NCBI GenBank assembly: GCA_030648265.1
Contig: JAUSHX010000028.1
Coordinates: 249 to 64,248 of the forward strand
Source: a bacterium
GTDB taxonomy: Bacteria > Patescibacteriota > Minisyncoccia > Phycocordibacterales > UBA2100
DNA: 64,000 bases
Reading direction: 5' to 3'
Positions 1 through 64,000 of this stretch are shown here, one piece after another (position 1 is the stretch's first letter; the number at the start of each line of letters is the position of its first letter). A model generated the notes under the pieces. It ran no database searches. It saw nothing but the letters and a program-made list of their open reading frames with translations, and was not told where the DNA came from. Made by a program: the position numbers and the translations under genes.

Positions 1-68
1 GGGGGAATTCAGAACAGACGGCACTTCGTGCCGACCATATTTTTGCTTCCGAACCCGATTTCGTTTTT

Positions 69-159
69 TGGCGGAGGGGGTGGGATTTGAACCCACGGGG
101 CCTTTTAAAGGGCCCACGGCTTAGCAAGCCGCTCGTTTGAACCGCTCACGCACCCCTCC
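69..159 (-). tRNA. tRNA-Ser (anticodon GCT), class II long variable arm, CCA encoded
   Basis: Reverse complement reads GGAGGGGTG...GCGGC-TTGCTAA-GCCGT...GGGTTCAAATCCCACCCCCTCCGCCA. It has a 7-bp acceptor stem, GCT in a 7-nt loop, a canonical T-loop and a long extra arm. Confidence 0.85.
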
Positions 160-209
160 AACTGGTGCATCGTATCTTATGCTCGGTATCTTTCCAAATG
201 TTTTGATTG

Positions 210-875
210 CTATGCTCGCGCGAGGGCAAGCGCGGAGACTTCCGCCCCCGCTTTCTGAAGCGGCCTCGCGGCTTCCGCAAGCGTGGCGCCCGTGGTGGTA
301 ACGTCGTCTATAAGAAAAACGTGCGTGCCCTGCACCGCCTGAACATCCGGAACGGAAAACGCCCCCTTCACATTTTTCAGCCGTTCGGCGCGCGCGAGCC
401 GCGTTTGTTGTTTTGTTTCGCGCGAACGAATTAGTGCGTGCGGTGCGAATGTTGCAAACGTCCCGTCCAAGAATTCCTCCGGTAATCTTTTGAGCACGAT
501 TTCTATCTGATTAAATCCGCGCTCGCGTTCGCGGGTTTTGAAAAGGGGAACGGGCACGAGCAAAACCGGGCGCGGTGAAAAACTTTTGACTTGCGAAATT
601 TCCTCGCGAAGGTAATCCGCGAGTGTCTCGGAAAGCAGTTCCGCCGAACGGGAAGAGCCGTCGTACTTGAGCGCGCGGATGCAATCTTCAACCGCCGCGT
701 TTCTGTAATCCAAAATTGTTGTGAAGCGCATACCGCACGCCTCGTGTGTGTTTGGAGAAACCGCGAGGTCGTCAATCGCCCAATGCTCCGCGCGCATCGT
801 GCGTTCTTTGCGGGGAAGAATGATATCCAACGCAGAAATAAACAGTTCACGAATCTTTACGATGTTCACACGCAT
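210..875 (-). CDS. comFC: ComF-family phosphoribosyltransferase
   Basis: C-terminal PRTase motif VFLIDDVTTTGATL. Start set at MRVNIV (875) so that it does not overlap the divergent gene starting at 905. Confidence 0.7.
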   Translation of the reverse strand: MRVNIVKIRELFISALDIILPRKERTMRAEHWAIDDLAVSPNTHEACGMRFTTILDYRNAAVEDCIRALKYDGSSRSAELLSETLADYLREEISQVKSFSPRPVLLVPVPLFKTRERERGFNQIEIVLKRLPEEFLDGTFATFAPHALIRSRETKQQTRLARAERLKNVKGAFSVPDVQAVQGTHVFLIDDVTTTGATLAEAARPLQKAGAEVSALALARA

Positions 876-904
876 ACTATAGCGCAAGATGATATAATCC
901 AGGC

Positions 905-1232
905 CATGACCCTTGCCGACAAACACTGCGTTCCCTGCGAAGGAGGCGCGAAGCCGCTGACTGTCCAACAGGCAAAAGAATTATTGCGTCAGGTCGGCGG
1001 TTGGGCGCCCGGCGAGGACGGGAAATGGATTGTGAAGCAATTCAAGTTTGGTGATTTCGTAGAGGCAATGAATTTTGCAAACAAAATAACTCCCGTTGCC
1101 GAAAGGGAAGGCCATCACCCGGATGTGCATATCTCGTATGGCAAGGTAGTCGTGGAACTTTCCACGCACGCCATCAAAGGGCTTTCAGAAAACGATTTTA
1201 TTCTCGCATCCAAAATAGACGCATTGAATTAG
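905..1232 (+). CDS. phhB: pterin-4-alpha-carbinolamine dehydratase (PCD/DCoH)
   Basis: EREGHHPDVHISYGKV motif and about 109 aa. The longer ORF-track version (from 591) is antisense to comF. Confidence 0.75.
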
Positions 1233-1363
1233 CGAGGTTTCGAGGTCTATTTTTGGGTTATCCACTTTCACTGGAAGTTCACCGCGCGTTAGTGTATAAT
1301 TGTGTTTCTAACCCCACTGCCCCTGTAGCAATGCAAGGGCAGTTTTGGTTGTATACTTGTCCG

Positions 1364-1894
1364 ATGGCGGAGAAAGTGACTATCTTTATTGATGGCGGGA
1401 ATCTATATCGGAGATTAAAGGAGTGCGGGGTCTTTCCCGGAAAGAGGTTTGACTACACGAAACTCATTGACGTTCTGCTTCGCGGCCGTTCCTTGTCGTC
1501 AAAGCGATACTACATTGGAACAGTTCGCAATTATGACCAGACCAAAAGGAGTCAAGATATGGTTGAGGCTCAACAGAAATTTCTTAGCACGCTTGAGCTT
1601 CAAGGATTTCTTATCGAACGGGGAAGAATTGTATATGACCACAAAATCAGAGAAAAGGGCGTAGACGTTAAAATTGCCATCGACTTGGTTATAGGGGCGG
1701 TTGAAAATGAATATGATACAGCTGTAATAGTCAGTTCTGACACAGATTTAATTCCAGCAATAAAATACGTCATAAGCAGGGGAAAGAAAGTTGAGTATGC
1801 AGGTTTTGCGGAGCGGCCATCGCTTGGTTTAGCGCGCGAAAGTTCTTTAAGCGTTCTTTTGTTGCCGGATGATATACGCAAGATGGCAAGCTAA
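1364..1894 (+). CDS. NYN/LabA-like (DUF88) domain protein
   Basis: IFIDGGNLY ... VSSDTDLIPAIKY pattern. ATG at 1364 (MAEKV). Confidence 0.65.
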   Translation: MAEKVTIFIDGGNLYRRLKECGVFPGKRFDYTKLIDVLLRGRSLSSKRYYIGTVRNYDQTKRSQDMVEAQQKFLSTLELQGFLIERGRIVYDHKIREKGVDVKIAIDLVIGAVENEYDTAVIVSSDTDLIPAIKYVISRGKKVEYAGFAERPSLGLARESSLSVLLLPDDIRKMAS

Positions 1895-1925
1895 TCGGTG
1901 AAATATCTCGCAATGCGAAAACAAG

Positions 1926-1952
1926 AATGAAAGCAGTCTGACTGCCTTCATT
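1926..1952. repeat. AGCAGTCTGACTGC palindrome copy (terminator-like hairpin after the NYN gene)
   Basis: AATGAAAGCAGTC-T-GACTGCCTTCATT. The same core occurs at 13088-13126 and 47110-47131. Confidence 0.7.
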
Positions 1953-2048
1953 TCCGGTGTGAGATTGAGGATTGAGTTATCCCACAAGTTGTCTGACAGG
2001 AAGAGGAAGGGGGCTATTCTTGGCGCATATTCGTAATCAATTTATCCT

Positions 2049-2630
2049 GTGGCTGAAGAACTTAAATCGAATCACAAACCAGTGGATGAGGATAAATATC
2101 AAGGGTTGAGAAACAGACATCTCTCATCCAAGGCTGAGGATCTTGGGCTAAAAATGTCTGCAGGTGAACTTCAAGAAAGTGCAAATAAGGGAGATAAGAG
2201 GATTTTGGAGCCGATGCACGAAGACGCGCTTCTTTATGATGCCCGGAGAAAAGCAATAAAAGGTGCACCTGAACCCATACCCATATCAAATGAAAACTTG
2301 CAGAGGATATTGAGCCTGCGACTCGACACAGCAGGAGACCTTGTTCTAGATACAATTGACAGCACGATGACGATAGTGCCGTTGGTACCAATAAGAAAAC
2401 CGGAAGACGTTTTGAAGGAGGATATTTCTGTGAGAAATGTGATTAAGCTTCGTTCTAAAGTTGATAATGAGCGCCTACGTCTACGTCCAGGCGAGCAAAT
2501 CGAAATGGACACACCCATGAAGGATGAGTTCCTTAAACAATTTCCCGTGGGCGAGCTGTACAGAGCTTTTCGAGCCGCCGATGAAGAGTTGAAACAGTCC
2601 GGAATCAAGAAAATCGTCAGCGAACTTTGA
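2049..2630 (+). CDS. hypothetical protein (GTG start)
   Basis: 193-aa ORF with no motif that I recognise. Confidence 0.4.
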   Translation: MAEELKSNHKPVDEDKYQGLRNRHLSSKAEDLGLKMSAGELQESANKGDKRILEPMHEDALLYDARRKAIKGAPEPIPISNENLQRILSLRLDTAGDLVLDTIDSTMTIVPLVPIRKPEDVLKEDISVRNVIKLRSKVDNERLRLRPGEQIEMDTPMKDEFLKQFPVGELYRAFRAADEELKQSGIKKIVSEL

Positions 2631-2719
2631 TGAGTTAATACTGTCAACATTTTCCCCGCGCCATCGTATGTGGCCATTCTGCGTGTTTTTCCATGCTACA
2701 ATTTAAGCATGCTGTATTT

Positions 2720-2747
2720 CTCTACGTTCTACGTTCTACGTTCTACG
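2720..2747. repeat. tandem heptamer TTCTACG x4 just upstream of pilM
   Basis: tctacgttctacgttctacgttctacg ends 12 nt before the pilM ATG. Confidence 0.8.
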
Positions 2748-2759
2748 CACTAGTCCCCT

Positions 2760-3911
2760 ATGTCTTTCTCCCTCGGCGGTATTTCAAAATTCTTCAAGTC
2801 CTCATTCGGAGGAAGTTCCGAGGGGAGCATTATCGGCATTGACATCGGTGCGTCGTCCGCGAAAATTGTCCAGTTGCGCGCGTCCCGCGGGACGGCGATT
2901 CTTGAAACGTACGGAGAAATCGCTCTCGGGCCCTACGGAGGCCAGGCAATCGGCAAAGCGGTGAAACTGACTCCGGAAAAAATTGCCGAGGCGCTCAGCG
3001 ATCTCATGCGCGAGGCAAATGTGACCGCCCGTACTGGCGGGCTCTCCATACCCTTTTCTGCGAGTCTCGTGTCGGTGCTTGAAATGCCGAAAGTGGACAA
3101 AGATTCTCTAAAGAGAATGGTTCCGATAGAGGCGCGCAAATATATTCCGCTTCCCGTATCGGAAGTCACTCTTGATTGGTTCGTCATACCGCATGAGGAG
3201 CAGGGGGAGAGCGCGTTTGACCAGGTGGAGGCGCCCAAACCCGTTCACGCGAGAATGCAGGAAATCCTCCTCGTCGCCATACATAATGAAATCCTCCGGG
3301 ACTATCAGAAGATATCAGAGGCAACCGGGCTCAACGTGAGTTTCTACGAGATTGAGATTTTCAGCGCGACTCGTTCCTCAATGGGGCATGGCGCGGCGCC
3401 TGTCTTGGTTGTTGATTTGGGCGCGGCGACGACGAAGATGTATATTGTGGAGCGCGGGATTGTGCGCCTTACCCACCTGCTCACATCCGGCGGACAAAAC
3501 ATGACGGATACGCTGGCGCGCTCGCTCTCATGGGAATTTGAAAAAGCGGAGCGCGTGAAGAGGGAAATCGGACTTGTCAGTTCAACCGCGTACAGCACGG
3601 ATGAGAACGACCGGATAAAGACGGCATTGTTATCAACACTCTCCCGTGTGTTTTCTGAGATAGACCGAGTATTATTAAGCTACGGGCAGCGATATAACAA
3701 AAACGTGTCGAATGTCCTCTTGACTGGAGGAGGGGCATCGCTACCCGGCCTTGCGGAACATGCCAAGGGGTCGTTGCACGCGGAAGTTCTGATTGCGGAT
3801 CCTTTTTCGCGCTCGGAGGCGCCCGCATTTCTCCGAGATGTTCTGCGGCAGATTGGTCCGGGGTTTTCCGTTGCGGTGGGTCTTGCGTTGCGGAATTTGA
3901 AGCAAGGATAA
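2760..3911 (+). CDS. pilM: type IV pilus assembly protein PilM (actin-like ATPase fold)
   Basis: IGIDIGASSAKIVQL N-terminus, 383 aa, first gene of the pilus operon. Confidence 0.8.
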   Translation: MSFSLGGISKFFKSSFGGSSEGSIIGIDIGASSAKIVQLRASRGTAILETYGEIALGPYGGQAIGKAVKLTPEKIAEALSDLMREANVTARTGGLSIPFSASLVSVLEMPKVDKDSLKRMVPIEARKYIPLPVSEVTLDWFVIPHEEQGESAFDQVEAPKPVHARMQEILLVAIHNEILRDYQKISEATGLNVSFYEIEIFSATRSSMGHGAAPVLVVDLGAATTKMYIVERGIVRLTHLLTSGGQNMTDTLARSLSWEFEKAERVKREIGLVSSTAYSTDENDRIKTALLSTLSRVFSEIDRVLLSYGQRYNKNVSNVLLTGGGASLPGLAEHAKGSLHAEVLIADPFSRSEAPAFLRDVLRQIGPGFSVAVGLALRNLKQG

Positions 3912-4022
3912 ATATGTTCCAATCTACGAATCATCCGAATACTACAAATATCTACAAATTCAGGCATTTTTTATTCGTAGACATTCGTTGATTGGCATTC
4001 ATTTGCAGATTGGTACACACAT

Positions 4023-4733
4023 ATGGAAACGGGAATACAAAATACTTTTATACCGCACGATGTCTCGCAACCTGCGCAACGAGAGCGCGCGCGGGAGGGC
4101 GGTATCATGGATCTCGTGATGCTCGTGTCTATTGTTCTCCTGGTTGCGTCTTTGGCTCTTGCGGCAGGGGTTTTTCTGTACCAGCAATATCTGGATACGA
4201 GCAGTAAAAGCAAAATTAATCAACTCAATATTGCCAAGGCGCAGTTTGACCCGGTGCTCATTCAGGAATTTTCACGCTTAGATGACAGGATGCGGGACGC
4301 GGATTTGATTTTGGGCAACCACATCGCCCCGTCCGTATTCTTCCATATGCTGGAGGCAAATACCCTGACCACGGTATCATTTCGTTCCCTTGATTTTCAG
4401 GCGGGAAGCGATGAGGGTATGTCTATAAAAATGGGAGGAATCGCTAAGAGCGTGAATTCCATAGCGCTGCAGGCCGACTTTTTCAGCAAAGTAGGCATTA
4501 TAACGAGCCCGATTTTTTCCAACATTGACCGTCAACTGGACGGGGTGCATTTCAGTTTTTCTGCGCTCGTAAATCCATCCGCAATACGCTACGCGCAATT
4601 GGCGGCAGCGGGAAATGGAGGAAATGCCGTGCCAACGCTTTCTGTGCCCACAGCGCCTTCGGCGGCCCCAACCCCAACCCCGGCTCCCGAATCAGGATTA
4701 TTTCCTTCGCAGCCGGCGAACCAGCAACAATAA
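4023..4733 (+). CDS. PilN-like bitopic membrane protein with Pro/Ala/Thr-rich C-terminus
   Basis: Single N-terminal TM segment (LVMLVSIVLLVASLALAAGVFLY) and position between pilM and pilO. Alternative start at 4107. Confidence 0.45.
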   Translation: METGIQNTFIPHDVSQPAQRERAREGGIMDLVMLVSIVLLVASLALAAGVFLYQQYLDTSSKSKINQLNIAKAQFDPVLIQEFSRLDDRMRDADLILGNHIAPSVFFHMLEANTLTTVSFRSLDFQAGSDEGMSIKMGGIAKSVNSIALQADFFSKVGIITSPIFSNIDRQLDGVHFSFSALVNPSAIRYAQLAAAGNGGNAVPTLSVPTAPSAAPTPTPAPESGLFPSQPANQQQ

Positions 4734-4753
4734 TAAATGAATAGTACAATCCA

Positions 4754-4949
4754 TCCCAGCCCCACTTTTGCAAAACACATTTAGAAAATTATGACAAAAT
4801 TACGCAAGCAGGCATATATATCGGCAACGCGCTCCGCCCAGCAAGGGGAGTCCTATTCGGACACGCACGTTGCATGTAACGTATCGGCAAAAGTGGAGTG
4901 GGACGTAAGAGTTTCTAAGCTCGCTTCGCTCACTAACAAACTCTAACGT
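4754..4949 (+). repeat. hairpin element copy A (central IR plus right-arm hairpin abutting the pilO ATG)
   Basis: IR TCCCAGCCCCACTTTTGC (4754-4771) pairs with GCAAAAGTGGAGTGGGA (4887-4903). Right arm: CGTAAGAGTTTCTAAGCTCGCTTCGCTCACTAACAAACTCTAACGT-ATG. Confidence 0.8.
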
Positions 4950-5549
4950 ATGATTAAAATAATTATTTCCATAGTCAGTCTTGCGATTGCCGGCGGAGTG
5001 TTTTTCATATACACAGAATCTGCCTACAGCAACACGCAACTTCTCCAAACGAATATTGACCGGCATAACCAGGCGTTAGATAAGGCGGCGGAACTTAAGA
5101 AACTGCAGGAGACATTACTCTCGCGGTTCAATGCTTTCAACAAGGACGAAGTTGATAGGTTGCATAAGCTTCTGCCGGACCACGTGGACAATGTGCGCCT
5201 GATACTTGACCTTGACCATCTGGCAAGCACGTTCGGGATGGCGCTTCAGAATGTTGTCATAAGCAGTCCCGCAAGCGAAAGCGCGGGCACGACCGTCATA
5301 GGGTCTATTGGGGCAGGAAAGGAGAAGTATGATTCGCTGACGCTGAGATTTTCCACGCACGGCACGTATGCAAACTTTGTCGCATTCATGGAGAGTCTGG
5401 AATCAAGCTTGCGCATTGTTGACCTCGTAGCTTTGTCTCTCTCTCCGGAAGCGCCGGGTAGCGCCGCTAAGGGAACGAATACGCCGGCGGCCGCGTCTGA
5501 ATCGTCCTACAAATATGACATCACGGTCAGGACGTACTGGCTCAGATGA
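4950..5549 (+). CDS. pilO: type IV pilus assembly protein PilO-like
   Basis: N-terminal TM segment, a coiled-coil, a C-terminal domain, and operon position. Confidence 0.55.
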   Translation: MIKIIISIVSLAIAGGVFFIYTESAYSNTQLLQTNIDRHNQALDKAAELKKLQETLLSRFNAFNKDEVDRLHKLLPDHVDNVRLILDLDHLASTFGMALQNVVISSPASESAGTTVIGSIGAGKEKYDSLTLRFSTHGTYANFVAFMESLESSLRIVDLVALSLSPEAPGSAAKGTNTPAAASESSYKYDITVRTYWLR

Positions 5550-5562
5550 TTTGTATAATTGT

Positions 5563-5940
5563 ATGATGGACATCTTCTCAAAAAATAAGCTTGTGGCGGC
5601 CGCCGCCGCTCTCATCATTGCCGGCGCTGTATGGTATGGGTTTTCCGGCGGCTCGCCGCCGGCGCTGCTCGGAACCGAAAACGCAAACGGCGTGGTGAAT
5701 TCTGAAGACCAGGACCTTGTCGCGACGCTTCTCAAACTTCGGTCCGTAACGCTGACGGGGACAATATTTCAATCGCAGGTATTTCTCGGATTAAAAGATT
5801 TCAGCACAGAGATTACGCAAGAGCCGGTCGGAAGGGTGGATCCATTTGCTCCGATTCCGGTCGGTGTTTCTCAATCTGCCGCTGTTTCTGGGGCAAATAA
5901 TACAGGCGGCGCCGGCCTTTTTAACAAGCCGCAACCGTAA
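5563..5940 (+). CDS. small membrane-anchored pilus-operon protein (function unknown)
   Basis: MMDIFSKNKLVAAAAALIIAGAVWY TM anchor. Start chosen at 5563 within the 5515 ORF. Confidence 0.4.
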   Translation: MMDIFSKNKLVAAAAALIIAGAVWYGFSGGSPPALLGTENANGVVNSEDQDLVATLLKLRSVTLTGTIFQSQVFLGLKDFSTEITQEPVGRVDPFAPIPVGVSQSAAVSGANNTGGAGLFNKPQP

Positions 5941-6095
5941 ATCTTTGCGGTTTTCGTCGTATGCCCAGACACTAAGTTTGTCGTCGCCTTCTTTATGAAT
6001 CAAATCACTGTGGATAATATTCTAACGACAAGTACAAATCTTGACATGTCTAGAATTGTTTCGGCACGAAATTACGGCAAACTTAGTGTACGGGT

Positions 6096-7811
6096 ATGAT
6101 AGATGTAACACAAGCGGGTAACGCCCCCCCTCTCGCCCCCATCCAAACGGCCGCGCCGAGTCGCGCGCTCGGAGACAAAAAAGTTGCCTACGATGTTTTG
6201 CGGCACATTCCCGAAGAATCGGCCGAACACTACAAGCTTGTGCCTCTCGCGGTGGAGGACGGAGTTTTGGAGGTCGGGATGCTGGACCCCGATAATCTGG
6301 ATGGAATAGACGCGCTTAACTTCATCGCCCGCAACACGGGTATGCCATTCAAGGTTTTCCAGGTGTCCGAAGAAGATTTCGGACGCGTCATGAAGATGTA
6401 TCGCGGACTGGGAGGCGAAGTGGACCGGGCAATTTCCGACCTTGAGAGCGAGCAGAGAACGCACACCTCTCAAAATCAGGCAGAGATGTCCAGTTTGGAT
6501 ATTGAGAACCCATCAATACGTGCCGGGGGGAGCAATTTGGAGTCCCTCAACATTCAGGAGGATGCGCCGACAATAAAGATAGTATCCACGATTCTGCGGT
6601 ACGCGATAGACGGGCATGCGAGCGACGTGCACATAGAACCTTTGCCCGCGGGGGTGCGCGTGCGGTACCGCGTGGATGGCGAACTGCACACGAGCGTAAT
6701 CTTGCCCGCCGCCGCCCAGCGCGCGCTCGTGGCGCGCGTTAAGGTTCTCGCATCTATCCGTTTGGACGAACAGAGAAAACCCCAAGACGGGCGCTTCTCC
6801 GCATCCATTGACGGACGGCAAATCGACTTCCGCGTATCAACTTTTCCCTCGTACTACGGCGAGAAAGTGGTGTTGCGAATCTTAGACCGCGACCAGGGAT
6901 TTATCGCTCTTGATAAAATCGGGTTCACGCCGCGCAATCTTGAGCTCATCCGTAGGGCGATTAAGAAACCGCACGGGCTCGTGCTAATTTCAGGCCCCAC
7001 CGGTTCGGGAAAATCAACCACGCTTTATTCCATGCTCGGAGAAATAGACAGAGAGCATAAGAACGTTCTCTCGCTTGAGGATCCGATAGAATATTTCGTT
7101 GATGGCGTAACACAGTCACAAGTGCGCCCGGAGATTGGTTACACATTCGCAAACGGCCTGCGCACGACTCTCCGTCAGGACCCAGACGTCATCATGGTAG
7201 GCGAGATACGCGATGCCGAAACAGCGAAGCTTGCGTTTCAGGCCGCACTCACCGGCCACCTTGTGCTCTCTACGATACACACGAATGATGCGGTGGGGAC
7301 AATTCCGCGCCTTATAGACATGGGAGTAGAGCCGTATCTCATTCCGCCGGTTCTCGTTCTCTCAATGGCGCAACGTCTTGTGCGCACGCTCTGTTCGGAC
7401 GGCGGGAAAGAATCCGAAATTACGGCGAGCGACAGGAAGAACATAGAAACGCAAATTACCACACTGCCGAAACAGTACCGGTTTAAGGTACCGAACATAG
7501 TGTATGAAGCGACGCGGACCCCGACGTGCCCTACCGGCATGCGCGGGAGAATGGCGGTGTTTGAGGCCCTGGAAATGTCCAGCGATATAGAACGCATCAT
7601 TCTGGATAATCCGGTTGAGTCGCGCCTCTGGGCATCGGCGCGCTCGCAGGGAATGCTCACCATGCGCGAGGATGCTATGATGAAGGCGTTCAACAAGCTC
7701 ATTCCTTTTTCTGAAGTCAACACGCTAAGCTCTCTCTTACTCGCGGGGGATGAAGAAGTGAAACCGGTTCTCCCGAAAGGAGAAACGGAAAAAAGCGCAG
7801 TTGCAGAGTAA
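6096..7811 (+). CDS. pilB: type IV pilus assembly ATPase PilB (GspE family)
   Basis: T2SSE N-terminal domain, Walker A GPTGSGKST, 571 aa. Confidence 0.9.
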   Translation: MIDVTQAGNAPPLAPIQTAAPSRALGDKKVAYDVLRHIPEESAEHYKLVPLAVEDGVLEVGMLDPDNLDGIDALNFIARNTGMPFKVFQVSEEDFGRVMKMYRGLGGEVDRAISDLESEQRTHTSQNQAEMSSLDIENPSIRAGGSNLESLNIQEDAPTIKIVSTILRYAIDGHASDVHIEPLPAGVRVRYRVDGELHTSVILPAAAQRALVARVKVLASIRLDEQRKPQDGRFSASIDGRQIDFRVSTFPSYYGEKVVLRILDRDQGFIALDKIGFTPRNLELIRRAIKKPHGLVLISGPTGSGKSTTLYSMLGEIDREHKNVLSLEDPIEYFVDGVTQSQVRPEIGYTFANGLRTTLRQDPDVIMVGEIRDAETAKLAFQAALTGHLVLSTIHTNDAVGTIPRLIDMGVEPYLIPPVLVLSMAQRLVRTLCSDGGKESEITASDRKNIETQITTLPKQYRFKVPNIVYEATRTPTCPTGMRGRMAVFEALEMSSDIERIILDNPVESRLWASARSQGMLTMREDAMMKAFNKLIPFSEVNTLSSLLLAGDEEVKPVLPKGETEKSAVAE

Positions 7812-7813
7812 AT

Positions 7814-8218
7814 ATGTCAGATAACAGCGAAAAACTAAGCATTCTACTGGTAGACGATGACAAGTTCCTCGTGGATATGTACAGCATGAAATTCACGGCT
7901 AAGGGCTACAATGTGAATGCATGCTTGTCGGCCGCGGATGCGCTTCAAGTGCTTCGCGACGGCTTTCTGCCGCAGGCAATAGTTTTTGATTTGGTTATGC
8001 CGGAGCACGACGGATTTTACTTTTTAAAAGCTCTCATTACCGAAAATCTAAAGCGCGGCGCATCGCTCATAGCGTTAACGAACGAGAGCAATGATGATAC
8101 AAAAGCAAAGATTACCGAACTTGGAGCGGACAGGGTCATTGTCAAGGCGACCATGATTCCGTCGGAAGTTGTGGGCACCGTGGAGGAGGAGATTGTCAAG
8201 AAGAAAAAGGAGCGCTAG
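7814..8218 (+). CDS. single-domain response regulator (REC, CheY/PilH-like)
   Basis: ILLVDDDKF ... FDLVMPEHDG receiver motifs. Confidence 0.75.
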   Translation: MSDNSEKLSILLVDDDKFLVDMYSMKFTAKGYNVNACLSAADALQVLRDGFLPQAIVFDLVMPEHDGFYFLKALITENLKRGASLIALTNESNDDTKAKITELGADRVIVKATMIPSEVVGTVEEEIVKKKKER

Positions 8219-8374
8219 CGACTATTTTCGCTTGACCCAGCACCTTTGGCTGGGTGTTGAAAAGTAAGCGTGTATGGGAATGCATAGGGTATACTTATAA
8301 ACGATATGTCGTATGTTGAACAAAAGGTGCTGGGCATAAGAATTTCTAACTCGCTCCGCTCATAACAAATTCTT
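8201..8374 (+). repeat. triple-hairpin intergenic element copy B
   Basis: The left arm overlaps the stop codon. Central IR ACCCAGCACCTTT (8235-8247) pairs with AAAGGTGCTGGG (8323-8334). The right arm, with AGAATTT/AAATTCT stem, ends at the pilT ATG. Confidence 0.8.
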
Positions 8375-9436
8375 ATGGACTATAGCGCCCAACTAAAAAA
8401 GTACATCAACGTGTTAGTGCACGAAGGCGCCTCGGACGCTCATTTCTCCGTCGGCGTGCACCCGACTATCCGCGTTGCGGGGAATCTCTCTCCCATGCTC
8501 AAAGAGCCGGTGTTGACAAAGGAAGACACTCTCGGTTTCTTGACTGCACTCACCACGCCACTGAATCAAAAGCGGTTTTTTTCAGAGCAGGAAATTGATT
8601 TTGCATACGAAACAGAGGACAAAGTCCGTTTTCGCGGGAATGCATTTTACCAGCGCGGCTCGGTGAGCATTGCACTCCGCCTAATCCCCCGAAAAATCAG
8701 CACTATCGCTGAATTGAACCTGCCGGAGATTCTTACGACTTTCGCCCGAAAGTCGCAAGGATTTTTTATCGTTGTCGGACCAGTTGGCCAAGGGAAAACG
8801 ACGACTCTGGCCTCTATGATAGAGCTCATCAACACCGAAAGAATGGAGCACATCGTCACCATTGAAGACCCGATAGAGTATGTTTTTGAGCCGAAGCTGT
8901 CGCTCGTGGAACAGCGCGAAGTACGCATAGACACGAAAGATTTTCCTTCCGCACTTGCCAGCGCGTTCCGCGAGGATATTGATGTGCTCATGGTTGGCGA
9001 GATGAGGGGGCCGGAGACCATGGCAGCCGCTGTCACAGCCGCCGAAACAGGGCACCTGGTTTTCTCTACGCTCCATACGAATGATGCCGCACAAACGATT
9101 GACCGCATTATTGATACATTTCCGGCTTCCCAGCAGGACCAGATACGGCTCCAGCTCGCGTCCTCCATGGCCGGTATTTTTTCGCAACGTCTAATCCCGC
9201 GCATTTCCGGGGGTCTTATTCCTGCGTTTGAACTTCTCATCAACAACAAAGCGGTATCAAACCTGATCCGCGAGAAGCGCACGCATGAATTAAATACGGT
9301 GATAGAGACCAACTCCGAAGAGGGAATGATTGATATGAACCGCTCGCTTGCGGAATTGGTGGCGCGCGGCGAAATCACGGTTGAGAGCGCATACCAGTAT
9401 TCTCTCAATCCGAATATGCTCCAAAAATTGTTATGA
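8375..9436 (+). CDS. pilT: twitching-motility retraction ATPase PilT
   Basis: 353 aa, Walker A GPVGQGKTTT, PilT-type C-terminus. Confidence 0.9.
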   Translation: MDYSAQLKKYINVLVHEGASDAHFSVGVHPTIRVAGNLSPMLKEPVLTKEDTLGFLTALTTPLNQKRFFSEQEIDFAYETEDKVRFRGNAFYQRGSVSIALRLIPRKISTIAELNLPEILTTFARKSQGFFIVVGPVGQGKTTTLASMIELINTERMEHIVTIEDPIEYVFEPKLSLVEQREVRIDTKDFPSALASAFREDIDVLMVGEMRGPETMAAAVTAAETGHLVFSTLHTNDAAQTIDRIIDTFPASQQDQIRLQLASSMAGIFSQRLIPRISGGLIPAFELLINNKAVSNLIREKRTHELNTVIETNSEEGMIDMNRSLAELVARGEITVESAYQYSLNPNMLQKLL

Positions 9437-9627
9437 AAAATAAGGAGCAGAGCGACTATATTTTTCTAACCCCCCACCACTTTAGTATCCCACAACCTTA
9501 TCTTAGATTTGATACTATGTTGAGACGGTCTCGACGAAATCACAAGATTAGAATATGAGAACGGATACTAAAGTGGTGGGGGGTGTAAGATTTTCTAAGC
9601 TCGCTCCGCTCGCTAACAAAATCTAAC
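9437..9627 (+). repeat. triple-hairpin intergenic element copy C
   Basis: Left-arm hairpin AAAAATA..GAGCAGAGCGA..TATTTTT. Central IR CCCCCCACCACTTTAGTATCC (9470-9490) pairs with GGATACTAAAGTGGTGGGGGG (9563-9583). Right arm: TGTAAGATTTTCTAAGCTCGCTCCGCTCGCTAACAAAATCTAAC-ATG. Confidence 0.85.
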
Positions 9628-10839
9628 ATGTCCGTCTTCACCTACACAGCAATGGATGCCGAGGGAAACGAAAGAGCCGGCACCATTGATGCGGTAAACC
9701 TGGATCTTGCCATTATTGCGATACAGCGGCGCGGGCTCGTCATATCCAACATTGAAAGCGCCGATAAACCAGCGTCTAAATTCGGGGGGCGCATTGCATT
9801 TTTTGACCGCGTAAAGAACAGCGATATTGTTATTCTTTCCCGCCAGATTACGACTCTTTTTGAAGCGCAAGTTTCAGCGCTCCGCGCTTTTCAGCTTTTG
9901 GCGTCTGAAGCGCGCACGCCAAAGCTTGCGGAGAAATTAAGCGCTATCGCAAGCGACATACAGAGCGGCAGTACGATATCCACCGCGCTCTCGCATCACC
10001 CGGATGTGTTCACGCCGTTTTACGTGAACATGGTGCGGGCGGGCGAAGAATCGGGGAAACTGGATGAGACGTTTTCCTTTCTTGCCGATTACATGGACAG
10101 AAATTATGAAATCACCCAAAAGGCGAAGAACGCGCTTATCTATCCGGCGTTCGTAATGTCCACATTTATTATCGTGATGATGCTCATGATGACTCTCGTA
10201 GTCCCGAACTTGGCAAGCATGCTTGCCGATGTCGGGCAGAGCGTCCCGATCTACACCAAGGTTGTCATCGCCATGAGTTCATTTGTGTCCAGATACATCC
10301 TGCTTATCATTATTTTGCTCGTTTTTCTGGTTGTATTTTTGGTGCGTTACTCGCAGACCGAGGCCGGGGAGAGGGCGTTATCAAAAGCGCGGATGCAGAT
10401 TCCCTACATCGGGTCCGTGTATCAGAAACTTTTTCTTTCGCGCCTTGCCGACAACCTCTCCACGATGCTCCGTAGCGGTATCCAGATTTTGCGCGGCATT
10501 GAAATAACCGGAACGGTGGTGGGCGACCACGTCTATGAAGATATTCTCAAAGCAGTTTCGTCCGATGTGAAAGGCGGCATGCCGGTTTCGGAAGCATTCA
10601 GGCGGCATCCGGAAATTCCGGGAATCGTCGTCGCAATGATAAAAATCGGCGAGGAGACGGGAAACATGGGAAGCATTCTTGATACAATGGCGAAGTTTTA
10701 CAGACGGGAGGTGAACAGCTCAATTGATACACTCGTCAGTTTGATAGAGCCGTTTATGATAGTCATGCTTGCGGTCGGCGTTGGCGTGCTCCTGTCCGCG
10801 GTTCTTATTCCTATATACAATATAGCTTCTAGCTTCTAA
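9628..10839 (+). CDS. pilC: type IV pilus platform protein PilC (GspF family)
   Basis: 403 aa with two T2SSF repeats and three TM regions. Confidence 0.9.
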   Translation: MSVFTYTAMDAEGNERAGTIDAVNLDLAIIAIQRRGLVISNIESADKPASKFGGRIAFFDRVKNSDIVILSRQITTLFEAQVSALRAFQLLASEARTPKLAEKLSAIASDIQSGSTISTALSHHPDVFTPFYVNMVRAGEESGKLDETFSFLADYMDRNYEITQKAKNALIYPAFVMSTFIIVMMLMMTLVVPNLASMLADVGQSVPIYTKVVIAMSSFVSRYILLIIILLVFLVVFLVRYSQTEAGERALSKARMQIPYIGSVYQKLFLSRLADNLSTMLRSGIQILRGIEITGTVVGDHVYEDILKAVSSDVKGGMPVSEAFRRHPEIPGIVVAMIKIGEETGNMGSILDTMAKFYRREVNSSIDTLVSLIEPFMIVMLAVGVGVLLSAVLIPIYNIASSF

Positions 10840-10953
10840 CCCCTTACCACTTTGATATCCCTCAACACTCTTCAGAACCGATACTTAGTTGAAACGGTCT
10901 CTGCGATGTATTGGATTTGATGTTTCAGGAACGGATGTCAAAGTGGTAAGGGG
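10840..10953 (+). repeat. central-hairpin element copy D (no conserved right arm)
   Basis: CCCCTTACCACTTTGATATCC (10840-10860) pairs with GGATGTCAAAGTGGTAAGGGG (10933-10953). The loop is homologous to the loop of copy C. Confidence 0.8.
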
Positions 10954-11045
10954 TTGTCCACACCCTCTCGTTGAGATGCCGGAAAGAGGTATACAATTGA
11001 GCCACGCGCTTCAAAGTGCCGATTAAAGGTTAATAACGATTAAAC

Positions 11046-11540
11046 ATGAAAGCACGCAGGATGCCCGCTTTGATGGCAGTCAGACTAAAAGGATTCACGC
11101 TCATAGAGCTCTTGGTGGTCATTGCCATCATCGGTATCTTGTCGTCAGTGGTTCTCGCATCACTGAATACTGCGCGGCAGAAGGGCCGCGACTCTCGGCG
11201 CGTTTCCGATTTGAGGCAAATGTCCAACGCAGTCGCACTCCTCGGAGAGACGACCGCGTTTGTCGGTTGTACAACAAGCGGTGTTCTCGCTAGCACATGC
11301 ACCACCCCGGATATTTCGGGGTATACCGATCCATCTTCCTCCACTGTATGCGGGACAGGCGCGCTTTCCGCGGTCTGTAACTATCGCGTGGCCAAAAGAA
11401 GCGCGAGCGGTGCGCCGGCCGCGAACGACTGGCAGGTCTGCGCTTATCTGGAAGTTGGCGCCGGCACGCTTACCTCCGGGGCGGTTCACGTCGGTAGTGA
11501 CACAAGTTATGCGGTAGCGCAAGGCCCTTGCACTTTCTAG
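11046..11540 (+). CDS. type IV pilin (prepilin with class III signal)
   Basis: [36 protein letters not shown]-terminus. Alternative start at 11073 gives a 7-aa leader. Confidence 0.85.
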
Positions 11541-11581
11541 CTGTGTGATATTATTAGGTATTAATTAATAATAATTTAGTT

Positions 11582-12064
11582 ATGAATATGATTAGAATGA
11601 AGAACAAAGGATTCACGCTCATAGAGCTCTTGGTGGTCATTGCCATCATCGGGATTTTGTCGTCAGTGGTTCTCGCATCACTGAATACTGCACGGCAGAA
11701 GGGTCGTGATGCGCGCCGGATTTCCGACGTGAAGCAGATTCAGCTTGCTCTTGAGCTTTATTACGATTCCAACCAGTTCTATCCTCTCACAATAGGAACC
11801 ACGGCAAGCAGTGTCCTGATAACGGGCAGTTACATTTCCAGTATTCCCGTAGACCCGGTGTCTAACGTTACCTATTCATATGCGCCTCTGGCGACGGCTG
11901 GCGCTACCACCGCGGCTACGGCATGTTCCTCATCGTCTGTATGTGCGAGTTACGTTCTACTTGCGACTCTTGAGAATACCACTAACACGGTTCTTAGCTC
12001 TGACGTTGATACCGGTCTCGGGGCTCTTACCTGTACTGACCCCGCATACTGCGTAACTCCGTAG
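11582..12064 (+). CDS. type IV pilin paralog 2
   Basis: [19 protein letters not shown]. The 5' ~130 nt are nearly identical to the neighbouring pilin genes. Confidence 0.85.
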   Translation: MNMIRMKNKGFTLIELLVVIAIIGILSSVVLASLNTARQKGRDARRISDVKQIQLALELYYDSNQFYPLTIGTTASSVLITGSYISSIPVDPVSNVTYSYAPLATAGATTAATACSSSSVCASYVLLATLENTTNTVLSSDVDTGLGALTCTDPAYCVTP

Positions 12065-12110
12065 ATCGGGATTTTATCAGGCATTAATTAGTAATAATTT
12101 AATCATTAGT

Positions 12111-12590
12111 ATGATTCGAATGAAAAGTAAGGGCTTTACGCTCATAGAGCTTTTGGTGGTCATTGCCATCATCGGAATCTTGTCGTCAGTCGTTCTCGCG
12201 TCTCTCAACACCGCCAGGCAAAAGGGCCGTGATGCGCGCCGGATTTCGGATATCAAGCAAATACGAACTGCCATGGACTTGTATTACGATTCTGCGCAGA
12301 CATATCCGCTATCAATCGGCACCGCTTCCAGCAGCGTTCTGGTAACCGGCGGTTACATATCAACGATCCCTACGGACCCTACATCGCTCGCTTCATATTC
12401 GTACGCACCGCTTGAAACTGCCGGAGATGCCCTCGCATCCTCCGCATGTGATTCAACGACTCCGTGCGCAAGTTATGTCATTGCTGCGACCTTGGAAAAT
12501 ACCAGTAACACAGTTCTTTCCTCCGACTCTGACGCAAATACGATTGGGGGACTAAATTGTACGGACCCATTGTACTGTGTGACCCAGTAG
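12111..12590 (+). CDS. type IV pilin paralog 3
   Basis: [17 protein letters not shown]. The C-terminal CTDP-YCVT motif is shared with paralog 2. Confidence 0.85.
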   Translation: MIRMKSKGFTLIELLVVIAIIGILSSVVLASLNTARQKGRDARRISDIKQIRTAMDLYYDSAQTYPLSIGTASSSVLVTGGYISTIPTDPTSLASYSYAPLETAGDALASSACDSTTPCASYVIAATLENTSNTVLSSDSDANTIGGLNCTDPLYCVTQ

Positions 12591-12611
12591 GAAGAGTGAA
12601 TAATCGCACAA

Positions 12612-12659
12612 CCCACCCCACCACTTTTGCCTCTTTAGCGTGGCAAAAGTGGTGGGGGG
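12612..12659 (+). repeat. central-hairpin element copy E (short loop, terminator-like)
   Basis: CCCACCCCACCACTTTTGCC ... GGCAAAAGTGGTGGGGGG. Confidence 0.75.
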
Positions 12660-12676
12660 TGCGATAATACACGCAC

Positions 12677-13501
12677 ATGCTTGCTGTAATGTACGGTTTG
12701 TTCGGTCTTATAATCGGCAGTTTCGTAAATGTTGTTGTATTGCGCTCCGGAGTGCTTTCACTTTCCGGCAAAAGCGGATGTATGTCGTGCGGCGCAAAAA
12801 TCAAATGGTATGACCTTATTCCGGTTCTTTCTTGGCTTGCACTCCGCGGAAGATGCCGCGCGTGCGGAAGCCGCATTTCCGTGCAATATCCAGCGGTGGA
12901 ACTTGGAACGGGGGTTTCTTTCGCGCTTATCGGCGGGGCCTCTTTGCCGCCTCTCGCGACACTCCTCGGGTTGCTTATATGCTCGGTTCTTATCGCAATT
13001 GCAGTCTATGACCTCCGGCATACCATTATTCCGGATGCGTGGGTGTGGAGCTTCAATGCACTAGCTCTTATCTCTATCTTTCTTCCTGAAAGCAGTCTGA
13101 CTGCCTTTAGCAGTCAGACTGCTTTCGATACCATCGCAGGTCCCATTGTCGCCGCTCCGCTTTTCGTTCTATGGCTCGTGTCACGCGGAAAATGGATTGG
13201 ATTGGGTGATTCCAAACTCGCTCTGGGGATCGGCTGGCTTCTAGGTTCGCTTGCAGGCATTAAAGCGGTACTCTTGGCTTTCATTCTCGGAGCGATAATC
13301 GGGCTTGCGCTGATTTTCTTTTCATCTGCCTTGTGGAATAGGATTGTGAAGCAATTTATCCAGCACCACTCATGGCACATGAGTGGTGCTGGGATTACAA
13401 TGAAGAGTGAAATTCCATTCGGACCGTTTTTAATCGCGGCTTGTCTGTTCGTATGGATATCACAGATATATCACATCCCGATTCCTTTTTTATGGCAGTA
13501 A
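12677..13501 (+). CDS. pilD: prepilin peptidase / N-methyltransferase PilD (A24 family)
   Basis: N-terminal CxxC..CxxC domain (CMSCGAKI ... CRACGSRI). Catalytic Asp motifs AVYDL and GLGDSKL. Confidence 0.85.
   Translation: MLAVMYGLFGLIIGSFVNVVVLRSGVLSLSGKSGCMSCGAKIKWYDLIPVLSWLALRGRCRACGSRISVQYPAVELGTGVSFALIGGASLPPLATLLGLLICSVLIAIAVYDLRHTIIPDAWVWSFNALALISIFLPESSLTAFSSQTAFDTIAGPIVAAPLFVLWLVSRGKWIGLGDSKLALGIGWLLGSLAGIKAVLLAFILGAIIGLALIFFSSALWNRIVKQFIQHHSWHMSGAGITMKSEIPFGPFLIAACLFVWISQIYHIPIPFLWQ
13088..13126. repeat. 39-nt perfect inverted repeat inside the pilD CDS, in frame
   Basis: GAAAGCAGTCTGACTGC-CTTTA-GCAGTCAGACTGCTTTC encodes ESSLTAFSSQTAF in a loop between TM segments. Confidence 0.85.
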
Positions 13502-14343
13502 CCCCTTACCACTTTTCCTATGTCTACATTCTGAACAGTATGCGGTTTCCACGACGAATATATATTGGTTTTACAAACAATCTTAGAAAACGCTTCGGTC
13601 AACACAACGACGGGGAAGTAATCTCGACAAAGCAATATGCACCATGGGAATTACTTTATTATGAAGCGTTTTCTAAGGAGCGATTCGCGCGCCAACGTGA
13701 GTTGCATCTCAAGAATAATGGCAACCCTATGCGCGAGTTGAAAAAACGTATCGGCTTTGATTCCGTTAGGAAAAGTGGTAAGGGGGGCTTCACCCTCATG
13801 GAGCTTATTGTTGTCACTGGTATCATTGTTGTCATCACATCCGTTGTCCTTGCAAACAATAACAGATACGGCGGGTCGGTTCTTCTGCAAAACCTGGCGT
13901 ATGACATCGCACTTTCAATACGGCAGGCGCAAGTATACGGAATATCGGTGCGCGGTCTCGGTGCGAGCAATTTCAGCATTGGATACGGAATGCATTTTGC
14001 AATGAACGACTCTACGCACTATGAGCTTTTTTCGGATGCGGACAACAACGGATTATTCAGTGATGCTTCCGAAAATGTCTCTCCATCGCCGTATGTAATC
14101 GGTCGCAATTATTACATCGCGAAGCTTTGCGCGCCCGCCGGCACAAAATTATCTGACAATTCCTATGAATGTACTTCCGTCACCCAGCTTGATGTGCTGT
14201 ACAAACGCCCCGAACCGGATGCAGCCATTCGCATTCCCGGGACATCATCCTTGCAGGACAGCGCACGCATTATAGTTGAATCCCCGCGCGGGGATATTTT
14301 GAGCATCGTCGTTGATGCAACAGGGCAGATATCGGTACAGTAG
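13492..14343 (+). CDS. continuous ORF: GIY-YIG nuclease domain fused in frame to a minor (pseudo)pilin
   Basis: MAVTPYHFSYVYILNS..RIYIGFTNNLRKRFGQH..LLYYEAF (GIY, YIG, R and E all present) runs without a stop into RKSGKGG-FTLMELIVV. An internal ATG at 13729 would give an ordinary 20-aa prepilin leader. The ATG at 13492 overlaps the pilD stop. Confidence 0.7.
   Translation: MAVTPYHFSYVYILNSMRFPRRIYIGFTNNLRKRFGQHNDGEVISTKQYAPWELLYYEAFSKERFARQRELHLKNNGNPMRELKKRIGFDSVRKSGKGGFTLMELIVVTGIIVVITSVVLANNNRYGGSVLLQNLAYDIALSIRQAQVYGISVRGLGASNFSIGYGMHFAMNDSTHYELFSDADNNGLFSDASENVSPSPYVIGRNYYIAKLCAPAGTKLSDNSYECTSVTQLDVLYKRPEPDAAIRIPGTSSLQDSARIIVESPRGDILSIVVDATGQISVQ
13501..13787 (+). mobile_element. hairpin-bounded GIY-YIG module (full-length copy F)
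   Basis: IR ACCCCTTACCACTTTT (13501-13516) pairs with AAAAGTGGTAAGGGG (13771-13787) around the GIY-YIG coding region. The IR core is the same as in copy D. Confidence 0.6.
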
Positions 14344-14345
14344 TT

Positions 14346-15020
14346 ATGACCCCTTACCACTTTTTTCATGAACGTGAGCTGAATCTCAAAAACAGCGCTA
14401 ACCTCGTGCAAAAGTCGCAAAGACGCAGTAGTCACGATTCCGTTAGGAAAAGTGGTAAGGGGGGCTTCACCCTCGTTGAATTGATTGTCTCGGTTGGGCT
14501 TTTTGCTATCGTCATGCTTATTTCGGTCGGCGCTCTCCTGGCTCTTACGGGAGCCAATCGTAAAGCGCAGGCGCTCCAATCTGTTATGAACAATCTGAAT
14601 ATCGCTTTAGACGGCATGGTGCGTTCTATCCGCATGGGAAGCAATTTTCATTGCGGGTCGGGCGTATTTAACGGCACAAACAATCTTGACGACTGTCCGA
14701 ACGGCAATACGGTGCTCGTATTTAAACCGTTCGGAGGGAATCTGAATCAGCGGGGTTATCTGTTTGATACCGGCGGTACATACTGCGGCCAAAATCGGAT
14801 TTGCAAATCTGCAGATGGCGGGGCGCATTATGTCGCTCTCACGTCTCCGGAGGTGACGATAGACAGCATGAAATTTTATGTACAAGGGAGTACGCCGGGC
14901 GATACGGAACAACCGAAGGTCGTCATTACCGTAGAGGGCACGGCGGGTGCGGCAAATATGAAAACAAAGACGACGTTCAGCATTCAGGCGACGGCCGTAC
15001 AACGGCTCTTAGACCTATGA
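14346..15020 (+). CDS. minor (pseudo)pilin with 40-aa element-derived leader
   Basis: MTPYHFFHERELNLKN...RKSGKGG-FTLVELIV. Alternative GTG start at 14406. Confidence 0.75.
   Translation: MTPYHFFHERELNLKNSANLVQKSQRRSSHDSVRKSGKGGFTLVELIVSVGLFAIVMLISVGALLALTGANRKAQALQSVMNNLNIALDGMVRSIRMGSNFHCGSGVFNGTNNLDDCPNGNTVLVFKPFGGNLNQRGYLFDTGGTYCGQNRICKSADGGAHYVALTSPEVTIDSMKFYVQGSTPGDTEQPKVVITVEGTAGAANMKTKTTFSIQATAVQRLLDL
14349..14464 (+). mobile_element. internally deleted GIY-YIG module (copy G)
   Basis: Same IRs (14349-14364 and 14448-14464). It retains only the PYHF and ERELNLKN ends of the GIY-YIG ORF. Confidence 0.6.
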
Positions 15021-15658
15021 CCCCTTACCACTTTTTCCATGAACGTGAGCTGAATCTCAAAAACGGTGCTAATCTCATGCAAAAGTCGCAAAGATGCAGT
15101 AGTCACGATTCCATTAGAAAAAGTGGTAAGGGGGGCTTTACTCTTGTGGAAACGCTGGTAGCGATTTCGTTGCTCACAATCGCGATTGTTGCTCCGATGA
15201 CTCTTACGACACAAAGTCTTGGAAGCGCCTATTATGCCCGCGACCAAATAACGGCTTTCCACATCGCGCAGGAGGCGATTGAGTCCGTACGGCATGCGAG
15301 AGACCGTAACGTCCTGAAAAATGCGCTCGGTACAACAGTGAATCTGCTTGATGGTTTTCCCGCTTTGAACGGCGACCCATTTACGGTTGATACGACCAAC
15401 GGTGACGCCATGGAACTGTGCTCCGGTACGTGTCAAGCTTTGAGAAAAAGCAACGAAGGGCTGTATGGCTATAATCCCGCATGGAATAAGACTTATTTTA
15501 CTCGTACCGTCAACGCAACATTCGTACCCGAAAGCAATAATGATGAGGTTAATGTTTCCGTAACAGTTTCCTGGCAGACAGGAAGTTTCAACAGCCGCTC
15601 TTTCACGATTTCGGACAATCTTTTCAGGTGGGTGAACGACGGAAGCGCGTCGCAATAA
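15017..15658 (+). CDS. minor (pseudo)pilin with 40-aa element-derived leader
   Basis: ATGA overlap with the previous gene. MTPYHFFHERELNLKN...RKSGKGG-FTLVETLVA. Alternative ATG at 15077. Confidence 0.75.
   Translation: MTPYHFFHERELNLKNGANLMQKSQRCSSHDSIRKSGKGGFTLVETLVAISLLTIAIVAPMTLTTQSLGSAYYARDQITAFHIAQEAIESVRHARDRNVLKNALGTTVNLLDGFPALNGDPFTVDTTNGDAMELCSGTCQALRKSNEGLYGYNPAWNKTYFTRTVNATFVPESNNDEVNVSVTVSWQTGSFNSRSFTISDNLFRWVNDGSASQ
15020..15135 (+). mobile_element. internally deleted GIY-YIG module (copy H)
   Basis: About 93 percent identical to copy G over 122 nt by manual alignment. Identity collapses right after GGGGGGCTT. Confidence 0.6.
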
Positions 15659-15665
15659 AAATACT

Positions 15666-16240
15666 ATGAAAAAGTTTACAGTTTACAGTTTACAGTTTAC
15701 GGAATGGACGCGGCGAGTATTCCGCTGTCAACTGTCAACTGTCAACTGTCAACCGCGCGAGCGCGGTTTTACCCTTCTCCTTGCCGCGCTTGTTTCTTCC
15801 GTCGTCCTTGCCCTTGGCGTTTCAATATTTGAAATTGCTCTAAAACAAGTTAGTCTTTCGTCCATGGGGCGCGAATCGCAGTTCGCTTTTTATGCCGCCG
15901 ACACCGGCGCAGAATGCGCTCTCTATTGGGATGTTCGATGGAATTATTTTGCTACGACGACGCCGTCAAGCGTTGTGCCGCCGCAACCGAAATGCGCCAC
16001 GCAATCACTCAATGCGCTCGGACGCCCGACATCCCCCACGGACCCGTATACGATGACTTTCCAGTTTGACCCGAGCAACAAGTGCGCGCAAGTCAGTATT
16101 AAGAAATGCGCTGCCGTTGGTCTCTGCGATCCGGAGAACCCGCAAATTCATACGGTCATTCATGCCGACGGCTTCAATACATCCTGTGCGACTATAAGCA
16201 CGAGCGCACGTGCGCTTCAGCGTTCTGTGGAAATACAATA

Positions 16241-16244
<4 letters not shown>
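15666..16244 (+). CDS. minor (pseudo)pilin with heptamer-repeat-encoded leader
   Basis: ...CQPRERG-FTLLLAALVSSVVLAL. There is no in-frame ATG, GTG or TTG between the repeat and GFTLL. Confidence 0.65.
15674..15753 (+). repeat. heptamer-array inverted repeat (GTTTACA)n / (CTGTCAA)n
   Basis: Left arm 15674-15702 and right arm 15722-15753. Each 7-nt register has 6 complementary positions and 1 mismatch. Confidence 0.8.
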
Positions 16245-18700
<2,456 letters not shown>

Positions 18701-18719
18701 GGTATAGCCATTAGAATAT

Positions 18720-20144
18720 ATGGATTTAAAATCATTGACAATTAAAGAGGCGCGCAAATCGCTTGATGCAAAAGAGTATTCCGCGCTTGAACTTACTGAT
18801 GCATATTTGAAAGCGATTCACGAGCGCGATGGGGAAATACACGCCTATCTGGAAGTGTGGGAAAAAACAGCGCGAGAGGAAGCAAAAGAAGCCGACGAAA
18901 TGATTGCACGCGGAGAATCGCAATCTCTCACTGGCATTCCGATTGCGGTCAAGGATAATATTTTGATTGATGGCCGCATTGCGAGCGCCGGTTCAAAAAT
19001 GCTTGAGAACTACACGGCTTCATACGACGCGACTGTCATAACAAAACTGAAGAGCCAAGGCGCGGTTTTTCTCGGACGCACGAACATGGATGAATTCGCG
19101 ATGGGAAGTTCCACCGAGAATTCTGCATTTGGCCCGAGTAAGAATCCCATAGATATTAAACGTGTTCCCGGGGGGTCATCCGGCGGGTCTGCCGCAGCTG
19201 TCGCCGGTGACTTGGCCCTCGCCGCTTTGGGCAGTGATACCGGCGGCTCTATCCGACAGCCGGCGTCTTTAACAGGCCTTGTTGGGCTTAAGCCGACATA
19301 TGGTGCAGTCTCCCGATACGGCTTGATTGCGATGGGCTCATCATTGGATCAAATTGGCCCGCTTACGAAGACCATTGACGATGCAAGAATTATCTTTGAC
19401 GCCATATGTGGCAACGACAAAAATGACAGCACATCATTGCCAAATTCTCCAAGGTCCGACCTTGGGAATTCAAAAGGTCGGACCTTGAAAATCGGAGTTC
19501 CGCGCGTCTTTCTAGCAAGTGGAGTGAATTCTGACGTCTTGGCAAATTTCGAGAAGACACTTTCGCGTTTAGAAAAGAATGGGCACAAGATTAAAGATGT
19601 TGATTTGCCAAGCCTTCCATCTGCGCTTGCTGTCTACTACATAGTTATGCCCGCAGAAAGTTCTACCAATCTCGCGCGATTTGATGGAATTCGTTACGGC
19701 CTTTCAGTTCCTGCTCTTAATATTCAAGAAGTGTATGCAAAAACGCGCGGACAAGGGTTTGGCCCTGAAGTACGGCGCAGAATTCTTCTCGGCACCTTTG
19801 TGCTTTCATCCGGCTACGCAGATGCATACTATCGTAAAGCTCTCGCAGTGCGGGAGATAATTCGGGCGGACTTTGCACGCGTCCTTGGTTCAGTTGATGC
19901 GATAGTCACGCCCACAACGCCGGGGCCTGCATTTAAATTTGGAGAGAAGTCCGACCCGCTTGCGATGTATCTTGAAGATATTTTTACTGTTCCCGTGAAT
20001 CTTGCAGGCGTGCCGGCGCTGTCCGTTCCTATGGGCACTGTCGCGCGCGAAGGGAAAGATTTGCCGGTAGGATTCCAGATAATCGGTCCACACGGCAATG
20101 AAGAAATGTTGTTCCAAATAGGTAACGATATTGAGAGGGAATAG
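18720..20144 (+). CDS. gatA: Asp/Glu-tRNA amidotransferase subunit A (amidase)
   Basis: Amidase signature GGSSGGSAAAVA, 474 aa. Confidence 0.9.
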   Translation: MDLKSLTIKEARKSLDAKEYSALELTDAYLKAIHERDGEIHAYLEVWEKTAREEAKEADEMIARGESQSLTGIPIAVKDNILIDGRIASAGSKMLENYTASYDATVITKLKSQGAVFLGRTNMDEFAMGSSTENSAFGPSKNPIDIKRVPGGSSGGSAAAVAGDLALAALGSDTGGSIRQPASLTGLVGLKPTYGAVSRYGLIAMGSSLDQIGPLTKTIDDARIIFDAICGNDKNDSTSLPNSPRSDLGNSKGRTLKIGVPRVFLASGVNSDVLANFEKTLSRLEKNGHKIKDVDLPSLPSALAVYYIVMPAESSTNLARFDGIRYGLSVPALNIQEVYAKTRGQGFGPEVRRRILLGTFVLSSGYADAYYRKALAVREIIRADFARVLGSVDAIVTPTTPGPAFKFGEKSDPLAMYLEDIFTVPVNLAGVPALSVPMGTVAREGKDLPVGFQIIGPHGNEEMLFQIGNDIERE

Positions 20145-20271
20145 CAAGCCCCGAGATGACAGGACCATTTTTCGGGCCCCGCCTCCAAGATAAATCCTAA
20201 ACAAGTCTATTTACGGGGCGAGCCCCGTGGAGAACCGATGCGCGGTTCTCTTTACGGGGTATAATCTCCCC

Positions 20272-20979
20272 ATGGACGGAGGAGCTTCATTCAGCACGGT
20301 ATTTTCAAATATATTCTGGTTTATCGGCGAGGTCGCGTTCAAACTCGTGCCGGCTACTGTCGCCACGATTACCGGGGCTGAAAGTTCAGGCACTGGTCCG
20401 ATTTCGGCGGGATTTACTCCCATCACACAACCAGTGACCGCTGGCAGCATAGTTTCTTTTTTGGAGCAGATATCTTCACCGGAGGAATTCAGCTCTTTTG
20501 TTCACCGGTGGGATGTATTCGTCGCGATTTCAATGACCATCTGCCTCATTCTGGCAACGGGCATCATCTACTGTGTCATCCGCATCAGGCAGGTTAGGCA
20601 TCTTGAGCGCATGAAATTCCAGGCCGCGGAACATTCTGTCACTGCAGAAGATGTGCCGCGCACGCAATTGCGCTGGAGCAAAGTTCTTGAGCAGGTGAAT
20701 TCCGATTCCGAACAACACTGGCGTCTCGCCATCCTTGAAGCGGATATCATGCTGAATGAATTACTGGATCTTAGAGGCTACAAGGGAGACACCATGGCTG
20801 ATAAAATGAAACAAGTTGAGCGGGCGGATTTCAACTCAATTGATGAGGCGTGGGAGGCGCATAAAGTTCGTAATCTAATTGCGCACGAAGGTGCATCCTA
20901 CCAAATCAACAATCGCGAAGCCCGCCGGATTATCAGTTTGTACGAAAAAGTATTCAGGGAGTGCAAAGTCATTGAATAA
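20272..20979 (+). CDS. hypothetical membrane protein
   Basis: One central TM segment. The C-terminal domain ends ..AWEAHKVRNLIAHEG. The ORF track opens at GTG 20227. Confidence 0.45.
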   Translation: MDGGASFSTVFSNIFWFIGEVAFKLVPATVATITGAESSGTGPISAGFTPITQPVTAGSIVSFLEQISSPEEFSSFVHRWDVFVAISMTICLILATGIIYCVIRIRQVRHLERMKFQAAEHSVTAEDVPRTQLRWSKVLEQVNSDSEQHWRLAILEADIMLNELLDLRGYKGDTMADKMKQVERADFNSIDEAWEAHKVRNLIAHEGASYQINNREARRIISLYEKVFRECKVIE

Positions 20980-21104
20980 TCTGCCTTGAGATTTTATCGC
21001 GTCGTTTTTCCCGCGCATAGCCACGTGACAAAATGACGCCAACGCAAGCGCTACTTTGTTTTTACGTGGTTGCGAGAGTTGGAAATTTGCAGTATATTCA
21101 CGCG

Positions 21105-21179
21105 AGCGGGGTGGAGCAGTAGTAGCTCGCAAGGCTCATAACCTTGAGGTCGCAGGTGCAATTCCTGTCCCCGCAACCA
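21105..21179 (+). tRNA. initiator tRNA-Met (CAT), CCA encoded
   Basis: AGCGGGGTGGAGCAG...GGCTCATAACC...CCCCGCAACCA. There is a 1:72 mismatch and three G-C pairs in the anticodon stem, as in bacterial tRNA-fMet. Confidence 0.85.
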
Positions 21180-21188
21180 CGTAAAACG

Positions 21189-21213
21189 AAAACCCCGCCA
21201 TTGGCGGGGTTTT
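21189..21213 (+). terminator. rho-independent terminator after tRNA-fMet
   Basis: AAAACCCCGCC-ATTG-GCGGGGTTTT. Confidence 0.7.
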
Positions 21214-21327
21214 CGTCACGTGGCTTGCGCCAGCAGGACATGTGTGAGCGAAGCGATTTACGTGGTTGAGCCGCGTGGTGAACGGAGTGAGCTTTACGCG
21301 GCAACTTATTCACGTAAGAATGTGTAC

Positions 21328-21591
21328 ATGTACCATGTTTACCTTTTAGAAAACCAAGACGACAAAAGTTGGTATATCGGCTACAGCGCCAATCTCAAAC
21401 AACGAATCGAGCGGCATCAAAAGGGTGATGGCGCTCGCACAACAAGTAGAAAGGAAAACTGGGATTTGATTTACTATGAAGCCTACAAAAACGAACAAGA
21501 TGCAAAAGGACGCGAGCGCTTCCTTAAAAGCGGGTCTGGCAGAAAGTTCCTAAAAAAACAGCTCGCACACTATTTGGTTAGTGAATTGTGA
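21328..21591 (+). CDS. stand-alone GIY-YIG nuclease (YhbQ/UPF0213-like)
   Basis: MYHVYLLEN..SWYIGYSANLKQRIERH..LIYYEAY..RERFLKSGSG. Confidence 0.75.
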   Translation: MYHVYLLENQDDKSWYIGYSANLKQRIERHQKGDGARTTSRKENWDLIYYEAYKNEQDAKGRERFLKSGSGRKFLKKQLAHYLVSEL

Positions 21592-21843
21592 CGCCATTTC
21601 CTGCCCCTGCAACACGGTTGTGACGCCAGGGAACCACATTCCCACAGGCGTCGAAAGTGCAAGAAGTCGGTACGGTACCGACTCCCATGGTCGGCTATAA
21701 AAGCGCATGAAACCACGCGAGTGGTTTTTGCGCATGCAATGTTCTCAACGTATTTTTGGTGCAATTCCAATTCTCGTGCAAATCAGTGATGTGTGTTGAA
21801 ATCGTGAAAATAGGCGTATTTCCTAAGTAATTCACGATTATGC

Positions 21844-21871
21844 TTGACTAAATCGTGAAAATCAATATACT
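21844..21871 (+). promoter_or_regulatory. sigma70-like promoter of fic with repeated AAATCGTGAAAAT boxes
   Basis: TTGACT-16 nt-TATACT. The box lies in the spacer (21850-21862), again at 21799-21811, and inverted at 21829-21840. Confidence 0.45.
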
Positions 21872-21898
21872 TTAGCGGACACAGAGAACAAATCGTAT

Positions 21899-22771
21899 AT
21901 GACAAAGACTCCTCAAACACTCAGCCAGATTAAATTGCTCCGCGAGCGCTACTATAAGGCGCTGCCGGGCAAAGAGTTGCTCATCAAGATTATCAATGAG
22001 TCGGAAATTCCCGAGCACGTTTATAATTCAAACGCTATAGAAAATAGCACGCTCACCCTAGAGGAGACCGAAAAAATTCTCCTCCAGATTGATCTTGGCC
22101 GATATGTAAACGAGCGGGAAATTTTTGAAGCGAGGAATCTCGCGCGCGTTGTTGAATATATAGAAACGAAAGCAAAAGAAGCCGAGCTCTCTTTGTCCGG
22201 CATATGCCTGCTTCATAAAATGCTTATTGCCAATATCCGCGACGATGTCGCCGGCAGGTTCCGTCAGACTGGCGAGTGGGTGCGCGTCGGCGCACACATG
22301 GGAGCAGACCCGAAAGACATTGAGCATCTTCTGACAAAAATGCTCACGACATACCACGCAAGCTCGCACGAGCATATTGTGAAGCGCATTGCCTGTCTTC
22401 ATCTCGCCATTGAACACATTCATCCATTTGTTGACGGCAACGGGCGAATCGGCCGCGTCATTAACAACTATGCACTCATTAGGGAGGGGTACGTGCCGAT
22501 TAATATCGCGTTCGTGAATCGCGCCCGCTATTATGATGCGTTCAAAGAGTCTGATGCGAGCGGCGCAACCTCGATTATGGAAGAGGTCGTTGGCCGTGCG
22601 CTTGCCACGAGCTACCACAAGCGCTTGGCATATCTTGAAGGCAAACACATCATCACTCTTGCCGAGTATGGCAAACAAAAAAAACTTTCTCACTCAAATC
22701 TCATTAACAAAGCTCACCGCCAGACCATCCCTGCCTTTCTTGAGAAAGGTGTATGGAAAATCGGAGTGTAG
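21899..22771 (+). CDS. Fic/DOC family protein
   Basis: Fic motif HPFVDGNGRIGR. Confidence 0.85.
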   Translation: MTKTPQTLSQIKLLRERYYKALPGKELLIKIINESEIPEHVYNSNAIENSTLTLEETEKILLQIDLGRYVNEREIFEARNLARVVEYIETKAKEAELSLSGICLLHKMLIANIRDDVAGRFRQTGEWVRVGAHMGADPKDIEHLLTKMLTTYHASSHEHIVKRIACLHLAIEHIHPFVDGNGRIGRVINNYALIREGYVPINIAFVNRARYYDAFKESDASGATSIMEEVVGRALATSYHKRLAYLEGKHIITLAEYGKQKKLSHSNLINKAHRQTIPAFLEKGVWKIGV

Positions 22772-23014
22772 TATTCGTGTAGTAAATACCCTCATAAACC
22801 CTTGCGTTCATCATATAAGCTTGTAGTTAGCTGTTAATCTACAAGCACAAGGAATGACGCAACCCCCGCTGTGAGCCCCGAGGCGAGCAGAGCGAGCTTT
22901 TCGGGGTGAGTCCAGACCTGTTCCGACGCCCCTAGTTGATAAGAAAATCCTTTAAAATAGAGCACGTAATATCGGCAGTATCAAAAAATTAAGATTTGTG
23001 GGATGATTTGATTG

Positions 23015-23677
23015 ATGAAGATTAAAGCACTTCCTGCGCACGAGAGGCCGCGAGAAAAACTCATGGAGAAAGGTGCGGAGAATCTGACCGATGTTGAGTT
23101 ACTCGCAATTCTTTTGCGCACTGGTCGCGCAGGAAAGAGCGCGCTTGATATTGCGGAAAGTATTCTCACAAAGTACTCAAAGAAAAGAATATTAGATATT
23201 ACGTTAGCCGACCTTAGAGCGATCAAAGGCATTGATGCGGGCAAGGCATGCACCTTGCTTGCGGCATTTGAGTTCACAAAACGTGCGACGGGCGCGCATA
23301 AAAATGGAAGGCCAATTATACAAAGCACTGAAGACGCACTGGCACAACTGCATGATGTTCGCTCGCATAAAAAAGAGCATTTCGTTGCGCTTTACTTAAA
23401 TGCTCGCAACGAGCTTGTGCATCGCGAAGATATTTCAGTTGGAACAGTAAACGCAAGCATCGTACATCCGCGCGATGTATTTGCCCCTGCGCTTGAGCAT
23501 AATGCTACGGTCGTCATAGTCGCTCACAATCACCCCTCCGGCAGTCCTGACCCATCGCCAGAAGATTACGATGTTACTGCTCGCCTTAAAGACGCGGGGA
23601 AGCTTATCGGGGTCCAGCTTCTCTACCACCTTATCCTCACCAAAGACGGTCATGCGACGATTCATCAGAACCCGTAA
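23015..23677 (+). CDS. radC: RadC-like JAB/MPN domain protein
   Basis: HNHPSGSPDPSPED JAMM motif and an N-terminal HhH region. Confidence 0.8.
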   Translation: MKIKALPAHERPREKLMEKGAENLTDVELLAILLRTGRAGKSALDIAESILTKYSKKRILDITLADLRAIKGIDAGKACTLLAAFEFTKRATGAHKNGRPIIQSTEDALAQLHDVRSHKKEHFVALYLNARNELVHREDISVGTVNASIVHPRDVFAPALEHNATVVIVAHNHPSGSPDPSPEDYDVTARLKDAGKLIGVQLLYHLILTKDGHATIHQNP

Positions 23678-23880
23678 TGCTAACTTTGTTTAGTTTCACT
23701 CCTCGAATGTGAAAAAACTAGGCTAGTTTGTTTAATGAGAAGCCCGCAATTATCACCCACTCAATTACTTAAGAATTGGTTAAATATCACTTAAGTTTAA
23801 GTAATCTGCATATTTGGGCTAGGAATTTCCACATGCAGTATTGACAAGTATTTCACATATGATACACTATTGTCATAGTT

Positions 23881-24501
23881 ATGAAAAGCGCTAAGAATCT
23901 ACTCGAGCAGCTCAAATCCTTGCCTTATTTCACCAAGGAGTCTGTTTTGCAGCTTAGCAGACCGTACGGCCTTGCAAAAACAACGGTTGACACATACATC
24001 AGCCGCTCCATGAAGCGCAAAGACATCCTTTCGCTAAGGAGGGGGCTATATGTATCTGCCGACTTTTACAACAAGAACAAGAGTGACACCTCGTATCTTT
24101 TCTTCCTTGCAAATGTTATCCGCAAGCCTTCCTATGTAAGTTCGTGGGCGGCGTTGCAGTACTATGGTCTTGCGACGGAAGCAATCCACACCATTACGTC
24201 CGTTACTTCCAAGGTGACGCGTACATACGTTACAAAGGCAGGCAACTTTGTCTACTCGTCGATAAAGGACGAACTATTTTCTGATTCAGTCTTGATAAAA
24301 GGAAAGTTCGACTTCTTTATCGCCACTCCGGCAAAGGCTTTGTTTGACCTGTTGTATGCTAAGACTCGTCAGTTTCAGGGAGTTGCGTTCGAGCATATTC
24401 CAAGACTCGTCGAAGAGCTACGCATCGATATTGATGAAATGGACAAATCAGAAAGAGAGAAATTTTATATGATGGTAAAGAAATATACGCACCATGGATA
24501 A
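23881..24501 (+). CDS. AbiEi-like antitoxin / transcriptional regulator
   Basis: wHTH-type N-terminus, SYVSSWAALQYYGL motif, 8-nt overlap with the downstream NTase gene. Confidence 0.5.
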   Translation: MKSAKNLLEQLKSLPYFTKESVLQLSRPYGLAKTTVDTYISRSMKRKDILSLRRGLYVSADFYNKNKSDTSYLFFLANVIRKPSYVSSWAALQYYGLATEAIHTITSVTSKVTRTYVTKAGNFVYSSIKDELFSDSVLIKGKFDFFIATPAKALFDLLYAKTRQFQGVAFEHIPRLVEELRIDIDEMDKSEREKFYMMVKKYTHHG

Positions 24502-25780
24502 TCAGATTCTCAGCGTGCTTAAGCAGAGACTCCAGGAAGTTGTCGCGTTGGGCGTTGCCGATGCCGAAACACAGCGCAATGCACTGAAAGAGGAGCTTCA
24601 GTACTATGTACTCGATTTTATCTATCACCACCAGGAATACAAAAGATGGGTGATGTACGGCGGTTCCGCGTTGCGTATTTGTCACGGCTTGGACCGAATG
24701 TCTGTCGACCTTGACTTCGAGGTTGAACATCCCATTACTGATGCATTTCTCACAGACCTACAGAATGAAATCGGAGAGCATTTTTCAAGCGCTTACAATG
24801 TTGGTTCGGAATCGTTGACGGTAAAAACCAATCATGGCCGTGGACTAACGCTCCGCTTTATCATCGGCGACGAACTGGGGTTTGGCCACACATCCAATCA
24901 GGTACATGTGAAGATAGACCTCAATAATTTCATGGCCCCCAAGACGGTTATCGAGCGCCGGCCAATCAACCACAACCAGCTTTCATTCGTTATCGTGACC
25001 TACAATATGTCAGCGCTCATGGCGAGCAAGATTGCCGCCATATTCTTGTGCGGTCGGCGGGGTATCGGAGAAGCGGTGTATGAAGAGAAAGGCAGAGACA
25101 TCTACGATTTACTCTGGTACATGGGCAAGAAGACTGTGCCTGACCTTGATTATCTGAACGCAAAGAAAGTTGAAGAAGCTAAAGACATCCGCACGCTTTT
25201 CACTAAGCTCACGATACAGATGAACAAAGTGAACAATGAAAATCTGAAGCAGGATCTCACGCCGCTTTTCACCAACCAGGGATTCATCACTCACTGGCTT
25301 GAAAACTGGCGCGAGAGTTTTTTCCACTTCATGGATGCTTATAAGATTCGTACCGTAACAAAGCTTGAAGGTGTGCGGGTGTTTGAGGATTTCAACTCCG
25401 ACGTATTTTCATTTGTGTACGCATACTCCACGGCAGAGGGAGATTCGGTGCGGGTTGCGTACCTCATCAGTGACTACTGGATGGACTTCAAGGACGGCGA
25501 TATCCCGACGGTCATAGATAACTTTGTAGACGAGCATATCGAATTTGCCGCAAATGGCGTATCAAGTCGACCCGCATCACAGAAAAAGCTCAAACAGTAC
25601 GCAACTATGTTTTATGCTAAAACCGAAGCGTATTTCAAAAAGACCGGACGCATCATGATAGGCGATACTATCGCGACAAAGCTCATCCGCATGACTGCCG
25701 ATAAACTGAACCAGAAAGAGCAGATTGTGCTCAACAAATCCGCCTTGTTGTCATGCGAGCTTGACGACCTGCTAAGATAG
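24494..25780 (+). CDS. AbiEii/AbiGii-family nucleotidyltransferase toxin with long C-terminal extension
   Basis: GGSALRICHGLDRMSVDLDFEV NTase motif. At 428 aa it is longer than the size I recall as typical for this family. Confidence 0.6.
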   Translation: MDNQILSVLKQRLQEVVALGVADAETQRNALKEELQYYVLDFIYHHQEYKRWVMYGGSALRICHGLDRMSVDLDFEVEHPITDAFLTDLQNEIGEHFSSAYNVGSESLTVKTNHGRGLTLRFIIGDELGFGHTSNQVHVKIDLNNFMAPKTVIERRPINHNQLSFVIVTYNMSALMASKIAAIFLCGRRGIGEAVYEEKGRDIYDLLWYMGKKTVPDLDYLNAKKVEEAKDIRTLFTKLTIQMNKVNNENLKQDLTPLFTNQGFITHWLENWRESFFHFMDAYKIRTVTKLEGVRVFEDFNSDVFSFVYAYSTAEGDSVRVAYLISDYWMDFKDGDIPTVIDNFVDEHIEFAANGVSSRPASQKKLKQYATMFYAKTEAYFKKTGRIMIGDTIATKLIRMTADKLNQKEQIVLNKSALLSCELDDLLR

Positions 25781-25785
25781 AAGGT

Positions 25786-25887
25786 ATGCGCTACACACTT
25801 TTTGAACAACTGAAGAAGGTCTTGGAAAAGGACGAGCGATTGGTGGCCGAGGGGGAATTAAATCGAGCGACATTCTCACATTCTTGA
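25786..25887 (+). pseudogene. 33-codon ORF stub truncated by the first palindrome
   Basis: MRYTLFEQLKKVLEKDERLVAEGELNR.. then a stop inside hairpin 1. The resemblance to N-termini of some RM-type proteins comes from memory only. Confidence 0.25.
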
Positions 25888-26006
25888 GAATGTGAGAATG
25901 TCGTGGGAGGGGGAGAATCTATTCTAGTATTTTGCAAAATACTAGAATAGATTGGGAAGGGCGACGGGGCGGGTCATTTCAATGTTTTGCAAAACATTAG
26001 AATGAC
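25869..26006. repeat. array of three AT-rich palindromes separated by G-tracts
   Basis: Hairpin 1 at 25869-25902 (15-bp stem), hairpin 2 at 25916-25953 (perfect 38-nt palindrome), hairpin 3 at 25973-26006 (2 mismatches). The linkers include GGGAAGGGCGACGGGGCGGG. Confidence 0.85.
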
Positions 26007-26057
26007 GGGGGATAGAAAATAACGGGGGGGAGGGATAGGGAAAAAGGAACATTATTA

Positions 26058-26421
26058 CGCTTAATAATCGTTTGACACCTGTTTCTGTGCCTGTTGCCCG
26101 ACTACGCTGGAGCTCCGCTGGACCGTCTACAGGTGCCTATCATGACCGATAGGCCTGCGATTTGTATCCACGCTACGCGCGGACAAATCGGGAGCCTGAC
26201 ACCTGGTGTTTGTTTACGTCGAAACGGTACCGTCTACAGGCGAATTAACAAATTCGTGGCTCGGCCATAAACTTTGCTGACCGATAGACTCCATTTCGAC
26301 GCGATCTTTACTGGCGACGTAGAGCGAGTGTGATGCGGAAGCGCAGCTTCCGCATCACCGAGCCGAGGAGTCAGAAACCGTCAGCCGGTTTTCGCTTAAT
26401 AATCGCCTACCACCTGCTTCT
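26058..26421 (+). repeat. non-coding segment bounded by 29-nt imperfect direct repeats with internal repeated boxes
   Basis: CGCTTAATAATCG..ACCTG.TTCT occurs at 26058-26086 and 26393-26421. Inside, TGACACCTG, CCGTCTACAGG and TGACCGATAG each occur twice. Confidence 0.6.
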
Positions 26422-26478
26422 TTTGAGGAGTACAATGAGCCCTAACGTTTTTGAGTACTGAATTTATAAACGCAGAAT

Positions 26479-27072
26479 ATGAATCAAATTGTCTACATCT
26501 TAATAAATGAGTCTATGCCTGAATTTGTGAAGATAGGCTTTACTCATGGTGATGTAAACGAAAGAATCAGGCAGTTAGATCGGACAGGCGTACCTCTTCC
26601 GTTTGAAGTTTACTACGCTGCAACAGTGGAAGACGCAGAAAAAGAAGAAAAATGGTTGCATTCTATTTTTGCTGATCGTCGGGCACGGGATAGCCGAGAA
26701 TTTTTCAAGATGAATCCTGAATATGCGGCGCTTGCATTAAAACGAGTAGAAATTAGAGAAACTAAGATTTATAGCGTACTGACCCCAGAACAGGAAAAGG
26801 AAGTCGATCAAGTAAAAGAAAGACGCTCAAGATTTCATTTCGCACAGTACGGAATTCCAGTCGGATCTAAACTTACTTTTACGAGAGATTCGGATATTGT
26901 TGCCGAAGTAGTAGAAAACGACAAAATAAAGATTGGAGACAAGGTTGATTTTCTATCAAATGTGGCCCGTGATTTATTGGGATACAGGCGAAGACCTCAA
27001 GGCACTTTGTATTTTGAATTTGAGGGCGAGATCTTAGATGATAGACGCAGAAGAATGGAGGAAGAAGATTAG
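26479..27072 (+). CDS. T5orf172 / GIY-YIG-like domain protein
   Basis: VYILINESMPEFVKIGFT...ERIRQL...PLPFEVYY...EKWLHSIF...REFF pattern. Confidence 0.65.
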   Translation: MNQIVYILINESMPEFVKIGFTHGDVNERIRQLDRTGVPLPFEVYYAATVEDAEKEEKWLHSIFADRRARDSREFFKMNPEYAALALKRVEIRETKIYSVLTPEQEKEVDQVKERRSRFHFAQYGIPVGSKLTFTRDSDIVAEVVENDKIKIGDKVDFLSNVARDLLGYRRRPQGTLYFEFEGEILDDRRRRMEEED

Positions 27073-27173
27073 ACAGGAGGCGGCGGCGCGGCAGGTTTCC
27101 CGGAAATGAGGATTTGTGGGATGATGTTCTGGCGATGGTAAACAATGGACTGGATGTTGCAACAAGGATTCAG

Positions 27174-28055
27174 TTATCTGTAATAATTCAGTAGGACTTC
27201 GAGGGTCAGGTCTACGCCTCTTGTGCGGAGTTCTTTAATTACTTTTCCAGTGTAAAGCTTTTTAAGCATTTCACTTTTTGACGCATCTTCCGCATTGTGT
27301 ATTTTTCTGTGACAATTTGGACATAAAGGCACAATGTTTACTGGAACATCAATACTGTGCGGGAAGTCTTCCTGATTAGAGATGGGTATTATATGATGCA
27401 TTTCAACGTATTGCCCCTCGAGTGTGGGGCTAAAAAAGGTCTTGTGCGATGGATCATAAGTACAGAGGTTGCCAGATAAAATAAGTGCGAGTTTAGCTAT
27501 CCTTGGGTTGCCCCGATACCCAGTAGATGAATTTTTTGTCTGTTTTCTAGGCTTTGCGATTGGTCCCTCCGGCAATGGTTCAATCGGATCCGCGATGCGC
27601 ACTGCAGTCTGGAACATCTCATCAGTTGTGTCTATGACGGACTCCCCCCTTTCTATTGCGGAGATGATTCGCTGAGCCTCCTCAATGGTGACTGTGTCTG
27701 ACGCTGCAAGACCGGAGAGGTCTTTCAGCCTGTATTCGTGACCAGTGCCGTTAGGAGATTCGAATACACGATGTGCCAATCTGCCATCCCCCTGGTTAAG
27801 CTCACTCCGATATTGCGCTGTCCAGTTACTGCCGTGATGAAACTCGTGCCTCCAAAGTTCTGAAAAGGGGTTGGATCTGAAATTCTCGATAGGTAAGTAT
27901 TTCCCAGGTTTTGCGATGGACAATGCCGAAAGAATTATTGCAAATGAGAGGCGGGTGCTATCTTTATATTGGAAAACCTCGGCTAACTCACTGGCGGTCA
28001 TTTCAGAAATCATAGCTGTATAGTTATACACATCCGAAAATAAGTAAAGCACCAA
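27174..28055 (-). CDS. HNH endonuclease (candidate restriction nuclease)
   Basis: C-terminal YVEMHHIIPIS...NIVPLCPNCHRKIHN. Divergently transcribed from the methyltransferase fusion. Confidence 0.7.
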   Translation of the reverse strand: MVLYLFSDVYNYTAMISEMTASELAEVFQYKDSTRLSFAIILSALSIAKPGKYLPIENFRSNPFSELWRHEFHHGSNWTAQYRSELNQGDGRLAHRVFESPNGTGHEYRLKDLSGLAASDTVTIEEAQRIISAIERGESVIDTTDEMFQTAVRIADPIEPLPEGPIAKPRKQTKNSSTGYRGNPRIAKLALILSGNLCTYDPSHKTFFSPTLEGQYVEMHHIIPISNQEDFPHSIDVPVNIVPLCPNCHRKIHNAEDASKSEMLKKLYTGKVIKELRTRGVDLTLEVLLNYYR

Positions 28056-28130
28056 TCTTAGTGCATAATATGCATGTTACTGCTCGTATTGGTTGATTAA
28101 TTTACCACCTACACTCAATTGGTCGAATTC

Positions 28131-31031
28131 ATGGTCTATATATCAACGAAAAAAGCCTCAGATATTTTGGGAGTATCTCCAACAACCATGAGACGATATG
28201 CGGATGCTGGGAGTTTGCCCGTTGTTCGCTTGTCGCAATCGAGGCACCGCCGTTTTGCCGTATCTGACGTTAGTAAGTTGTTGACGGACCTTTCAGTAAG
28301 AGGCGATGAGAATGGGTTCCACAAGAAGAATAGTCCATCTTTCGCCAAACCGCATCCTTCTCACTATCTATTACATAAATATTGGGGCAGAAAGGCCCAT
28401 AATATTGTCGAGAACTATGTTAAGCGATACACCCGAAAAGGAGATGTGGTACTTGATCCGTTCATGGGGAGTGGCGTTGTATTAATTGAATCGGCGAAAG
28501 CACATCGTAAGGCTATTGGAATCGACATTAACCCTTTGTCGAAGTTCATTGTTGACGGTACTACGCAGAAAGTTAACCCCGAGGAACTCGCCGAGGTCTT
28601 TGGAAACATTCTGTCTCAGTTGGAGGCAGCATTTGAATACTACAATATGACAAAATGTTTGCACTGTAGACTCGATTCAACCATAGAAACTACGGTATGG
28701 AATGAGACGGAGCCAGCAGTCATCAGATTCCGCTGCCCCGTTCACGGCGTCGGTGTTAAAGTCCCGTCCCAAAGTGATAAGAGGGTTATTAGAGAGGCAC
28801 GCACTCTGTTTGAAGATCTTGAGGCGGCACACGAATTACAATACCCCAAGGATGAGATTTTAAAATATGTAAAAAGAAGTGGAGTATCGACTATAGATGC
28901 GCTCTTTACATCCCGGGCGTTAGTGCAGTTGTCCCACCTGCTTATCCTAATAGAAAAAGTGGAAGTCCAGTCTGTCCGCGACACTTTAAAATTAATATTT
29001 AGTTCAATGTTACCGAACGTCTCGAAGATGATACCTGGCGATATTGAAAAAGGAACGTATAAGTCTGGTTGGGTCATCAGCAAATTTTGGGTTCCCAAAA
29101 TACATACGGAACGCTCCGTGTTGCATTGCTTGAAACTCCGATTCCAATCTGTTTTCAAAGGGAAAAAAGAGTTAAAAGATTTAGACGAGAGCTTAATTCA
29201 ATCGCACATAGCAGATAGTAAGAAACTGGCTCTCGATGATAATTCAGTCGATTATATTTTTACTGACCCGCCTTATGGAGAGAGTATTGCATACCTCGCC
29301 TTGAGTCATTTTTACAATGCCTGGTTTAAAATGCTACCTGAATATTCTAATGAGATTATTATCGATCCATATAGAAAGATTTCGAAAGAAGATTTTGCAA
29401 GAAATATCCAAAAATGTTTTGGAGAGATGTATAGGGTTCTTAAACCAAATAGGTTTCTATCCTTCACCTTTCACAATAGGAATTTGGATGTGTGGAAGAC
29501 TATCCTAGAGGCATGCCTAAAGTCGGGATTTACACTTAAGGACATTGTCTTTCAGCCACAGGCAGTTTCGTCGGGAACACAGGGTATCAACAGAAAGAAT
29601 ACCTTATACGGGGATTTCATCTATACATTTCAAAAACCTAAGAAAAAGAAGATTCATGAGGGGTTCAAATACTTCGATAACGCCTACGGTTTTCTGGTTA
29701 ATACAATAAATTCTCTATTAGTATCAAAAGGGCAGGTTTCTACGGCTGAATTGTATGAGCATATAATACCTATTATTGTGAAGAATCACGCATATCTGGA
29801 TAAGGATGGGAAAATTATCGATTTGGAGACATTGATCAGTAATAATTTTGAGTATAAGAAGACAGAGAAAGGTGATCGGTGGCGTGCCCTTTCCAGAGTT
29901 GCCAACACATCACGTTTCACGGTCGTGGACTTATTTGCGGGGGCGGGCGGTTTTTCTGAGGGATTTAAACACGCGGGGTTTGACATTGCTGTTGCGGTTG
30001 AAAATGACTCACGTCATAGCGAAACGTATGTGCACAATCACCCAAATACTAGATTGATAGTGGACGGAGTTGAAAACATCTCAACATCAAAGAGGCGGGG
30101 GAGGTTCTCAATTTCAGAGTTTCTAAGGGAGAATCATAAATCTTGCAACATCATCATTGGAGGTCCTCCATGTCAGGGATTCAGCATGGCAGGTTCGCGA
30201 ATTAGAAGAAAAAGAAGATTCTTATCGGATAGACGAAATACCCTGTTTCTTGAATACGTAAATTTGGTTGAAGATTTAAATCCAGAAGTATTTATACTGG
30301 AAAATGTACCGGGAATACTCAACTATGATAACGGAGCCGTAAAAGAAGAGATCATATCGAAATTCGCAGAGCTTGGATATGATGTGCATGCTGAAATCTT
30401 AGACGCAAGTAAGTATGGTATTCCTCAATCTAGAAAGCGGGCTTTTTTCATTGGGAACAGATTGGGCATTCCGTCGAAAACTCTATTTCCGAATTCACAA
30501 TGTGATAACGAAACTGTGTCAGTATGGGATGCGATTAGTGACCTTCCTCAAATTATGAGCGGTGAAGGAGGTCAGGTTATAAAAAACAATATGATGGTAC
30601 CTCAGTCACATTATCAGCAAATAATGCGATTGGAAAACGAGGACTGTATTTTCAATCATGAAGCGCCAACGCATAGTCAGGCCACTCTAGATGTTATGAA
30701 ACTCATAAAACCAGGTAAGGGATTGAAGGATCTACCTAAGGAATTTCACACAAGATCGGTTCATAGTGGTGCATATGGTCGAATGGAAAAGGATAGGCCA
30801 GCGTTCACCTTAACGACTCGTCTAAACACTCCATCGGTTGGAAGAATTACGCACCCAGTACTGCATAGAACGATCACGCCTCGAGAGGCTGCCAGGTTAC
30901 AGAGTTTCTCTGATTCGTATCGATTCTTCGGTGACGTGACAACTCAGGGAATTCAAATTGGCAACGCAGTACCTCCACTCCTGGCTGAATTAATTGCCAA
31001 AGAGATTATGAAAAAAGCTTTTGATCGGTAG
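28131..31031 (+). CDS. fusion protein: excisionase-type HTH + N4/N6 DNA methyltransferase + C5 cytosine methyltransferase
   Basis: HTH: ASDILGVSPTTMRRYA. N4/N6 domain: motif I VLDPFMGSGV, then about 270 aa later motif IV FTDPPYG. C5 domain: DLFAGAGGFSEGF, GGPPCQGFS, ENVPG, QSRKR, GNAVPP. Confidence 0.8.
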   Translation: MVYISTKKASDILGVSPTTMRRYADAGSLPVVRLSQSRHRRFAVSDVSKLLTDLSVRGDENGFHKKNSPSFAKPHPSHYLLHKYWGRKAHNIVENYVKRYTRKGDVVLDPFMGSGVVLIESAKAHRKAIGIDINPLSKFIVDGTTQKVNPEELAEVFGNILSQLEAAFEYYNMTKCLHCRLDSTIETTVWNETEPAVIRFRCPVHGVGVKVPSQSDKRVIREARTLFEDLEAAHELQYPKDEILKYVKRSGVSTIDALFTSRALVQLSHLLILIEKVEVQSVRDTLKLIFSSMLPNVSKMIPGDIEKGTYKSGWVISKFWVPKIHTERSVLHCLKLRFQSVFKGKKELKDLDESLIQSHIADSKKLALDDNSVDYIFTDPPYGESIAYLALSHFYNAWFKMLPEYSNEIIIDPYRKISKEDFARNIQKCFGEMYRVLKPNRFLSFTFHNRNLDVWKTILEACLKSGFTLKDIVFQPQAVSSGTQGINRKNTLYGDFIYTFQKPKKKKIHEGFKYFDNAYGFLVNTINSLLVSKGQVSTAELYEHIIPIIVKNHAYLDKDGKIIDLETLISNNFEYKKTEKGDRWRALSRVANTSRFTVVDLFAGAGGFSEGFKHAGFDIAVAVENDSRHSETYVHNHPNTRLIVDGVENISTSKRRGRFSISEFLRENHKSCNIIIGGPPCQGFSMAGSRIRRKRRFLSDRRNTLFLEYVNLVEDLNPEVFILENVPGILNYDNGAVKEEIISKFAELGYDVHAEILDASKYGIPQSRKRAFFIGNRLGIPSKTLFPNSQCDNETVSVWDAISDLPQIMSGEGGQVIKNNMMVPQSHYQQIMRLENEDCIFNHEAPTHSQATLDVMKLIKPGKGLKDLPKEFHTRSVHSGAYGRMEKDRPAFTLTTRLNTPSVGRITHPVLHRTITPREAARLQSFSDSYRFFGDVTTQGIQIGNAVPPLLAELIAKEIMKKAFDR

Positions 31032-31078
31032 TATGGGGAATAGGGTGTCAGGTGCCATTTTTGCGTTAGAATTGGAAC

Positions 31079-31405
31079 ATGCCCGACGAAACCCAGGCCC
31101 CTGCGACCGAGCCAGAAACACTGAATGAGCCAGTGGCTAGTAGCCAGCAGCCCGTAGCAATACCAGAAACAGACGTATCAAGTCCTGCGGGCGATATTTC
31201 AAGCACCGAAACCCCGCCTGCGCCCCAAAACGGCCCTGGGGACATCGCGACCCCGGTTCCTGTTAAAGATGCAAATTCGGAGCCGAATTTGGCTGAGAGC
31301 AGTGGCGAAAATACGGAAAAACAGCCTGAAATCGGAGCCGCGGGAGCGGCCGCTACTGCGGTTGCTCCCGCGGCTTCATCCCCCTCGTTTATCGGCGATT
31401 TTTGA
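31079..31405 (+). CDS. low-complexity Pro/Ala/Glu-rich ORF (doubtful)
   Basis: 108 aa with no fold-like segment. Its stop overlaps the TTG of the next ORF. Confidence 0.25.
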   Translation: MPDETQAPATEPETLNEPVASSQQPVAIPETDVSSPAGDISSTETPPAPQNGPGDIATPVPVKDANSEPNLAESSGENTEKQPEIGAAGAAATAVAPAASSPSFIGDF

Positions 31406-32310
31406 AAGATAACGGTCTCGCTGTTGGCCAACCAGGAAGATTTGAATTAACAAAAGCGGGCGTGTTGTTGTTTGGTAAAAATCCTTCCATTGCACTTAAA
31501 AATAAGTGTGGAATTAAAATCTCTCATTATTATGGAACAAAACCGAGCCATACCGGAAAACCAAATTTCGTTACTCGTCCGTTTACGGTTGAAGGGCCTT
31601 TGTTGAAGCAGATTGAGCAGGCAATTGAGTACTTCAGGAATATTGTAAAGAATTCGCCACCAAAACTTAGCGGTGCGTCTTTTAACCCTACTTTTTTGGT
31701 TCCGGAATGGGCATTCCAAGAAGCCATAACAAATGCGGTTATCCACAGAAACTATTTTGTCCAAGACGATATACAAGTCAGGTTTTTTGACGATCGCGTT
31801 GAAATCGAAAGCCCCGGAACATATCCAGGCCATATTACTGTTGAAAATATCAGGACCGAACGGTTTGCGAGAAATCCGCTGATTTTGCGAACTCTCAATC
31901 GTTTTCAAATTGCCCCTAACTTGGATATTGGCGAGGGCGTAGATCGCATGTTTAAAGTTATGAAAGAGCAAAACCTGTATGAACCACTTTTCTTTCCGCC
32001 CACGATACGTCCCAATTCTGTTTTATTGTTTTTGCTTAATATTCAGAAAGTTGAGTATTGGGACACTGTCGGTAAGTATTTAGATAAAAATTATCGCATC
32101 TCTAACAAAAGAGCGCGCGAGATAACCAGTGTGCAAGATATTTTGAAAATGTCTCGACTGTTACATAATTGGGTTGAAAAAGGATTATTGGAGAAAATGG
32201 GCAAAGCCAAGAAGGACTGCTATTACCGTAAACCAGGACAGGAAATCCCCAAGGGTTTATTTTCAATGGGGGGTGATAATAAAACCGGCAAAGGGAATTT
32301 ACACCCTTAA
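31402..32310 (+). pseudogene. 5'-truncated AlbA_2/HATPase_c_4-type putative DNA-binding protein
   Basis: It begins near the end of the AlbA_2 domain (LTKAGVLLFGKNP), then QEAITNAVIHRNY ... IESPGTYPG ... RNPLI ... IGEGVDRMF. It opens with TTG and lacks the N-terminal ~100 aa. Confidence 0.5.
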
Positions 32311-32364
32311 AATAGGCATATTTTGGTAGGCCTTATTCTCACAGACACATTAAAGGAAGAAATT

Positions 32365-34158
32365 ATGTCAACGCCGCAATCTGAAAATTCATATATTGCC
32401 AATGAAATCTTGCCTCTCTTGGCAAGTGGTTTTGGCTATCCGATTCACGATTCTGTCAGGGTAAAAATCAACGATGTCCCGATTTTCCGGCCGAGTGGTG
32501 GTCGAGCAGGCACTATGGATATTGTCTACTATCACAATGGTGAGCCAGTACTACTCGTAGAAGCTAAGAGAAAACACAAATCGCATGATGCGGCATTGCA
32601 AGAGGCCCTTAAATATTTACTTAATTTTCCCGTTAAACGTGAAGAGTTCGCTCCATCCGGCATACCCCCGAAATTTTTGGCAACAACTGTCGGCAAAGAA
32701 ATAAAGTTTTATAAATGGTCGTACGATTATTCTCATCAGATACCGGATTTTTTGACAGAAGAAGTTGAGATTCTGTCGTTTAATAGACTTCTTGAGTATT
32801 ACGGTTTAAACGAAAAGTATCAGGCACGTATTTTGGATGTGAGAGGATTTAAGACAGATTTTTTTGACGAATTAGTAGCAATTTTTAAAACAGATGCGAA
32901 GGAGGAAAGAATCACCGCAGATATTATCAAGAAGGTTTCACTGCAGATTCTTAATTTTTTGGCTTATGGAGATAAGTTTGCCGGTCAGCTGCCCTATACC
33001 GGTTTGTCTATACAGGGACAAAAGGCAGTGCGTGACTTGTTTGACCGCTTTAATCTAACATCCTCGCTTGGACCGGAAGCCGCCAGAGAGTTCCGCAGAG
33101 CAATTCTACGCTCCTTTCAGGGTGGCGGATTTAACCAGTATCTTACAGAACAGTGCGTGATTGCTTTCATGGTCGGTCTAGTAGGGGGTTTTAGACCGGA
33201 AACCACGGTGCTTGATTTCGAGTGCGGAAGCGGTGGATTCTTAGCAGCCGCTGTTGAGCTTGGCGTCGGTTTGGAAAATATACGCGGCATAGATATCGAG
33301 GAATTACCTTGTATTGTTGCCAAGACCTATTTAGCTCTATATTTCAAGAAAACGGGTGAATGGATTGATGCTCTACCAGTGAAAAAAGATAACGGCCTGC
33401 TCGACCAAGGGAGTAATTGGGATGTTGTAATCGGCAATCCAGCTGGTGGGAATAAATACGAGCACGGAGGTTTAGTAAAAATTGGAAGTCACCTTGACCG
33501 AGACTTGGATAGAAACGGTCGGCTGGACGACAATCTTTCCGAGTATAACCTTTCCATTCAGCAGGCCGTGATGAGTACAAAGATTGGCGGAAAAATCTGC
33601 CTGATTTTGCCGGAAGGATTTTTTTCGAACTCACAGGATGAGTTTCTGCGCAAATTTGTGGCCAAGCATTGTAAAGTGTTGGCGATTGTTAGTCTGCCGC
33701 GCGGTGTCTTCAAGAAAGGGACCTCAACGCGTCGACTAAGGGGTGGTGCGCAAACCGCCTCTATGAAAATGTCTATTTTTTGTGCAGAGAAAGTGAAAGA
33801 GATTGATAAGGAAGATCTGATTGGCACCGACGATTCTTCTACCGTGAGTTATCCAGTATTTCTTGTGAGCGTAAACGAACCAACATCAACAAGCGGGTCG
33901 GTTTGTGACTGGCTTGAACCGCGCCTCGTTGCCGTATTAGAGCAGTGGGAAGTATGGCGCAGCAGCGAGCATCTTGAAGCAAAGCCGATTACCAAAATCG
34001 CCGCATTAGTAAGTGAAAAGAGAAAGAAACATTTGCCCGCCGTGCCGTTACCTTTCGCACAAAGTCCAGATGCCGATACCAAGTCGGCGCGCAAACGAGC
34101 ACAGCCGAAGACGCAGACCAAGGTCAACAAAGATTTGGACGATATTTTCTCGCAATAA
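32365..34158 (+). CDS. PD-(D/E)xK nuclease-like N-terminus fused to an N6-adenine-MTase-like domain with atypical motif IV
   Basis: MDIVYYHNGEPVLLVEAK (D...EAK), motif I LDFECGSGGFL, and VIGNPAGG where NPP[FYW] is expected. SD AAGGAAG lies upstream of the ATG. Confidence 0.6.
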   Translation: MSTPQSENSYIANEILPLLASGFGYPIHDSVRVKINDVPIFRPSGGRAGTMDIVYYHNGEPVLLVEAKRKHKSHDAALQEALKYLLNFPVKREEFAPSGIPPKFLATTVGKEIKFYKWSYDYSHQIPDFLTEEVEILSFNRLLEYYGLNEKYQARILDVRGFKTDFFDELVAIFKTDAKEERITADIIKKVSLQILNFLAYGDKFAGQLPYTGLSIQGQKAVRDLFDRFNLTSSLGPEAAREFRRAILRSFQGGGFNQYLTEQCVIAFMVGLVGGFRPETTVLDFECGSGGFLAAAVELGVGLENIRGIDIEELPCIVAKTYLALYFKKTGEWIDALPVKKDNGLLDQGSNWDVVIGNPAGGNKYEHGGLVKIGSHLDRDLDRNGRLDDNLSEYNLSIQQAVMSTKIGGKICLILPEGFFSNSQDEFLRKFVAKHCKVLAIVSLPRGVFKKGTSTRRLRGGAQTASMKMSIFCAEKVKEIDKEDLIGTDDSSTVSYPVFLVSVNEPTSTSGSVCDWLEPRLVAVLEQWEVWRSSEHLEAKPITKIAALVSEKRKKHLPAVPLPFAQSPDADTKSARKRAQPKTQTKVNKDLDDIFSQ

Positions 34159-34173
34159 ATTGCAGGTACTGTC

Positions 34174-34305
34174 ATGGACGAGGAACTCTTCGAACTCGCA
34201 AAAGATAACGACCTAACGCTTGATGAGGCCCAGGAGGTTCAGGATTTGGCTGATGAGACGGGTCTGGATCTCAACGAAGCATTGGAAATTTGGCAGGCAC
34301 AATAA
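34174..34305 (+). CDS. 43-aa highly acidic small ORF
   Basis: MDEELFELAKDNDLTLDEAQEVQDLADETGLDLNEALEIWQAQ. It is absent from the ORF track because it is shorter than 60 aa. Confidence 0.3.
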   Translation: MDEELFELAKDNDLTLDEAQEVQDLADETGLDLNEALEIWQAQ

Positions 34306-34672
34306 TAGCAGCCCTGAAACCAGCTGTTGGTAACTCGCTTCGCAACTCGCTAATACTAAGCTAGGGTGCTCAACGATAGCCAAAAGTGCTATCATGTTCT
34401 GTACACCACCAATATCGGCTCGAAAGAGCGTCGACCTAAACTATTCGCAAGAGTGGCATGGTCGAGAAGACCCAATCACGATACTGAACCCGCCTGTTTG
34501 GGCTGTCCCCACTTCTTGCGAATTTCATCTTGACCATGTATACTGCTACGCATAAACACCTTGTCGTAGCTTCGGTTACGGTAAGTCAACGAAAGGGGGC
34601 TTAGGCCCCCTTTTGTTATGTATGGTATTCTTGAATCCATGGTATTCTGAACTTCAGATTCACACTTTCTAT

Positions 34673-35173
34673 ATGGCAACGAAAATAAACCAAGCAAAGT
34701 ATCGCAACGCCATCCTGTTTTTTGCGAGTAGGATTCAAAATGGCACGCTCGGCAAGTTGAAGCTAATGAAGCTTCTCTACTATTTCGATTTCGATTTCTT
34801 CGAGAAATATGGGCGCTCGGTTACAGGTGATAAATACCTACGTTTCGAGAATGGTCCCGTGCCACGTATGGCAGAGAAGATTATAAAGCAGATGGATGGC
34901 AAAGAAATCAAGATTTCGAGGCGAAAGGTAGCTGATGGCTATAAAGACCAGATGCATATAGAAGCTCTTGTGGCCTTTGATATTAGTGTTTTCGAAAAAG
35001 AAGAAATCCTTCTTCTCGAGGAACTTGCGTCCAAATGGGAACGCTTTAGCGGTGCCGAAATGAAAAGTGCGACTCATGGTGAAGCACCATGGATTGCCAC
35101 CGAAGCGAATGGCGTCATCGATTACAATCTCGCCTATTATCGAGACACATACGGCGAAATGGCAAAGGTCTAG
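34673..35173 (+). CDS. DUF4065 (Panacea/SocA-like) antitoxin-type protein
   Basis: LGKLKLMKLLYYFDFDFFEKYGRSVTGDKYLRFENGPVP pattern. Confidence 0.65.
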   Translation: MATKINQAKYRNAILFFASRIQNGTLGKLKLMKLLYYFDFDFFEKYGRSVTGDKYLRFENGPVPRMAEKIIKQMDGKEIKISRRKVADGYKDQMHIEALVAFDISVFEKEEILLLEELASKWERFSGAEMKSATHGEAPWIATEANGVIDYNLAYYRDTYGEMAKV

Positions 35174-35184
35174 CGGAGAACCTC

Positions 35185-35523
35185 ATGGATCTTTGTCGTC
35201 ACGAAGATATCGAGAAAGATTTTCATGCGCTGAAACGCTTTGCTGCGCCACAAGCTTCACTTGAAGCGTGGGAGCGACTCTTTTCACTCAAAGGTCTCAA
35301 AGAAACACCGGGAATTGATGCGTTTCCTGGTTTTGGGGGTGCGAAGATATATAAAGGTCGCGTGGTTCCTCTCAAAGAGAATGTTGGTAAGTCAAAGGGT
35401 TACCGGGTGATTTTTGAATTGCAGGAAGAACAGCGCTATCGCATCGTAGTTTTCTCACGACATGGGATTTATCATGACGAACAAGATTTGATAAATCTTG
35501 TCAGGATCAGACTCAAGCGTTGA
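35185..35523 (+). CDS. RelE/ParE-superfamily-like toxin
   Basis: KIYKGRV...GKSKGYRVIFEL...YRIVVFSRH pattern, 112 aa, 11 nt after the DUF4065 gene. Confidence 0.5.
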   Translation: MDLCRHEDIEKDFHALKRFAAPQASLEAWERLFSLKGLKETPGIDAFPGFGGAKIYKGRVVPLKENVGKSKGYRVIFELQEEQRYRIVVFSRHGIYHDEQDLINLVRIRLKR

Positions 35524-35599
35524 TTTCCGGTACGGTACCGCTCGGCCTCTTCGGCCTTCGAAATGCGCCGAAAGTCGTCGAATACTCTTTGAACTGACC

Positions 35600-35721
35600 C
35601 ATACCGACAGGCATCGCTCGGGCGTACTATAGAGAGGTGAAAGAACCTTTGGTTTGCTTACTGGGTGGGGTAGGGTACCGCCAAGGGCAACAGAAAAACC
35701 GCCCGTATGGCGGTTTTTCTG
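35600..35721 (+). promoter_or_regulatory. possible T-box-like leader plus terminator upstream of ilvD
   Basis: AGAGAGGTGAAAG (35631-35643) and CTGGGTGGGGTAGGGTACCGCC (35661-35682, compare the T-box GGGTGGTACCGCG). The terminator CAGAAAAACCGCC-CGTAT-GGCGGTTTTTCTG (35691-35721) has a 3' strand that can alternatively pair with ACCGCC of the box. Confidence 0.3.
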
Positions 35722-35772
35722 TTGGAGGATTGAACTTATTATCCAACGCGGGTATACTTCCACCACGTATAT

Positions 35773-37467
35773 ATGGCCAAGTCTGTTAATCTAAAGCCCC
35801 GCAGTTCGGTGATGACGGAAGGTGATGGGCGCGCTCCAAATCGTGCCATGCTTCGCGCGACCGGATTTACCGATGCGGATTTCAAGAAGCCGATAATCGG
35901 CATAGCGAGCACGTGGAGCGAGGTGACGCCGTGCAACATGCATATCAACAAGCTTGCCGAGCACGTGCACGCGGGTTGCCGCACGGCCGGCCTCGTCCCA
36001 CAGACATTCGGCACAATCACCGTAAGCGACGGCATCTCAATGGGACATGAGGGCATGAAATATTCTCTGGTGAGCAGGGAAGTCATCGCCGACTCCATAG
36101 AAGTTGTCGCCGGAGCGGAGAGATTTGACGGCCTTATAACAATCGGCGGGTGCGATAAGAATATGCCCGGCTGTATGATGGCGATTTCGCGCGTGAACAC
36201 GCCGAGTATTTTTATCTACGGCGGCACAATTATGCCAGGCAAGTTGCACGGCAAAAACATTGACATCGTGAGTATTTTTGAAGCGGTGGGGCAATTTCAG
36301 GCAAACAAAATTAGTGCGAAAGAACTGAAGGCAGTTGAGTGCAATGCGTGTCCGGGTCCCGGTTCATGCGGTGGCATGTACACGGCCAACACAATGTCTG
36401 CCGCGATAGAAGCGATTGGAATGTCACTCCCGTATGGCGCGACGACTCCGGCAATCAGCAAGCAAAAAGCCGACGAGTGCGAAGTGGCAGGTCGTCAAAT
36501 AAAAAATTTGTTGAAGCTCCGACTGCGCCCGAGCGATATCATGACTCGGAGCGCATTTCTGAATGCGATTACGGTCGTTATGGCTGTGGGCGGCTCCACC
36601 AATGCAGTGCTCCATCTTCTCGCTATGGCAAAGGCGGCGAATGTAAATTTGACGATGAAAGATTTCAACACGATTTCCGACCGCACGCCTTTACTTGTGG
36701 ATATGAAACCGGGCGGTAAATATGTGACGGTGAATTTGCATAACGCGGGAGGAATTCCCGGAGTTATGAAAGAGCTTTTGGATGCCGGGCTTCTGAACGG
36801 CGATTGCATGACAATAACAGGGCGTACTGTCGCGGAGAATTTGAAAGGCGTGAAAAGAAAGAACTCGCTCCATCCTGTCATTCACACGGTTAAATCTCCG
36901 GTGAAGAGTCGCGGGCAAATCGTCATCCTCCATGGAAATCTTGCGCCCGAGGGCGGTGTTGCGAAGATTAAGGGCATCAAATCTCTGAAGCACAAAGGGC
37001 CTGCAAAGGTCTTTGAAGACGAGGAAGAGGTTTTCACCGCGCTCAAAAAAGGTTCAATAGTCGCGGGCGACACTATCGTCATCCGCAACGAAGGCCCCAA
37101 GGGAGGCCCAGGTATGCGGGAAATGCTTTCAGTAACCTCGGCTATCATAGGACAAGGGCTCGGCGATTCCGTGGCACTTATAACGGATGGACGATTTTCA
37201 GGAGGCACATACGGATTGGTTGTGGGACACGTTGCACCGGAGGCGTACGTGGGCGGCCCCATAGCGCTCGTCAAGAATGGCGATATCATTACGCTTGATG
37301 TGGAAAAAAAGACGATGTCTGTTGCTGTTTCGGATGCCGAATTCAAGCGCAGGCGAGGCGTATGGAAACAGCCGAAGCCCAGATACAAGAGCGGGGTGTT
37401 GCGAAAATACATAGAGTTGGTTTCATCGGCGAGCCAAGGCGCAGTAACAGATAATTTTGATTTATGA
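35773..37467 (+). CDS. ilvD: dihydroxy-acid dehydratase
   Basis: 564 aa, IlvD/Edd family motifs ([21 protein letters not shown]). Confidence 0.9.
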
Positions 37468-37787
37468 AACTTGGAATTGTCCTGCAATCAAATGGAGCAG
37501 AACGTGCGTGGAATACACTCCGCCTTGGAATTACTTCGCTTAAGGCGGGTCATAAAGTGGATATCTTTTTAATGAGCGAGGGATCAGAACTTGACGCTAT
37601 TCCCGACAGCGAGAATTTTGATATCTCCGCGAAGGTGAAAGAATTCAAAGGGCTGAACGGAGACATCTATGCGTGCGGCACTTGTCTTAAAGTGCGCGGC
37701 AAGCAGGAAAGCAAGGTATGCCCTGTTTCCACAATGGCAGATTTGCTGAAAATGGTTGAGGGTTCGGATAAATTACTAGTTTTTTGA
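37464..37787 (+). CDS. DsrE/DsrF-like family protein
   Basis: [22 protein letters not shown], 107 aa, 4-nt overlap with ilvD. Confidence 0.55.
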
Positions 37788-37901
37788 TAAAGAAGTTGTT
37801 ATGAGCGAAGCGAATTACAAATTCTTTACCCAGCACCTTTCGCGAAAGGTGCTGGGTGTAAGATTTACTAAACTCATTATCATTCGTTAAGAAAATCTAA
37901 C
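37785..37901 (+). repeat. triple-hairpin intergenic element copy J
   Basis: Left arm ..ATGAGCGAAGCGAATTACAAATTCTTT. Central perfect 30-nt palindrome ACCCAGCACCTTTCGCGAAAGGTGCTGGGT (37828-37857). The right arm ends at the ilvC ATG. Confidence 0.85.
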
Positions 37902-38960
37902 ATGGCAAAAATTAATTTCGGCGGAGTGGTAGAAGATGTGATAACGCGCGAAGAATTCTCGCTAGATAAAGCGCGGGAGGTTTTAAAGAACGAAGTCGTA
38001 GCCGTCTTGGGCTACGGCGTACAGGGTCCTGCACAGTCCTTGAACATGCGCGACAACGGCATCAACGTTATCATCGGCCAGAAATCCGGAAGCTCTTCGT
38101 ACGATAAAGCAGTTAAGGACGGGTGGGTTCCCGGCAAGACGCTTTTCTCGCTTGAGGAAGCCGCGGAGAAGGGCACCATCATCCAGTATCTCGTTTCGGA
38201 TGCGGGACAAATGATGATATGGCCGAAAATAAAACCGCATCTCACGAAGGGCAAAGCACTGTATTTTTCTCACGGTTTTGGAATGGTGTTCAACGACCAG
38301 ACCGGCATTGTGCCGCCGAAAGATATTGACGTGATACTGGTGGCGCCGAAAGGTTCCGGCCGGAGCGTGCGCATCAATTTTCTCAATGGCAGCGGAATCA
38401 ACGCGAGCTACGCTATAGAACAGGATGCGACAGGGCACGCGCGTGAACGCGCAATTGCTCTCGGCATCGCGCTCGGCGCCGGCTACCTTTTCCCCACGAC
38501 ATTCGCCAACGAAGTAAACAGCGACCTCACCGGTGAACGCGGGATTCTCATGGGCGCACTCGCAGGCGTCATGGAAGCGCAATACAACGAACTGCGCAAA
38601 CATGGCCACTCTCCCAGTGAGGCGTTTAACGAAACAGTAGAGGAGCTCACGCAGAGTCTTATCCGCCTTGTCGGCGAAAACGGCATGGATTGGATGTACG
38701 CCAACTGTTCAACGACCGCCCAGCGGGGTGCCTTGGACTGGAAGCCCCGTTTCAGAAAGGCGGTAGAACCTGTTTTCAAAGATTTGTACGAAAGCGTGAA
38801 AACGGGAAATGAGGCGCGCATCACGCTCAAGGCCAACAGCCAGCCGGATTACAAAGAGAAACTTGCGGTGGAACTCGCGGAAATCCACGATTCTGAAATG
38901 TGGCAGACAGGCGCGGCGGTTCGTTCGTTACGACCGGAGAATTGGAAGAGAAATGCCTAA
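37902..38960 (+). CDS. ilvC: ketol-acid reductoisomerase (class I)
   Basis: VLGYGVQGPAQSLNMRDNG Rossmann motif, 352 aa. Confidence 0.9.
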   Translation: MAKINFGGVVEDVITREEFSLDKAREVLKNEVVAVLGYGVQGPAQSLNMRDNGINVIIGQKSGSSSYDKAVKDGWVPGKTLFSLEEAAEKGTIIQYLVSDAGQMMIWPKIKPHLTKGKALYFSHGFGMVFNDQTGIVPPKDIDVILVAPKGSGRSVRINFLNGSGINASYAIEQDATGHARERAIALGIALGAGYLFPTTFANEVNSDLTGERGILMGALAGVMEAQYNELRKHGHSPSEAFNETVEELTQSLIRLVGENGMDWMYANCSTTAQRGALDWKPRFRKAVEPVFKDLYESVKTGNEARITLKANSQPDYKEKLAVELAEIHDSEMWQTGAAVRSLRPENWKRNA

Positions 38961-38962
38961 AC

Positions 38963-40447
38963 GTGCATACGTCAAAGCCATTTATAACCCTTGAAGACGC
39001 AACCGTCCGATTGGACGGACACATTCTATTCAAGAATCTTAACTGGGAAATACGCAACGACCAGCAGTTGGCAGTTATTGGGCCAAATGGCTCGGGGAAA
39101 TCCGCGCTCATGAAAGTGCTGGCTGGCATTTTGCCTGCGGTCGGGGGTCGCATCGCCTATCATTTTTTGGATAAAGGGGAAGTGCCGCATGAACACATCA
39201 CATACGTGTCATTTGAGGAGCAGAGGGAGGCGCTTGGCCCCGAGGCATATCTTCAAGACCGTTGGAATGTGGGATTAAGTGAAGAAGCGCCGACTGTTTC
39301 TGATTTACTTTCGGAAAGTGGCGTAAAACACATGAACCCATTCGTTGTCGCACATGAAAAAGCGGATGCGACATTCTCCGGACGCAGACAAAAAATCATG
39401 CGGCAACTCGGTTTGAAACCGCTCTTGAAACGCACGCTCATGCAACTTTCCAACGGTGAGCGGCGCAAAGTTACTATCGCGCGGGCGCTTCTCAAAAATC
39501 CGTGTCTTCTCATTTTGGACAATCCGTTTGAGGGATTGGACGTGAGCTTCCGCGCGACACTGAAGAAGAATCTTGAAATCCTAATGAAAGGCGATATGCG
39601 CTTGATTATCGTGGGAACCGGCCGCGAAGAAATACCCGCGGGAATTACACACGTTCTGTGCATTAACGAAAATCATGAGGTTGCAACGGGAACGCGGAGA
39701 GAAATGCTGGAAAAGTTAAACATCGAAGGCAAGGAAAATATATCAAAGAAAGGTGCGCTGAAAAACATAAAGAAGAAAACGCGCCCGATATTGGTGCAGA
39801 TGAAAAATGTGAACATTACGTACAATCAAGTGCCAATTCTGCGAAAACTAAACTGGACGATACATGAGGGGGAGAGGTGGGCGCTCTTCGGCCCGAACGG
39901 CGCGGGGAAGACCACGCTTCTCTCTCTCATTCTCGGAGACAATCCGCAGGCATACGCCAACGACATAACGCTCTTCGGCAAGAAACGCGGGAGCGGCGAA
40001 AGCATCTGGGAAATCAAAAGAAAAATCGGTTGGGTTTCACCGGAGTTGCAATTGTATTATCCACCGGACGCGACATGTTTTGATGTGGTGTGCTCCGGAT
40101 TCTTTGACACAATCGGATTGTATAAAAGATGCACATCATCGCAACAAAAAACTGCGCGCTCGTGGCTCAAAGAACTTGTCCTCGGCGAGCTCGAAAAGAT
40201 TCCGTTCAAAGATATCTCGGAGGGAGAGGAACGGCTCGTGCTTCTCGCGCGCGCACTTGTAAAGAATCCCGCGCTTCTCGTCTTGGATGAACCGTGTCAG
40301 GGGCTTGATGCTGGAAACCGCGACCGCGTTCTTACGGCGGTTGATTTGGCGTGCAAAGATGTAACGGCGACGATGATTTATGTAACGCACCGCACCGACG
40401 AACTCCCGAAAGGCATCACCAACAAACTAGTCTTAAAGAAACGGTGA
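38963..40447 (+). CDS. ABC transporter ATP-binding protein with two NBDs (ModF-like)
   Basis: Two Walker A motifs (GPNGSGKS, GPNGAGKT) and two signature motifs (LSNGERRK, ISEGEERL). GTG 38963 is chosen to avoid overlap with ilvC. The ORF track opens at 38900. Confidence 0.75.
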   Translation: MHTSKPFITLEDATVRLDGHILFKNLNWEIRNDQQLAVIGPNGSGKSALMKVLAGILPAVGGRIAYHFLDKGEVPHEHITYVSFEEQREALGPEAYLQDRWNVGLSEEAPTVSDLLSESGVKHMNPFVVAHEKADATFSGRRQKIMRQLGLKPLLKRTLMQLSNGERRKVTIARALLKNPCLLILDNPFEGLDVSFRATLKKNLEILMKGDMRLIIVGTGREEIPAGITHVLCINENHEVATGTRREMLEKLNIEGKENISKKGALKNIKKKTRPILVQMKNVNITYNQVPILRKLNWTIHEGERWALFGPNGAGKTTLLSLILGDNPQAYANDITLFGKKRGSGESIWEIKRKIGWVSPELQLYYPPDATCFDVVCSGFFDTIGLYKRCTSSQQKTARSWLKELVLGELEKIPFKDISEGEERLVLLARALVKNPALLVLDEPCQGLDAGNRDRVLTAVDLACKDVTATMIYVTHRTDELPKGITNKLVLKKR

Positions 40448-40568
40448 AAAACCGCGAAAGCAAACAGGAAAGCGCAATCTCACGTCCCAAAATTAGTGCC
40501 CCATCATGCAATTAAGTATACCACCATGGATTGCGTGCCGCTAAAGAACGGTGTGTATATCTCGATAG

Positions 40569-40658
40569 CTATCCCATTACGACCTGTAACGTCTATGACG
40601 CTAGCTTATGCGGCCGCACTAGCTAGCGTTATATGTTGAATAGATAATGATGGGATAG
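40569..40658. repeat. 90-nt nested palindrome upstream of the ATP-grasp gene
   Basis: Outer stem CTATCCCAT/ATGGGATAG. Inner stem ACGCTAGCTTATGCGGCCGCACTAGCTAGCGT. Confidence 0.7.
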
Positions 40659-40703
40659 GTCTACACATCTCTCTATATGGTGTAGCATTAAGCGCACTTC
40701 ATC

Positions 40704-41888
40704 ATGAAAAAACAATGCCCGCACTGCGGCAACAACCCTGTTTCGCACTTTGCCGCTTGGGTGAACAACTCTTTCAGTGTTCCGGCGAACCGTTTCTACC
40801 TTGCTGTGTTCGGAAAGCTAGAACAGAAATTTGCCGGTTACCTGGTCAAACATGCATTTAATATATTCATCGCCACATTCCGCTTTTTCGGATTGATTAA
40901 GACTTACGACGACCCCCTCAAAGCTGGCACGACCCGCGGGAGAGTTTTGTGGGAAGAAGCACGGCGCCGCGGCATAGACATGAGAGGCCTCCTTTTCTTA
41001 GGACATCAAACCGATTCGTACATCGCGCGGGTGGCGGGACGAAAAATTTATTTTTCCGGCCTTCCGCGACCTGTTTACACGCGCTCCGGTTCCGATTGGT
41101 GGTTGGACGACAAAGCGATGCTGAAGGAGAAACTCGCGAGTGCTGGCATACCGGTGCCGGCAGGCGGAAGTTACTCGAGATACGATGCGCTCACTGCTAA
41201 ATTTGACGAGCTGAAAAAGCCGGTCGTCGTAAAACCGCAGCTCGGTTCTCGCGGAAGGCACACAACAACGCACATCTATACCAAAGAACAGTTGCGCACG
41301 ACATTCAATATTGCCAAGCAAATTTGTTTCTGGGTCGTCACGGAAGAGCATTTAGGAGGGAGCGTGTATCGGGCGACAATGATAGGAGGAAAACTCATCG
41401 GCGTGTTGCGCGGCGACCCGCCGCGCGTGAGAGGGGACGGCGTCCGCACCATCTCTCAGCTGGTGGAGGAGAAGAATAAAATACGGCATGAGAAAGTCTC
41501 TGAAATCGTTTTAGACGAGCGGCATCAGGATTTTCTCGCCCGTACCGGGCGCGACATTACAACGGTCCCTGCTTCCGGCGAAATCGTTGACCTTCTTGCA
41601 TCCATCGGCGTCGGCTATGGCGGACATAGCGCGGAAGTGACAGCAAAGACCAACGCCGAAACGAAAAAGATCTTGGAAATGGCGGCGGATGTCGTAGTGG
41701 ACCCGATGATCGGGTTTGATTTTATTATTCCCGATATTCAGGGTTCGCCCTCGGGGCAGCGCTGGGGAATCATTGAATGCAATTCAACGCCGTTCATCAA
41801 CCTGCATCACGACCCGGTAGAAGGGGAGCCAATCAACATCGCCAAGTATGTGTGGGATTATGTGGAAGGGAATCTTGATCGATATTAG
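40704..41888 (+). CDS. ATP-grasp enzyme (cyanophycin-synthetase/RimK-like) with N-terminal CxxC and hydrophobic region
   Basis: CPHCGNNP N-terminus. The VVVKPQLGSRGRHTT ATP-grasp pattern runs through to a C-terminal IECNSTP. Confidence 0.55.
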   Translation: MKKQCPHCGNNPVSHFAAWVNNSFSVPANRFYLAVFGKLEQKFAGYLVKHAFNIFIATFRFFGLIKTYDDPLKAGTTRGRVLWEEARRRGIDMRGLLFLGHQTDSYIARVAGRKIYFSGLPRPVYTRSGSDWWLDDKAMLKEKLASAGIPVPAGGSYSRYDALTAKFDELKKPVVVKPQLGSRGRHTTTHIYTKEQLRTTFNIAKQICFWVVTEEHLGGSVYRATMIGGKLIGVLRGDPPRVRGDGVRTISQLVEEKNKIRHEKVSEIVLDERHQDFLARTGRDITTVPASGEIVDLLASIGVGYGGHSAEVTAKTNAETKKILEMAADVVVDPMIGFDFIIPDIQGSPSGQRWGIIECNSTPFINLHHDPVEGEPINIAKYVWDYVEGNLDRY

Positions 41889-41922
41889 GATTCGGAGATT
41901 GTTTCGGTGGTATAGTAATTCC

Positions 41923-42927
41923 ATGGCGTTACGCACAGTGGGGCTCATTCCGGTTGTGTCGGCGATTGTCGGCAACGCTTTAGTCACGTTCATAAAAACG
42001 GGCGCAGCTCTCGTCAGTGGTTCAAGCGTCATGTTTTCCGAGGCGATACACAGTCTTGCCGACACGCTTAACCAGCTTTTTCTTCTTATTGGAGTCAAAC
42101 GTTCGTATAAAAAGTCTGATGATGCCTTTGGATACGGATATGGGCAAGAACGTTTTTTCTGGTCGCTTCTCTCGGCGTGCGGTATTTTTTTCGTTGGTGC
42201 TGGCGTCACTCTCTACAGCGGAATCGCTTCACTTATTCATCCTGAACCGATTGAAATACACCCGCTGGTTTTTTTTGTGCTTGCCGCATCGTTTGTAATT
42301 GAATCTTTGACGTTATGGATAGCGGCGCGCGGGCTGAAGAATTCGTACCCAAATGCAGCTTGGCGCGAACGGCTCGTACTTGCCGACCCCTCAACGCTCG
42401 CGGTTTATCTTGAAGATGGAGTCGCTCTCTTGGGTGTCGGCGTCGCGGCTTTGAGCATCGGCGCGTCCTACTATACGGGCAATGTTTTTTGGGATGGACT
42501 CGGTTCTATTCTCATCGGCATTCTTCTGGCCGCAACCGCAGTTATACTTATAAGGAAAAATCGCTCGTATATTCTAGGCCGTTCAATTCCCGAAGAGGAT
42601 CGCGAAGAAATAATCGCGGCGCTTGTAGCGGAGCCGTCTATAGAACGCGTACTTGATTTCAAATCAACAGTGCTCGGCATCGGCGTGTACCGCATTAAGT
42701 GCGAAGTAGAATTTAACGGCCCCGCACTCTTCAAAGAGGCATACCAGCGCAAATATCTGAAAGAGCAGTACGAAGAGGTGAAAAATGATTACGAAGCGTT
42801 CAAGCGCTTTTGCGTTGATTATGCCGACCGGATTCCGCGTCTCATGGGAAAGAAAATAGATGAGATTGAAATAATGCTCAAGAAACGTTTTCCTTCAGTA
42901 CGCCACATAGACATTGAGATTAATTGA
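41923..42927 (+). CDS. cation diffusion facilitator (CDF) transporter
   Basis: SSVMFSEAIHSLADTLNQ motif, six TM segments, and a C-terminal cytoplasmic domain. Confidence 0.75.
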   Translation: MALRTVGLIPVVSAIVGNALVTFIKTGAALVSGSSVMFSEAIHSLADTLNQLFLLIGVKRSYKKSDDAFGYGYGQERFFWSLLSACGIFFVGAGVTLYSGIASLIHPEPIEIHPLVFFVLAASFVIESLTLWIAARGLKNSYPNAAWRERLVLADPSTLAVYLEDGVALLGVGVAALSIGASYYTGNVFWDGLGSILIGILLAATAVILIRKNRSYILGRSIPEEDREEIIAALVAEPSIERVLDFKSTVLGIGVYRIKCEVEFNGPALFKEAYQRKYLKEQYEEVKNDYEAFKRFCVDYADRIPRLMGKKIDEIEIMLKKRFPSVRHIDIEIN

Positions 42928-42947
42928 AGTAGAATTTTCATATCCAC

Positions 42948-43352
42948 ATGTTCATCTTAAATCTTTTGACAATTCTTTTTGCGGGAATAATTTCCGCCCT
43001 CATAGGTTTTGTGTGGTATCACCCGCGTGTTTTCGGAGGTGCTTGGATGCGGTTGTCCAGTCTGACGCCGGAAGTGGTTGAGCGGGGGAAGCGTCGTATG
43101 CACGCGGATGAAATTCTGGCGCTGCTCGCTAGTATTCTTGCTGCGTTTGTATTGTTTTCGCTTGAGACAAAGCTCGGCATATACGATGCGAGAGGTGCCG
43201 TACAGCTCGGATTATTGGCGTGGGCCGGATTTGTTGTCCCGGCTCTTTCAGGGACGGTCTTATGGGAGCAAAGACCGATATCACTGTACATCATCAATGT
43301 TGGCTATTGGCTTGTTGCGTTCGTAACTATGGCTGTTATTGTAATCCTATAG
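42948..43352 (+). CDS. DUF1761-like membrane protein
   Basis: FVWYHPRVFGGAWMRL pattern, four TM segments. Confidence 0.55.
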   Translation: MFILNLLTILFAGIISALIGFVWYHPRVFGGAWMRLSSLTPEVVERGKRRMHADEILALLASILAAFVLFSLETKLGIYDARGAVQLGLLAWAGFVVPALSGTVLWEQRPISLYIINVGYWLVAFVTMAVIVIL

Positions 43353-43419
43353 AGATAGAGATGAAAATTGCAAATTTACCCTACTCCGCTAAAGCTACAG
43401 AAGGGCACGGTGCAGAATC

Positions 43420-43887
43420 ATGAATTGGAAACATACATTTCAGACGGTTCTCGTCCTCGCGGCGGCTGTAGTCATTATCGCGTCCATTTCACCGCACAAC
43501 GTCATTCCGGTTCCCGTGCCATCCGCAGAAACCGGCGCACGGATCATAAGGCTCGCGGGACAAGACGTTCGCGTATCGGTGGTTTCAACTCCTGAAGCGA
43601 GAACAAAGGGTCTTAGCGGACGAACGGGACTTGCAAGAGGCGAAGGAATGCTATTCATATTTAACTTGGACGCGAAATACGGGTTCTGGATGAAGGACAT
43701 GCTCTTCCCAATAGACATTCTATGGCTTTCCTCTGAAGGAAGGGTCGTGGATATGAGAGAGAGCGTCTCTCCGGCGACATATCCGGCTGTTTTCACCCCA
43801 AACTTGGGCGCGCGTTATGTTTTGGAGCTTTTTGCAGGGTTCGCCAGTGCTCATAATGTAAAAATAGGTGATTTTGTAGACCTATAA
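43420..43887 (+). CDS. DUF192-like secreted protein
   Basis: RTKGLSGR..GMLFIF...FWMKDMLFPIDILWL pattern with a signal anchor. Confidence 0.6.
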   Translation: MNWKHTFQTVLVLAAAVVIIASISPHNVIPVPVPSAETGARIIRLAGQDVRVSVVSTPEARTKGLSGRTGLARGEGMLFIFNLDAKYGFWMKDMLFPIDILWLSSEGRVVDMRESVSPATYPAVFTPNLGARYVLELFAGFASAHNVKIGDFVDL

Positions 43888-44009
43888 TCGCATACGGGAT
43901 CACCTTTTGGGTTTCTTGGTTGTGAGTCAGGAGTTGTCCACAGTTGTTGCTGGAAACATGGCCGCGGGATGCGCGATACAATTAACTTCTCTAACAAAAC
44001 GGATTCATT

Positions 44010-46391
44010 ATGCGCATGACGAATCAAAAAACGACAGTAAGAGTTGCAAGAAATGCGACTCGGGTTTCTATTTCTGCGAAAGCGGGAGCGGGCGGAGGAG
44101 CGGCTCTTCGCGTGTATAAAAAATATCTTCCTAACGTTCAAAAAAGAGACGGCCGTATCGTGCCGTTTGAATTTGACAAGGTGGTAAATGCTATTTACAA
44201 GGCGATGCTTGCGACGAATGAGGGCTCGGAAGACGAAGCAGTAGTGGTGGCGCACAAAGTTGCGGGCGAAATGATGCGGATTGCCAAAACGTATAAGAAC
44301 TTCCTGCCTACGGTTGAAGGATGCCAAGACGAAGTTGAACGCCAGCTCATTCTTGCCGACTACGCCGCCGCGGCGAAAGCATATATTCTCTATCGCGCGG
44401 AGAGAGCCAAGGTTCGCAAAGAGCAGGGAGCGGTGCCGGAGCATGTCCGTGCGCTCGCTGCAGAAAGCAAAAAGTATTTCAAGAATAATCCGCTCGGAGA
44501 ATTCGTGTATCTGCGTACGTACGCTCGTTGGATTGAAAGCGAGCAGAGGCGCGAGACGTGGATAGAGACAGTGGACAGATACGTCGGATTCATGAAAGAA
44601 AATCTCGGCGATAAACTCACGAAAAAAGAATATGCGGAAATCCGCGAGGCGATATTGAAACAGGAAGTCATGCCGTCAATGCGCGCGATGCAATTCGCCG
44701 GCGCTCCGGCGAAGAAGTGCAACACGTGTTTCTATAATTGTTCCTTCACTGCCCCTGTGAAATTGGAAGATTTCTCAGAAATAATGTATCTCTCAATGCA
44801 GGGATGTGGCGTGGGCTATGCAGTGGAAAGCCAGAATATTCAGCAGCTTCCGCAGATAGAAAAACAGACCGGAGAGAAGCTTGCGACCCACATTGTCGCC
44901 GACAACAAAGAGGGCTGGTGCGACTCGCTCACGCTCGGGCTCCGCACATGGTATTCGGGAAAGGACGTTGATTTTGATTTCTCTGTGATCCGTCCTGCGG
45001 GCTCGCGCCTGAAGACAATGGGCGGGAAAGCTTCCGGTCCGGAGCCGCTTCGCTCGTTGCTCGCATTTGCGCGCGAGCGGATATTAAGACGCCAAGGGCG
45101 ACGGCTTCGCAACATAGATGCGCACGACATCATTTGCAAAATCGGAGAGTGCGTAGTTGCCGGGGGCGTACGCAGAACCGCCATGATTTCTCTGTCGGAT
45201 TTGGATGACGTGGAGATTCGAGACGCTAAAAAAGGCCAGTTTTTCCTCACGGATCCGTACCGTTCAGTCGCCAACAACTCCGCCGTCTATGAGGTGAAGC
45301 CATCAAATGCGGAGCTCATGGATGAATGGGTGGCTCTGATGAAGAGCGGGACGGGAGAGCGCGGGATTTTCAATCGCGGCTCGCTTGAGAAAACGATGCC
45401 GGAACGCCGACAGAAGTTATTGCACAAAAAATACGGGAAACGTGGGAATTCTATCGGACAAGTCGGTACGAATCCTTGCGGAGAAATAATTCTGCAGTCC
45501 AAACAGTTCTGCAATCTATCGGAAGTTATTGCCCGCGCTGACGACACGGAAAAGACGCTTCTTCGCAAGGCGCGCCTCGCTACACTTCTCGGAACCTATC
45601 AGTCAACGCTCACAAATTTCAATTACATTTCCAAAGATTGGCAGAACAATTGTGAGGCGGAAAGGCTTCTCGGCGTATCAATCACGGGCCAGTGGGATTC
45701 TCCGGTGGTTCGCGATGCAAAAGTAATGCGCAAGATGCGTGCAGTTTCAATTAGGACGAATGCAACATACGCGAAGCGCTTCGGTATCAATGCTTCAACG
45801 TCTATCACGTGCGTGAAGCCTTCGGGTACTGTCTCGCAGACATTTAACTGCTCGTCGGGCATTCATCCGCGACACTCGCAGTACTACATTCGCCGTGTCC
45901 GCATCTCGGCGACCGATTCGCTCTACAAGATGATGCGTGACCAGGGCGTGCAAGCTTTCCCTGAAGTAGGGCAGAATGCGAATGAAGCGACGACGTTTGT
46001 TTTGGAATTTCCGGTTAAAGCCCCCAACGGTTCTCTCTACAAGAACGACCTAACGGCGATGGAACAGTTGGAGTATTGGAAAATGGTGAAATTGAATTTT
46101 ACCGAGCACAATCCCTCGGCAACGATTTCAGTAGGGGACGAGGAATGGGTTGCGGTCGTCGCGTGGATTTCCGACAACTGGGACATCATCGGCGGACTCT
46201 CATTCCTACCGCGCGAGAATCACGTGTATCGCCTCGCTCCGTACGAAACGATTGACAAGAAAACCTACGAAGCGCTCGCATCGAAATTCCCCGTCATTGA
46301 TTATTCAAAATTGATTATCTACGAGCGGACAGACGAGACCGAACAGGCGAAGGAATTGGCATGTGCCGGAGGGACGTGCGAGATTGTTTAG
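44010..46391 (+). CDS. nrdJ: adenosylcobalamin-dependent (class II) ribonucleotide reductase with ATP-cone
   Basis: ATP-cone VQKRDGRIVPFEFDKV, catalytic TNPCGEI, 793 aa. Confidence 0.8.
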   Translation: MRMTNQKTTVRVARNATRVSISAKAGAGGGAALRVYKKYLPNVQKRDGRIVPFEFDKVVNAIYKAMLATNEGSEDEAVVVAHKVAGEMMRIAKTYKNFLPTVEGCQDEVERQLILADYAAAAKAYILYRAERAKVRKEQGAVPEHVRALAAESKKYFKNNPLGEFVYLRTYARWIESEQRRETWIETVDRYVGFMKENLGDKLTKKEYAEIREAILKQEVMPSMRAMQFAGAPAKKCNTCFYNCSFTAPVKLEDFSEIMYLSMQGCGVGYAVESQNIQQLPQIEKQTGEKLATHIVADNKEGWCDSLTLGLRTWYSGKDVDFDFSVIRPAGSRLKTMGGKASGPEPLRSLLAFARERILRRQGRRLRNIDAHDIICKIGECVVAGGVRRTAMISLSDLDDVEIRDAKKGQFFLTDPYRSVANNSAVYEVKPSNAELMDEWVALMKSGTGERGIFNRGSLEKTMPERRQKLLHKKYGKRGNSIGQVGTNPCGEIILQSKQFCNLSEVIARADDTEKTLLRKARLATLLGTYQSTLTNFNYISKDWQNNCEAERLLGVSITGQWDSPVVRDAKVMRKMRAVSIRTNATYAKRFGINASTSITCVKPSGTVSQTFNCSSGIHPRHSQYYIRRVRISATDSLYKMMRDQGVQAFPEVGQNANEATTFVLEFPVKAPNGSLYKNDLTAMEQLEYWKMVKLNFTEHNPSATISVGDEEWVAVVAWISDNWDIIGGLSFLPRENHVYRLAPYETIDKKTYEALASKFPVIDYSKLIIYERTDETEQAKELACAGGTCEIV

Positions 46392-46586
46392 CATTTGCCC
46401 GCGCGTAAGCGCGGATGCAAATACTTAACCCGTTCACCATTTTCAGCGTGCGAACAGATTCAGAACGCCCACTGCCGATTGCGGTTTCTTAGACCAATAT
46501 TTATCAGCAAGATAGAAAGTGAGGAAATGGTGTCGGGTTTAAACAGGTTGTGGGGAATAGCTTCTAGCTGCTAGGAGGAAATACGA

Positions 46587-46634
46587 AAAGAGAAAGCCCG
46601 GTGAACCGAGTCTTTTTTCTCTCGATTCCTCCCG
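46587..46634. terminator. cassette terminator repeat, copy 1
   Basis: AAAGAGAAAGCCCGGTGAACCGAGTCTTTTTTCTCTCG. It is about 96 percent identical to 47165-47214. It lies directly 3' of the minus-strand ORF at 46640-46924. Confidence 0.6.
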
Positions 46635-46639
46635 GGCAG

Positions 46640-46924
46640 TCAGGGTAGAAGGTGCGAATAACCACCAACCCACCATGATGATCCGCGCATTGAATGTTCG
46701 CCGTCATCGATAATCAACAGAGTGTCACGACTCCGCAGTTTGCGGCCGCCGTCTTTTTCGCGGTCCATACGAGTACCATTCACGAATACCCGCAATGCCC
46801 TCGTCAAGCCAGTCCCCTTCTTTTTGAGGATCTCGTTAACCACTTTTCCCAATGTCCATGGAGCTTTCCGCTGGAAGCTGATGCTACCACCTTCTTGCGG
46901 CACGAACGTTGTGTTCTCTCTCAT
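46640..46924 (-). CDS. cassette ORF A, 94 aa, unknown function
   Basis: SD GGAGA lies 8 nt upstream of the ATG. It is flanked by the shared promoter/5'UTR and the shared terminator. Its tail ...SSWWVGG-YSHLLP is noted. Confidence 0.45.
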   Translation of the reverse strand: MRENTTFVPQEGGSISFQRKAPWTLGKVVNEILKKKGTGLTRALRVFVNGTRMDREKDGGRKLRSRDTLLIIDDGEHSMRGSSWWVGGYSHLLP

Positions 46925-46981
46925 GATTTTTATCTCCTGTGCGAAATAGCTCGACTAACCAGATGGTCTAGCCGTGTCGGC

Positions 46982-47010
46982 GCTATCTCAAAACGCAGAG
47001 AGAAAGTCAA
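46982..47010 (-). promoter_or_regulatory. cassette promoter A (TTGACT-17-GATAGC)
   Basis: The promoter plus ~60-nt 5'UTR is about 75 percent identical to the 47440-47468 region. Confidence 0.5.
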
Positions 47011-47104
47011 TCAAAAGAAAAAAGAGCCCTTTGGGGGCTCTTTTTTCATGTTCTGCGCAATAAGCCGGATTCTGTCGGGGACAGTCATTTATCTGGGATG
47101 ATTG
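47010..47104 (-). repeat. inverted duplicate of the rnpB 3' end (47061-47104) plus its terminator (47010-47057)
   Basis: Reverse complement CAATCATCCCAGATAAATGACTGTCCCCGACAGAATCCGGCTTA matches 47876-47919 with 1 mismatch. GCGCAGAACATGAAAAAAGAGCCCCCAAAGGGCTCTTTTTTCTTTT matches 48024-48069. Confidence 0.85.
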
Positions 47105-47109
47105 TAAAT

Positions 47110-47131
47110 TCTAGCAGTCTGACTGCTAAGA
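47110..47131. repeat. AGCAGTCTGACTGC palindrome copy
   Basis: TCTAGCAGTC-T-GACTGCTAAGA. Confidence 0.7.
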
Positions 47132-47164
47132 TTCCATTGTATCAAACCTTAGAAAGAAAAGGGA

Positions 47165-47214
47165 AAAAGAGAAAGCCCGGTGAACCGAGTCTTTTTTCTC
47201 TCGTTTCCTTCCGG
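47165..47214. terminator. cassette terminator repeat, copy 2
   Basis: See 46587-46634. It lies directly 3' of the minus-strand ORF at 47229-47390. Confidence 0.6.
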
Positions 47215-47228
47215 ACTTTTTTGCACCG

Positions 47229-47390
47229 TCATTTTTTCTTCGCAGGCGGACGCCGCCGCCGCGAAAAGATGCGGGACATCTCCCTCACCGTCTCGATTGA
47301 GGGGGGTGGAAGCGCTTTTGCATCTCGCATGGCCTCTTCCAGATCAACAGCATCAACGGCGGGTAACCGCCTTGGTTTGTTACGCTTCAT
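47229..47390 (-). CDS. cassette ORF B, 53 aa basic protein, unknown function
   Basis: MKRNKPRRLPAVDAVDLEEAMRDAK...RRRRPPAKKK. SD GAGGAG lies upstream. The ORF-track version (to 47468) runs into the promoter. Confidence 0.4.
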   Translation of the reverse strand: MKRNKPRRLPAVDAVDLEEAMRDAKALPPPSIETVREMSRIFSRRRRPPAKKK

Positions 47391-47439
47391 CGCAATCTCC
47401 TCAAATAACTCGACCAACCGATTGATTGACCGTGTCGGC

Positions 47440-47468
47440 AGTATCGCAAGTTGCAGAGAGAGAGTCAA
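47440..47468 (-). promoter_or_regulatory. cassette promoter B (TTGACT-17-GATACT)
   Basis: Paralogous to 46982-47010. Confidence 0.5.
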
Positions 47469-47538
47469 TCAAATGAAAAAGTACCGCAGCAGAACCCACG
47501 AGGTTTCACCTCGTGGGTTCTCAGACATCCAGACACAC

Positions 47539-47567
47539 TTGATATATTTGTCAACCTTTGATACACT
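47539..47567 (+). promoter_or_regulatory. candidate rnpB promoter (TTGATA-17-TACACT)
   Basis: The -10 hexamer ends 6 nt before the predicted P1 5' strand. Confidence 0.45.
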
Positions 47568-47573
47568 ACATAC

Positions 47574-47928
47574 CTGCGTTAGGCAGTCGCTGGTCCGCAA
47601 GGGCTAGAGGAAAGTCCGGACACGCCCACGTTTCGTAAGATATGTGGAGCACGGTAGCGGGTAACGCCCGCCGGGGTAATCCTAGGGATGCGAACAGAGA
47701 CGGTTTTTTGCGAGAGCAAAAAACCGCCCCGTGAAATCGCGAAAGCATATTTCACTGGGGCGAGATTGAGCAGTTAAAGGCTCAAGGTGCAACGGCAAAA
47801 ATCCTACCTGCGTGCAAGGTCGTATCAAATCGTGCCATCGGTACGGTTAGAAGAACCGCTTGAGGTGATTGGCAACAATCATCCCAGATAAATGACTGTC
47901 CTCGACAGAATCCGGCTTACAAATGCAG
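47574..47928 (+). ncRNA. rnpB: RNase P RNA (bacterial type A)
   Basis: GAGGAAAGTCCGGAC (P4 5' strand), GGTAACGCC, ACAGAATCCGGCTTA (P4 3' strand), P2 GGCAGTC/GACTGTC, P1 CTGCGTT/AAATGCAG. Ends accurate to within about 5 nt. Confidence 0.85.
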
Positions 47929-48035
47929 CGAAATGAGCGGAGCGAAAAAGCTTCGCTTTTTCGTTTCCGAATGAGAAAATTTGCACGAAGTTGGGCGCAG
48001 TGCAGCCGAGCGCAGCGAGTACTGCACAGAACATG

Positions 48036-48069
48036 AAAAAAGAGCCCCAAAAGAGCTCTTTTTTCTTTT
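48036..48069 (+). terminator. terminator downstream of rnpB
   Basis: AAAAAAGAGC-CCCAAAAGA-GCTCTTTTTT followed by CTTTT. Confidence 0.65.
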
Positions 48070-48160
48070 CTTCAATACCCCCAAATCCACACCCATCCCT
48101 TGCGGTACTTGCGCACTTCGTATGCTACACTTCCAACATATTAGTCAGATAAATATTATT

Positions 48161-50524
48161 ATGGAAAACAGCATATCAAAGCTAGATCGGATTGCACAGT
48201 GGTGCATGGTGCTTCTCATCGGACTTCTTCCGATTTTCTTCATACCTATACTATGGATAACAACCGTACAAGTTAAAGCATTTCTTGTCGCGGTTCTTCT
48301 TATAATCGCGACGGTGACGTGGGCCATCGCGCGGTTCAAAGAGGGCAGCATAAGAGTGCCCAATAATTTAATTCTTGCGGCGGGACTCCTCATGCCGCTT
48401 GTGTACGCAATTTCGGTTGCGATATCAGGCTTGAGCCAGGTCTCTCTGGTCGGTACCGGAGTTGAACAGGACACCCTTGCGTTCACATGTATCTTGTATG
48501 CGGCCCTCGTTCTATCCGCTCTTATATTCTCCGGCCCGCCTGCGGAGGCCCCCGCCTACGCCGAAGCTTCGGCGGGCAGGTCGGCGCAAGCAGGCGCATC
48601 ACGCAAAAGCATTACGGCAATACGGGGTCTTTTTGTCGGCGGCTTTGCGCTCATCTTTCTTGAGATTGTTCATTTTGTGTTTCCAGGTTTGAGTTTGGGC
48701 GGCGTTCTTGCCGGACAAACAGGAAATGCGTTTGGCAACTGGAATGAATTTGCGATTTTGCTGGGACTTTTCGTTGTTCTTGGAATTGCCCTTAGGCATA
48801 CCGAGGTAGCCCAAGGAAAGTGGAAATACCTTCTTGACGCGGTAGCTCTGATATCCGCACTTCTTTTGATTATCGCGAATTTCTTTGATGTGTGGACGGC
48901 GGTAGGAATTGCAGGCCTTATCGCGCTTCTCGTGCAACATTTCGCATCGCGAGCGCAATCAGGAGATTCCGCCCCTCAACTGGGCACAAAACGTGTTTGG
49001 ATAACCCTTGTTATCATCGCACTTTTCTTTATGCTCTTTGGCGCTTTGGTAAACAACGTACTGTCTGCGCGAATACGTGTGGCGAATATAGAAGCGCGTC
49101 CCTCGCTCCAGGGAACGATTGCAATCGGGCAACAGGCTCTCACACAGCCGGCGTCTCTCTTCTTCGGCGTTGGTCCGAATACGTTCAGTCATGAGTGGGG
49201 ACTCTATAAACCAACGACCATAAATCAATCCGCCTATTGGAATACAGACTTTACCTCCGGAGTCGGAACCATTCCGACGTCGTTCGTAACGACCGGAATT
49301 TTCGGCATCATTGCATGGATTTTGTTCGCCATCGCGCTCGTATTGACTGTTATACGCGCGCTTGTGCGATATGGAAAAGGGGAACAGGGGAATCTCTATG
49401 CCTCCTCTTTTGGCATCGCTTCGGTTTTCTTGCTCTCATTCTACTTGCTCTATGTTCCAGGGCCCGCGCTAAGTACACTTGTATTTCTCTGTATAGGATT
49501 GCTCGTGGCGTTTTCTGCACAGGCGGGGTTCACCGGCACGCATAACGTTATTTTACGCGGGAACGGATGGAAGGGCATGGCTTCAGTAGCCGGGCTGGTG
49601 TTCTTTGCAGTTGTGACGGTGGTATCTTCCATAGGCATATCGCGCGTACTTTTGGCAGAAATGATTTTAAACCGTGGAGTTGTCACGTATAATAATACGC
49701 AGGACATAGGAGCCGCCACTGGTTATATCTCGTCCTCGCTCGCCGTATATCCATCAAATGCCAGAGCGCATCGTGTTGGAATTCAGCTCGGTCTTGCCCA
49801 GTTACAACAGTTGATAGCCAAAGCTGACCCGAAGGATGAAAAAGCACGCGCGGAATTGCAGGATGTTTTGAAACAGACCATCCAGCACGGCCTAGATGCG
49901 GTCGCAATAAACGGGACTGATTATCAGAATTGGCTTGAACTGGCCGGGCTTTATCAGCAACTTGCCGGTGTGAAGGTGGCTGGTGCGTTTGAAAATGCAC
50001 GCGCCGCCTACGAGCGTGCTCGCAAGGAAAATCCATTGAGTCCTCTGCCGCTCCTGCAATTGGCACAGCTTGAGGTTATTCAGGGCAACACCGATGTTGC
50101 ACTGCAGGATCTTGCTGCCGCAGTTCAGCTGAAACCCGACCTTGCCGCCGCCTATTACATGGCGTCGCAGATTTACGCCTCCAAGAAGGACTTTAAAAAT
50201 GCGATTCCCGCAGCCACGCAGGCGGCACAATATGGGCAGAATGATCCTTTGGGTTGGTACAACCTTGGGGCGATTTCCTATGCCGGAACTGATTACACAA
50301 CTGCCGCCGCTGCGGAAGAGCGGGCACTCACACTGAATTCGCAGTACGCCAACGCAATGTATATTCTTGGTCTCTCGTACTATGAACTTAAGCGTCCGGA
50401 CGATTCGTTAAAAGTATTTAACGCGCTTAACCAGCTTTCTCCCGGTCAGCAAGTGGTCGCGGATATTCTCGCGAACCTGAACGCAGGTAAACCGCCGCTC
50501 TCAACGACATCTGCGGGCAGATAG
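48161..50524 (+). CDS. polytopic membrane protein (O-antigen ligase/Wzy-like) with C-terminal TPR repeats
   Basis: More than 10 predicted TM segments, then TPR-like repeats (AAYYMASQIYASKKDFKNAI..., AMYILGLSYYELKRPDDSL). ATG at 48161 (MENSISK). Confidence 0.5.
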   Translation: MENSISKLDRIAQWCMVLLIGLLPIFFIPILWITTVQVKAFLVAVLLIIATVTWAIARFKEGSIRVPNNLILAAGLLMPLVYAISVAISGLSQVSLVGTGVEQDTLAFTCILYAALVLSALIFSGPPAEAPAYAEASAGRSAQAGASRKSITAIRGLFVGGFALIFLEIVHFVFPGLSLGGVLAGQTGNAFGNWNEFAILLGLFVVLGIALRHTEVAQGKWKYLLDAVALISALLLIIANFFDVWTAVGIAGLIALLVQHFASRAQSGDSAPQLGTKRVWITLVIIALFFMLFGALVNNVLSARIRVANIEARPSLQGTIAIGQQALTQPASLFFGVGPNTFSHEWGLYKPTTINQSAYWNTDFTSGVGTIPTSFVTTGIFGIIAWILFAIALVLTVIRALVRYGKGEQGNLYASSFGIASVFLLSFYLLYVPGPALSTLVFLCIGLLVAFSAQAGFTGTHNVILRGNGWKGMASVAGLVFFAVVTVVSSIGISRVLLAEMILNRGVVTYNNTQDIGAATGYISSSLAVYPSNARAHRVGIQLGLAQLQQLIAKADPKDEKARAELQDVLKQTIQHGLDAVAINGTDYQNWLELAGLYQQLAGVKVAGAFENARAAYERARKENPLSPLPLLQLAQLEVIQGNTDVALQDLAAAVQLKPDLAAAYYMASQIYASKKDFKNAIPAATQAAQYGQNDPLGWYNLGAISYAGTDYTTAAAAEERALTLNSQYANAMYILGLSYYELKRPDDSLKVFNALNQLSPGQQVVADILANLNAGKPPLSTTSAGR

Positions 50525-50533
50525 TGTGCGGGT

Positions 50534-52237
50534 ATGATGAATCGCGTACTACGACGGCTCCTCTCTTTTGAGGTGCGCGGAATTCAATCTGCCGTGTACG
50601 TGCTGGCCGCGTTTGCATTATTGTCCTCTCTTCTTGCGCTTTTTCGCGACCGGCTCTTGGCGGGTGAATTTGGAGCGGGTACCGAACTGGACCTCTATTA
50701 TGCGGCGTTTCGAATACCCGACTTCGTCTTTGTGGCATTGGGAGCACTTGTCTCGGTGTATGTTCTTATTCCGGAGCTTGCGCGCCGCGACACAAGTGCA
50801 CAAAGAAATTACATAGACACCGTGGTTTTAGGATTCTCGGCTCTCGCGATTTGCGCAGGCTCTGTCACGGCGCTTTTTGCACCGCGATTGCTGTCATATC
50901 TTTTTCCACAATTTGTTGAAGCAGGATTTCTGCCTGTCCTTGTTTCACTGACCCGCATAATGCTGCTTCAGCCCATTTTGCTTGGATTCTCCAACATCTT
51001 TGCCGCAATTACGCAGACAAAATACAGATACATGCTCTACGCGTCATCACCATTATTCTATAACTTCGGAATAATTCTTGGAATTGTTGTTTTATATCCC
51101 ATATGGGGCATGCCCGGCCTTGCATGGGGAGTTGTTATAGGTGCCTCACTTCATGCCGGCATACAAATTCCCTCAATTATAAGTGACGGATTTTTCAGGA
51201 AATTACCGCGCCTTGGAGATATCCGTGTGCTGTTTCGTACGGCGGCAGTGTCCGTGCCGCGCGCCCTCGCCTTGTCTATGAATCAGGTGACGTTCATCGG
51301 CCTTACCGCACTCGCAGGCACGCTCGCAGTCGGTTCAATATCCGTATTCATGTTTGCTTTTAATCTCTACAGCGTGCCTCTCGCTATAATCGGCGCATCG
51401 TACTCCGTCGCAGCGTTTCCGGTACTCGCACTTTCCCTGGCAAAAGGCAGGCAATCGGAATTTATAGAAAATATTGCAAATGCCGCACGGCACATATTTT
51501 TCTGGTCATTGCCGGCCACTGCTCTCATTATAGTATTGCGCGCGCATATCGTCCGGGTTGTTTTGGGAAGCGGCTCTTTTGACTGGACAGACACGCGCCT
51601 TACGGCCGCATCGCTCGCGGTGCTCTCGCTTGCGCTCGTCGGGCAGGGTCTCATGCTGCTCTTGGTGCGCGGATATTACGCCGCAGGGCGGACTTTTACG
51701 CCGTTTCTTGTGTCATGCGGCATTGCTTTGGGCACAATCGGATTGGGCGCAATTCTCATCCGCATTATGGAGAATGCGGCGACCCTTTCCTTCATTCAGG
51801 TGCTGTTGCGCGTGGAAGATATACAGGGAAGCAACATGCTCGCGCTTGCAATCGCCTACGCTCTCTCAACGCTTATAGGCACGGCGTTTCTGGCGGTTTA
51901 TTTTGAACTCCGTTTCAGGGGCTTTTTTACACGCATCGGAAGGTCTTTTGCAGAAGGAACGGTGGCGGCATTCACCGGAGGGGTATCTGCATACGCGACG
52001 CTTGCAATAATAGGCCCGCTTACGCTCTCCTCCACGTTAGCGTCCGTTTTAATCAAAGGATTTGTAGCGGGTGCGGCGGGAATTATAGTTGCGGGGCTCG
52101 TATATGCGTTTCTGGGAAACCGCGAATTTTTAGAGACAGTTGCGGAAATTCGCGGGAGGTTGTGGCGCGGCTTTATAAAGGAAGAGGGCGGTACGGAGAT
52201 TGTTGTGTCGGCGGAGGAAGCGGCGGAACTTAAGTAG
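50534..52237 (+). CDS. murJ: lipid II flippase MurJ (MviN family)
   Basis: FRDRLLAGEFGAGTELDLYYAAFRIPDF N-terminal pattern, 14 TM-type profile, 567 aa. Confidence 0.8.
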   Translation: MMNRVLRRLLSFEVRGIQSAVYVLAAFALLSSLLALFRDRLLAGEFGAGTELDLYYAAFRIPDFVFVALGALVSVYVLIPELARRDTSAQRNYIDTVVLGFSALAICAGSVTALFAPRLLSYLFPQFVEAGFLPVLVSLTRIMLLQPILLGFSNIFAAITQTKYRYMLYASSPLFYNFGIILGIVVLYPIWGMPGLAWGVVIGASLHAGIQIPSIISDGFFRKLPRLGDIRVLFRTAAVSVPRALALSMNQVTFIGLTALAGTLAVGSISVFMFAFNLYSVPLAIIGASYSVAAFPVLALSLAKGRQSEFIENIANAARHIFFWSLPATALIIVLRAHIVRVVLGSGSFDWTDTRLTAASLAVLSLALVGQGLMLLLVRGYYAAGRTFTPFLVSCGIALGTIGLGAILIRIMENAATLSFIQVLLRVEDIQGSNMLALAIAYALSTLIGTAFLAVYFELRFRGFFTRIGRSFAEGTVAAFTGGVSAYATLAIIGPLTLSSTLASVLIKGFVAGAAGIIVAGLVYAFLGNREFLETVAEIRGRLWRGFIKEEGGTEIVVSAEEAAELK

Positions 52238-52250
52238 GGGGGAACGGTTC

Positions 52251-52339
52251 ACAGTCTACAGTTTACAGTGCACAGAAAGTCGTTAGAAATTTCGGTTTGT
52301 GATTTTCTCTGTCAACTGTAAACTGTCCACTGTCTACTA
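52251..52339. repeat. heptamer-array inverted repeat, intergenic copy (murJ-lepA)
   Basis: CACAGTCTACAGTTTACAGTGCACAG ... CTGTCAACTGTAAACTGTCCACTGTCTACT. Same ACAGT/ACTGT register as 15674-15753. Confidence 0.8.
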
Positions 52340-52357
52340 ACGGCACCATTGACCACT

Positions 52358-54142
52358 ATGTCCTCCAACATACGAAACTTCAGTATCATTGCCCACATAG
52401 ACCATGGCAAGAGTACCTTGGCGGACCGTATGCTTGAGATGACGGGTACCATAGAGGCGCGGGATATGCAGGAGCAGGTTCTAGACAGAATGGACCTGGA
52501 ACGCGAACGCGGAATCACCATAAAAATGGCCCCCGTCCGCATGAACTACACGCTAAACGCTACTCGCTATACGCTCAATCTAATTGACACTCCCGGCCAC
52601 GTAGATTTTGCCTATGAAGTATCGCGCGCGCTATCCGCCGTGGAGGGAGTCATTCTTCTTGTAGATTCCACGCAGGGCGTAGAGGCGCAGACACTTTCGG
52701 TTCTCGGAGTTGCAAAGAGTCTTGGGCTCGTCATCATTCCCGTAGTTTCCAAGATAGATTCGCCGAACGCGAGAATCGCGGACATTACAAGCGAACTTGC
52801 CCTATTGCTCGGGTGCCCCGAGTCGGATGTTCTTCCTGCTTCCGGGAAAACGGGAGATGGCGTGAAAGAGATATTGAATGCTGTCGTTGCAAGGATCCCG
52901 GCTCCGAAAGCTTCCGGCGGTAATCTGCAGGCGCTTGTGTTTGATTTCGGATATTCCGACCACCGCGGCGTCATCGTGTACGCGCGTATATTCGGCGGAC
53001 ACATCGCAAAGGGTGACAACCTGCGTCTGGTCGCCGCTCACGCCGATTTTATTGCTCTTGAGGTGGGAGTGATGAAGCCTGGCGAAACCCCGGTGGATAC
53101 CCTGAACGAAGGGGAAATCGGCTACATTGTTACAGGCATCAAGAAGCCCGGGCTGGCGTCTGTCGGCGATACCGTGACGACAGTACGCAATCCGGCACCC
53201 GCGCTACACGGGTATCGCTCACCCGCGCCGGTTATTTGGGCGAGCGTATATCCGGAGAATCAGGACAACTTGGTGCTTCTCCGTCAATCGCTTGCGCGCC
53301 TGCATCTGTCGGATTCATCGCTCTCGTATGAGGAAGAATCGTCCGGTGTTATGGGGAAAGGCTTCCGGTGCGGATTCCTTGGCATGCTTCACTTGGAGAT
53401 TATTATTGAGCGCCTGCGGCGCGAATTTGCGCTTAATCTTGTGGTGACGATGCCGACGACGGTGTATGAAGTAACGTACCAAAACGGAAAAGTTGAAGAG
53501 ATTTATGCGCCCGCCCGACTGCCCGACGATGGCACCGCAAAGCGCCTGCGCGAGCAGTGGTCGGAAGTTTCCGTCATATCTCCGCCGGAGTACCTCGGCG
53601 TCATTTCACAGTTGCTCTATGATCACGAAGCGATAATAGGGGATACGGAAACATTGCCCGACGGCAAGGCAAAACTCTCTTCGCAGATGCCTCTGCGCGA
53701 ACTCATGCGGGGGTTCTTTGATAAGTTGAAGAGCGTCTCATCGGGTTTTGCGTCGCTCTCCTATGAAATAATCGGCCTGCGCGATGCGGATGTGGTGCGT
53801 CTTGATGTGCTCGTCGCGGAGGAAATTATGCCGGCATTTTCTAGAATTGTCAGCCGCAGGCGCGTGCGGACTGAAGCTGAAGCGATTGTAGAAAAATTGG
53901 AAAAGATTTTACCCCGCCAGCAGTTCGTTTTAAAAATTCAGGCAAAAGCGATGGGAAATATCATAGCAGCTCGCCGTGTCTCTGCCCTGCGCAAAGATGT
54001 AACTGGCTATCTCTACGGCGGAGACATCACCCGAAAAATGAAACTATTGGAGAAACAGAAGAGGGGAAAGAAGAAAATGCTCGCGCGCGGGAAAGTTGAT
54101 ATCCCGCACGATGTTTTCTTGAAGGTCATTCGTGATAGCTAG
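52358..54142 (+). CDS. lepA: translation elongation factor 4
   Basis: IRNFSIIAHIDHGKSTLADR G1 motif, DTPGHVDF, LepA C-terminal domain. The ORF track opens at TTG 52349. Confidence 0.9.
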   Translation: MSSNIRNFSIIAHIDHGKSTLADRMLEMTGTIEARDMQEQVLDRMDLERERGITIKMAPVRMNYTLNATRYTLNLIDTPGHVDFAYEVSRALSAVEGVILLVDSTQGVEAQTLSVLGVAKSLGLVIIPVVSKIDSPNARIADITSELALLLGCPESDVLPASGKTGDGVKEILNAVVARIPAPKASGGNLQALVFDFGYSDHRGVIVYARIFGGHIAKGDNLRLVAAHADFIALEVGVMKPGETPVDTLNEGEIGYIVTGIKKPGLASVGDTVTTVRNPAPALHGYRSPAPVIWASVYPENQDNLVLLRQSLARLHLSDSSLSYEEESSGVMGKGFRCGFLGMLHLEIIIERLRREFALNLVVTMPTTVYEVTYQNGKVEEIYAPARLPDDGTAKRLREQWSEVSVISPPEYLGVISQLLYDHEAIIGDTETLPDGKAKLSSQMPLRELMRGFFDKLKSVSSGFASLSYEIIGLRDADVVRLDVLVAEEIMPAFSRIVSRRRVRTEAEAIVEKLEKILPRQQFVLKIQAKAMGNIIAARRVSALRKDVTGYLYGGDITRKMKLLEKQKRGKKKMLARGKVDIPHDVFLKVIRDS

Positions 54143-54251
54143 AAATCACCTGTATTTGAGCCATTTATCAAAGTTTGACATAGATTGCAACGCCATGAGC
54201 AGGAAGCAAATGTTCCTGTCTGGGTGGCGTTGTTCTTAACAGGAGACGAAG

Positions 54252-54437
54252 ATGGCCCACAAGCCTGAGCTAGAGAGAAAAATGTCCGAATTCATCCGCA
54301 GAGTGGATGACAGGGCAGTGATTTTTTCTCGGCAAATTGATGATGCTGCGAGAGCCCTCGGGATTGAATCCGTTGAACTCAAGCGAATCGTCAAACCGTT
54401 GCTGCAAGCACTGTTGGATAAACACCTCGGTGAATAA
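54252..54437 (+). CDS. hypothetical 61-aa protein
   Basis: SD AGGAGA lies 7 nt upstream. Hairpin terminators lie downstream. Confidence 0.4.
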   Translation: MAHKPELERKMSEFIRRVDDRAVIFSRQIDDAARALGIESVELKRIVKPLLQALLDKHLGE

Positions 54438-54623
54438 CAGCAGGCAATCGTAGAGACCTGGCAGGGTCTAAATCTTCCCGACTGTTTATGGTTCCGTCGT
54501 TAATTGAACCTGTCTTTTTCCAATCACACTATTGGAAAAACAAGTTTTCATTTCTAAAACTCAATTTTAGAAATGAGAACTAACCGGTAGCGCCTATGCG
54601 TTGCCGGTTTTCTCTTTTTAATT

Positions 54624-54758
54624 TTAATAGTTTCCCGAAAGCATGGCAACAAGCCCCGGTGCGAAGAACAGCACCATACTGATGATAACGAGGACGGCCA
54701 CGACGCCCCAAAAATACTTGAGGGCTTTTTTCGTGTTGCGGTGGAAAAGGAAAGACAT
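54624..54758 (-). CDS. 44-aa small membrane protein (not in ORF track)
   Basis: MSFLFHRNTKKALKYFWGVVAVLVIISMVLFFAPGLVAMLSGNY. Its ATG is directly preceded by a right-arm hairpin of the element family. Confidence 0.45.
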   Translation of the reverse strand: MSFLFHRNTKKALKYFWGVVAVLVIISMVLFFAPGLVAMLSGNY

Positions 54759-54893
54759 GTTAGATTTTGTTAGAGAATGAAATGAGCTTAGAAAATCTTA
54801 CACCCTGTTAAATGCGACTCCGTCGCCCCGCCTACGGCGGGATTTAACAGGGTCAAGAATCTGTAATTCGCTGCGCTCATAACAATATTCTAG
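54759..54893 (-). repeat. triple-hairpin intergenic element copy K (minus orientation)
   Basis: Reverse complement: left arm TTGTTATGAGCGCAGCGAATTACAGATTCTT, central ACCCTGTTAAAT...ATTTAACAGGGT with two inner hairpins, right arm GTAAGATTTTCTAAGCTCATTTCATTCTCTAACAAAATCTAAC-ATG. Confidence 0.8.
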
Positions 54894-54911
54894 ATGCTAA
54901 GATTATAGCGT

Positions 54912-55286
54912 ATGAGTACATTTGAGCAACGTCGGGACCCCCTGCACCTGTTCGGCAAACGTCTGTTTCTCGCCTTACTCGTCCTGCTTATTGCCGTGGC
55001 GATATCGGGGGTGTGGAAAGCCTATCGCAAAGAGCAGGAGTCCCTCTCACTCCGCCGGGAGGCGGAAGTTCAGCTTGCAGACCTCGCAAAGAGGAAAGCC
55101 CAACTGGAAACCGATATCTCAAAATTGAACACTCCACGCGGAATGGAAGACGCTCTGCGCGAGCAGTATCTTCTTGCAAGAAGTGGAGAGAATCTCATAA
55201 TAATTGTAGATTCTCCGACTCCAACGCCCATAGAAGCGACCTCATCAATGATGCAATGGTTCCAAAAGACGTTTTGGAGCTGGTAG
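54912..55286 (+). CDS. ftsB: septum formation initiator (FtsB/DivIC family)
   Basis: N-terminal TM segment plus coiled-coil ..LADLAKRKAQLETDISKLNTPRGMEDALREQY. Confidence 0.7.
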   Translation: MSTFEQRRDPLHLFGKRLFLALLVLLIAVAISGVWKAYRKEQESLSLRREAEVQLADLAKRKAQLETDISKLNTPRGMEDALREQYLLARSGENLIIIVDSPTPTPIEATSSMMQWFQKTFWSW

Positions 55287-55410
55287 TCACTACTGATGTA
55301 TTCAAGATGGCCCGAGTCAAGGAGCTCCTAGCGTTTCCTTATAGGCTAATTCGCACGAATTGGCCTATAAGGATTTGTTGAGATAGTGAAATAATTACAA
55401 AACCTTTGTT

Positions 55411-55484
55411 GGTGCGGATACGGAGAATCGAACTCCGATCTAATGCTTGGGAAGCACTCGTTTTACCACTAAACTATATCCGCA
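55411..55484 (-). tRNA. tRNA-Gly (CCC), CCA encoded
   Basis: Reverse complement GCGGATATAGTTTAGTGGTAAAACGAGTGCTTCCCAAGCATTAGATCGGAGTTCGATTCTCCGTATCCGCACCA. Confidence 0.85.
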
Positions 55485-55532
55485 GGTATGGCATGAGAAT
55501 ACCCTATATTTTCCGATATAACAAAAACCGTT

Positions 55533-55886
55533 TCAGAGATATTTCTTTCCGTAAGCGCGCATTGCGTTGATTACTCCCCGCAGGGCGGCGCCTTTTTTGG
55601 TCAATGTATATTCCACACGCGGGGGCTCGCTCAATTCTTTTCGCCGTACCAACATCTCACCCTCAAGCAGTTTCAGTTTATTGGAAAGGGTGCGCGTGCT
55701 GATGCCCGAAAGGGAGTTCTGCAGGTCGCAAAATCGCCGCGGCTTCAGAAGCAGGTCGCGCAGAACAAGAAGGGAGCAGGAATCACCCAAAAGGTCCGCC
55801 ACGCGGGCGACGGGGCAGGAACTGCAGAGAGTTTTTCGCTGTTGCGCTGTCCGTAGCATCATGGTGTACAGTGTAGCATCCCGCAA
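55533..55886 (-). CDS. HxlR-family transcriptional regulator
   Basis: CPVARVADLLGDSCSLLVLRDL...FCDLQNSLSGISTRTLSNKLKLLE. Confidence 0.8.
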   Translation of the reverse strand: MRDATLYTMMLRTAQQRKTLCSSCPVARVADLLGDSCSLLVLRDLLLKPRRFCDLQNSLSGISTRTLSNKLKLLEGEMLVRRKELSEPPRVEYTLTKKGAALRGVINAMRAYGKKYL

Positions 55887-55918
55887 AACACTTTACAATG
55901 TAAAGCATCGGCTCTATA

Positions 55919-56545
55919 ATGAACACATTAAAAATAACTATAAAACACATGACTGATGCAAATGTTCTGAAGGTCAAAATTATTCTGGGAAGCACGCGCC
56001 CAACTCGTTTTAGCGAATATGCGGGAGGTTGGATATTAGAACAAGCAAAGAAAATTACAGGGATTGAGCCCGAAATATTGGACTTGCGGGATTACGTGAT
56101 GCCGTTTTTCAACGAGCCGGTGAGTCCGTCGTACAAGCAAGAGCCGTATAAAAATGAAGCGGTCGCGCGCTTTACTTCAAAAATCGCGGAAGGGGACGCC
56201 TTTATCATTATTACGCCGGAGTACAATCACGCGACATCCGGAGTGCTCAAAAACGCGCTGGATTGGGTTTATCAGGAATGGAACAACAGGCCTGTTGGCT
56301 TTGTCGCATACGGCAGTGTTGGAGGAGCTCGCGCGGTTGAACAATTACGATTAGTAGCTGTTGAACTTCGAATGGTGCCCGTCAGAAATGCGGTTCATAT
56401 TAACTCGCACTGGATGCTTCTTGATGAGAAAGGCGTTCTCAAAACCGGTGCGCTTGATTCCTACCAAGGCGCAGCCGAGGGGTTACTGACCCAGTTGGTA
56501 TGGTGGGCAAAGGCGCTCCAAGCGGCACGCAGTACACAGGCCTAG
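55919..56545 (+). CDS. NAD(P)H-dependent FMN reductase
   Basis: ILGSTRPTR ... FIIITPEYNHATSGVLKNALDW. Divergent from the hxlR-family gene. Alternative start at 55949. Confidence 0.75.
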   Translation: MNTLKITIKHMTDANVLKVKIILGSTRPTRFSEYAGGWILEQAKKITGIEPEILDLRDYVMPFFNEPVSPSYKQEPYKNEAVARFTSKIAEGDAFIIITPEYNHATSGVLKNALDWVYQEWNNRPVGFVAYGSVGGARAVEQLRLVAVELRMVPVRNAVHINSHWMLLDEKGVLKTGALDSYQGAAEGLLTQLVWWAKALQAARSTQA

Positions 56546-56600
56546 ATTGATTATGGTATACTCTCAAAAATAATTATAAAGAAATAATTGATAGTACTGT

Positions 56601-56843
56601 ATGGCTGCACAAGCAAAGGTAACAATTTACTCAACGCCGACCTGTCATTTTTGCCACGCGGCAAAGGATTTCTTCACGGCAAATAATGTAAAGTTCACCG
56701 ATTACAATGTAGCAACAGACCTAGCCAAAAGGAAGGAAATGATTGAGAAAAGCGGGCAGATGGGCGTTCCTGTAATATACGTCGGCGATGAAGTGATAGT
56801 CGGCTTTGACGAGGCGCAGCTACGCACTCTACTGAAGGTTTAG
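56601..56843 (+). CDS. glutaredoxin-like protein (NrdH/YruB type)
   Basis: VTIYSTPTCHFCHAAKDFF CxxC motif, 80 aa. Confidence 0.75.
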   Translation: MAAQAKVTIYSTPTCHFCHAAKDFFTANNVKFTDYNVATDLAKRKEMIEKSGQMGVPVIYVGDEVIVGFDEAQLRTLLKV

Positions 56844-56955
56844 GTACCGGCGTTTTTTCCGCCAAGGGGCGCATATGCTAAAGTGCATATGCGCCCCCGT
56901 AGTTTCCTCCCAAGGAGGATCCGCCTTGGGCGGACAATGGGCACTGTACTTTTAA

Positions 56956-57027
56956 GCTCTCGTAGTTCAACGGATAGAACTTCGCACTCCTAACGCGAGA
57001 ATCCAAGTCCGACTCTTGGCGAGGGCA
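56956..57027 (+). tRNA. tRNA-Arg (CCT), no encoded CCA, atypical T-loop
   Basis: GCTCTCG-TA-GTTC..GAAC-T-TCGCA-CTCCTAA-CGCGA..CCAAG-TCCGACT-CTTGG-CGAGGGC-A. There is one A-C mismatch closing the anticodon stem and C at T-loop position 55. Confidence 0.55.
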
Positions 57028-57180
57028 CATAGTGAATGCAATGAACGGCGTGCCCTCGCCAGGGGAAGGGGCCGGGAAACGGGAGTTTCCCGCGGAGGAA
57101 GGAATGGGAAAACCGTGGGTTTCCCAGGCGGCGAAGGGCACAGATGGTATAATGCGTTTGTGATAGAAGCAGACCGCCAA

Positions 57181-57471
57181 ATGCAGGAAGAAATCCTTCG
57201 CCTTGAAAAGGATAATAATCGCATGCTTCATAGCATGCGTCGCACCGCATTCTGGGGCGGCGTATTTAAGCTCATCCTATGGGCTGGCCTTATTGCGGCG
57301 CCAATCTGGCTCTATGCAACATACCTCGCGCCAATCGTTCAAAGTGTTCAGCAGACGGTGAATCAGGTTCAGAACACAGGCACAAATGCGCAGGCACAGG
57401 TGAACGGTTTTGGGGACGCGCTCCAGCAATTTGAAACAAAATTTATGTCCATGTTCCAGGGGAAGAAGTGA
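57181..57471 (+). CDS. hypothetical small membrane protein
   Basis: MQEEILRLEKDNN.. plus one TM segment. The upstream part of the ORF-track entry (57016) overlaps tRNA-Arg. Confidence 0.4.
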   Translation: MQEEILRLEKDNNRMLHSMRRTAFWGGVFKLILWAGLIAAPIWLYATYLAPIVQSVQQTVNQVQNTGTNAQAQVNGFGDALQQFETKFMSMFQGKK

Positions 57472-57505
57472 AAAATTAGTTCTAATATGGTAGATTGTCC
57501 AGACT

Positions 57506-57581
57506 GCTTGGGTAGCTCAGTTGGTAGAGCGCGGCCCTGAAGAGGCTGAGGTCCCCGGTTCGATCCCGGGCCCAAGCACCA
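57506..57581 (+). tRNA. tRNA-Phe (GAA), CCA encoded
   Basis: GCTTGGGTAGCTCAGTTGGTAGAGCGCGGCCCTGAAGAGGCTGAGGTCCCCGGTTCGATCCCGGGCCCAAGCACCA. Confidence 0.9.
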
Positions 57582-57586
57582 AAATT

Positions 57587-58168
57587 TCAGAACCCAAGCG
57601 TGTAGGTGAGAGCGCTTCCGTTTCCTTTTAGCCACTTTGAAGTGTCTAACTTTACTTCGCGCACTTTGCCCAGTTCGCTGTACCTTACGTGTCCGTTCGC
57701 CAGCGCGTAATCAAATAATTCTCGCGTAATCTCCACATCCTTCAGACAGTATTTCCGGACTTTATCAACTTCGCCTGCCCGCCACCATTTAAGCGATTGC
57801 GCGCCGTCTGCAGACTTCTTCTTTCCCAAAGTTCCGTCAGCAATCGCATCCAGCCGCAGACGGCGTCCCACGACGTCCTGAACTTCTTTCATGATGTCCA
57901 GGCTCCGTATGCGGGTCAAATCGCCCGGATAATATTTGTTGAGGAGGGGAATGTCAAAATGGTCGGAATTATAACCCACAAGAAGGTCGGTACGCTCCAG
58001 TATTTTCCACAGCTGCGGCAATTCCGGCTCAAGAAAGCTTTTGTACTCGCCGGTTTCGGAATCGTGAATACACACGAGTGCAATGGTGAGGTCCGCGGGT
58101 TGGGAGGTACCGACATCCGACATCCAGTTCGCCGTTTCAATGTCAAAAGTAATGATGCGCATGCTCAA
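57587..58168 (-). CDS. DEDD-type 3'-5' exonuclease (RNase H-like fold)
   Basis: IITFDIET ... GYNSDHFDIPLL ... YCLKDVEIT. Confidence 0.65.
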   Translation of the reverse strand: MSMRIITFDIETANWMSDVGTSQPADLTIALVCIHDSETGEYKSFLEPELPQLWKILERTDLLVGYNSDHFDIPLLNKYYPGDLTRIRSLDIMKEVQDVVGRRLRLDAIADGTLGKKKSADGAQSLKWWRAGEVDKVRKYCLKDVEITRELFDYALANGHVRYSELGKVREVKLDTSKWLKGNGSALTYTLGF

Positions 58169-58238
58169 GGTGACAGGTGTCAGGTGATAGGTTATAGAAG
58201 ATCCTTATAATTTGCGTTGTGCCTGGCACCTGAAACCT

Positions 58239-59549
58239 CTAACCTAATGAGCTGAACAAATGTTCTGCAATTCTGTCAGATGGCAGGGTGAGCTCGTTGC
58301 CGGTGGCGAGATTCTTTATCGTGTAGCGCCCGGATTCTCTCTCTTGCGCTCCAATAGCGATAACGAACGGCACCTTCATTTTATCGGCTTGGCGTATCTG
58401 GTCGCCGATGCGTTTTCCGGAGAAGTTCACGGCGACATTTACATCTTCTCTCCGCAGTTCTTGGGCGAGGCGCATAGCGTGCGGGAGGGCCGCGGTATCT
58501 ACAACGCACAACATGAGTTCTGTCGCCGGAGCATACACGGGTAACAGGTTATGCGCCTCAAGGAAATCGCGCGCGGTGACATCGCCCATTCCAAAACCGA
58601 CGGCCGGAATAGAAGAGCCACCTCCGCCAGAGGCGGATCCTCCTCCGGAGGAGAAGAGCGAAAGCAGGTTGTCGTATCGCCCTCCGCCGAAAATTGACCT
58701 CCTGTTATTTTCGTCGGTGTCATAAACCTCAAACACCATGCCCGTGTAGTAGTCAAATCCGCGCGTTATTTTCGTGTCTACAACCATGTTGTGCACGCCC
58801 ATCGATTCAAGCTGCGTGCGCAATTCTTCCAGATATGCCGTGCTCGTCGTGCGCTCCAAAAGTTCCAATAGTTGTTCTGCTTTCTTGTTGCCCACCAGTG
58901 CCGGAAGTTTCTTATTAAAATCGGGACTTTTCCCGCGCGTGTCCAGGAGCCGCGTCAGTTGAGCACGAATCTCCGCATCAATCTCCACAGAATCATAAAT
59001 TGAATCAATAATCCGGCGGTCGGAAACGCGTATCTCAAAATTCCGCTCATCGGCTCCGAGCGAACGCATAACGCTGTGCGCGAGCGTGATGATTTCCGCA
59101 TCCGCTTCAACGCCGGAGGCACCCACTATATCGGCGTTCAACTGCCAGTGTTCGCGCAGGCGCCCGCGCTGCGGCCGTTCATAGCGGAACATGTTTGCGA
59201 TTGAGTACCACCGGGCTGGAAGTGATATTTCCCGCGCCTTGCTTGCCACCATGCGTGCGAATGTCGGAGTCATTTCAGGCCTCAGGGTTACCTCGCGGTC
59301 GCCGCGGTCTTTAAATGTATACGTCTGGTCATTGACTATTTCCTCGGAAGTCTTGCCACGATAGAGCTCACTCGGTTCCAATACGGAAGCGCTGTACTCC
59401 TCATAGCCAAAAAGCTCGCAGACGCGCTCCATGTGTTCAAAGAGGTAGCGTAAAACAAATTGGTCTTCGGGGTAAAAATCGCGGACGCCCTTGTATGGTT
59501 CAGAAGAAAGTTTCTCACCTCGTTTAGCCATTGGCATATTATGCACCAA
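58239..59549 (-). CDS. hisS: histidyl-tRNA synthetase (with Gly/Ser-rich insertion)
   Basis: GVRDFYPED, class II aaRS motifs, RYERPQRGR, a GGGSASGGGGSS insert and a C-terminal anticodon-binding domain. Confidence 0.9.
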   Translation of the reverse strand: MVHNMPMAKRGEKLSSEPYKGVRDFYPEDQFVLRYLFEHMERVCELFGYEEYSASVLEPSELYRGKTSEEIVNDQTYTFKDRGDREVTLRPEMTPTFARMVASKAREISLPARWYSIANMFRYERPQRGRLREHWQLNADIVGASGVEADAEIITLAHSVMRSLGADERNFEIRVSDRRIIDSIYDSVEIDAEIRAQLTRLLDTRGKSPDFNKKLPALVGNKKAEQLLELLERTTSTAYLEELRTQLESMGVHNMVVDTKITRGFDYYTGMVFEVYDTDENNRRSIFGGGRYDNLLSLFSSGGGSASGGGGSSIPAVGFGMGDVTARDFLEAHNLLPVYAPATELMLCVVDTAALPHAMRLAQELRREDVNVAVNFSGKRIGDQIRQADKMKVPFVIAIGAQERESGRYTIKNLATGNELTLPSDRIAEHLFSSLG

Positions 59550-59701
59550 AAATGCGTACGGGGAAGTGTAATGGACAATAGCAATTTGTTTTCGTCGAAA
59601 ATCTCCTGATTTTCGACGCGATTTTTGCTCCTTGGATTACCAAGGAAAAAATCGTTTGCAAAATGGCTTTAATACGATATAGTCTTGGGCACAAACCAGA
59701 T

Positions 59702-59809
59702 ATGTCGCAGGATCAACTTTTTAAACTCGCGTGTGCAAAGTGCGGCTGTATTAATGCCGACGTTACAGTCGGCACCCCGACCGCAGAGCGCGTCGGGGCT
59801 ATTGGCTAA
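59702..59809 (+). pseudogene. duplicated 5' fragment of rpmG (first 18 codons) followed by two hairpins
   Basis: MSQDQLFKLACAKCGCIN.. against the genuine MSQDQLFKLACTKCGRIN. Then GCCGAC-GTTACA-GTCGGC and CCCCGAC-N10-GTCGGGG. Confidence 0.55.
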
Positions 59810-59819
59810 CTTTTATCGT

Positions 59820-59978
59820 ATGTCTCAAGATCAACTTTTCAAATTAGCCTGCACAAAGTGTGGAAGAATAAATTATTGGTCGCGCAAAAACCGCAAGCTT
59901 GTCACGCGCAAAATTGAACTGAAGAAGTACTGCAAATGGTGTCGCGCTCATATTAAGCACAAGGAGGCGAAAAAGTAG
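59820..59978 (+). CDS. rpmG: 50S ribosomal protein L33 (Zn-ribbon form)
   Basis: 52 aa, CTKCG...CKWC. Confidence 0.85.
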   Translation: MSQDQLFKLACTKCGRINYWSRKNRKLVTRKIELKKYCKWCRAHIKHKEAKK

Positions 59979-60115
59979 CTTCTAGCGACTAGGGGCTAGG
60001 TGATAGGAGAAAGAAGGTATGTTCCTTGGTTTGCCCAAAAAGGTAACCCGGTTGTGGACAACTGACCGTGTTAGTCCAACGATAAGGTATAATGTAACCG
60101 TAGATGTAGGTTCGT

Positions 60116-60784
60116 ATGCTCGCCAAAACATCGGAGAAGGAAAAAGCCATAAAGTTGCGGTCACGGGGTCATTCTTTGAATGAGATTTCTGATTTGCTCA
60201 AAATCTCGAAATCATCGGCCTCACTTTGGTTACGCGACGTACCTTTGTCCGAACAAGCAAGGAAAATAATCTTCCAGAAGCGCGAGCACGCTCGACTCAA
60301 ATCTGCACTAACGCACCACGCCCAGTTGCGGAAGCGACTTGATGAAGCTGAAGCATTTGCAGACGAGACTGTATCAACAATAAAGTTGGACAAGGCAATG
60401 TCTCGGGTAATGTGTTCGATATTGTATTGGTGCGAGGGCGAAAAAACCAACACGGACAAAACTCTAACATTTGCCAACTCTGACCCTAAACTTATTGCAA
60501 CATTCCTGGCTATGTTAAGGAAAGGTTTCGAGATTAACGAGAAAAAGCTTAGGGTGTGCCTGCATCTCCATGATTATCATGACGAAAAGCGGCAAATCGC
60601 ATTCTGGTCACGGATAACTGGTATACCGGCTACTCAATTCTCGAAAACGTATAACAAGCCACATACGGGCAAACGTACAAAGGAAGGATATGCAGGATGT
60701 GCAAGTATACGGTATTATGACACTCGAATCGCTCGGCAGGTGCAAGCCACGGCGCGAGCGTTTCTAAGGAAAACGGGCCTATAG
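60116..60784 (+). CDS. HTH protein with possible LAGLIDADG-like homing-endonuclease core
   Basis: N-terminal HTH (GHSLNEISDLLKISKSSASLWLRD), then ILYWCEGEK ... FANSDPKLIATFLAMLRKGF ... IAFWSRITGIP. The family assignment is from memory and unverified. Confidence 0.35.
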   Translation: MLAKTSEKEKAIKLRSRGHSLNEISDLLKISKSSASLWLRDVPLSEQARKIIFQKREHARLKSALTHHAQLRKRLDEAEAFADETVSTIKLDKAMSRVMCSILYWCEGEKTNTDKTLTFANSDPKLIATFLAMLRKGFEINEKKLRVCLHLHDYHDEKRQIAFWSRITGIPATQFSKTYNKPHTGKRTKEGYAGCASIRYYDTRIARQVQATARAFLRKTGL

Positions 60785-60846
60785 TTCAATGGCTAGAATT
60801 TCTCTCTCCAAAAGAGAAGATCAAGGTTCGAATCCTTGTGGGCCCG
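60775..60846 (+). tRNA. tRNA-Trp (CCA anticodon), no encoded CCA tail
   Basis: GGGCCTATAGTTCAATGGCTAGAATTTCTCTCTCCAAAAGAGAAGATCAAGGTTCGAATCCTTGTGGGCCCG. The first 10 nt overlap the end of the preceding CDS. Confidence 0.8.
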
Positions 60847-60850
60847 CAAT

Positions 60851-61453
60851 ATGAATGAAAAAGAATATTGGAAAAATCGCTGGGTTACAGGTGAGAGGAA
60901 TCCCCCTAATCCTTTTGCGAAAAAGGCTTATGCCCTAATAAGAAAAAGGAATTATATAACCTTGCTTGATATTGGCTGTGGTGATGGCAGAGATTCACTA
61001 TATTTTGCGGAAAAAGGTCTAAGGGTTAGCGCGCTCGATTTCTCGAAAAACGGCGTTACAAACCTCAAGTCACTGAATTCGAATATCAAAACGTATGTTG
61101 GCGATATCAGAAAAATGCCATTCGGGCAAAACTCATTCGATATTGTTTATGCACATCTGAGTTTGCATTATTTCGATGACAAGGAGACTGATAAAATATT
61201 TGAGAATCTTTATCGTATTCTGAAGAAGGGCGGATTGATTTTTGTGAAATGCAAATCTACGGACGATGCGCTGTATGGTAAGGGAGAGAAACGCGGTCCC
61301 GACATGTATCGCGATGGACATTTGCGGCATTTTTTCTCAAAAGAGTACATGGCCAGTAAGATGAAGAAGTTCAAGATACTTAAACTCCGTAAGACATCGT
61401 CTGTTTACGACCTTTATAAGTCGTCCTTTATTGAGGCGATTGCTACAAAGTAA
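60851..61453 (+). CDS. class I SAM-dependent methyltransferase
   Basis: LLDIGCGDGRDSLYFAEKGLRVSALDFS motif I/II. Confidence 0.75.
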   Translation: MNEKEYWKNRWVTGERNPPNPFAKKAYALIRKRNYITLLDIGCGDGRDSLYFAEKGLRVSALDFSKNGVTNLKSLNSNIKTYVGDIRKMPFGQNSFDIVYAHLSLHYFDDKETDKIFENLYRILKKGGLIFVKCKSTDDALYGKGEKRGPDMYRDGHLRHFFSKEYMASKMKKFKILKLRKTSSVYDLYKSSFIEAIATK

Positions 61454-61508
61454 CATTTCAACGTCATAGCATCCAACTTGCTAGACTTATACCTTATAAT
61501 GCAAGGCG

Positions 61509-61832
61509 ATGCTTCACCTTCATTTACGCAAACGACTGATGGGTGCTATTGAGCCGTACCCCGCGCGTACTTTCGGGAAAAGGTTTCTTGATATCGCAGT
61601 ATATGTTGCCGGCATATTGGGTCCGGTCATGTCCCTGCCGCAAGTTATCCTCGTGTATGTCGGTCAGGATGTGGCGGGTATTTCAGTCATTTCCTGGCTT
61701 GGGTGGGCAATGCTTGATGTCCCATTCATTATCTACGGCTTTGCACATAAGGAGCGCCCGATAATAATTACGTATACGCTCTGGATGCTGATTAATTTCT
61801 CCGTGGCAATCGGGGCTGTTATTTACGGATAA
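61509..61832 (+). CDS. three-TM PQ-loop (SemiSWEET-like) membrane protein
   Basis: About 100 aa, LPQ motif in TM1 (GPVMSLPQVILVY). Confidence 0.4.
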   Translation: MLHLHLRKRLMGAIEPYPARTFGKRFLDIAVYVAGILGPVMSLPQVILVYVGQDVAGISVISWLGWAMLDVPFIIYGFAHKERPIIITYTLWMLINFSVAIGAVIYG

Positions 61833-61866
61833 ATATCTGCAGCCTTAAACCTACCGAAAACATTCT

Positions 61867-61904
61867 CATATTCTTAAGAATATGAGAATGTTTTTAGACC
61901 AAAT
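61867..61904. repeat. perfect 38-nt palindrome related to hairpin 1 of the 25.9-kb array
   Basis: AAAACATTCTCATATTCTT/AAGAATATGAGAATGTTTT compared with GACATTCTCACATTC..GAATGTGAGAATGTC. Confidence 0.85.
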
Positions 61905-61936
61905 GCGCAATTCAATGGAGGGCGTATAATGTTTGG

Positions 61937-62653
61937 ATGAAGCGGGTACTGGTTGTCGGCGGGTCTGAAGAGTATTCGGGGGCTGTATTCCTTGTTGGAA
62001 TTGCCGCCCTACGCTCGGGCGCCGAATCGGTGGTTGTGATGGCGCCGAAAAAAGTCGCCTGGGCACTGAACGCACTTTCGCCGGATTTGGTAACCCGGAA
62101 ATTGAAGGGGGAATATCTTTCGCTTTCGCACAAAATGCAGATTCTTCGCCAGCTCAAAACAGCAGATGTGCTCGTGATAGGGAACGGTACTACGACTCGG
62201 CCGGCTACAGCCGCTTTGATGCGCGCTCTGTGCGCGTGGCCCGGGAAGAAGGTGATTGACGCGGATGCGCTCAAAGTGCTTCGCGGAAACAAGACTTCAA
62301 ATGCGATTCTTACGCCCAATGCGGGCGAATGGAAATTACTGGAGAAGAACCGTGATATCAAGAAACTTCTCGCACAGAACATTGTCATTATAAAAAAGGG
62401 AATGCCGACGAAGATTATTTCCAAAACACAAACGTTTCGGCAGAAGCAAACGAACCGTGGATTGGATAAGGCCGGCACCGGCGACGTGCTTGCCGGCCTG
62501 TGCGCCGGATATCTGGCGCTGGGGCTTTCCTTATGGGATGCAGCAAAGCAGGCTTGCGAGACAGGAAATACGATTGCAGAACTTCTTACAAAGAAAAAGA
62601 AAGGGTACTATTTCCTCGCTAGCGATATTGTGCAGGAATTAAAGAAGAGTTAA
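61937..62653 (+). CDS. nnrD: ADP-dependent NAD(P)H-hydrate dehydratase (YjeF C-terminal type)
   Basis: VLVVGGSEEYSGAVFL ... GTGDVLAGL. Confidence 0.75.
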   Translation: MKRVLVVGGSEEYSGAVFLVGIAALRSGAESVVVMAPKKVAWALNALSPDLVTRKLKGEYLSLSHKMQILRQLKTADVLVIGNGTTTRPATAALMRALCAWPGKKVIDADALKVLRGNKTSNAILTPNAGEWKLLEKNRDIKKLLAQNIVIIKKGMPTKIISKTQTFRQKQTNRGLDKAGTGDVLAGLCAGYLALGLSLWDAAKQACETGNTIAELLTKKKKGYYFLASDIVQELKKS

Positions 62654-62670
62654 ACGTTCTCCCAATTTCT

Positions 62671-62712
62671 AATATTCCATATCCTACGCCATGGCGTAGG
62701 ATATGGAATATT
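62671..62712. terminator. 42-nt perfect palindrome, bidirectional terminator between convergent genes
   Basis: AATATTCCATATCCTACGCCA/TGGCGTAGGATATGGAATATT. Confidence 0.7.
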
Positions 62713-63613
62713 ATTTTTGTAGCCAATTGATTACTCGGCCAGAAATTCTATTCGTTTCCTTCGGATTTAACCATTTAATTGCTTTATTACGTCGCCAGTA
62801 AGTAATTTGCCTCTTTGCATAACGCATGCTCTCGCGCACCAACATTTCGTCAAATTCTTTGCGCGAGATTTTCTTCTGCAAAAGGAGGGCTAGAAATTTG
62901 TAATCAAGACCTAGAGATTCCATTTTTTTGTACGACAGACCTTTTTTGTGCAGAGACCTTGCCTCCGCTATCATACCTAGTCTAATTCGCGCGAATAAGC
63001 GAATAGTGATTCTCTCTTCCAATTTTTTCATAGGTAGCGCGATACCTATCCACAGCACATCATACCAAGGACCGTCCTTGGTATTGGATACATGGATATA
63101 GCCCAAAGCGGAGGCAATTTCAAGAGCACGGACAAGACGCCGTTTGTTGTGCCTGTCTATTTCTTTGGCTCGCCGGGGGTCGCGTTTTTTCAGGAGCGCG
63201 AATAATTTCTCCGCAGTCATTTTCTCAAGCTGTTCCCGAAGCTTGATGTTCATGGGTACATTTGGCAGAGCAATCCGGCCAAGCAAGGCGTCAATATAGA
63301 ATCCCGTGCCTCCGGCAACTATGGGTAATTTACCCCTACACGCAACTCGGACGGCCGTCCGAGTTGCGTGTGTTACGAAATCATGAGCAGTGAATATCCG
63401 TTTTGGAGAGACAACATCTAACAAGTGATGAGGGACGCCCCTCATTTCTTGTTTTGTTATTTTTCCCGTTCCTAAGTCCAGTCCTTTGTATACTTGCCGC
63501 GAATCTGCGGAAATGATTTCGCCCCCGAATTTGCGAGCGAGCTCAACAGCCAAGGCGCTTTTGCCGGATGCCGTAGGGCCGACAATAACAAGCACCTTTT
63601 GCCTCTTTTGCAT
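62711..63613 (-). CDS. miaA: tRNA dimethylallyltransferase
   Basis: VIVGPTASGKSALAVELA P-loop, 300 aa. Confidence 0.9.
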   Translation of the reverse strand: MQKRQKVLVIVGPTASGKSALAVELARKFGGEIISADSRQVYKGLDLGTGKITKQEMRGVPHHLLDVVSPKRIFTAHDFVTHATRTAVRVACRGKLPIVAGGTGFYIDALLGRIALPNVPMNIKLREQLEKMTAEKLFALLKKRDPRRAKEIDRHNKRRLVRALEIASALGYIHVSNTKDGPWYDVLWIGIALPMKKLEERITIRLFARIRLGMIAEARSLHKKGLSYKKMESLGLDYKFLALLLQKKISRKEFDEMLVRESMRYAKRQITYWRRNKAIKWLNPKETNRISGRVINWLQK

Positions 63614-63731
63614 GGGCTCTACAGTACAGGAACGGACAGATAAGTGCCAATATCCTGCGCAGTTGGTGGCTTGCGTATGGTTAAGCGCACCATATAATTA
63701 GATTTAATCTTAATAATTTAGAAATAACCGC

Positions 63732-64000
63732 ATGGCGTCACCAGAAAGACCAACAAGACGAGATTTTCTCAAGGGTGCTAGCGCTCTTGTGCTTGGGGCA
63801 ATAGTTCCCAAGGGAGCAAAAAGTGCAGAATCTGAACCCAAGCAAACAGAGCATAAAGAAAGTCCAGAACAGTTGAAAGACAGAAATACAACAATTGGAC
63901 TTGAGATAGGCATACTCAATTCGTTTGATGAAACTGACATAGAGCTTCTTATAAAGGAGGGGAAGTTGCCGGTTGACAAGATATTTCAATTTACCAAGGG
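63732..64000 (+). CDS. partial CDS (3' end outside window) with twin-arginine signal peptide
   Basis: MASPERPTRRDFLKGASALVLGAIVP. It is open to the end of the window and is not in the ORF track because it has no stop. Confidence 0.55.
   Translation, partial: MASPERPTRRDFLKGASALVLGAIVPKGAKSAESEPKQTEHKESPEQLKDRNTTIGLEIGILNSFDETDIELLIKEGKLPVDKIFQFTK

Follow-up and report, generated by a model that had tools for sequence, protein, structure and literature searches.

A translated heptamer-array hairpin in a minor-pilin leader belongs to a lineage-wide class of imperfect palindromes

In the window, the whole 64,000-nt stretch of DNA analysed here, the gene for a PilX-like fourth minor pilin opens with two facing arrays of 7-nt repeats, placed between its start codon and the prepilin cleavage motif. 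Why should a gene carry a hairpin of tandem heptamers within its coding leader, and does that hairpin act where it lies or is it simply tolerated there?

The element in the pilX leader

The gene, the parts of its leader and the peptidase that bears on them are these:

12677–13501, + strand: prepilin peptidase PilD (Pfam A24_N_bact, 1.5e-28; Peptidase_A24, 4.7e-10)
15666–16244, + strand: pilX-like fourth minor pilin gene, 192 aa (ORF listing, weak Pfam PilX_N match, homologs)
15666–15674, + strand: pilX start, ATG AAA AAG (Met and two Lys codons), a conserved ATGAAAAA-type start
15673–15700, + strand: left arm, (AGTTTAC)x4 (Tandem Repeats Finder, 4.0 copies, 100% matches; shuffles)
15700–15724, + strand: spacer, with an inner stem CGGAAT (15700–15705)/ATTCCG (15719–15724) and a 13-nt loop GGACGCGGCGAGT (folds)
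15725–15753, + strand: right arm, (CTGTCAA)x4.1 (Tandem Repeats Finder, 100% matches; fold; stop-codon enumeration)
15753–15766, + strand: small GC hairpin CCGCGCGAGCGCGG followed by TTTT, encoding P-R-E-R-G and ending at the cleavage site (sequence, folds)

A homolog search with the fourth minor pilin returned 913 homologs, and the NCBI annotation of the source MAG contains an identical 192-aa protein, P0001, named 'pilus assembly PilX N-terminal domain-containing protein'. The upstream cistron stops at 15656–15658, 7 nt before the pilX ATG, and the left arm lies directly 3′ of the start. Translation up to the cleavage motif gives MKKFTVYSLQFTEWTRRVFRCQLSTVNCQPRER-GFTLL, with cleavage between Gly and Phe falling between 15767 and 15768, so that the leader is 33 aa long. 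According to the initial annotation, 15666 offers the sole start codon, and the repeat, placed between it and the cleavage motif, is therefore translated. Our reading agrees, as the ORF is open throughout and no in-frame ATG, GTG or TTG occurs between 15666 and the GGT TTT codons at 15765–15770, leaving no alternative start downstream. PilD is expected to cut off the repeat-bearing leader.

The longest exact period-7 run in the window spans 22 positions, compared with a mean longest run of 7.8 and a maximum of 12 in 200 shuffles, and no other period from 4 to 12 gives an exact run longer than 11. With two arrays of 100% matches and far shorter runs in shuffles, the inverted repeat reported initially is real and has the four units per arm ascribed to it; its positions were 1–3 nt off, and the fourth left unit is GTTTACG rather than GTTTACA. 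The fold also reproduces the six complementary positions and one regular mismatch that had been described for each heptamer, giving 6-bp blocks with a single mismatch between them. The whole hairpin comprises ∼80 bases. As RNA, the leader folds with −44.4 kcal/mol (z = −3.65), a stability reached by 0 of 200 shuffles, and in the folds the hairpin begins about 7–8 nt after the AUG, which is outside the stem. The source genome is a metagenome assembly, which might raise the concern of a chance repeat or an assembly artefact. We consider this explanation next to impossible, as the shuffles never come near the observed run, a near-identical copy of the element is present in two JGI metagenome contigs, and the same architecture with an open frame recurs in dozens of independently assembled genomes.

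Several specific identities were considered for the hairpin and set aside. A scan for intrinsic terminators did not call the main hairpin; only the small CCGCGCGAGCGCGG-TTTT motif is terminator-like, and small hairpins of this kind (CCGCGC-NNN-GCGCGG) are found at three related loci (L011, L025 and L050). A −1 frameshift at AAAAAG plus hairpin was rejected: there are five A's only, at codons 2–3, with no spacer before the stem and no product that returns to frame. On the minus strand the right arm reads (TTGACAG)x4 and has the best promoter-like score of the region, but the motif is absent from the other heptamer families, so we deem the resemblance to an antisense promoter a coincidence. Against Rfam 15 the element has no match at the gathering threshold, the best sub-threshold match being LhrC (25.6 bits, with 110 needed). 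A possible resemblance to the IS608 cleavage tetranucleotides (TTAC/TCAA) and to integron attC sites has no parallel in the other families.

Four further heptamer arrays or array hairpins were found in the window:

2721–2747, + strand: one-armed array (TCTACGT)x3.9, stopping 13 nt short of pilM (Tandem Repeats Finder)
18120–18151, + strand: one-armed in-frame array (GCTACAG)x4.4 near the ligA 3′ end, translated (Tandem Repeats Finder)
52247–52338, + strand: degenerate hairpin of the ACAGT/ACTGT heptamer family in the murJ–lepA spacer, untranslated (Tandem Repeats Finder, 81–82% matches)
58168–58250, no strand: third heptamer-array hairpin, with arms of AGGTGAC type and ACCT type opposite each other (−34 to −37 kcal/mol, z −3.6 to −4.3)

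The hairpin between the genes for MurJ (Pfam, 1e-50) and LepA was initially taken for a twin of the leader element. It does belong to the same family and folds with −38.2 kcal/mol, but it is degenerate, has a loop unlike that of the pilX leader and includes the stop-bearing unit CTGTAAA, making it a family member and not a duplicate. The one-armed tandem array previously noted before pilM was found again, and the ligA array has counterparts in GGCTACA arrays at the equal relative position of three other loci (L008, L055 and L067). The third hairpin separates hisS from the gene for an RNase H-like exonuclease, which are both minus-strand genes. All four minor pilins do carry a leader hairpin, as first claimed, but those of the other three come from a family unrelated to it, whose terminal inverted repeats are CCCCTTACCACTTT/AAAGTGGTAAGGGG and which has a GIY-YIG ORF in one of its copies. 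This nuclease was rejected as a general driver of spread, being present in the pilin leaders of only 3 of 88 loci and in the other element family. That two unrelated hairpin families occur at these junctions might indicate that such sites require a hairpin.

A repeat class in related genomes

We surveyed 80 related loci amounting to 1.30 Mb (∼20 kb per genome), mostly from metagenome assemblies of Candidatus Kaiserbacteria/Paceibacterota. Period-7 arrays of at least three copies number 276 in this sample, compared with at most 13 for any other tandem-repeat period, and their lengths peak at 30–32 nt. Adjacent arrays are complementary at ≥5 of 7 positions in 70 of 82 pairs, against 14% of random pairs, and the complementary pairs use at least 45 distinct heptamers. 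A member of the class has arms of ∼4.4 heptamer copies (30–32 nt), a spacer of ∼28 nt and a total length of ∼87 nt. The start ATGA(A/G)AAA found directly 5′ of the left arm in the window is likewise found in L014, L016, L021, L033, L037, L081 and others. The pilX-leader element is one copy of this lineage-wide class of imperfect palindromes, and a full-text literature search revealed no specific report of such heptamer-array hairpins.

The distribution of the class is strongly uneven. About half of the arrays (131 of 266) lie ≤220 nt upstream of a prepilin motif, a zone that makes up 6.5% of the bases. In the related loci, array density reaches 0.99 per kb in the kilobase before the pilX cleavage codon, compared with 0.00–0.18 per kb (mostly ≤0.10) from 1 to 10 kb downstream and ∼0.05 per kb in flanking genes. 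The enrichment in minor-pilin genes is 10–20-fold and exceeds that near major-pilin genes. Some 63% of the hairpins belong to the coding leader at the 5′ end of an ORF, and within the ∼20 kb covered per genome a few copies are found in ligA, lepA and spacers. The initial annotation's proposal of a preferred insertion site is well supported by heptamer hairpins of many sequences at the same leader position in many related genomes, by near-identical copies in different pilin leaders of one genome, and by the unrelated inverted-repeat element at equivalent sites in the window. What orthologs have in common is the nucleic-acid architecture, with differing heptamers, and not the encoded peptide.

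Most units of the 5′ arm have the form N4-YAG, and most of those in the 3′ arm CTR-N4. Of 45 distinct left units 33 include YAG, as 33 of the 44 distinct right units include CTR, ∼2.6 times expectation. This periodicity raises the alternative that the arrays are periodic protein-binding sites with which the hairpin competes, read by an RNA-binding oligomer of the HutP/TRAP kind, a cold-shock protein or a CTG/CTA-recognising primase, and used for ligand- or condition-dependent control or for a DNA-level function such as the start of recombination. HutP binds UAG-N4-UAG-N4-UAG, and the sites of HutP and TRAP are regularly spaced NAG triplets of a leader RNA in competition with a hairpin; the element similarly has YAG with a 7-nt period in its 5′ arm beside a competing complementary arm. 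TAG is common despite being a liability in a translated array, and arm length is fixed at ∼4.4 units. The likeness to HutP/TRAP sites is, however, an analogy, roughly a quarter of the units lack the triplet (as in the GTAT/ATAC and AATTTTC families), not every genome has the elements and the binding protein is hypothetical here. The YAG/CTR asymmetry is also silent on the strand or molecule that is read because it is identical on both strands of a hairpin. The cold-shock protein CspB is known to bind one heptamer per monomer (PMC4679880). Taken together, we regard protein-binding sites as an improbable explanation. An equally long shot is the more specific idea that the hairpins serve the minor-pilin operon of Kaiserbacteria-like CPR bacteria as a regulatory system of its own. 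A putative oligomeric protein would bind the (N4-YAG)4 arm of each leader RNA in the manner of HutP/TRAP, open the hairpin and allow the minor pilin concerned to be translated; the make-up of the pilus tip would thus be controlled post-transcriptionally, one cistron at a time, and the elements would spread among pilin leaders because they bring such control with them.

Translation and the stop-codon constraint

Of 37 hairpins immediately 5′ of a prepilin motif, 36 leave the pilin frame open, whereas only 12 and 11 do so for the other two sense frames and 4–8 for the antisense frames. This bias indicates that the hairpins are translated; they would then be removed with the leader. An in-frame start lies just upstream of the left arm in 34 of the 37, and the encoded leaders are basic (K+R 18%, D+E 3.6%).

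Because a 7-nt unit cycles through the frames, a translated array can afford no stop in any of the three. Stop-bearing units are absent from all 45 perfect arrays, and the 46 arrays with a stop in the consensus unit are all imperfect. For the pilX leader the consequence can be enumerated: among the 16 X:Y combinations of AGTT-X-AC/CTGT-Y-AA, only T:C and C:C are stop-free in all frames, and these are the states observed in the window, L081 and L014. Untranslated relatives use CTGTAAA. Selection has kept the pilX-leader copy stop-free and has thereby forced one mismatch per heptamer, since translation forbids stop codons. The initial annotation described the regular mismatch but overlooked that it follows directly from translation.

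A G·U wobble test lent no support to selection at the RNA level. Translated and untranslated copies have nearly the same pairing (78% and 80%), and sense-strand G·U is not enriched among the mismatches (21 of 223, against 62 of the A·C type). The A·C-type excess, which is greater among translated copies, probably stems from coding. The initial annotation raised the possibility that the hairpin may gate translation initiation; a gating hairpin or RNA thermometer is not supported, with the AUG outside the stem and no sense-strand G·U enrichment.

The 7-nt unit is no multiple of 3, and the tract precedes the mature part of a surface-structure protein while following its start codon. This also suggests a contingency locus, in which slipped-strand mispairing would add or remove units, change the frame and so turn PilX on or off. 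In Neisseria, CTCTT repeats in the opa leaders cause phase variation. In Haemophilus, 7-bp repeats upstream of the hmw genes combine heptanucleotide repeats with an RNA hairpin in phase variation (PMC8262952, PMC12721329). The element resembles the opa and hmw tracts in unit size and position, and the identical units within an arm do imply past slippage or homogenisation. It differs from them in its very short, fixed-length, hairpin-paired tracts, with only ∼4 units per arm and a length held tightly at 30–32 nt across genomes. No array indels or changes in unit number were seen between strains 98.6–99.9% identical (L081 versus L082, and L084–L087), a comparison of arrays other than the window's own. 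With 36 of 37 copies in frame, no OFF alleles are seen, and the same arrays also occupy untranslated spacers. Phase variation is not supported, and we judge a contingency locus to be very unlikely.

Copying, probable tolerance and possible function

The elements are copied between the pilin leaders of a genome and turn over rapidly between genomes. Copies in different pilin leaders of one genome have common arms and loop (∼93% in L014, 96% in L030 and ∼90% in L080), the loops of the L021 copies are identical at 30 of 30 positions, and in L084 the leader of minor pilin 3 is identical to the pilX leader. The left edge of identity between leader copies is the ATG. Between genomes, the elements in the pilX leaders of the window and L081 agree at 96% of positions, including 22 of 22 in the spacer, with flanks at 40–85% and LigA at 81% amino acid identity, so that the element is the most conserved stretch between the two. 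L083, L084 and L001, which are as distant from the window as L081, have other pilX-leader sequences. AGTTTAC/CTGTCAA arms also appear at non-orthologous sites, namely the pilT–pilC spacer of L001 and, in both L036 and L081, the leader of minor pilin 3. The 96% L081 island, including a 13-nt loop without obvious constraint, fits purifying selection at the nucleotide level as readily as recent transfer.

We lean, with no great margin of confidence, towards a palindromic repeat element that has spread by copying or gene conversion and is tolerated in a disposable leader. The element lies in frame between codon 3 and the PRER-G/F end of the leader, and its removal would leave an ordinary M-K-K-P-R-E-R-G. 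As judged from PilD biology, the ribosome would read through the element and PilD would discard the extra ∼27 residues, leaving the mature pilin unchanged. Spread may proceed by gene conversion or microhomology-mediated template switching, with the conserved ATGAAAAA start and the conserved sequence encoding the GFTL(I/L)E helix as likely anchors; the mechanism is only inferred because no transposase, target-site duplication or conserved terminus was found for the element in the region read. Accumulation in minor-pilin leaders could be due to disposable leaders, low gene expression and an operon without intergenic space. As a side effect, an mRNA hairpin of about −40 kcal/mol might hinder fresh ribosome loading on pilX and leave its translation dependent on ribosomes arriving from the upstream cistron. 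The element is dispensable, as 31 of 115 orthologs among the matches listed have leaders of ≤12 aa; most orthologs among these matches have shorter leaders and no detectable heptamer arrays. The 30–32-nt arms, the YAG/CTR core and the enrichment in minor-pilin genes could equally reflect a selected function.

Such a function is the basis of the strongest competing explanation, in which the hairpin is a selected cis-regulatory RNA of the minor-pilin operon that, present at each cistron boundary, lowers or couples translation, so that minor pilins remain scarce and proportioned, or protects the upstream mRNA from 3′ exonucleases in the manner of REP/BIME in E. coli operons; being translated would then be the cost of a spacerless operon. 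The strong fold starting 8 nt past the AUG is consistent with this role. Translational coupling is indicated by the upstream stop codon 7 nt before the AUG and by the ATGA overlap of minor pilins 2 and 3. Moreover, many genomes have a hairpin at each junction between minor pilins and another right behind the pilX stop, equivalent junctions are taken by unrelated hairpin families, arm length is uniform, and it is the element that is best conserved between the window and L081. However, many ortholog leaders lack detectable arrays, even that of the close relative L083, the AUG is not sequestered by the stem, sense-strand G·U pairs are under-represented among mismatches, pairing is equal in translated and untranslated copies and there is no Rfam match. 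On balance a regulatory RNA is possible but rather unlikely.

Known repeat systems offer partial parallels. Rickettsia palindromic elements (RPE), reportedly described by Ogata et al. in 2000, are palindromes of ∼100 nt that lie in frame in coding genes, are translated and are harmless by virtue of the position of the extra peptide. The element resembles them in being a palindrome within an ORF whose frame is kept open, as seen in the window ORF, in the 36 of 37 open copies and in stop avoidance. Unlike it, RPE are conserved family sequences without tandem heptamer substructure, persist in mature proteins instead of a cleaved-off segment and are not tied to one gene family. Within the ∼20 kb available per genome, copies with common arms and loop lie mainly in pilin leaders. 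The RPE have been reviewed (PMC10969869).

Heptamer repeats are best known from the TAACTGA direct repeats of Beggiatoaceae, cyanobacteria and Bacteroidetes, with 169 direct sets and one indirect (MacGregor 2015, PMC4679880). Like the element, the cyanobacterial STRR/TAACTGA repeats have a 7-nt unit in 2–6 copies, several heptamer families per genome and positions near start codons where they are sometimes translated. Period 7 dominates over other unit lengths in the window and related loci, as it does in STRR. In contrast to the mainly direct, one-armed intergenic arrays of STRR, 70 of 82 pairs here are inverted and ∼63% lie in ORF leaders; most form complementary pairs in one hairpin of fixed size, the host is a CPR lineage, and the arrays are concentrated in prepilin leaders, where they are stop-free. 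A scan of metagenomes and viruses for (CTGTCAA)x3 returned mostly one-armed arrays on unrelated contigs, with a prepilin motif at 1 of 156 and no close strains of the source organism, and exact matches are common in contigs rich in other period-7 arrays. A protein search with the element in three frames gave weak matches only, several of them named Microcoleus/Oscillatoriales proteins, and did not recover P0001 or P0005; the translated matches to the element's repeats are these named proteins.

The REP/BIME elements of enterobacteria and the Correia/ERIC-type MITEs are short imperfect palindromes too; they sit at cistron boundaries, fold in the transcript and may affect mRNA stability or coupling, and the intergenic members at 52247–52338 and 58168–58250 are placed as these are. 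None of these families has heptamer-array arms. REP are extragenic, 20–40 nt long and linked to RAYT transposases, with a conserved GTAG head, whereas the element is intragenic, ∼80 nt long and lacks that head, and it was rejected as REP/BIME. MITEs have terminal inverted repeats and target-site duplications; the flanks GAAAAAG and CCGCGCG of the element show no duplication and the region read contains no transposase gene, so a MITE was likewise rejected.

These results show that small, gene-dense CPR genomes hold an abundant structured repeat, the heptamer-array hairpin, of which we found no description in the literature searched. The element is a single sequence under two constraints, self-pairing and freedom from stops in three frames, and this predicts the bases allowed at the mismatch. 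For annotation, the long, odd, 7-residue-periodic leaders of CPR pilins are translated repeat elements and not novel domains or wrong starts, and gene callers that pick a start inside the loop truncate such genes. If the hairpins affect expression, they would show episymbiotic bacteria tuning the pilus-tip complex that is thought to be used for host contact and DNA uptake.

A hairpin within the pilX coding sequence

The pilX gene is the last of four minor pilin genes, in a block that lies downstream of the major pilins and of PilD, the prepilin peptidase, and upstream of ligA–gatC–gatA, a gene order also found in relatives. The pilX leader, between the start codon and the G|F prepilin cleavage site, contains two facing period-7 arrays, as the initial annotation had proposed. 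Tandem Repeats Finder reports both as perfect, with AGTTTAC ×4.0 at 15673–15700 and CTGTCAA ×4.1 at 15725–15753. The 24-nt spacer forms an inner stem, CGGAAT/ATTCCG, enclosing a 13-nt loop, and the arms pair in 6-bp blocks with a single mismatch in each heptamer. The folding check suggested at that stage gave −44.4 kcal/mol (z = −3.65), with no fold as good among 200 shuffles. The longest exact period-7 run in the window covers 22 positions against a maximum of 12 over 200 shuffles, and the other periods between 4 and 12 stay at 11 or less. Chance does not account for this run.

The open reading frame 15666–16244 encloses both arrays. Its ATG at 15666 is the first start codon past the upstream stop, and no in-frame ATG, GTG or TTG occurs between it and the GGT TTT (G|F) codons at 15765–15770. 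The leader therefore reads MKKFTVYSLQFTEWTRRVFRCQLSTVNCQPRER, and 15666 holds up as the only usable start. The NCBI annotation of this metagenome-assembled genome calls the same 192-residue protein (P0001, 'pilus assembly PilX N-terminal domain-containing protein'). The pilX start lies 7 nt past the minor pilin 3 stop, and the minor pilin 2 stop and minor pilin 3 start overlap in ATGA (15017–15020); the four genes look translationally coupled. No Shine–Dalgarno-like sequence is visible ahead of the gene starts inspected in the window.

Two smaller features overlap the element or its edge. At 15753–15769 the cleavage-site codons P-R-E-R-G-F form a small GC hairpin with a TTTT tail (CCGCGCGAGCGCGG-TTTT) that resembles a mini terminator or a stable mini-hairpin of the GCGAAGC type; similar CCGCGC-NNN-GCGCGG hairpins occupy the equivalent place in three orthologous loci from related genomes (L011, L025 and L050). 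Read on the minus strand, the right arm is (TTGACAG)×4, a row of four perfect −35 hexamers (15745–15716), and AATACT follows 18 nt further on. It scores highest of the promoter-like matches within 12.5–16.5 kb (10/12). Transcription antisense to minor pilin 3 could start here, but the match is probably a coincidence.

Further heptamer arrays in the window
Before pilM: one-armed (TCTACGT)×3.9 array
18120–18151: one-armed GGCTACA-type array, in frame, close to the ligA 3' end
52247–52338: degenerate hairpin between MurJ and LepA, with the ACAGT/ACTGT core of the pilX-leader element
52546–52575: degenerate period-7 stretch inside lepA (CTACACG CTAAACG CTACTCG CTATACG)
58168–58250: third heptamer-array hairpin, spacer between hisS and an RNase H-like exonuclease gene, minus strand

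The pilM array and the murJ–lepA hairpin had both been noted initially and are present, the latter in degenerate form. The 58168–58250 hairpin sets AGGTGAC, AGGTGTC, AGGTGAT and AGGTTAT units opposite ACCT-type units and folds at −34 to −37 kcal/mol. The lepA stretch, translated as YTLNATRYTL, lies directly ahead of the IDTPGH motif. Since GGCTACA-type arrays recur at the equivalent position near the ligA 3' end in other genomes (L008, 7195–7226; L055, 12374–12399; L067, 7544–7572), arrays also settle in housekeeping coding sequence.

A class of hairpins concentrated in minor-prepilin leaders

A homolog search found 913 PilX relatives. In the 115 listed orthologs whose N-termini are complete, the leader has 4 to 63 residues; it is short (at most 12 residues) in 31 and long (at least 25) in 43. 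Long leaders contain two blocks of peptides with a 7-residue period, equal to three heptamers, whose sequences differ completely among orthologs (for example QVSGVRHQVSG...YNLKPKTYNL, LVTRYWLLVTS...SNQYPVTSNQ and PASSFQLPAS...AARSSKLAA). The suggested ortholog comparison was extended to DNA from 80 loci, mostly Candidatus Kaiserbacteria or Paceibacterota metagenome assemblies (1.30 Mb including the window). The hairpin architecture is shared with the window and the heptamers are not. Arrays of at least three copies number 276 for period 7 and at most 13 for any other period, and their length peaks sharply at 30–32 nt. Consensus units are complementary at five or more of seven positions in 70 of 82 adjacent array pairs, a level that 14% of random pairs reach; spacers have a median length of 28.5 nt and whole elements one of 87.5 nt. 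The pilX-leader element is thus one member of a large class of hairpins built from heptamer arrays.

The array pairs comprise 45 distinct heptamers. YAG occurs in about three quarters of distinct 5'-arm units, and CTR in an equal share of those in the 3' arm, 2.6 times expectation. This periodicity is the one observation that suggests a protein-binding motif, a reading we consider improbable.

Nearly half of the arrays (131/266) are found in the 220 nt preceding a prepilin cleavage motif, a zone covering 6.5% of bases.

Heptamer arrays per kb around the pilX cleavage codon
Upstream pilus machinery and major pilins: 0.04–0.19
Third kb upstream: 0.35
Second kb upstream: 0.62
Kb just before: 0.99
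Kb after (mostly just past the pilX stop): 0.36
1–10 kb downstream: 0.00–0.18, mostly at most 0.10

The hairpins are therefore concentrated in minor-prepilin leaders, and in L081 and similar relatives all four carry one. The initial annotation had given all four minor pilins of the window a leader hairpin. They do have one, but the first three hold an unrelated element with terminal inverted repeats CCCCTTACCACTTT/AAAGTGGTAAGGGG rather than heptamers. The termini of this second palindromic family read CCCC(TT/CC)ACCACTTT...AAAGTGGT(AA/GG)GGGG, and it also occupies the pilT–pilC and post-pilC spacers.

Copies of the second palindromic family in the window
9470–9583
10840–10953
12646–12659 (one arm)
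13502–13785
14350–14462
15021–15133

The short copies, each about 114 nt in length, have folding energies of −43 to −57 kcal/mol. A 284-nt copy carries a GIY-YIG ORF (Pfam 2e-14) fused in frame to minor pilin 1, and the copies in minor pilins 2 and 3, translated as TPYHFFHERELNLKN...KSGKGG, look like internally deleted derivatives. A further ORF fragment with GIY-YIG similarity lies at 21148–21588, right after tRNA-Met (21105–21179), and matches the pilin-leader copy with a phmmer E of 9e-11. In L001 an AGTTTAC/CTGTCAA hairpin occupies the pilT–pilC spacer, the exact site of the window's other element. Because either kind is found at the same sites, pilus-cluster junctions repeatedly hold some palindromic element. 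The L001 hairpin (3620–3722) has its own ATG and a 31-codon mini-ORF (MRKSLQFTVYSLQ...STVN*) that stops 5 nt ahead of the pilC start, a layout resembling an upstream ORF or leader peptide.

Translation and the recurrent mismatch

Among 37 hairpins ending within 60 nt of the prepilin G codon, 36 are stop-free in the pilin frame, whereas the other two sense frames are open in 12 and 11 and the antisense frames in 4–8. An in-frame start codon stands just upstream of the left arm in 34, usually as ATGA(A/G)AAA immediately past the stop of the upstream gene. Because repeats of a 7-nt unit visit each of the three reading frames once per 21 nt, an array that is translated must hold no stop in any of them. 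Units containing a stop are absent from all 45 near-perfect arrays, and all 46 arrays with a stop in the consensus unit are imperfect, patched at intervals. These counts indicate that leader hairpins are kept stop-free, and the ribosome presumably reads through them.

The mismatch follows from the same constraint. With the arms of the window family written AGTT-X-AC and CTGT-Y-AA, enumeration places TAA or TGA in one arm for any Watson–Crick or wobble X:Y pairing and leaves only T:C and C:C stop-free. Translated copies have only these states: T:C in the window, three C:C units and one T:C unit in L081, and C:C, C:C and T:C in L014. Untranslated relatives contain the stop-bearing, fully complementary CTGTAAA (window ∼52320, L014 downstream of pilX, and L016). 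One mismatch per heptamer is thus attributable to translation of the hairpin and the need to avoid stops. The encoded leaders are basic (K+R 18%, D+E 3.6%), which suits a cytoplasmic prepilin leader.

Spread, turnover and a proposed role

Within a genome, pilin-leader elements can be nearly identical: about 93% for minor pilins 1 and 3 of L014, 30/30 in the L021 loops, 96% in L030 and about 90% in L080. L084 has the same 110 nt at the 5' ends of minor pilin 3 and pilX (3438–3547 and 4047–4156), comprising the last 20 nt ahead of the start codon and the whole leader, which points clearly to conversion between adjacent pilin 5' ends. Identity in these five genomes runs from about the ATG into the conserved N-terminal helix-coding sequence. 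Such matches firmly indicate that the element is copied among the pilin leaders of a genome.

Between genomes, L083, L084 and L001 have LigA 78–84% identical to the window's and different pilX leaders (respectively a degenerate non-repeat, a right arm only from another heptamer family, and the ATACACG family). L081, as distant as these, shares the window's element: the spacer is identical (22/22), as is the right arm, and left-arm differences are confined to the mismatched position, which makes the element an island of 95–97% identity between flanks of 40–85%. The patchy distribution and high copy identity give the appearance of a copied element; purifying selection on the sequence is a possible alternative source of the identity. 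A selected regulatory hairpin would fit this island, the uniformity of the arms in size, the higher frequency in minor than in major pilins and the unrelated hairpins at the same junctions. However, many orthologs' leaders lack detectable arrays and sense-strand G·U is not enriched (21/223 mismatches), and we regard this explanation as rather unlikely. Phase variation is very improbable: tract length is fixed, and unit number is unchanged in all arrays between strains 98.6–99.9% identical.

In-frame palindromic insertions are known from Rickettsia (RPE), and the pilX-leader element resembles them. Exact CTGTCAA arrays are common in other contigs in a metagenome scan, mostly one-armed and away from pilins, and a search in translation gave hits to proteins with Microcoleus and Oscillatoriales names. 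Heptamer repeats of cyanobacteria, Beggiatoaceae and Bacteroidetes, which have no established function (PMC4679880; PMC4692102), are direct repeats, whereas the present class comes mostly as inverted arrays making one hairpin. Full-text searches found no report of such hairpins that are translated in cleavable prepilin leaders and present clade-wide within a CPR lineage; the novelty is the combination, heptamer repeats and in-frame palindromes each being already known.

The interpretation we favor, by a modest degree of confidence, is that this element class spreads by copying, survives in disposable prepilin leaders and couples pilX translation to that upstream. Spread would proceed by conversion, with the conserved start and GFTL(I/L)E sequences as anchors, and low-expression, disposable leaders in an operon without spacers would provide the niche for survival. 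PilD would remove the hairpin-encoded residues with the leader, leaving the mature pilin unaffected. With the mRNA hairpin 8 nt past the AUG and the AUG 7 nt past the upstream stop, pilX translation may depend on upstream ribosomes.

Follow-up and report, generated by a model that had tools for sequence, protein, structure and literature searches.

An important question raised by this locus is how a small nuclease gene came to lie directly behind an initiator tRNA gene, bracketed by pieces of that gene's own 3' end. In an uncultured Patescibacteria bacterium, of which we analysed one stretch of 64 kb (the window), the 3' end of the initiator tRNA gene is the insertion site of a small nuclease gene that is followed by a defence island of 14.5 kb. 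The locus has tRNA-derived repeats, hairpins, a cassette whose family occurs on three tRNA species, and an island with definable boundaries (Table 1). The 3' part of the tRNA recurs as direct repeats bracketing the inserted DNA (tail at 21159-21181 versus 21592-21613 and 21755-21790, with the native trailer at 35687-35724). Our preferred reading, to which we give roughly even chances, is that the nuclease gene belongs to a cassette that behaves like a homing endonuclease, much as the mobile endonuclease ORFs (mORFs) known from fungal mitochondria do, and that the defence islands were inserted separately.

Table 1. Features of the tRNA-fMet locus, in window coordinates.
Feature	Position	Strand	Basis
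Inverted copy of the tRNA-tail/terminator hairpin, diverged, with boxes 1 and 2; runs at its right end into the predicted -35 hexamer	21019..21074	.	48 identical columns of 78 versus reverse complement of 21160-21235
Predicted sigma-70-like promoter, TTGCGA-17-TATATT, immediately 5' of the tRNA	21070..21098	+	Consensus scan, 9/12 matches
tRNA-Met, initiator type (CAT), CCA encoded	21105..21179	+	ARAGORN; Rfam tRNA, 58 bits
Predicted hairpin H1: tRNA 3' end and trailer GCAACCACGT pairs with ACGTGGCTTGC, GC-rich terminator stem-loop between, U-run after	21172..21229	+	-41.9 kcal/mol, z = -8.1
Entire accreted region: GIY-YIG cassette and defence island	21180..35686	.	Pfam; low GC; L084 synteny at both flanks
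Box 5, TTTACGTGGTTG, second complement of the tRNA tail, within leader	21257..21268	+	Exact direct repeat of 21061-21072
Leader hairpin M3, GCCGCGTG ... TACGCGGC	21270..21302	+	In 8/8 cassettes compared; two copies each in L085 and L157
Stand-alone GIY-YIG nuclease gene, 87 aa, UPF0213/Slx1-like type	21328..21591	+	PF01541, 1e-17, residues 1-72
Relic R1, direct copy of tRNA-fMet 3' end, T-loop to C74, CGCCATTTCCTGCCCCTGCAAC	21592..21613	+	Score 24, P ~0.01; homologous relics in L082 and L085
F1, 95-nt hairpin-rich insert splitting the relic; flanks GCAAC (21609-21613) and GAAAC (21709-21713)	21614..21708	+	Homology to L085, L086 and L007
R2, relic remainder (AAAC-CACG) and short terminator-like hairpin CCACGCGAGTGG, then T-run	21709..21732	+	Colinear with L085 9063-9085
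R3, probably an earlier relic from T-arm and 3' end in a more decayed state, GGTGCAATTCC aattctcg TGCAAATCAG	21755..21790	+	11-nt exact repeat of 21155-21165; score 22, P ~0.03
X, conserved right-end element of the island, ending ...GGGTAGGGTACCGCCAAGGGCAAC	35631..35692	+	75-79% identity to L165 1287-1347 and two L007 sites
Native tRNA-fMet trailer and terminator (relic R4), shifted 14.5 kb downstream; ilvD next	35687..35724	+	89.5% to L096 1272-1308; 86.8% to L082 1267-1303

The initiator tRNA gene and its hairpins

As read from the sequence, the tRNA has the initiator hallmarks A1xA72 (a 1x72 mismatch) and A11:U24, and a T-loop of UGCAAUU. Its anticodon stem, however, has only two G-C pairs where initiators have three, the remaining position being A29-U41. 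Its orthologues have A1 or C1 opposite A72, are placed after GatA and a membrane-protein gene in many Patescibacteria, and in relatives are followed by a separate elongator tRNA-Met. The -10 hexamer of the predicted promoter and the bases after it, GCAGTATATTCACGCG, are common to the window and L082. No group I intron (Rfam RF00028) was found in the window tRNA, which is uninterrupted and gave the only Rfam match in 20000-23000; the tRNA-fMet genes of L138 and L147 do contain group I introns (Rfam 82 and 69 bits).

A first-pass annotation of the window had noticed that TTTTACGTGGTTGCG (21060-21074) is the exact reverse complement of the tRNA 3' end and trailer, CGCAACCACGTAAAA (21172-21186). 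This 15-nt inverted repeat was confirmed and extends to 18 of 20 positions (21055-21074 versus 21172-21191), and none of 500 dinucleotide shuffles of 20900-21900 gave a spaced inverted repeat of that length, the shuffle maximum being 14, reached once. A second inverted pair joins 21019-21033 with 21211-21225 (14/15). The recurring boxes described in the same annotation are also present: all three exact copies of ACGTGGTTG that the window contains lie at the tRNA-fMet locus (21064+, 21174- and 21260+), and a variant, ACGTGGCTTG, is found at 21218. The boxes are not repeats of the att type, however, but mostly arms of conserved hairpins. The idea that ACGTG boxes are a genome-wide operator or promoter motif was rejected, given the confinement of the exact motif to this one locus and the chance-level frequency of one-mismatch matches (14 observed versus 11 expected).

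The span 21172-21229 is predicted to form a single long terminator hairpin, H1, in which the tail of the tRNA makes up the base together with the next box. An alignment of eight cassettes has compensatory changes in 12 of the 21 pairs of H1, including the basal helix, which is CCACGT/ACGTGG in the window and TCGAGT/ACTCGA or CCGCGT/ACGCGG in relatives. Farther along the leader, box 5 is also found in the cassettes of L147, L085 and L154, and the 8-bp stem of M3 has one covarying pair (U-A to C-G in 3 of 9 copies), the others being invariant. Rfam searches with the leader, H1, F1 and the ORF-less units described below gave no match above noise.

The upstream copy at 21019-21074 is a diverged inverted duplicate of H1 that is limited to the window genome among those compared. 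Aligned with the reverse complement of 21160-21235, its two ends are near-perfect and its centre is decayed; L082 lacks about 50 nt of this copy, and L084, L096 and all other relatives compared lack it altogether. That the upstream arm might serve in leader-trailer processing, as a stem within the pre-tRNA, was considered and discarded, since the arm sits at or before the predicted -35, so that it is probably not cotranscribed, and no relative has it.

Relics of the tRNA tail

Directly after the nuclease gene, the first-pass annotation had placed a degenerate direct copy of the tRNA 3' segment at 21592-21617. The copy is genuine and beats shuffled controls: 21595-21616 agrees with the T-loop-to-trailer segment of the tRNA (21159-21181) at 19 of 23 positions with one gap, and the alignment score of 24 has P ~0.01 versus shuffles of 21200-22000; when the window was cut into further 800-nt chunks, all 306 scored lower. 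On its own this score is modest. Comparison with relatives is decisive and identifies the copy as a true relic of the tRNA-fMet 3' end, which is better preserved there, as GGCCATTTCCTGCCCCCGCAACACG in L082 (24/26) and CGCCATTTCCTGCCCCCGCAACCACG in L085, where the two copies agree at 18 of 19 positions. Derivation from the elongator tRNA-Met that lies 3' of tRNA-fMet in relatives was rejected, as the relic reads ...CCCCTGCAAC like the initiator, and not ...CCGACAC.

The earlier alignment of the relic did need revision, in that its apparent one-base deletion (CAAC-ACGG) is the junction with the 95-nt insert F1, beyond which the relic remainder, CACGCGAGTGGTTTTT, resumes at 21714. F1 is homologous to DNA directly 3' of the intact tRNA-fMet in L085 and L086 (69.5% over 105 nt, E 3e-6), as well as to L007, where the junction reads ...GGGCAAC/ACGGTTGTGACGCCAGG. 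Insertion of F1 into the relic is preferred because GCAAC and GAAAC flank F1 and because L085 has the same relic uninterrupted, GCAACCACGCAAGTGGCTTTT; that R1 and F1 represent the original tail of the tRNA, pushed away together with the DNA that once flanked it, is now less favoured. The relic is genuine under either scenario. The block that follows, 21711-21890, is 91.8% identical to L085 9063-9245. R3 is the weakest among the relics, and its counterpart in L085, GGTGCAATTTCAATCCTCCCCGTGCAAATCAG, is closer to the tRNA.

The nuclease gene

By its sequence, the 87-aa protein belongs to the stand-alone UPF0213/Slx1-like branch of the GIY-YIG superfamily. Its closest solved structures are PDB 1zg2 (UPF0213 protein BH0048; 1.4e-7) and 1ywl (0.003), and SLX1 is a weak match. 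A search for an auxiliary domain found no second Pfam or NCBIfam domain, just the catalytic domain and a basic tail of about 12 aa. A minimal stand-alone Slx1-like group was described earlier (PMC1564403), and we found no functional study of UPF0213/YhbQ-like minimal GIY-YIG proteins in the papers searched. There are 344 homologues, with identities of 63-90% among the 120 listed. The ORF is under strong purifying selection with near-invariant catalytic residues: differences from L085 by codon position number 5/0/32, and in an alignment of 124 sequences Y5, Y16, G18, R26, H30 and E51 each reach an identity of 98% or more.

In four comparisons, percent identities for GatA and the GIY-YIG protein were 77/95, 67/88, 59/79 and 55/77, which is the same rank order with the GIY-YIG value always higher; gene/host incongruence, as a sign of horizontal spread, was not seen in these four. 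Because the protein is strongly conserved and tracks the host phylogeny, insertion of the cassette would have been old or rare. The only match in viral contigs, a truncated GIY-YIG fragment away from any tRNA, is uninformative.

The cassette in relatives and on other tRNAs

The cassette consists of the tRNA tail, the terminator, the leader hairpin and a UPF0213/Slx1-like GIY-YIG gene of 84-91 aa, its only protein-coding gene, and the clearest examples end with a relic derived from the local tRNA. This architecture is found behind tRNA-fMet (window, L138, L147 and L154), tRNA-Gln (L157 and L160) and tRNA-Asp (L164). Cognate relics lie 3' of the cassette ORF on tRNA-Asp (L164, 16/16) and tRNA-Gln (L157, 11/11), and in L160 a second GIY-YIG gene (106 aa) behind tRNA-Gln is followed by a 13/13 relic that is the left end of the next cassette. 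The layout of 3'-end copy, endonuclease ORF and displaced native 3' end is thus common to the window, L085, L157, L164 and the second GIY-YIG gene of L160, and in every cassette case the tail duplication starts in the T-loop. After the ORF, no relic was seen in the L138 cassette and that of L147 is weak. Cassettes away from any tRNA (L085, L141, L153 and L165) still open with a tRNA-fMet tail remnant, and L166 has a truncated copy. That one nuclease cassette is shared by three different tRNAs suggests a little-known class of tRNA-targeting mobile cassette.

Among different species, not members of one population, the gene is present at the tRNA-fMet locus in the window, L085, L138, L147 and L154 and absent in L082, L083/L084, L096 and L087. 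Judged by the membrane protein encoded next to the tRNA, the nearest relatives are L082, L083/L084 and L096 (80-85% identity), and these are without it. The order LigA-GatC-GatA-membrane protein-tRNA-fMet-GIY-YIG persists down to 55% GatA identity, whereas modules are ordered differently in L154 than in L165, and in the window than in L085. Equivalent slots hold other nucleases, namely other GIY-YIG subfamilies in L011, L018, L103, L121 and L160 and an HNH nuclease in L012. ORF-less units occupy the same site in L082, L084, L087 and L103. Those of L084, L082 and L087 (~150-190 nt, sometimes in tandem) each end in a copy of the tRNA-fMet tail; the units are strongly folded, with compensatory changes between copies, and alternate with the nuclease cassette in the same frame. 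The introns of L138 and L147 are ORF-less, occupy two different anticodon-loop positions and lie directly upstream of the GIY-YIG cassette. A strict association of intron and cassette was not found, as both occur in L138 and L147 and the cassette occurs without an intron in the window, L154 and L164.

The first-pass annotation had called the bracket around the gene attL/attR-style. The gene does lie between the tRNA 3' end and a direct relic, an arrangement that recurs on tRNA-Asp and tRNA-Gln, but with no recombinase found in the ORFs tested the resemblance is one of geometry only. GIY-free relatives share these flanks in part: in L082 and L096 the right-hand relic persists, preceded by a structured unit that has no ORF. 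The bracket is therefore a property of the site and the cassette frame, and not proof of nuclease origin.

The defence island and its far end

The proposal that an accessory island starts at tRNA-fMet was borne out. Over 21-35 kb the GC content drops from ~0.50 to 0.39-0.47, and by Pfam the island encodes Fic, RadC, AbiEii, T5orf172, HNH, DNA methylases and a SocA antitoxin; its far end is at 35687-35724. The flanks of the accreted region are syntenic with L084, with tRNA-fMet on one side and ilvD on the other (81% over 228 nt), and the counterparts of 35687-35724 in L096 and L082 sit immediately after the tRNA. The palindromic motif GGTACNGTACCG occurs in the window only at 21669, 35529 and 35669, a count reached by none of 100 shuffles. 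A search of ORFs of at least 90 aa, covering those tested from the island and from elsewhere in the window as well as the L085 island, gave no recombinase or integrase domain. The conserved ends of the defence island, F1 and X, are unlike those of the cassette, and so is its junction, which follows GCAAC (C74). The island was probably inserted by a mechanism other than that of the cassette.

Possible mechanisms of insertion

If the homing-like reading is right, the 3' end of the initiator tRNA gene would be an insertion hot spot at which elements stack successively. The innermost layer would be the conserved cassette of ~430 bp, with the tRNA tail, the tail-pairing terminator hairpin, the structured leader and the gene for the 87-aa nuclease, closed by a leftover copy of the tRNA's last ~20 bases. 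The nuclease, which we infer to be the driver of insertion, either now or formerly, would cut cassette-free tRNA genes near the T-loop or the 3' end, and repair templated by a cassette-bearing copy would install the cassette. Since the cassette brings a working tRNA tail and terminator, the host would suffer no loss. The homing reading is supported by the cognate relics on three tRNAs, the tail remnants that open cassettes away from a tRNA, the nuclease gene being the sole coding content of the cassette, the other nuclease families in equivalent slots, the patchy presence of the gene, its near-invariant catalytic residues and purifying selection, and the failure to find an integrase in the ORFs tested; the mORFs (PMC3630166) and SegB of phage T4 (PMC2988022) are published precedents. 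Several points speak against it. The protein is a bare 87-aa catalytic domain that lacks the DNA-binding module of known homing endonucleases, and identity that tracks host divergence and exceeds that of GatA suggests vertical descent and a selected cellular role. The missing relic of L138 and the weak one of L147 do not fit, nor do the 2-nt staggered cuts of GIY-YIG enzymes, which alone do not yield a duplication of 18-20 nt. ORF-less units, the 95-nt F1 and whole defence islands occupy the same site without a nuclease of their own, and therefore a general, nuclease-independent mechanism exists there.

A rival explanation is site-specific recombination. Small circles and islands would be integrated at the tRNA 3' end, as in classical tRNA-targeting islands and cis-mobilisable elements, by a recombinase of the tyrosine or serine type whose gene lies elsewhere or has since been lost, and the GIY-YIG gene would be cargo. 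At tRNA genes, integrase att sites classically take the form of direct repeats spanning T-loop to 3' end, which the repeats here fit. The stacking of nuclease-free modules and islands at one site, the differences in module order and the conserved island ends (F1, X and the palindrome), with X-F1 junctions in L007 that resemble tandem or attP-type joints, likewise speak for recombination. We nevertheless regard it as unlikely. The ORFs tested gave no recombinase, modules of 190-430 bp would be very small substrates for circle integration, and several unrelated nuclease families converge on the same slots. Moreover, the relic is cognate to three tRNAs while the interior is constant, which would oblige an integrase element to switch its attP repeatedly.

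Quite improbable, in our estimation, is an alternative without mobility, in which the gene is a vertically inherited host factor, such as a nuclease that processes RNA or DNA, expressed in step with the initiator tRNA by way of its transcript, and the tail copies arose by local duplication, gene conversion or terminator evolution and were kept as RNA structures. The very high conservation of the protein, its congruence with host phylogeny, the deep synteny and the covarying leader and terminator hairpins all agree with a resident gene, as does conservation of the relic above neutral expectation (24/26 versus L082); a prokaryotic Slx1-like domain fused to TrmH has been tied to RNA metabolism (PMC1564403). 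A resident gene would not account for the same cassette with cognate relics on tRNA-Gln and tRNA-Asp, for tandem arrays, for closest relatives that lack the gene at this locus, for HNH and other GIY-YIG subfamilies in the same slot, or for the truncated copy in L166. As for fortuitous matches in AT/GC-balanced intergenic DNA, the modest relic score taken alone would allow them, but the comparative data already refute chance, which has next to no probability: besides the inverted repeat that no shuffle reached, there are orthologous relics and covarying hairpins in many genomes and independent cognate relics (16/16, 13/13 and 11/11) on other tRNAs.

The homing-like reading can be extended, albeit tentatively and with more doubt than belief, to the proposal that stand-alone UPF0213/Slx1-like GIY-YIG proteins, which form a large family, are the mobility enzymes of undescribed mini-cassettes in Patescibacteria. 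These would home to tRNA 3' ends, a sister subfamily homing to 5' ends, and would replace the tail and terminator and leave a cognate relic, so that tRNA genes become stacking sites for introns, for RNA units without an ORF and for defence islands without an integrase; cooperation with the ORF-less group I introns of the same tRNAs is conceivable too. If that is the case, it would provide the first functional context for UPF0213/YhbQ-like minimal GIY-YIG proteins, and the mORF principle, by which an endonuclease gene comes with a replacement for the gene end, would no longer be confined to fungal organelles but would reach tRNA genes on bacterial chromosomes. It was concluded recently that Patescibacteria tRNA introns have no homing endonucleases and are hence rarely mobile (PMC13011429), a conclusion that would be qualified by nuclease genes adjoining several such tRNAs, outside the intron. 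The cassette may also offer a mechanism by which defence islands collect at tRNA genes where no integrase is visible. In practical terms, programs that find tRNAs or call island boundaries go wrong at these loci, where tRNAs are split by introns and tail relics occur.

Relation to known systems

Integrase-mediated islands and cis-mobilisable elements at tRNA 3' ends have bracketing direct repeats, stacked insertions, older att relics downstream and defence cargo. The window locus resembles them in its tRNA 3' repeats, stacking and defence cargo; it differs in that no integrase was found in or beside the layers tested, modules go down to 95-430 bp, and one type consistently carries a nuclease. 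The tyrT-type tRNA-linked repeats of E. coli are tandem units of ~178 bp, each ending in the last 19 nt of the tRNA. The ORF-less units of ~150-190 nt in L084, L082 and L087 likewise end in a tRNA tail copy, although, unlike the tyrT repeats, they are strongly folded with compensatory changes and alternate with a nuclease cassette.

Seg proteins are ~200 aa or more in length and have DNA-binding domains. SegB of phage T4 is a free-standing GIY-YIG endonuclease in the T4 tRNA cluster that targets the tRNA region, an example of "intronless homing" (PMC2988022). Like the cassette gene, homing endonucleases of the SegB type are encoded among tRNA genes, with upstream terminators and hairpins that restrain expression (PMC2988022), whereas they spread in phage co-infections and duplication of a tRNA tail has not been described for them; the cassette is cellular and apparently old. 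In collaborative or trans homing, ORF-less group I introns are accompanied by a neighbouring free-standing endonuclease (PMC2988022), and group I introns in Patescibacteria tRNAs were reported in 2026 with no mention of GIY-YIG (PMC13011429). The ORF-less introns in the tRNA-fMet genes of L138 and L147 adjoin the GIY-YIG cassette in a similar way, but the window tRNA is intron-free, and intron and cassette occur independently.

The fungal mitochondrial mORFs are known from atp6 of Allomyces and from atp6, atp9, cox2 and nad3 of Glomus, with inserted and native gene 3' ends (PMC3630166). They share with the cassette the succession of host gene body, replacement 3' end, free-standing endonuclease ORF (GIY-YIG in atp9) and displaced native 3' end as a relic, the host gene being functional (PMC3630166). 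Whereas the mORFs sit in protein genes of organelles, the host gene of the cassette is a bacterial chromosomal tRNA. The cassette differs further in its duplication of ~20 nt, in its putative nuclease, which consists of the bare UPF0213/Slx1-like domain of 87 aa, and in supplying a terminator that is predicted to pair with the tRNA tail.

Locus setting

The source is an uncultured Patescibacteria genome, Paceibacteria/Kaiserbacteria-like, whose GatA found its best match at 60% among species-representative genomes and at 77-79% in metagenome relatives. The tRNA-Met(CAT) has an A1xA72 mismatch and A11:U24, A72 is faced by A1 or C1 in the orthologous tRNAs, and a separate elongator tRNA-Met lies downstream of these orthologues; the label 'initiator' is therefore reasonable. 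Its T-loop (21158-21164) reads U54-G55-C56 (GGTGCAATTCC) in place of the near-universal T-psi-C, with G at position 55 where U55 is expected. The same T-loop occurs in the relatives' loci L004, L082-L087, L138 and L017, and the canonical GGTTCGATTCC in L147 and L154.

Upstream (2760-16244 and 210-968) lies a large type IV pilus/competence-like cluster with PilM, two T2SSE ATPases, PilC, several pilins, a prepilin peptidase and a phosphoribosyltransferase-domain protein that may be ComFC-like. Flanked by the prepilin peptidase gene and by further pilin genes, the ORF at 13441-14343 (+) holds a second GIY-YIG domain (residues 26-97) that runs in frame and without a stop into the prepilin leader of a type IV pilin-like protein (...KGG|FTLMELIVV); in L118, a GIY-YIG gene is directly 5' of a pilin gene.

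Features of the locus and of related loci (window coordinates unless a locus is named)
Feature	Position or locus	Remarks
LigA, GatC, GatA, then 250-aa membrane protein	20227-20979 (membrane protein)	upstream gene order
Inverted duplicate of H1	21019-21074	diverged; 48 identical columns in 78-column alignment, ends intact
tRNA-Met(CAT)	21105-21179	
Hairpin H1	21172-21229	GC-rich terminator stem-loop on top; -41.9 kcal/mol, z = -8.1
Box 5	21257-21268	another complement of tRNA tail; common to L147, L085, L154
Hairpin M3	21270-21302	G[C/T]CGCGTG...TACGCG[G/A]C; 5' of ORF in every cassette compared
GIY-YIG gene	21328-21591	
Fic, RadC, AbiEii toxin, T5orf172, HNH, large DNA methylases, N6-methylase/restriction-like protein, SocA antitoxin		downstream genes
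Upstream partner ORF of AbiEii toxin	23881-24501	no Pfam match
ilvD	from 35773	after SocA antitoxin
F1/X-related elements	21614-21708, 35520-35545, 35631-35692; L007 15411-15530, 16672-16800; L165 1287-1347	
Cassette on tRNA-fMet	L138, L147-L152, L154-L156	synteny LigA-GatC-GatA-membrane protein as in window
Cassette on tRNA-Gln	L157	relic after ORF TCCTAGTCTCC, 11/11, diverged beyond
Cassette on tRNA-Asp	L164	relic ATCCGGTCGCCCGCGC, 16/16
tRNA-Gln locus	L160	tRNA, 106-aa GIY-YIG gene, 13/13 relic, cassette
Cassette with tRNA-fMet tail remnant only	L085, L141, L153, L165	
ORF-less group I introns	L138 2502-2789; L147 2544-2791; L086 ~3109-3327; L088	
ORF-less units, ~150-190 nt	L084 1627-1800, 1845-2000; L082 1283-1443; L087 10905-11070; L096; L103 10850-11000	3' of tRNA terminator
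Partial tRNA 5'-end copies	L011 3243-3270; L012 2935-2985; L018 10245-10290; L160 445-510	upstream of real tRNA

Hairpins among the repeats around the tRNA

The first-pass annotation described a 15-nt inverted repeat of the tRNA 3' end and recurring ACGTGG-type boxes, and both are present. The repeat has no mismatch over its 15 nt and extends to 18/20; a spaced inverted repeat of this length arose in none of 500 dinucleotide shuffles, and exact ACGTGGTTG occurs three times in the 64 kb, never away from the locus. H1 has as its basal helix the pairing of the last tRNA bases and trailer (GCAACCACGT) with ACGTGGCTTGC (21218-21229). Compensatory changes affect 12 of the 21 H1 pairs across eight homologous cassettes; the basal helix CCACGT/ACGTGG of the window becomes TCGAGT/ACTCGA in L138 and L141, and CCGCGT/ACGCGG behind tRNA-Asp in L164. 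Two of the boxes are therefore arms of one conserved structure.

The inverted duplicate of H1 overlaps a predicted -35 hexamer; the nearest relative lacks about 50 nt of it, and it is in no other genome compared. We take it for a rearrangement scar specific to this lineage and not for a functional partner of the tRNA. Just 5' of the GIY-YIG start codon, a CACGTAAG box (21306-21320) is predicted to be able to pair with box 5, so that M3 would be enclosed and the likely ribosome-binding region covered; this box is window-specific and not kept in other cassettes.

A copy of the tRNA tail follows the GIY-YIG gene

The direct copy reported downstream of the gene also held up: 21595-21616 matches the T-loop-to-trailer segment of the tRNA at 19/23 with one gap (P ~0.01 against shuffles; score above 306/306 control chunks), and this relic is a real tRNA-tail copy. 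Judged by the adjacent membrane protein (80-85% identity), L082, L083/L084 and L096 are the closest relatives, and they have the same tRNA without the GIY-YIG gene; despite this, L082 carries GGCCATTTCCTGCCCCCGCAACACG about 170 nt 3' of the tRNA, a 24/26 match to the window relic. L085 encodes a GIY-YIG protein 95% identical to that of the window in the same cassette, flanked by the copies TCCTGTCCCCGCAACCACG and TCCTGCCCCCGCAACCACG (18/19 match). The window relic is split by the insert F1 (21614-21708), bordered by GCAAC and GAAAC, and continues as CACGCGAGTGGTTTTT, identical to the uninterrupted L085 copy. In L085 and L086, F1 homologues lie directly 3' of an intact tRNA; others are at sites in L007. 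Together with the position of F1 inside the relic, this suggests that F1-type DNA inserts after GCAAC, in a live tRNA tail or in a relic copy.

The cassette occurs on several tRNAs

The window GIY-YIG protein has 344 homologues, 63-90% identical among the 120 matches listed, in which the named ones belong to Patescibacteria groups such as Kaiser-, Taylor- and Vogelbacteria. All cassette contexts examined start with a tRNA 3' end or its remnant at a fixed distance to the ORF, and each visible relic duplicates a stretch that starts within the T-loop and extends to the 3' end of the tRNA. Among loci collected for other reasons, L011, L018, L103 and L121 also have GIY-YIG genes at tRNA ends, and an HNH gene occupies the equivalent slot in L012.

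One tRNA-Gln in L159-L163 is surrounded by three small tandem GIY-YIG genes from different subfamilies; behind them comes an IS110-family transposase gene in L159 and L161-L163, and YceG instead in L160. On an IMG/VR contig (L166 1501-1602, sample 3300025323), a truncated fragment of the window family, its last 34 residues, follows a hydrophobic ORF with no tRNA nearby, which is evidence that copies of the family decay.

Group I introns (Rfam RF00028, 82 and 69 bits) split tRNA-fMet between positions 33 and 34 in L138, L086 and L088, and between 36 and 37 in L147; the window tRNA-fMet has none, and intron and cassette occur independently among the loci compared. The introns hide these tRNAs from ARAGORN. 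An internally deleted intron lies at L085 2424-2486, so that either the tRNA there is dead or the deletion is an assembly variant.

The ORF-less units open with TGCGGGGAG..GCGGAATTGCA, complementary to the 3' acceptor strand and T-loop of the tRNA, and close with a tRNA-tail copy. Their folding is strong (z -4.8 to -7.2), with compensatory changes from copy to copy. No Rfam family matches them; they may be either tRNA-like RNAs or cassettes that have decayed. The partial 5'-end copies have a hairpin inserted at the D-loop position in L012, L018 and L160, and in another GIY-YIG subfamily (L011, L018, L160 gene 1) the end of the gene overlaps the start of the tRNA that follows; together these look like the tail-copy phenomenon mirrored at the tRNA 5' end.

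The defence island and its ends

In L082 and L096 the tRNA is directly followed by a trailer and terminator to which window positions 35687-35724 are 87-89% identical; in the window ilvD comes right after, in synteny with L084. All of 21180-35686 is therefore inserted DNA. The accessory island does start at the tRNA, as first proposed, and the native trailer of the tRNA is at 35687-35724. GC content is 0.39-0.47 over 21-35 kb vs ~0.50 outside. L165 and L007 share the conserved right-end element X (35631-35692), and the palindrome GGTACNGTACCG occurs in the window only in F1 and at the island right end. X, whose end reads ..GGGCAAC, may derive from a tRNA 3' half by decay; L007 has two direct X-F1 joins, which resemble a tandem or circle-junction site. 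An island lies between the tRNA side and the cassette in L165 and beyond the cassette in L154; in L085, a PIF1/TOTE/Fic island separates tRNA and cassette.

Upstream of the Fic gene, 21711-21890 is 92% identical to L085, compared with 83% (nt) for the GIY-YIG ORF and 71% (nt) for the core membrane-protein gene, and carries two exact AAATCGTGAAAAT repeats (21799-21811, 21850-21862) round a site that strongly resembles a promoter. These features point to an operator or to recent exchange of this island segment.

Discussion

Islands with duplicated tRNA tails, free-standing GIY-YIG genes and mORFs are already known singly. In the literature we found no description of their combination, in which a nuclease cassette of the minimal UPF0213 type takes the place of bacterial tRNA tails on several tRNA species, alternates with folded ORF-less units, and adjoins integrase-less defence islands and intron-bearing tRNAs. 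A 2026 survey of Patescibacteria tRNA introns (PMC13011429) does not mention GIY-YIG genes, and our literature search found no functional study of UPF0213, YhbQ or COG2827 proteins. Signs of vertical inheritance limit the weight of the cassette-mobility reading, and the nuclease activity is putative.

What is the mechanism by which the cassette came to lie at tRNA 3' ends? The reading that we favour, with about even confidence, is that it would be a homing-endonuclease-like cassette. The evidence against homing is substantial: the GIY-YIG protein, which is UPF0213/Slx1-like, is a bare catalytic domain, purifying selection on it is strong (window vs L085 differences by codon position 5/0/32), its divergence parallels that of GatA, with GIY-YIG the more conserved, and modules without the nuclease occupy the same site. 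The cassette is therefore old, rarely moving or domesticated. Alternatively, it might have been inserted by a trans-acting recombinase, a possibility that we consider distinctly less probable; no recombinase domain was found in the window, L165, L154 or L085 islands or in the other window ORFs tested. That the conserved bare-domain protein has a resident, tRNA-linked function seems improbable, and the cassette is found on several tRNA species.

The type IV pilus/competence-type genes of the window would allow the DNA uptake needed for homing between cells, as context rather than evidence. The homing-endonuclease-like reading is favoured because of two precedents. In fungal mitochondrial mORFs, whose endonuclease was shown to drive mobility, the layout is, as in the cassette, replacement 3' end, endonuclease ORF and displaced 3' end (PMC3630166). 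The second precedent is segB of phage T4, a free-standing GIY-YIG gene in a tRNA cluster that is restrained by upstream hairpins (PMC2988022).

Follow-up and report, generated by a model that had tools for sequence, protein, structure and literature searches.

The window analysed here (the whole stretch of DNA, 64 kb) carries a row of genes between an initiator tRNA gene and ilvD. All those listed in a preliminary description, from a GIY-YIG gene to a DUF4065/RelE-like pair, were found where that description had placed them; profile searches (Pfam, PADLOC and NCBIfam) supported its domain assignments, almost all of which were upheld in Pfam or PADLOC. The features are as follows.

21105-21179, plus strand: tRNA-Met(CAU), initiator type, left anchor of the island (ARAGORN; Rfam 58 bits)
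21186-21216, plus strand: terminator hairpin 3' of the tRNA, a perfect 15-nt inverted repeat; last sequence before the island shared with the related genome L003
21328-21591, plus strand: small GIY-YIG protein, 87 aa (Pfam GIY-YIG 2.5e-17)
21589-21613, plus strand: degenerate second tRNA 3' end (GACGCCATTTCCTGCCCCTGCAAC), an integration footprint (local alignment scan)
21899-22771, plus strand: Fic-domain protein (Pfam Fic 3.6e-21; PADLOC PDC-S04 1.8e-32, SoFic 6e-28)
23012-23677, plus strand: RadC, full-length, UPF0758_N and JAB domain (Pfam 2.2e-37 and 1.9e-24)
23881-24501, plus strand: AbiEi antitoxin/regulator (PADLOC AbiEi 2e-34)
24494-25780, plus strand: AbiEii nucleotidyltransferase toxin, 428 aa (Pfam AbiEii 1.2e-20; PADLOC 2.3e-30)
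25868-26006, no strand: three long AT-rich palindromes, a G-rich tract after each (fold z-score -9.5)
26050-26478, no strand: non-coding stretch of ~430 bases, flanked by the two copies of a 32-nt direct repeat (26055-26086 and 26390-26421)
26479-27072, plus strand: T5orf172/MUG113 (GIY-YIG-like) protein (PADLOC PDC-S57 2.2e-60, full-length match)
27174-28013, minus strand: HNH endonuclease, 279 aa (Pfam HNH 7e-08; motif HH...N...CPNCH...H)
28119-31031, plus strand: fusion of HTH_17, N6_N4_Mtase and C5 DNA_methylase, 970 aa (Pfam DNA_methylase 2e-67, N6_N4_Mtase 1.4e-22, HTH_17 8e-09)
31079-31405, plus strand: low-complexity ORF, 108 aa, P/A/E/S-rich, containing a GC-rich hairpin (31336-31375); no family match
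31351-32310, plus strand: 5'-truncated AlbA_2/HATPase_c_4 gene (Pfam HATPase_c_4 5.4e-17, ORF at 31402-32310)
32365-34158, plus strand: orphan PD-(D/E)xK nuclease and gamma-methyltransferase-like subunit, 597 aa (HSDR_N, weak; N6_Mtase/Eco57I)
34174-34305, plus strand: acidic micro-ORF, 43 aa, with an internal repeat (translation; no family match)
34673-35173, plus strand: Panacea (DUF4065) antitoxin (Pfam SocA_Panacea 1.4e-17)
35185-35523, plus strand: putative toxin, 112 aa, RelE/ParE-superfamily fold (predicted; AF2 pLDDT 88.8)
35773-37467, plus strand: ilvD, right-flank core gene (Pfam ILVD_EDD_N 3e-134), collinear with L003 from window position 35750

Borders, composition and tRNA anchor

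Comparison by blastn showed that L003 is collinear with the window on both flanks and carries an empty site, its tRNA-Met lying ~320 bp from ilvD. Homology ends at window position 21228 and restarts at 35750, the corresponding L003 positions (9939 and 9978) being 38 bp apart; the strain-specific island is thus bounded to 21229-35749 (14.5 kb), and it shares a single contig with collinear flanks of ~21 kb and ~28 kb. The segment does not behave as a core region with a conserved order of genes. The proposal that this is an accessory, defence-type island adjacent to tRNA-fMet agrees with the empty site, with a GC content of 0.448 against ~0.50 in the flanks, and with the occurrence of the modules elsewhere in unrelated neighbourhoods. 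The flanks have values of 0.497-0.500, and every flank window of 14.5 kb falls within 0.493-0.508. Among island genes GC3 ranges from 0.33 to 0.585, a heterogeneity consistent with a mosaic origin, while the left-hand genes (Fic, RadC) have a GC of 0.488, close to the host value.

The empty site is based on one genome, L003 being the only close relative that keeps both flanks: two other close relatives by ilvD differ in the genes upstream of it, and the neighbourhood is different again in L001, the closest one (91%). That the event was an insertion here and not a deletion in L003 is therefore inferred. Every module tested recurs elsewhere in unrelated neighbourhoods, and the modules turn up singly in unrelated genomes and phyla; megablast of the island against plasmid and phage collections gave no match. 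The lack of a recombinase noted in the preliminary description was borne out, no such domain or fragment being present in the annotated ORFs, the six-frame translated intergenic gaps or the antisense ORFs.

The tRNA displays initiator hallmarks as read from the sequence (unpaired 1:72 (A:A), A11:U24 and two of the three anticodon-stem G:C pairs) and is 93.5% identical to the tRNA of L003, in which positions 9871-9939 match window 21162-21228 at 91%. The second copy of its 3' end, 410 bp downstream of the tRNA, matches L003 9862-9886 at 92% over 25 nt, including the non-tRNA bases GACGCCA; L003 likewise has a duplicated tRNA 3' end, whose second copy is homologous to the one in the window and which brackets a 190-bp remnant. 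In the window this repeat encloses the GIY-YIG cassette only, and the local alignment scan detected no tRNA-end repeat at the ilvD-side border, so that integrase-mediated entry of the main body of the island is not established.

Fic, toxin-antitoxin and restriction-modification modules

The biochemical activities discussed for the modules are those expected from family membership. The Fic protein carries the motifs HPFVDGNGRIGR and SNAIEN and appears to be an intact class II (self-inhibited) form, a candidate single-gene toxin or defence gene; AMPylation of target proteins is the typical activity of Fic enzymes. RadC, present in its full-length housekeeping form, is not necessarily defence cargo. 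The abiEi and abiEii ORFs overlap by 8 nt and would form a type IV toxin-antitoxin pair acting by abortive infection, in which a DNA-binding antitoxin would restrain the nucleotidyltransferase toxin. They share with described AbiE systems (PMC3985639) the bicistronic, overlapping arrangement and the AbiEii/DUF1814 nucleotidyltransferase domain of the toxin, and differ from them in two respects: AbiEii here has 428 aa with a C-terminal extension of ~150 aa (no Pfam match in the 149 aa searched), and AbiEi is seen by PADLOC models only, with no Pfam match and an NCBIfam TAA_AbiEi score of 1.8e-06, below the cut-off of that model.

The HNH endonuclease, probably the restriction enzyme of a type II unit, has the same methyltransferase fusion as its divergent neighbour in both homologue contexts (2/2), one of which adjoins an integrase and TraG. 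The translation of the fusion retains the DPFMGSG, TDPPY, PPCQGFS and ENV motifs. The two genes appear to be an intact, conserved restriction-modification unit of type II. In this unit the 970-aa fusion would modify two kinds of site in the host DNA, one methylated at adenine or N4-cytosine and the other at C5-cytosine, while incoming DNA that lacks methylation would be cleaved by the HNH enzyme, transcribed divergently.

At the right-hand end, the pairing of the Panacea gene with the 112-aa gene is kept in 2/2 other contexts, in unrelated neighbourhoods. With regard to the DUF4065/RelE-like pair of the preliminary description, the DUF4065 call and the pairing were confirmed, while the RelE-like call is weakly supported, by the predicted fold and by no sequence profile: the 112-aa protein has no Pfam, NCBIfam or PDB sequence match. 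Its family comprises 443 homologues (65-87% identity), mostly from candidate-phyla-radiation bacteria, and a Foldseek comparison of the model with the PDB returned HigB/YafQ/YoeB-type toxins as the top 15 matches (TM 0.5-0.62, E 2e-3 to 0.1). Given this RelE/ParE fold, the protein probably inhibits growth as a ribosome-dependent mRNase or in a similar manner, and the two genes appear to be an intact type II toxin-antitoxin pair of the PanA type. PanAT systems (PMC8832971) likewise have a Panacea-domain gene directly upstream of a toxin-sized gene and keep the pair as a unit, and their published toxins include mRNA-interferase and ParE types; the 112-aa family differs in that no model of Pfam or NCBIfam matches it, and the predicted fold is what links it to RelE/ParE.

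The 25.8-27.1 kb and 31-34.3 kb regions

The gap between the AbiE and T5orf172 genes, previously described as repeat-rich and of 0.7 kb, is indeed so: its 698 bp hold three near-perfect palindromes and the 32-nt direct repeat. Members of this palindrome family recur at window 61857-61894 (TTTT next) and in L003 at 15897-15926, and intergenic regions of the window hold further long perfect palindromes; the three in the gap are most likely terminator-like hairpins, stacked where two modules meet. The adjoining stretch at 26050-26478 has fold z-scores against shuffled controls of -3.0 (plus strand) and -4.6 (minus strand); it contains no ORF, gave no Pfam match in six frames and no Rfam match, and shows no conservation beside 80 T5orf172 loci.

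The T5orf172 gene has homologues in these 80 metagenome loci (75-90% amino-acid identity), DNA homology being restricted to the gene. In about half of the related loci an XRE-HTH gene precedes it and restriction-modification genes follow it; such partners are absent here, where the gene is standalone and its product has a short C-terminus. It is an apparently intact GIY-YIG-like nuclease candidate. To our knowledge, PDC-S57 has no experimentally established function. The T5orf172/GIY-YIG-like domain is common to this PADLOC candidate and to nucleases of phage-satellite conflict, such as ICP1 and PLE proteins (PMC8263062, PMC8096241).

The 108-aa low-complexity ORF is probably not a gene. The HATPase_c_4 gene had been called truncated, and its full-length relatives are 460-500 aa long with alignment starting at their residue ~190; residues 181-389 of an intact homologue (L179) align to window 31351-31992. 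Judging from these alignments, it is a pseudogene fragment that lacks ~190 N-terminal residues.

The 597-aa protein is encoded by an uninterrupted ORF and retains all family-conserved residues, including the D..EAK, LDFECGSGGFL and GNPAG motifs. Elsewhere, in 8/8 genomes, its gene is the last large one of an operon with an SNF2 helicase, a methyltransferase and a specificity subunit; none of these partners is present in the whole 64-kb window, and DNA homology starts at 32360, 5 nt upstream of the ATG. By gene context, it belongs to an SNF2-dependent, restriction-modification-like operon of four or five genes and is an orphan here. Its fold is nearest to the BsaXI RM subunit, BpuSI, DrdV and HsdM (best Foldseek match BsaXI 8w0p, E 2e-16). 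An N-terminal PD-(D/E)xK nuclease followed by a gamma-class methyltransferase fold is shared with the Type IIB BsaXI, IIG BpuSI and IIL DrdV enzymes (PMC3874165), and the domain set of Type ISP enzymes (translocase, methyltransferase, half-specificity subunit; PMC3874165) matches that of the operon elsewhere, there split over several genes. Unlike all of these, the 597-aa family has GNPAG as motif IV throughout, without the aromatic residue, has no target-recognition domain of its own and goes with an SNF2/DrmD-like motor, the helicase of the partner operon scoring 598 vs 950 bits, below the NCBIfam DISARM cut-offs. As its motor, methyltransferase and specificity partners are missing in the window, the protein is probably inactive by itself, although it may have kept its function, or the partner genes may be located in another part of the genome. 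Downstream of its homologues the 43-aa micro-ORF was not found, and a conserved 93-aa ORF follows them in three loci.

Origin of the island

The island resembles described defence islands and tRNA-linked genomic islands (PMC3632139) in its clustered restriction-modification, toxin-antitoxin, abortive-infection and nuclease genes, its tRNA-adjacent position, its absence from a relative, its atypical GC, the partial duplication of the tRNA 3' end and its mosaic, partly decayed gene content. It differs from them in having neither integrase nor transposase and in that the tRNA-end repeat does not enclose the whole island; moreover, the host is uncultured and probably of a Patescibacteria lineage. 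We consider it probable that this is a strain-specific defence island that was built piece by piece, through gain and decay, at a hotspot of integration beside the initiator tRNA gene. It would be a row of independent modules and not one machine, now fixed in place because the recombinase that brought the material in was lost. The truncated AlbA_2/HATPase_c_4 gene, the orphan 597-aa subunit and junction debris (the terminator-like hairpins and ~430 bp of non-coding DNA) would be its remnants, in line with the earlier remark that several genes are degenerate.

The preliminary description had considered any novel defence function most likely to lie in the two regions treated above. Such a function could involve a structured RNA that works together with the T5orf172 nuclease, or the 597-aa protein acting alone or with the neighbouring methyltransferase/HNH unit. 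The intact 597-aa ORF with its three motifs, the better folding of the ~430-nt stretch than of shuffled controls and its bracketing repeat would fit this reading, and none of these parts scores above the cut-off for any curated defence system. Such fold z-scores, however, are common in GC-mixed intergenic DNA with hairpins, and the stretch is neither conserved at the 80 T5orf172 homologues nor matched by an RNA family; what the 25.8-27.1 kb region holds is palindromes as in other intergenic regions and a PDC-S57 gene outside its frequent context. Similarly, 31-34.3 kb comprises a truncated pseudogene immediately 5' of a subunit that follows SNF2 helicase, methyltransferase and specificity genes in all eight contexts and has no target-recognition domain; a new function at either place is unlikely.

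That the segment is ancestral and was deleted in L003 is quite unlikely: the single comparator with both flanks, the near-host GC of Fic and RadC and the housekeeping type of RadC would agree with it, but the island lies 5 GC points under every flank window with GC3 varying from gene to gene, its modules recur singly in unrelated genomes and phyla, the duplicated tRNA end and 190-bp remnant of L003 mark an insertion hotspot, and L001 differs again. A still-mobile integrative element, with its integrase in trans or outside the window, is very unlikely; the tRNA-adjacent position and duplicated 3' end, and the integrases or serine recombinases adjoining related modules in two other genomes (L173 and L178), are set against the absence of any recombinase fragment in the island, collinear core genes on both flanks, an ilvD-side border without a repeat, and several truncated or orphaned cargo genes, which fit long residence and decay. 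An assembly or binning artefact is hardly credible: the source is a contig (64,857 nt) of a metagenome-assembled genome, and mis-joins typically arise at mobile, repeated modules, yet to make a chimera two mis-joins would have had to fall precisely at the same intergenic site within a contig with long collinear flanks, and no long repeats able to cause them are present.

With no sign of a new mechanism, the piecemeal assembly of defence genes at this tRNA would have left an ordinary anti-phage defence island, consisting of four or five recognisable systems together with broken leftovers.

Borders and gene content of the accessory island

The borders of the island were set by comparison with a related genome (locus L003, the one comparator genome), which shows collinearity on either flank and does not contain the 14.5 kb in question. 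The left block common to both comprises an amidase gene, a 250-aa ORF and tRNA-Met with its terminator (window 18417-21228), and the right block ilvD, ilvC and downstream genes, from window 35750 on; since these two blocks lie 38 bp apart in L003, the island corresponds to window 21229-35749. Upstream of ilvD, two other relatives carry unrelated genes, thus the gene order is not conserved as core genome in the relatives compared, and the accessory nature of this stretch, claimed in the preliminary description, was sustained. Composition was consistent with it as well, as the GC content of the island is 0.448 vs 0.493-0.508 in all flank windows of equal size, and GC3 among its genes spreads from 0.33 to 0.585. 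Megablast with the island against plasmid and phage collections gave no match.

ORFs were found at the places where the preliminary description had put them, and nearly all of its domain labels were backed by profile searches (Pfam, PADLOC, NCBIfam).

Genes of the island and the adjoining tRNA gene (window coordinates; start codons refined from homologue lengths)
21105-21179, tRNA-Met(CAU)
21328-21591, GIY-YIG
21899-22771, Fic
23012-23677, RadC
23881-24501, AbiEi, recognized by PADLOC only
24494-25780, AbiEii
26479-27072, T5orf172, equal to PADLOC PDC-S57 (2e-60)
27174-28013, minus strand, HNH
28119-31031, 970-aa HTH_17 + N4/N6 + C5 methyltransferase fusion
31402-32310, HATPase_c_4
32365-34158, 597-aa protein with a weak HSDR_N match and an N6_Mtase/Eco57I match
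34673-35173, Panacea/DUF4065 protein
35185-35523, 112-aa ORF after Panacea, without any sequence-profile match

Defence-type systems are clustered here, namely AbiE, PDC-S04/SoFic, PDC-S57, a type II methyltransferase with an HNH protein and a Panacea pair (PADLOC, Pfam). As a defence island it is genuine but ordinary, and its modules are independent of each other.

Regarding the surroundings, the 250-aa ORF that separates the amidase and tRNA genes (window 20227-20979) shows 79% DNA identity in L003 and had no Pfam, PADLOC or NCBIfam match; it is a conserved core gene. Protein relatives of ilvD carry the labels Kaiserbacteria, Saccharibacteria and unclassified "bacterium", and Patescibacteria homologues were found for many island proteins. 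On the right side, ilvD, a DsrE-like gene and ilvC (window 35773-38960 and beyond) are thus carried by a probable Patescibacteria genome, and the genes downstream of ilvC are collinear with those of the relatives L002 and L003, labelled Kaiserbacteria and Saccharibacteria. Biosynthesis of branched-chain amino acids is not known as a typical trait of Patescibacteria.

Integration footprints at the tRNA gene

The tRNA at 21105-21179 displays initiator features, with an unpaired 1:72 position, A11:U24 and two of the three anticodon-stem G:C pairs. Its T-loop reads TGCAATT, with G at the usually conserved U55 (window 21153-21165; L003 9653-9665), a feature common to window and L003; position 1 of the window tRNA is A, opposite A72.

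In L003 the tRNA 3' end (GACGCCATTTCCTGTCCCCGCAACCA) occurs a second time 190 bp past the tRNA, the classic trace left by an element that integrates into a tRNA gene. The 190-bp non-coding remnant between tRNA-Met and this second copy (L003 9678-9868) was left by an insertion that hit this hotspot earlier; CCA is not encoded by the current L003 tRNA copy. In the window, a degenerate homologous copy of the tRNA end lies at 21589-21613, just past the GIY-YIG gene, and brackets the GIY-YIG cassette only. Neither an exact and mismatch search nor a local alignment scan detected a tRNA 3'-end repeat at the ilvD-side border, and attL/attR-type bracketing of the whole island by tRNA-end repeats was not found. 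A 12-mer at 35760, matching except for two positions, was considered as a third copy and discarded, being at chance level and within the conserved ilvD leader.

The lack of an integrase had already been reported, and we also saw no recombinase domain in the ORFs, in six-frame translations of the gaps or in antisense ORFs; as the Pfam searches on the last two sets were blank, there is no integrase fragment either. Given the footprints, but with neither an ilvD-side copy nor a recombinase, the locus is read as an integration hotspot and the island not as a simple att-bracketed element; in its present form it looks immobile.

Around the tRNA gene, the 12-mer TTTACGTGGTTG has three exact copies, all of them confined to window 21055-21270: at 21061 (+), at 21174 (-), where it overlaps the 3' end of the tRNA and its trailer, and at 21257 (+), some 30 nt past the island border. 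The tRNA gene is enclosed by a 20-nt inverted repeat (21055-21074 / 21172-21191), outside which there is a second one (21019-21033 / 21211-21225).

Modules that appear intact

The Fic protein (21899-22771) matched PDC-S04 (1.8e-32) and SoFic (6e-28, over 203 of 361 profile positions) in PADLOC, carries the catalytic motif HxFx(D/E)GNGRxxR as HPFVDGNGRIGR and has the N-terminal inhibitory motif SNAIEN; judged by these motifs, it is counted among the apparently intact modules. In the case of AbiE, abiEi and abiEii form one operon with an 8-nt overlap, like published AbiE operons (PMC3985639), and were recognized by PADLOC (AbiEi, 2e-34) and Pfam (AbiEii, 1.2e-20); AbiEii has in addition a ~150-aa tail without an assigned family. 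By gene content, they would constitute an intact AbiE type IV toxin-antitoxin pair.

The HNH gene and the methyltransferase fusion are read as a putative two-gene type II restriction-modification unit. The HNH catalytic motif (HH...N...CPNCH...H) is intact, the fusion has the motifs DPFMGSG, TDPPY, PPCQGFS and ENV, and in both contexts inspected (loci L172 and L173 from other genomes or metagenomes) HNH homologues of 63% and 46% identity stand divergently beside the same HTH_17 + N6_N4 + C5 fusion, of 969-979 aa. The alternative that HNH is a Type IV methyl-dependent enzyme is backed by a weak PADLOC match (9e-08); a type II partner is preferred, given that HNH and the methyltransferase fusion stay paired in the other contexts. 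In L173 (1-8668, an Omnitrophica contig) the HNH and fusion unit lies beside a tyrosine integrase, TraG/TrwB and SSB.

The protein encoded at 34673-35173 matched SocA_Panacea (Pfam, 1.4e-17), and a 110-113-aa homologue of the 112-aa ORF is found directly 3' of the Panacea gene in four other loci (L174-L177) with different neighbourhoods. The 112-aa family has 443 homologues at 65-87% identity, all unannotated; its members come mostly from candidate-phyla-radiation bacteria. The previous label "RelE-like" for this ORF did not hold by sequence (no Pfam at E<=1, no NCBIfam at E<=0.01, no relevant PDB sequence match) and may agree with the predicted fold: the AF2 model (pLDDT 88.8) had HigB, YafQ, YoeB and HP0892 as its top 15 Foldseek PDB matches, with probability ~1 but TM of only 0.5-0.62 and E from 2e-3 to 0.1. 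From this model and the gene pairing, the two proteins fit the PanAT class (PMC8832971), with a putative toxin of probable RelE/ParE fold.

Remnants, solitary genes and their relatives elsewhere

A novel defence function had been expected in the stretches 25.8-27.1 kb and 31-34.3 kb. This expectation was not borne out, as they consist mostly of remnants.

The T5orf172 protein matched the PDC-S57 candidate profile along its full length (PADLOC, 2.2e-60, residues 2-195 of 197). For its gene, 80 metagenome relatives at 75-90% identity were found, with DNA homology ending at the gene borders. In 24 of the 54 evaluable contexts a small ORF, mostly of XRE-type HTH, abuts T5orf172 upstream, and in 32 of 55 another gene abuts it downstream; those of the downstream genes that were sampled by Pfam were EcoRI-like, HsdM, Dam-like and N4/N6 methyltransferases, HsdR-like and one Hypoth_Ymh. 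In the window T5orf172 stands alone, and no trace of a decayed XRE-HTH gene was seen in the non-coding gap between AbiEii and T5orf172.

Among these loci (L092-L171, fetched from other genomes and metagenomes), restriction-modification operons of many kinds begin with the small XRE-type HTH and the T5orf172 genes, as in these examples:

L095, 2796-4705, HTH + T5orf172 locus
L143, 2822-5180, HTH + T5orf172 locus
L159, 414-3774, HTH + T5orf172 locus

Junctions in such operons are often AAATAAATTTATG, and one locus (L129) has three of them consecutively, with tiny ORFs between. In two others (L109, L114) a tRNA 3'-end fragment (GGTGGTTCGAATCCACCCGGGGGAGCCA) lies ~110 nt upstream of the T5orf172 start, beside the stump of an HTH gene; ARAGORN found no complete tRNA there, and the fragment looks like another att-like scar beside a T5orf172 module.

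The gap contains three palindromes with a fold z-score of -9.5, and these are its only elements that recur (window 61857-61894; L003 15897-15926), thus they are read as genome-typical hairpins and not as island-specific signals. They would be terminator-like hairpins stacked where two modules adjoin. Long perfect palindromes with arms of 17-24 nt and no loop are present in intergenic regions of the window at 37819-37866, 61857-61894, 62670-62713 and 63338-63371, the second of which shares 90% identity with the first palindrome of the gap (25868-25903). A mini-ORF at 25786-25887 was considered as the 5' stump of a methyltransferase and rejected, having no significant similarity in any fetched locus. 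The 430 nt at 26050-26478 showed no ORF, RNA-family match or conservation, and Rfam on the whole island, and on the gap with lax filters, yielded sub-threshold hairpin noise only.

In the second stretch, the HATPase_c_4 ORF is truncated: full-length relatives (460-500 aa) align only from residue ~190, and residues 181-389 of an intact AlbA_2 + HATPase_c_4 homologue align to window 31351-31992. The 108-aa ORF upstream of it is of low complexity, without a family match. The 597-aa protein that follows belongs to a family of >300 members at 50-78% identity that conserves the motifs D..EAK and LDFECGSGGFL; motif IV is non-canonical and reads GNPAG where NPPY would be usual. The predicted model of the protein most resembles the nuclease-methyltransferase subunits of BsaXI, BpuSI and DrdV as well as HsdM, and a target-recognition domain is lacking. 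Elsewhere its gene follows those for a 977-aa SNF2 helicase, an N6 methyltransferase and a half-specificity subunit, in eight of eight contexts; the last two are sometimes fused, and a highly conserved 93-aa ORF lies 3' of the 597-aa gene in three of the eight loci.

Loci with the SNF2 operon
L081, 1262-8080, Candidatus Niyogibacteria CP066691
L084, 1229-7800
L087, 3098-9779
L088, 3231-9782
L090, 3246-9782
L091, 132-6813
L178, 1758-8585
L179, 1606-8583

The hosts of this operon are Niyogibacteria, Magasanikbacteria, Nitrospirae and unbinned contigs, and in L178 a large serine recombinase (11059-12459) is located near it. This recombinase and the integrase beside the HNH unit in L173 indicate that modules travel on mobile elements elsewhere. 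After the 597-aa gene, the window has an acidic 43-aa ORF (34174-34305) with the internal repeat DLTLDEAQEV / GLDLNEALEI, which had no family match and has no counterpart in any of the eight related operons.

None of the SNF2, methyltransferase and specificity-subunit partners was detected by tblastn across the 64 kb of the window, and similarity to the operon at the DNA level begins at 32360, 5 nt before the 597-aa ATG; the gene is therefore an orphan. Its ORF is intact, but as judged from the sequence the product would probably have no activity by itself. Assignment of the 597-aa gene to known systems was weighed as well. The operon SNF2 protein is DrmD-like, but falls below the NCBIfam DISARM cut-offs (598 vs 950 bits), and apart from generic methyltransferase-level matches no Drm genes are in the window; scores and missing partners thus rule out DISARM. 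MADS was dismissed likewise, with MAD2 at 62 bits vs a cut-off of 720 and no other mad genes. No curated defence system matched the SNF2 operon above cut-off, and in its make-up the operon is like a Type ISP or Type IIB enzyme whose parts are encoded by separate genes. A more ambitious proposal is that either the 597-aa family is the signature of an undescribed, widespread SNF2-driven RM-like system, with the stranded copy perhaps still active, or the 430-nt stretch is an RNA partner of T5orf172; we regard this as quite improbable. Under it, the undescribed system may resemble a Type ISP or Type IIB enzyme distributed over four or five genes, and the stranded copy may act, for instance, as a solitary SAM-binding nuclease or borrow the neighbouring methyltransferase.

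The leads are largely outside the window, these being the SNF2 operon, the portable XRE-HTH + T5orf172 pair and the Panacea-paired 112-aa putative toxin family, and they leave the verdict of an ordinary island unchanged. What the window does picture clearly is turnover, with intact systems beside broken ones: in bacteria with reduced genomes, probably Patescibacteria, defence genes are retained and turned over at a hotspot by tRNA-fMet, as in better-studied bacteria.
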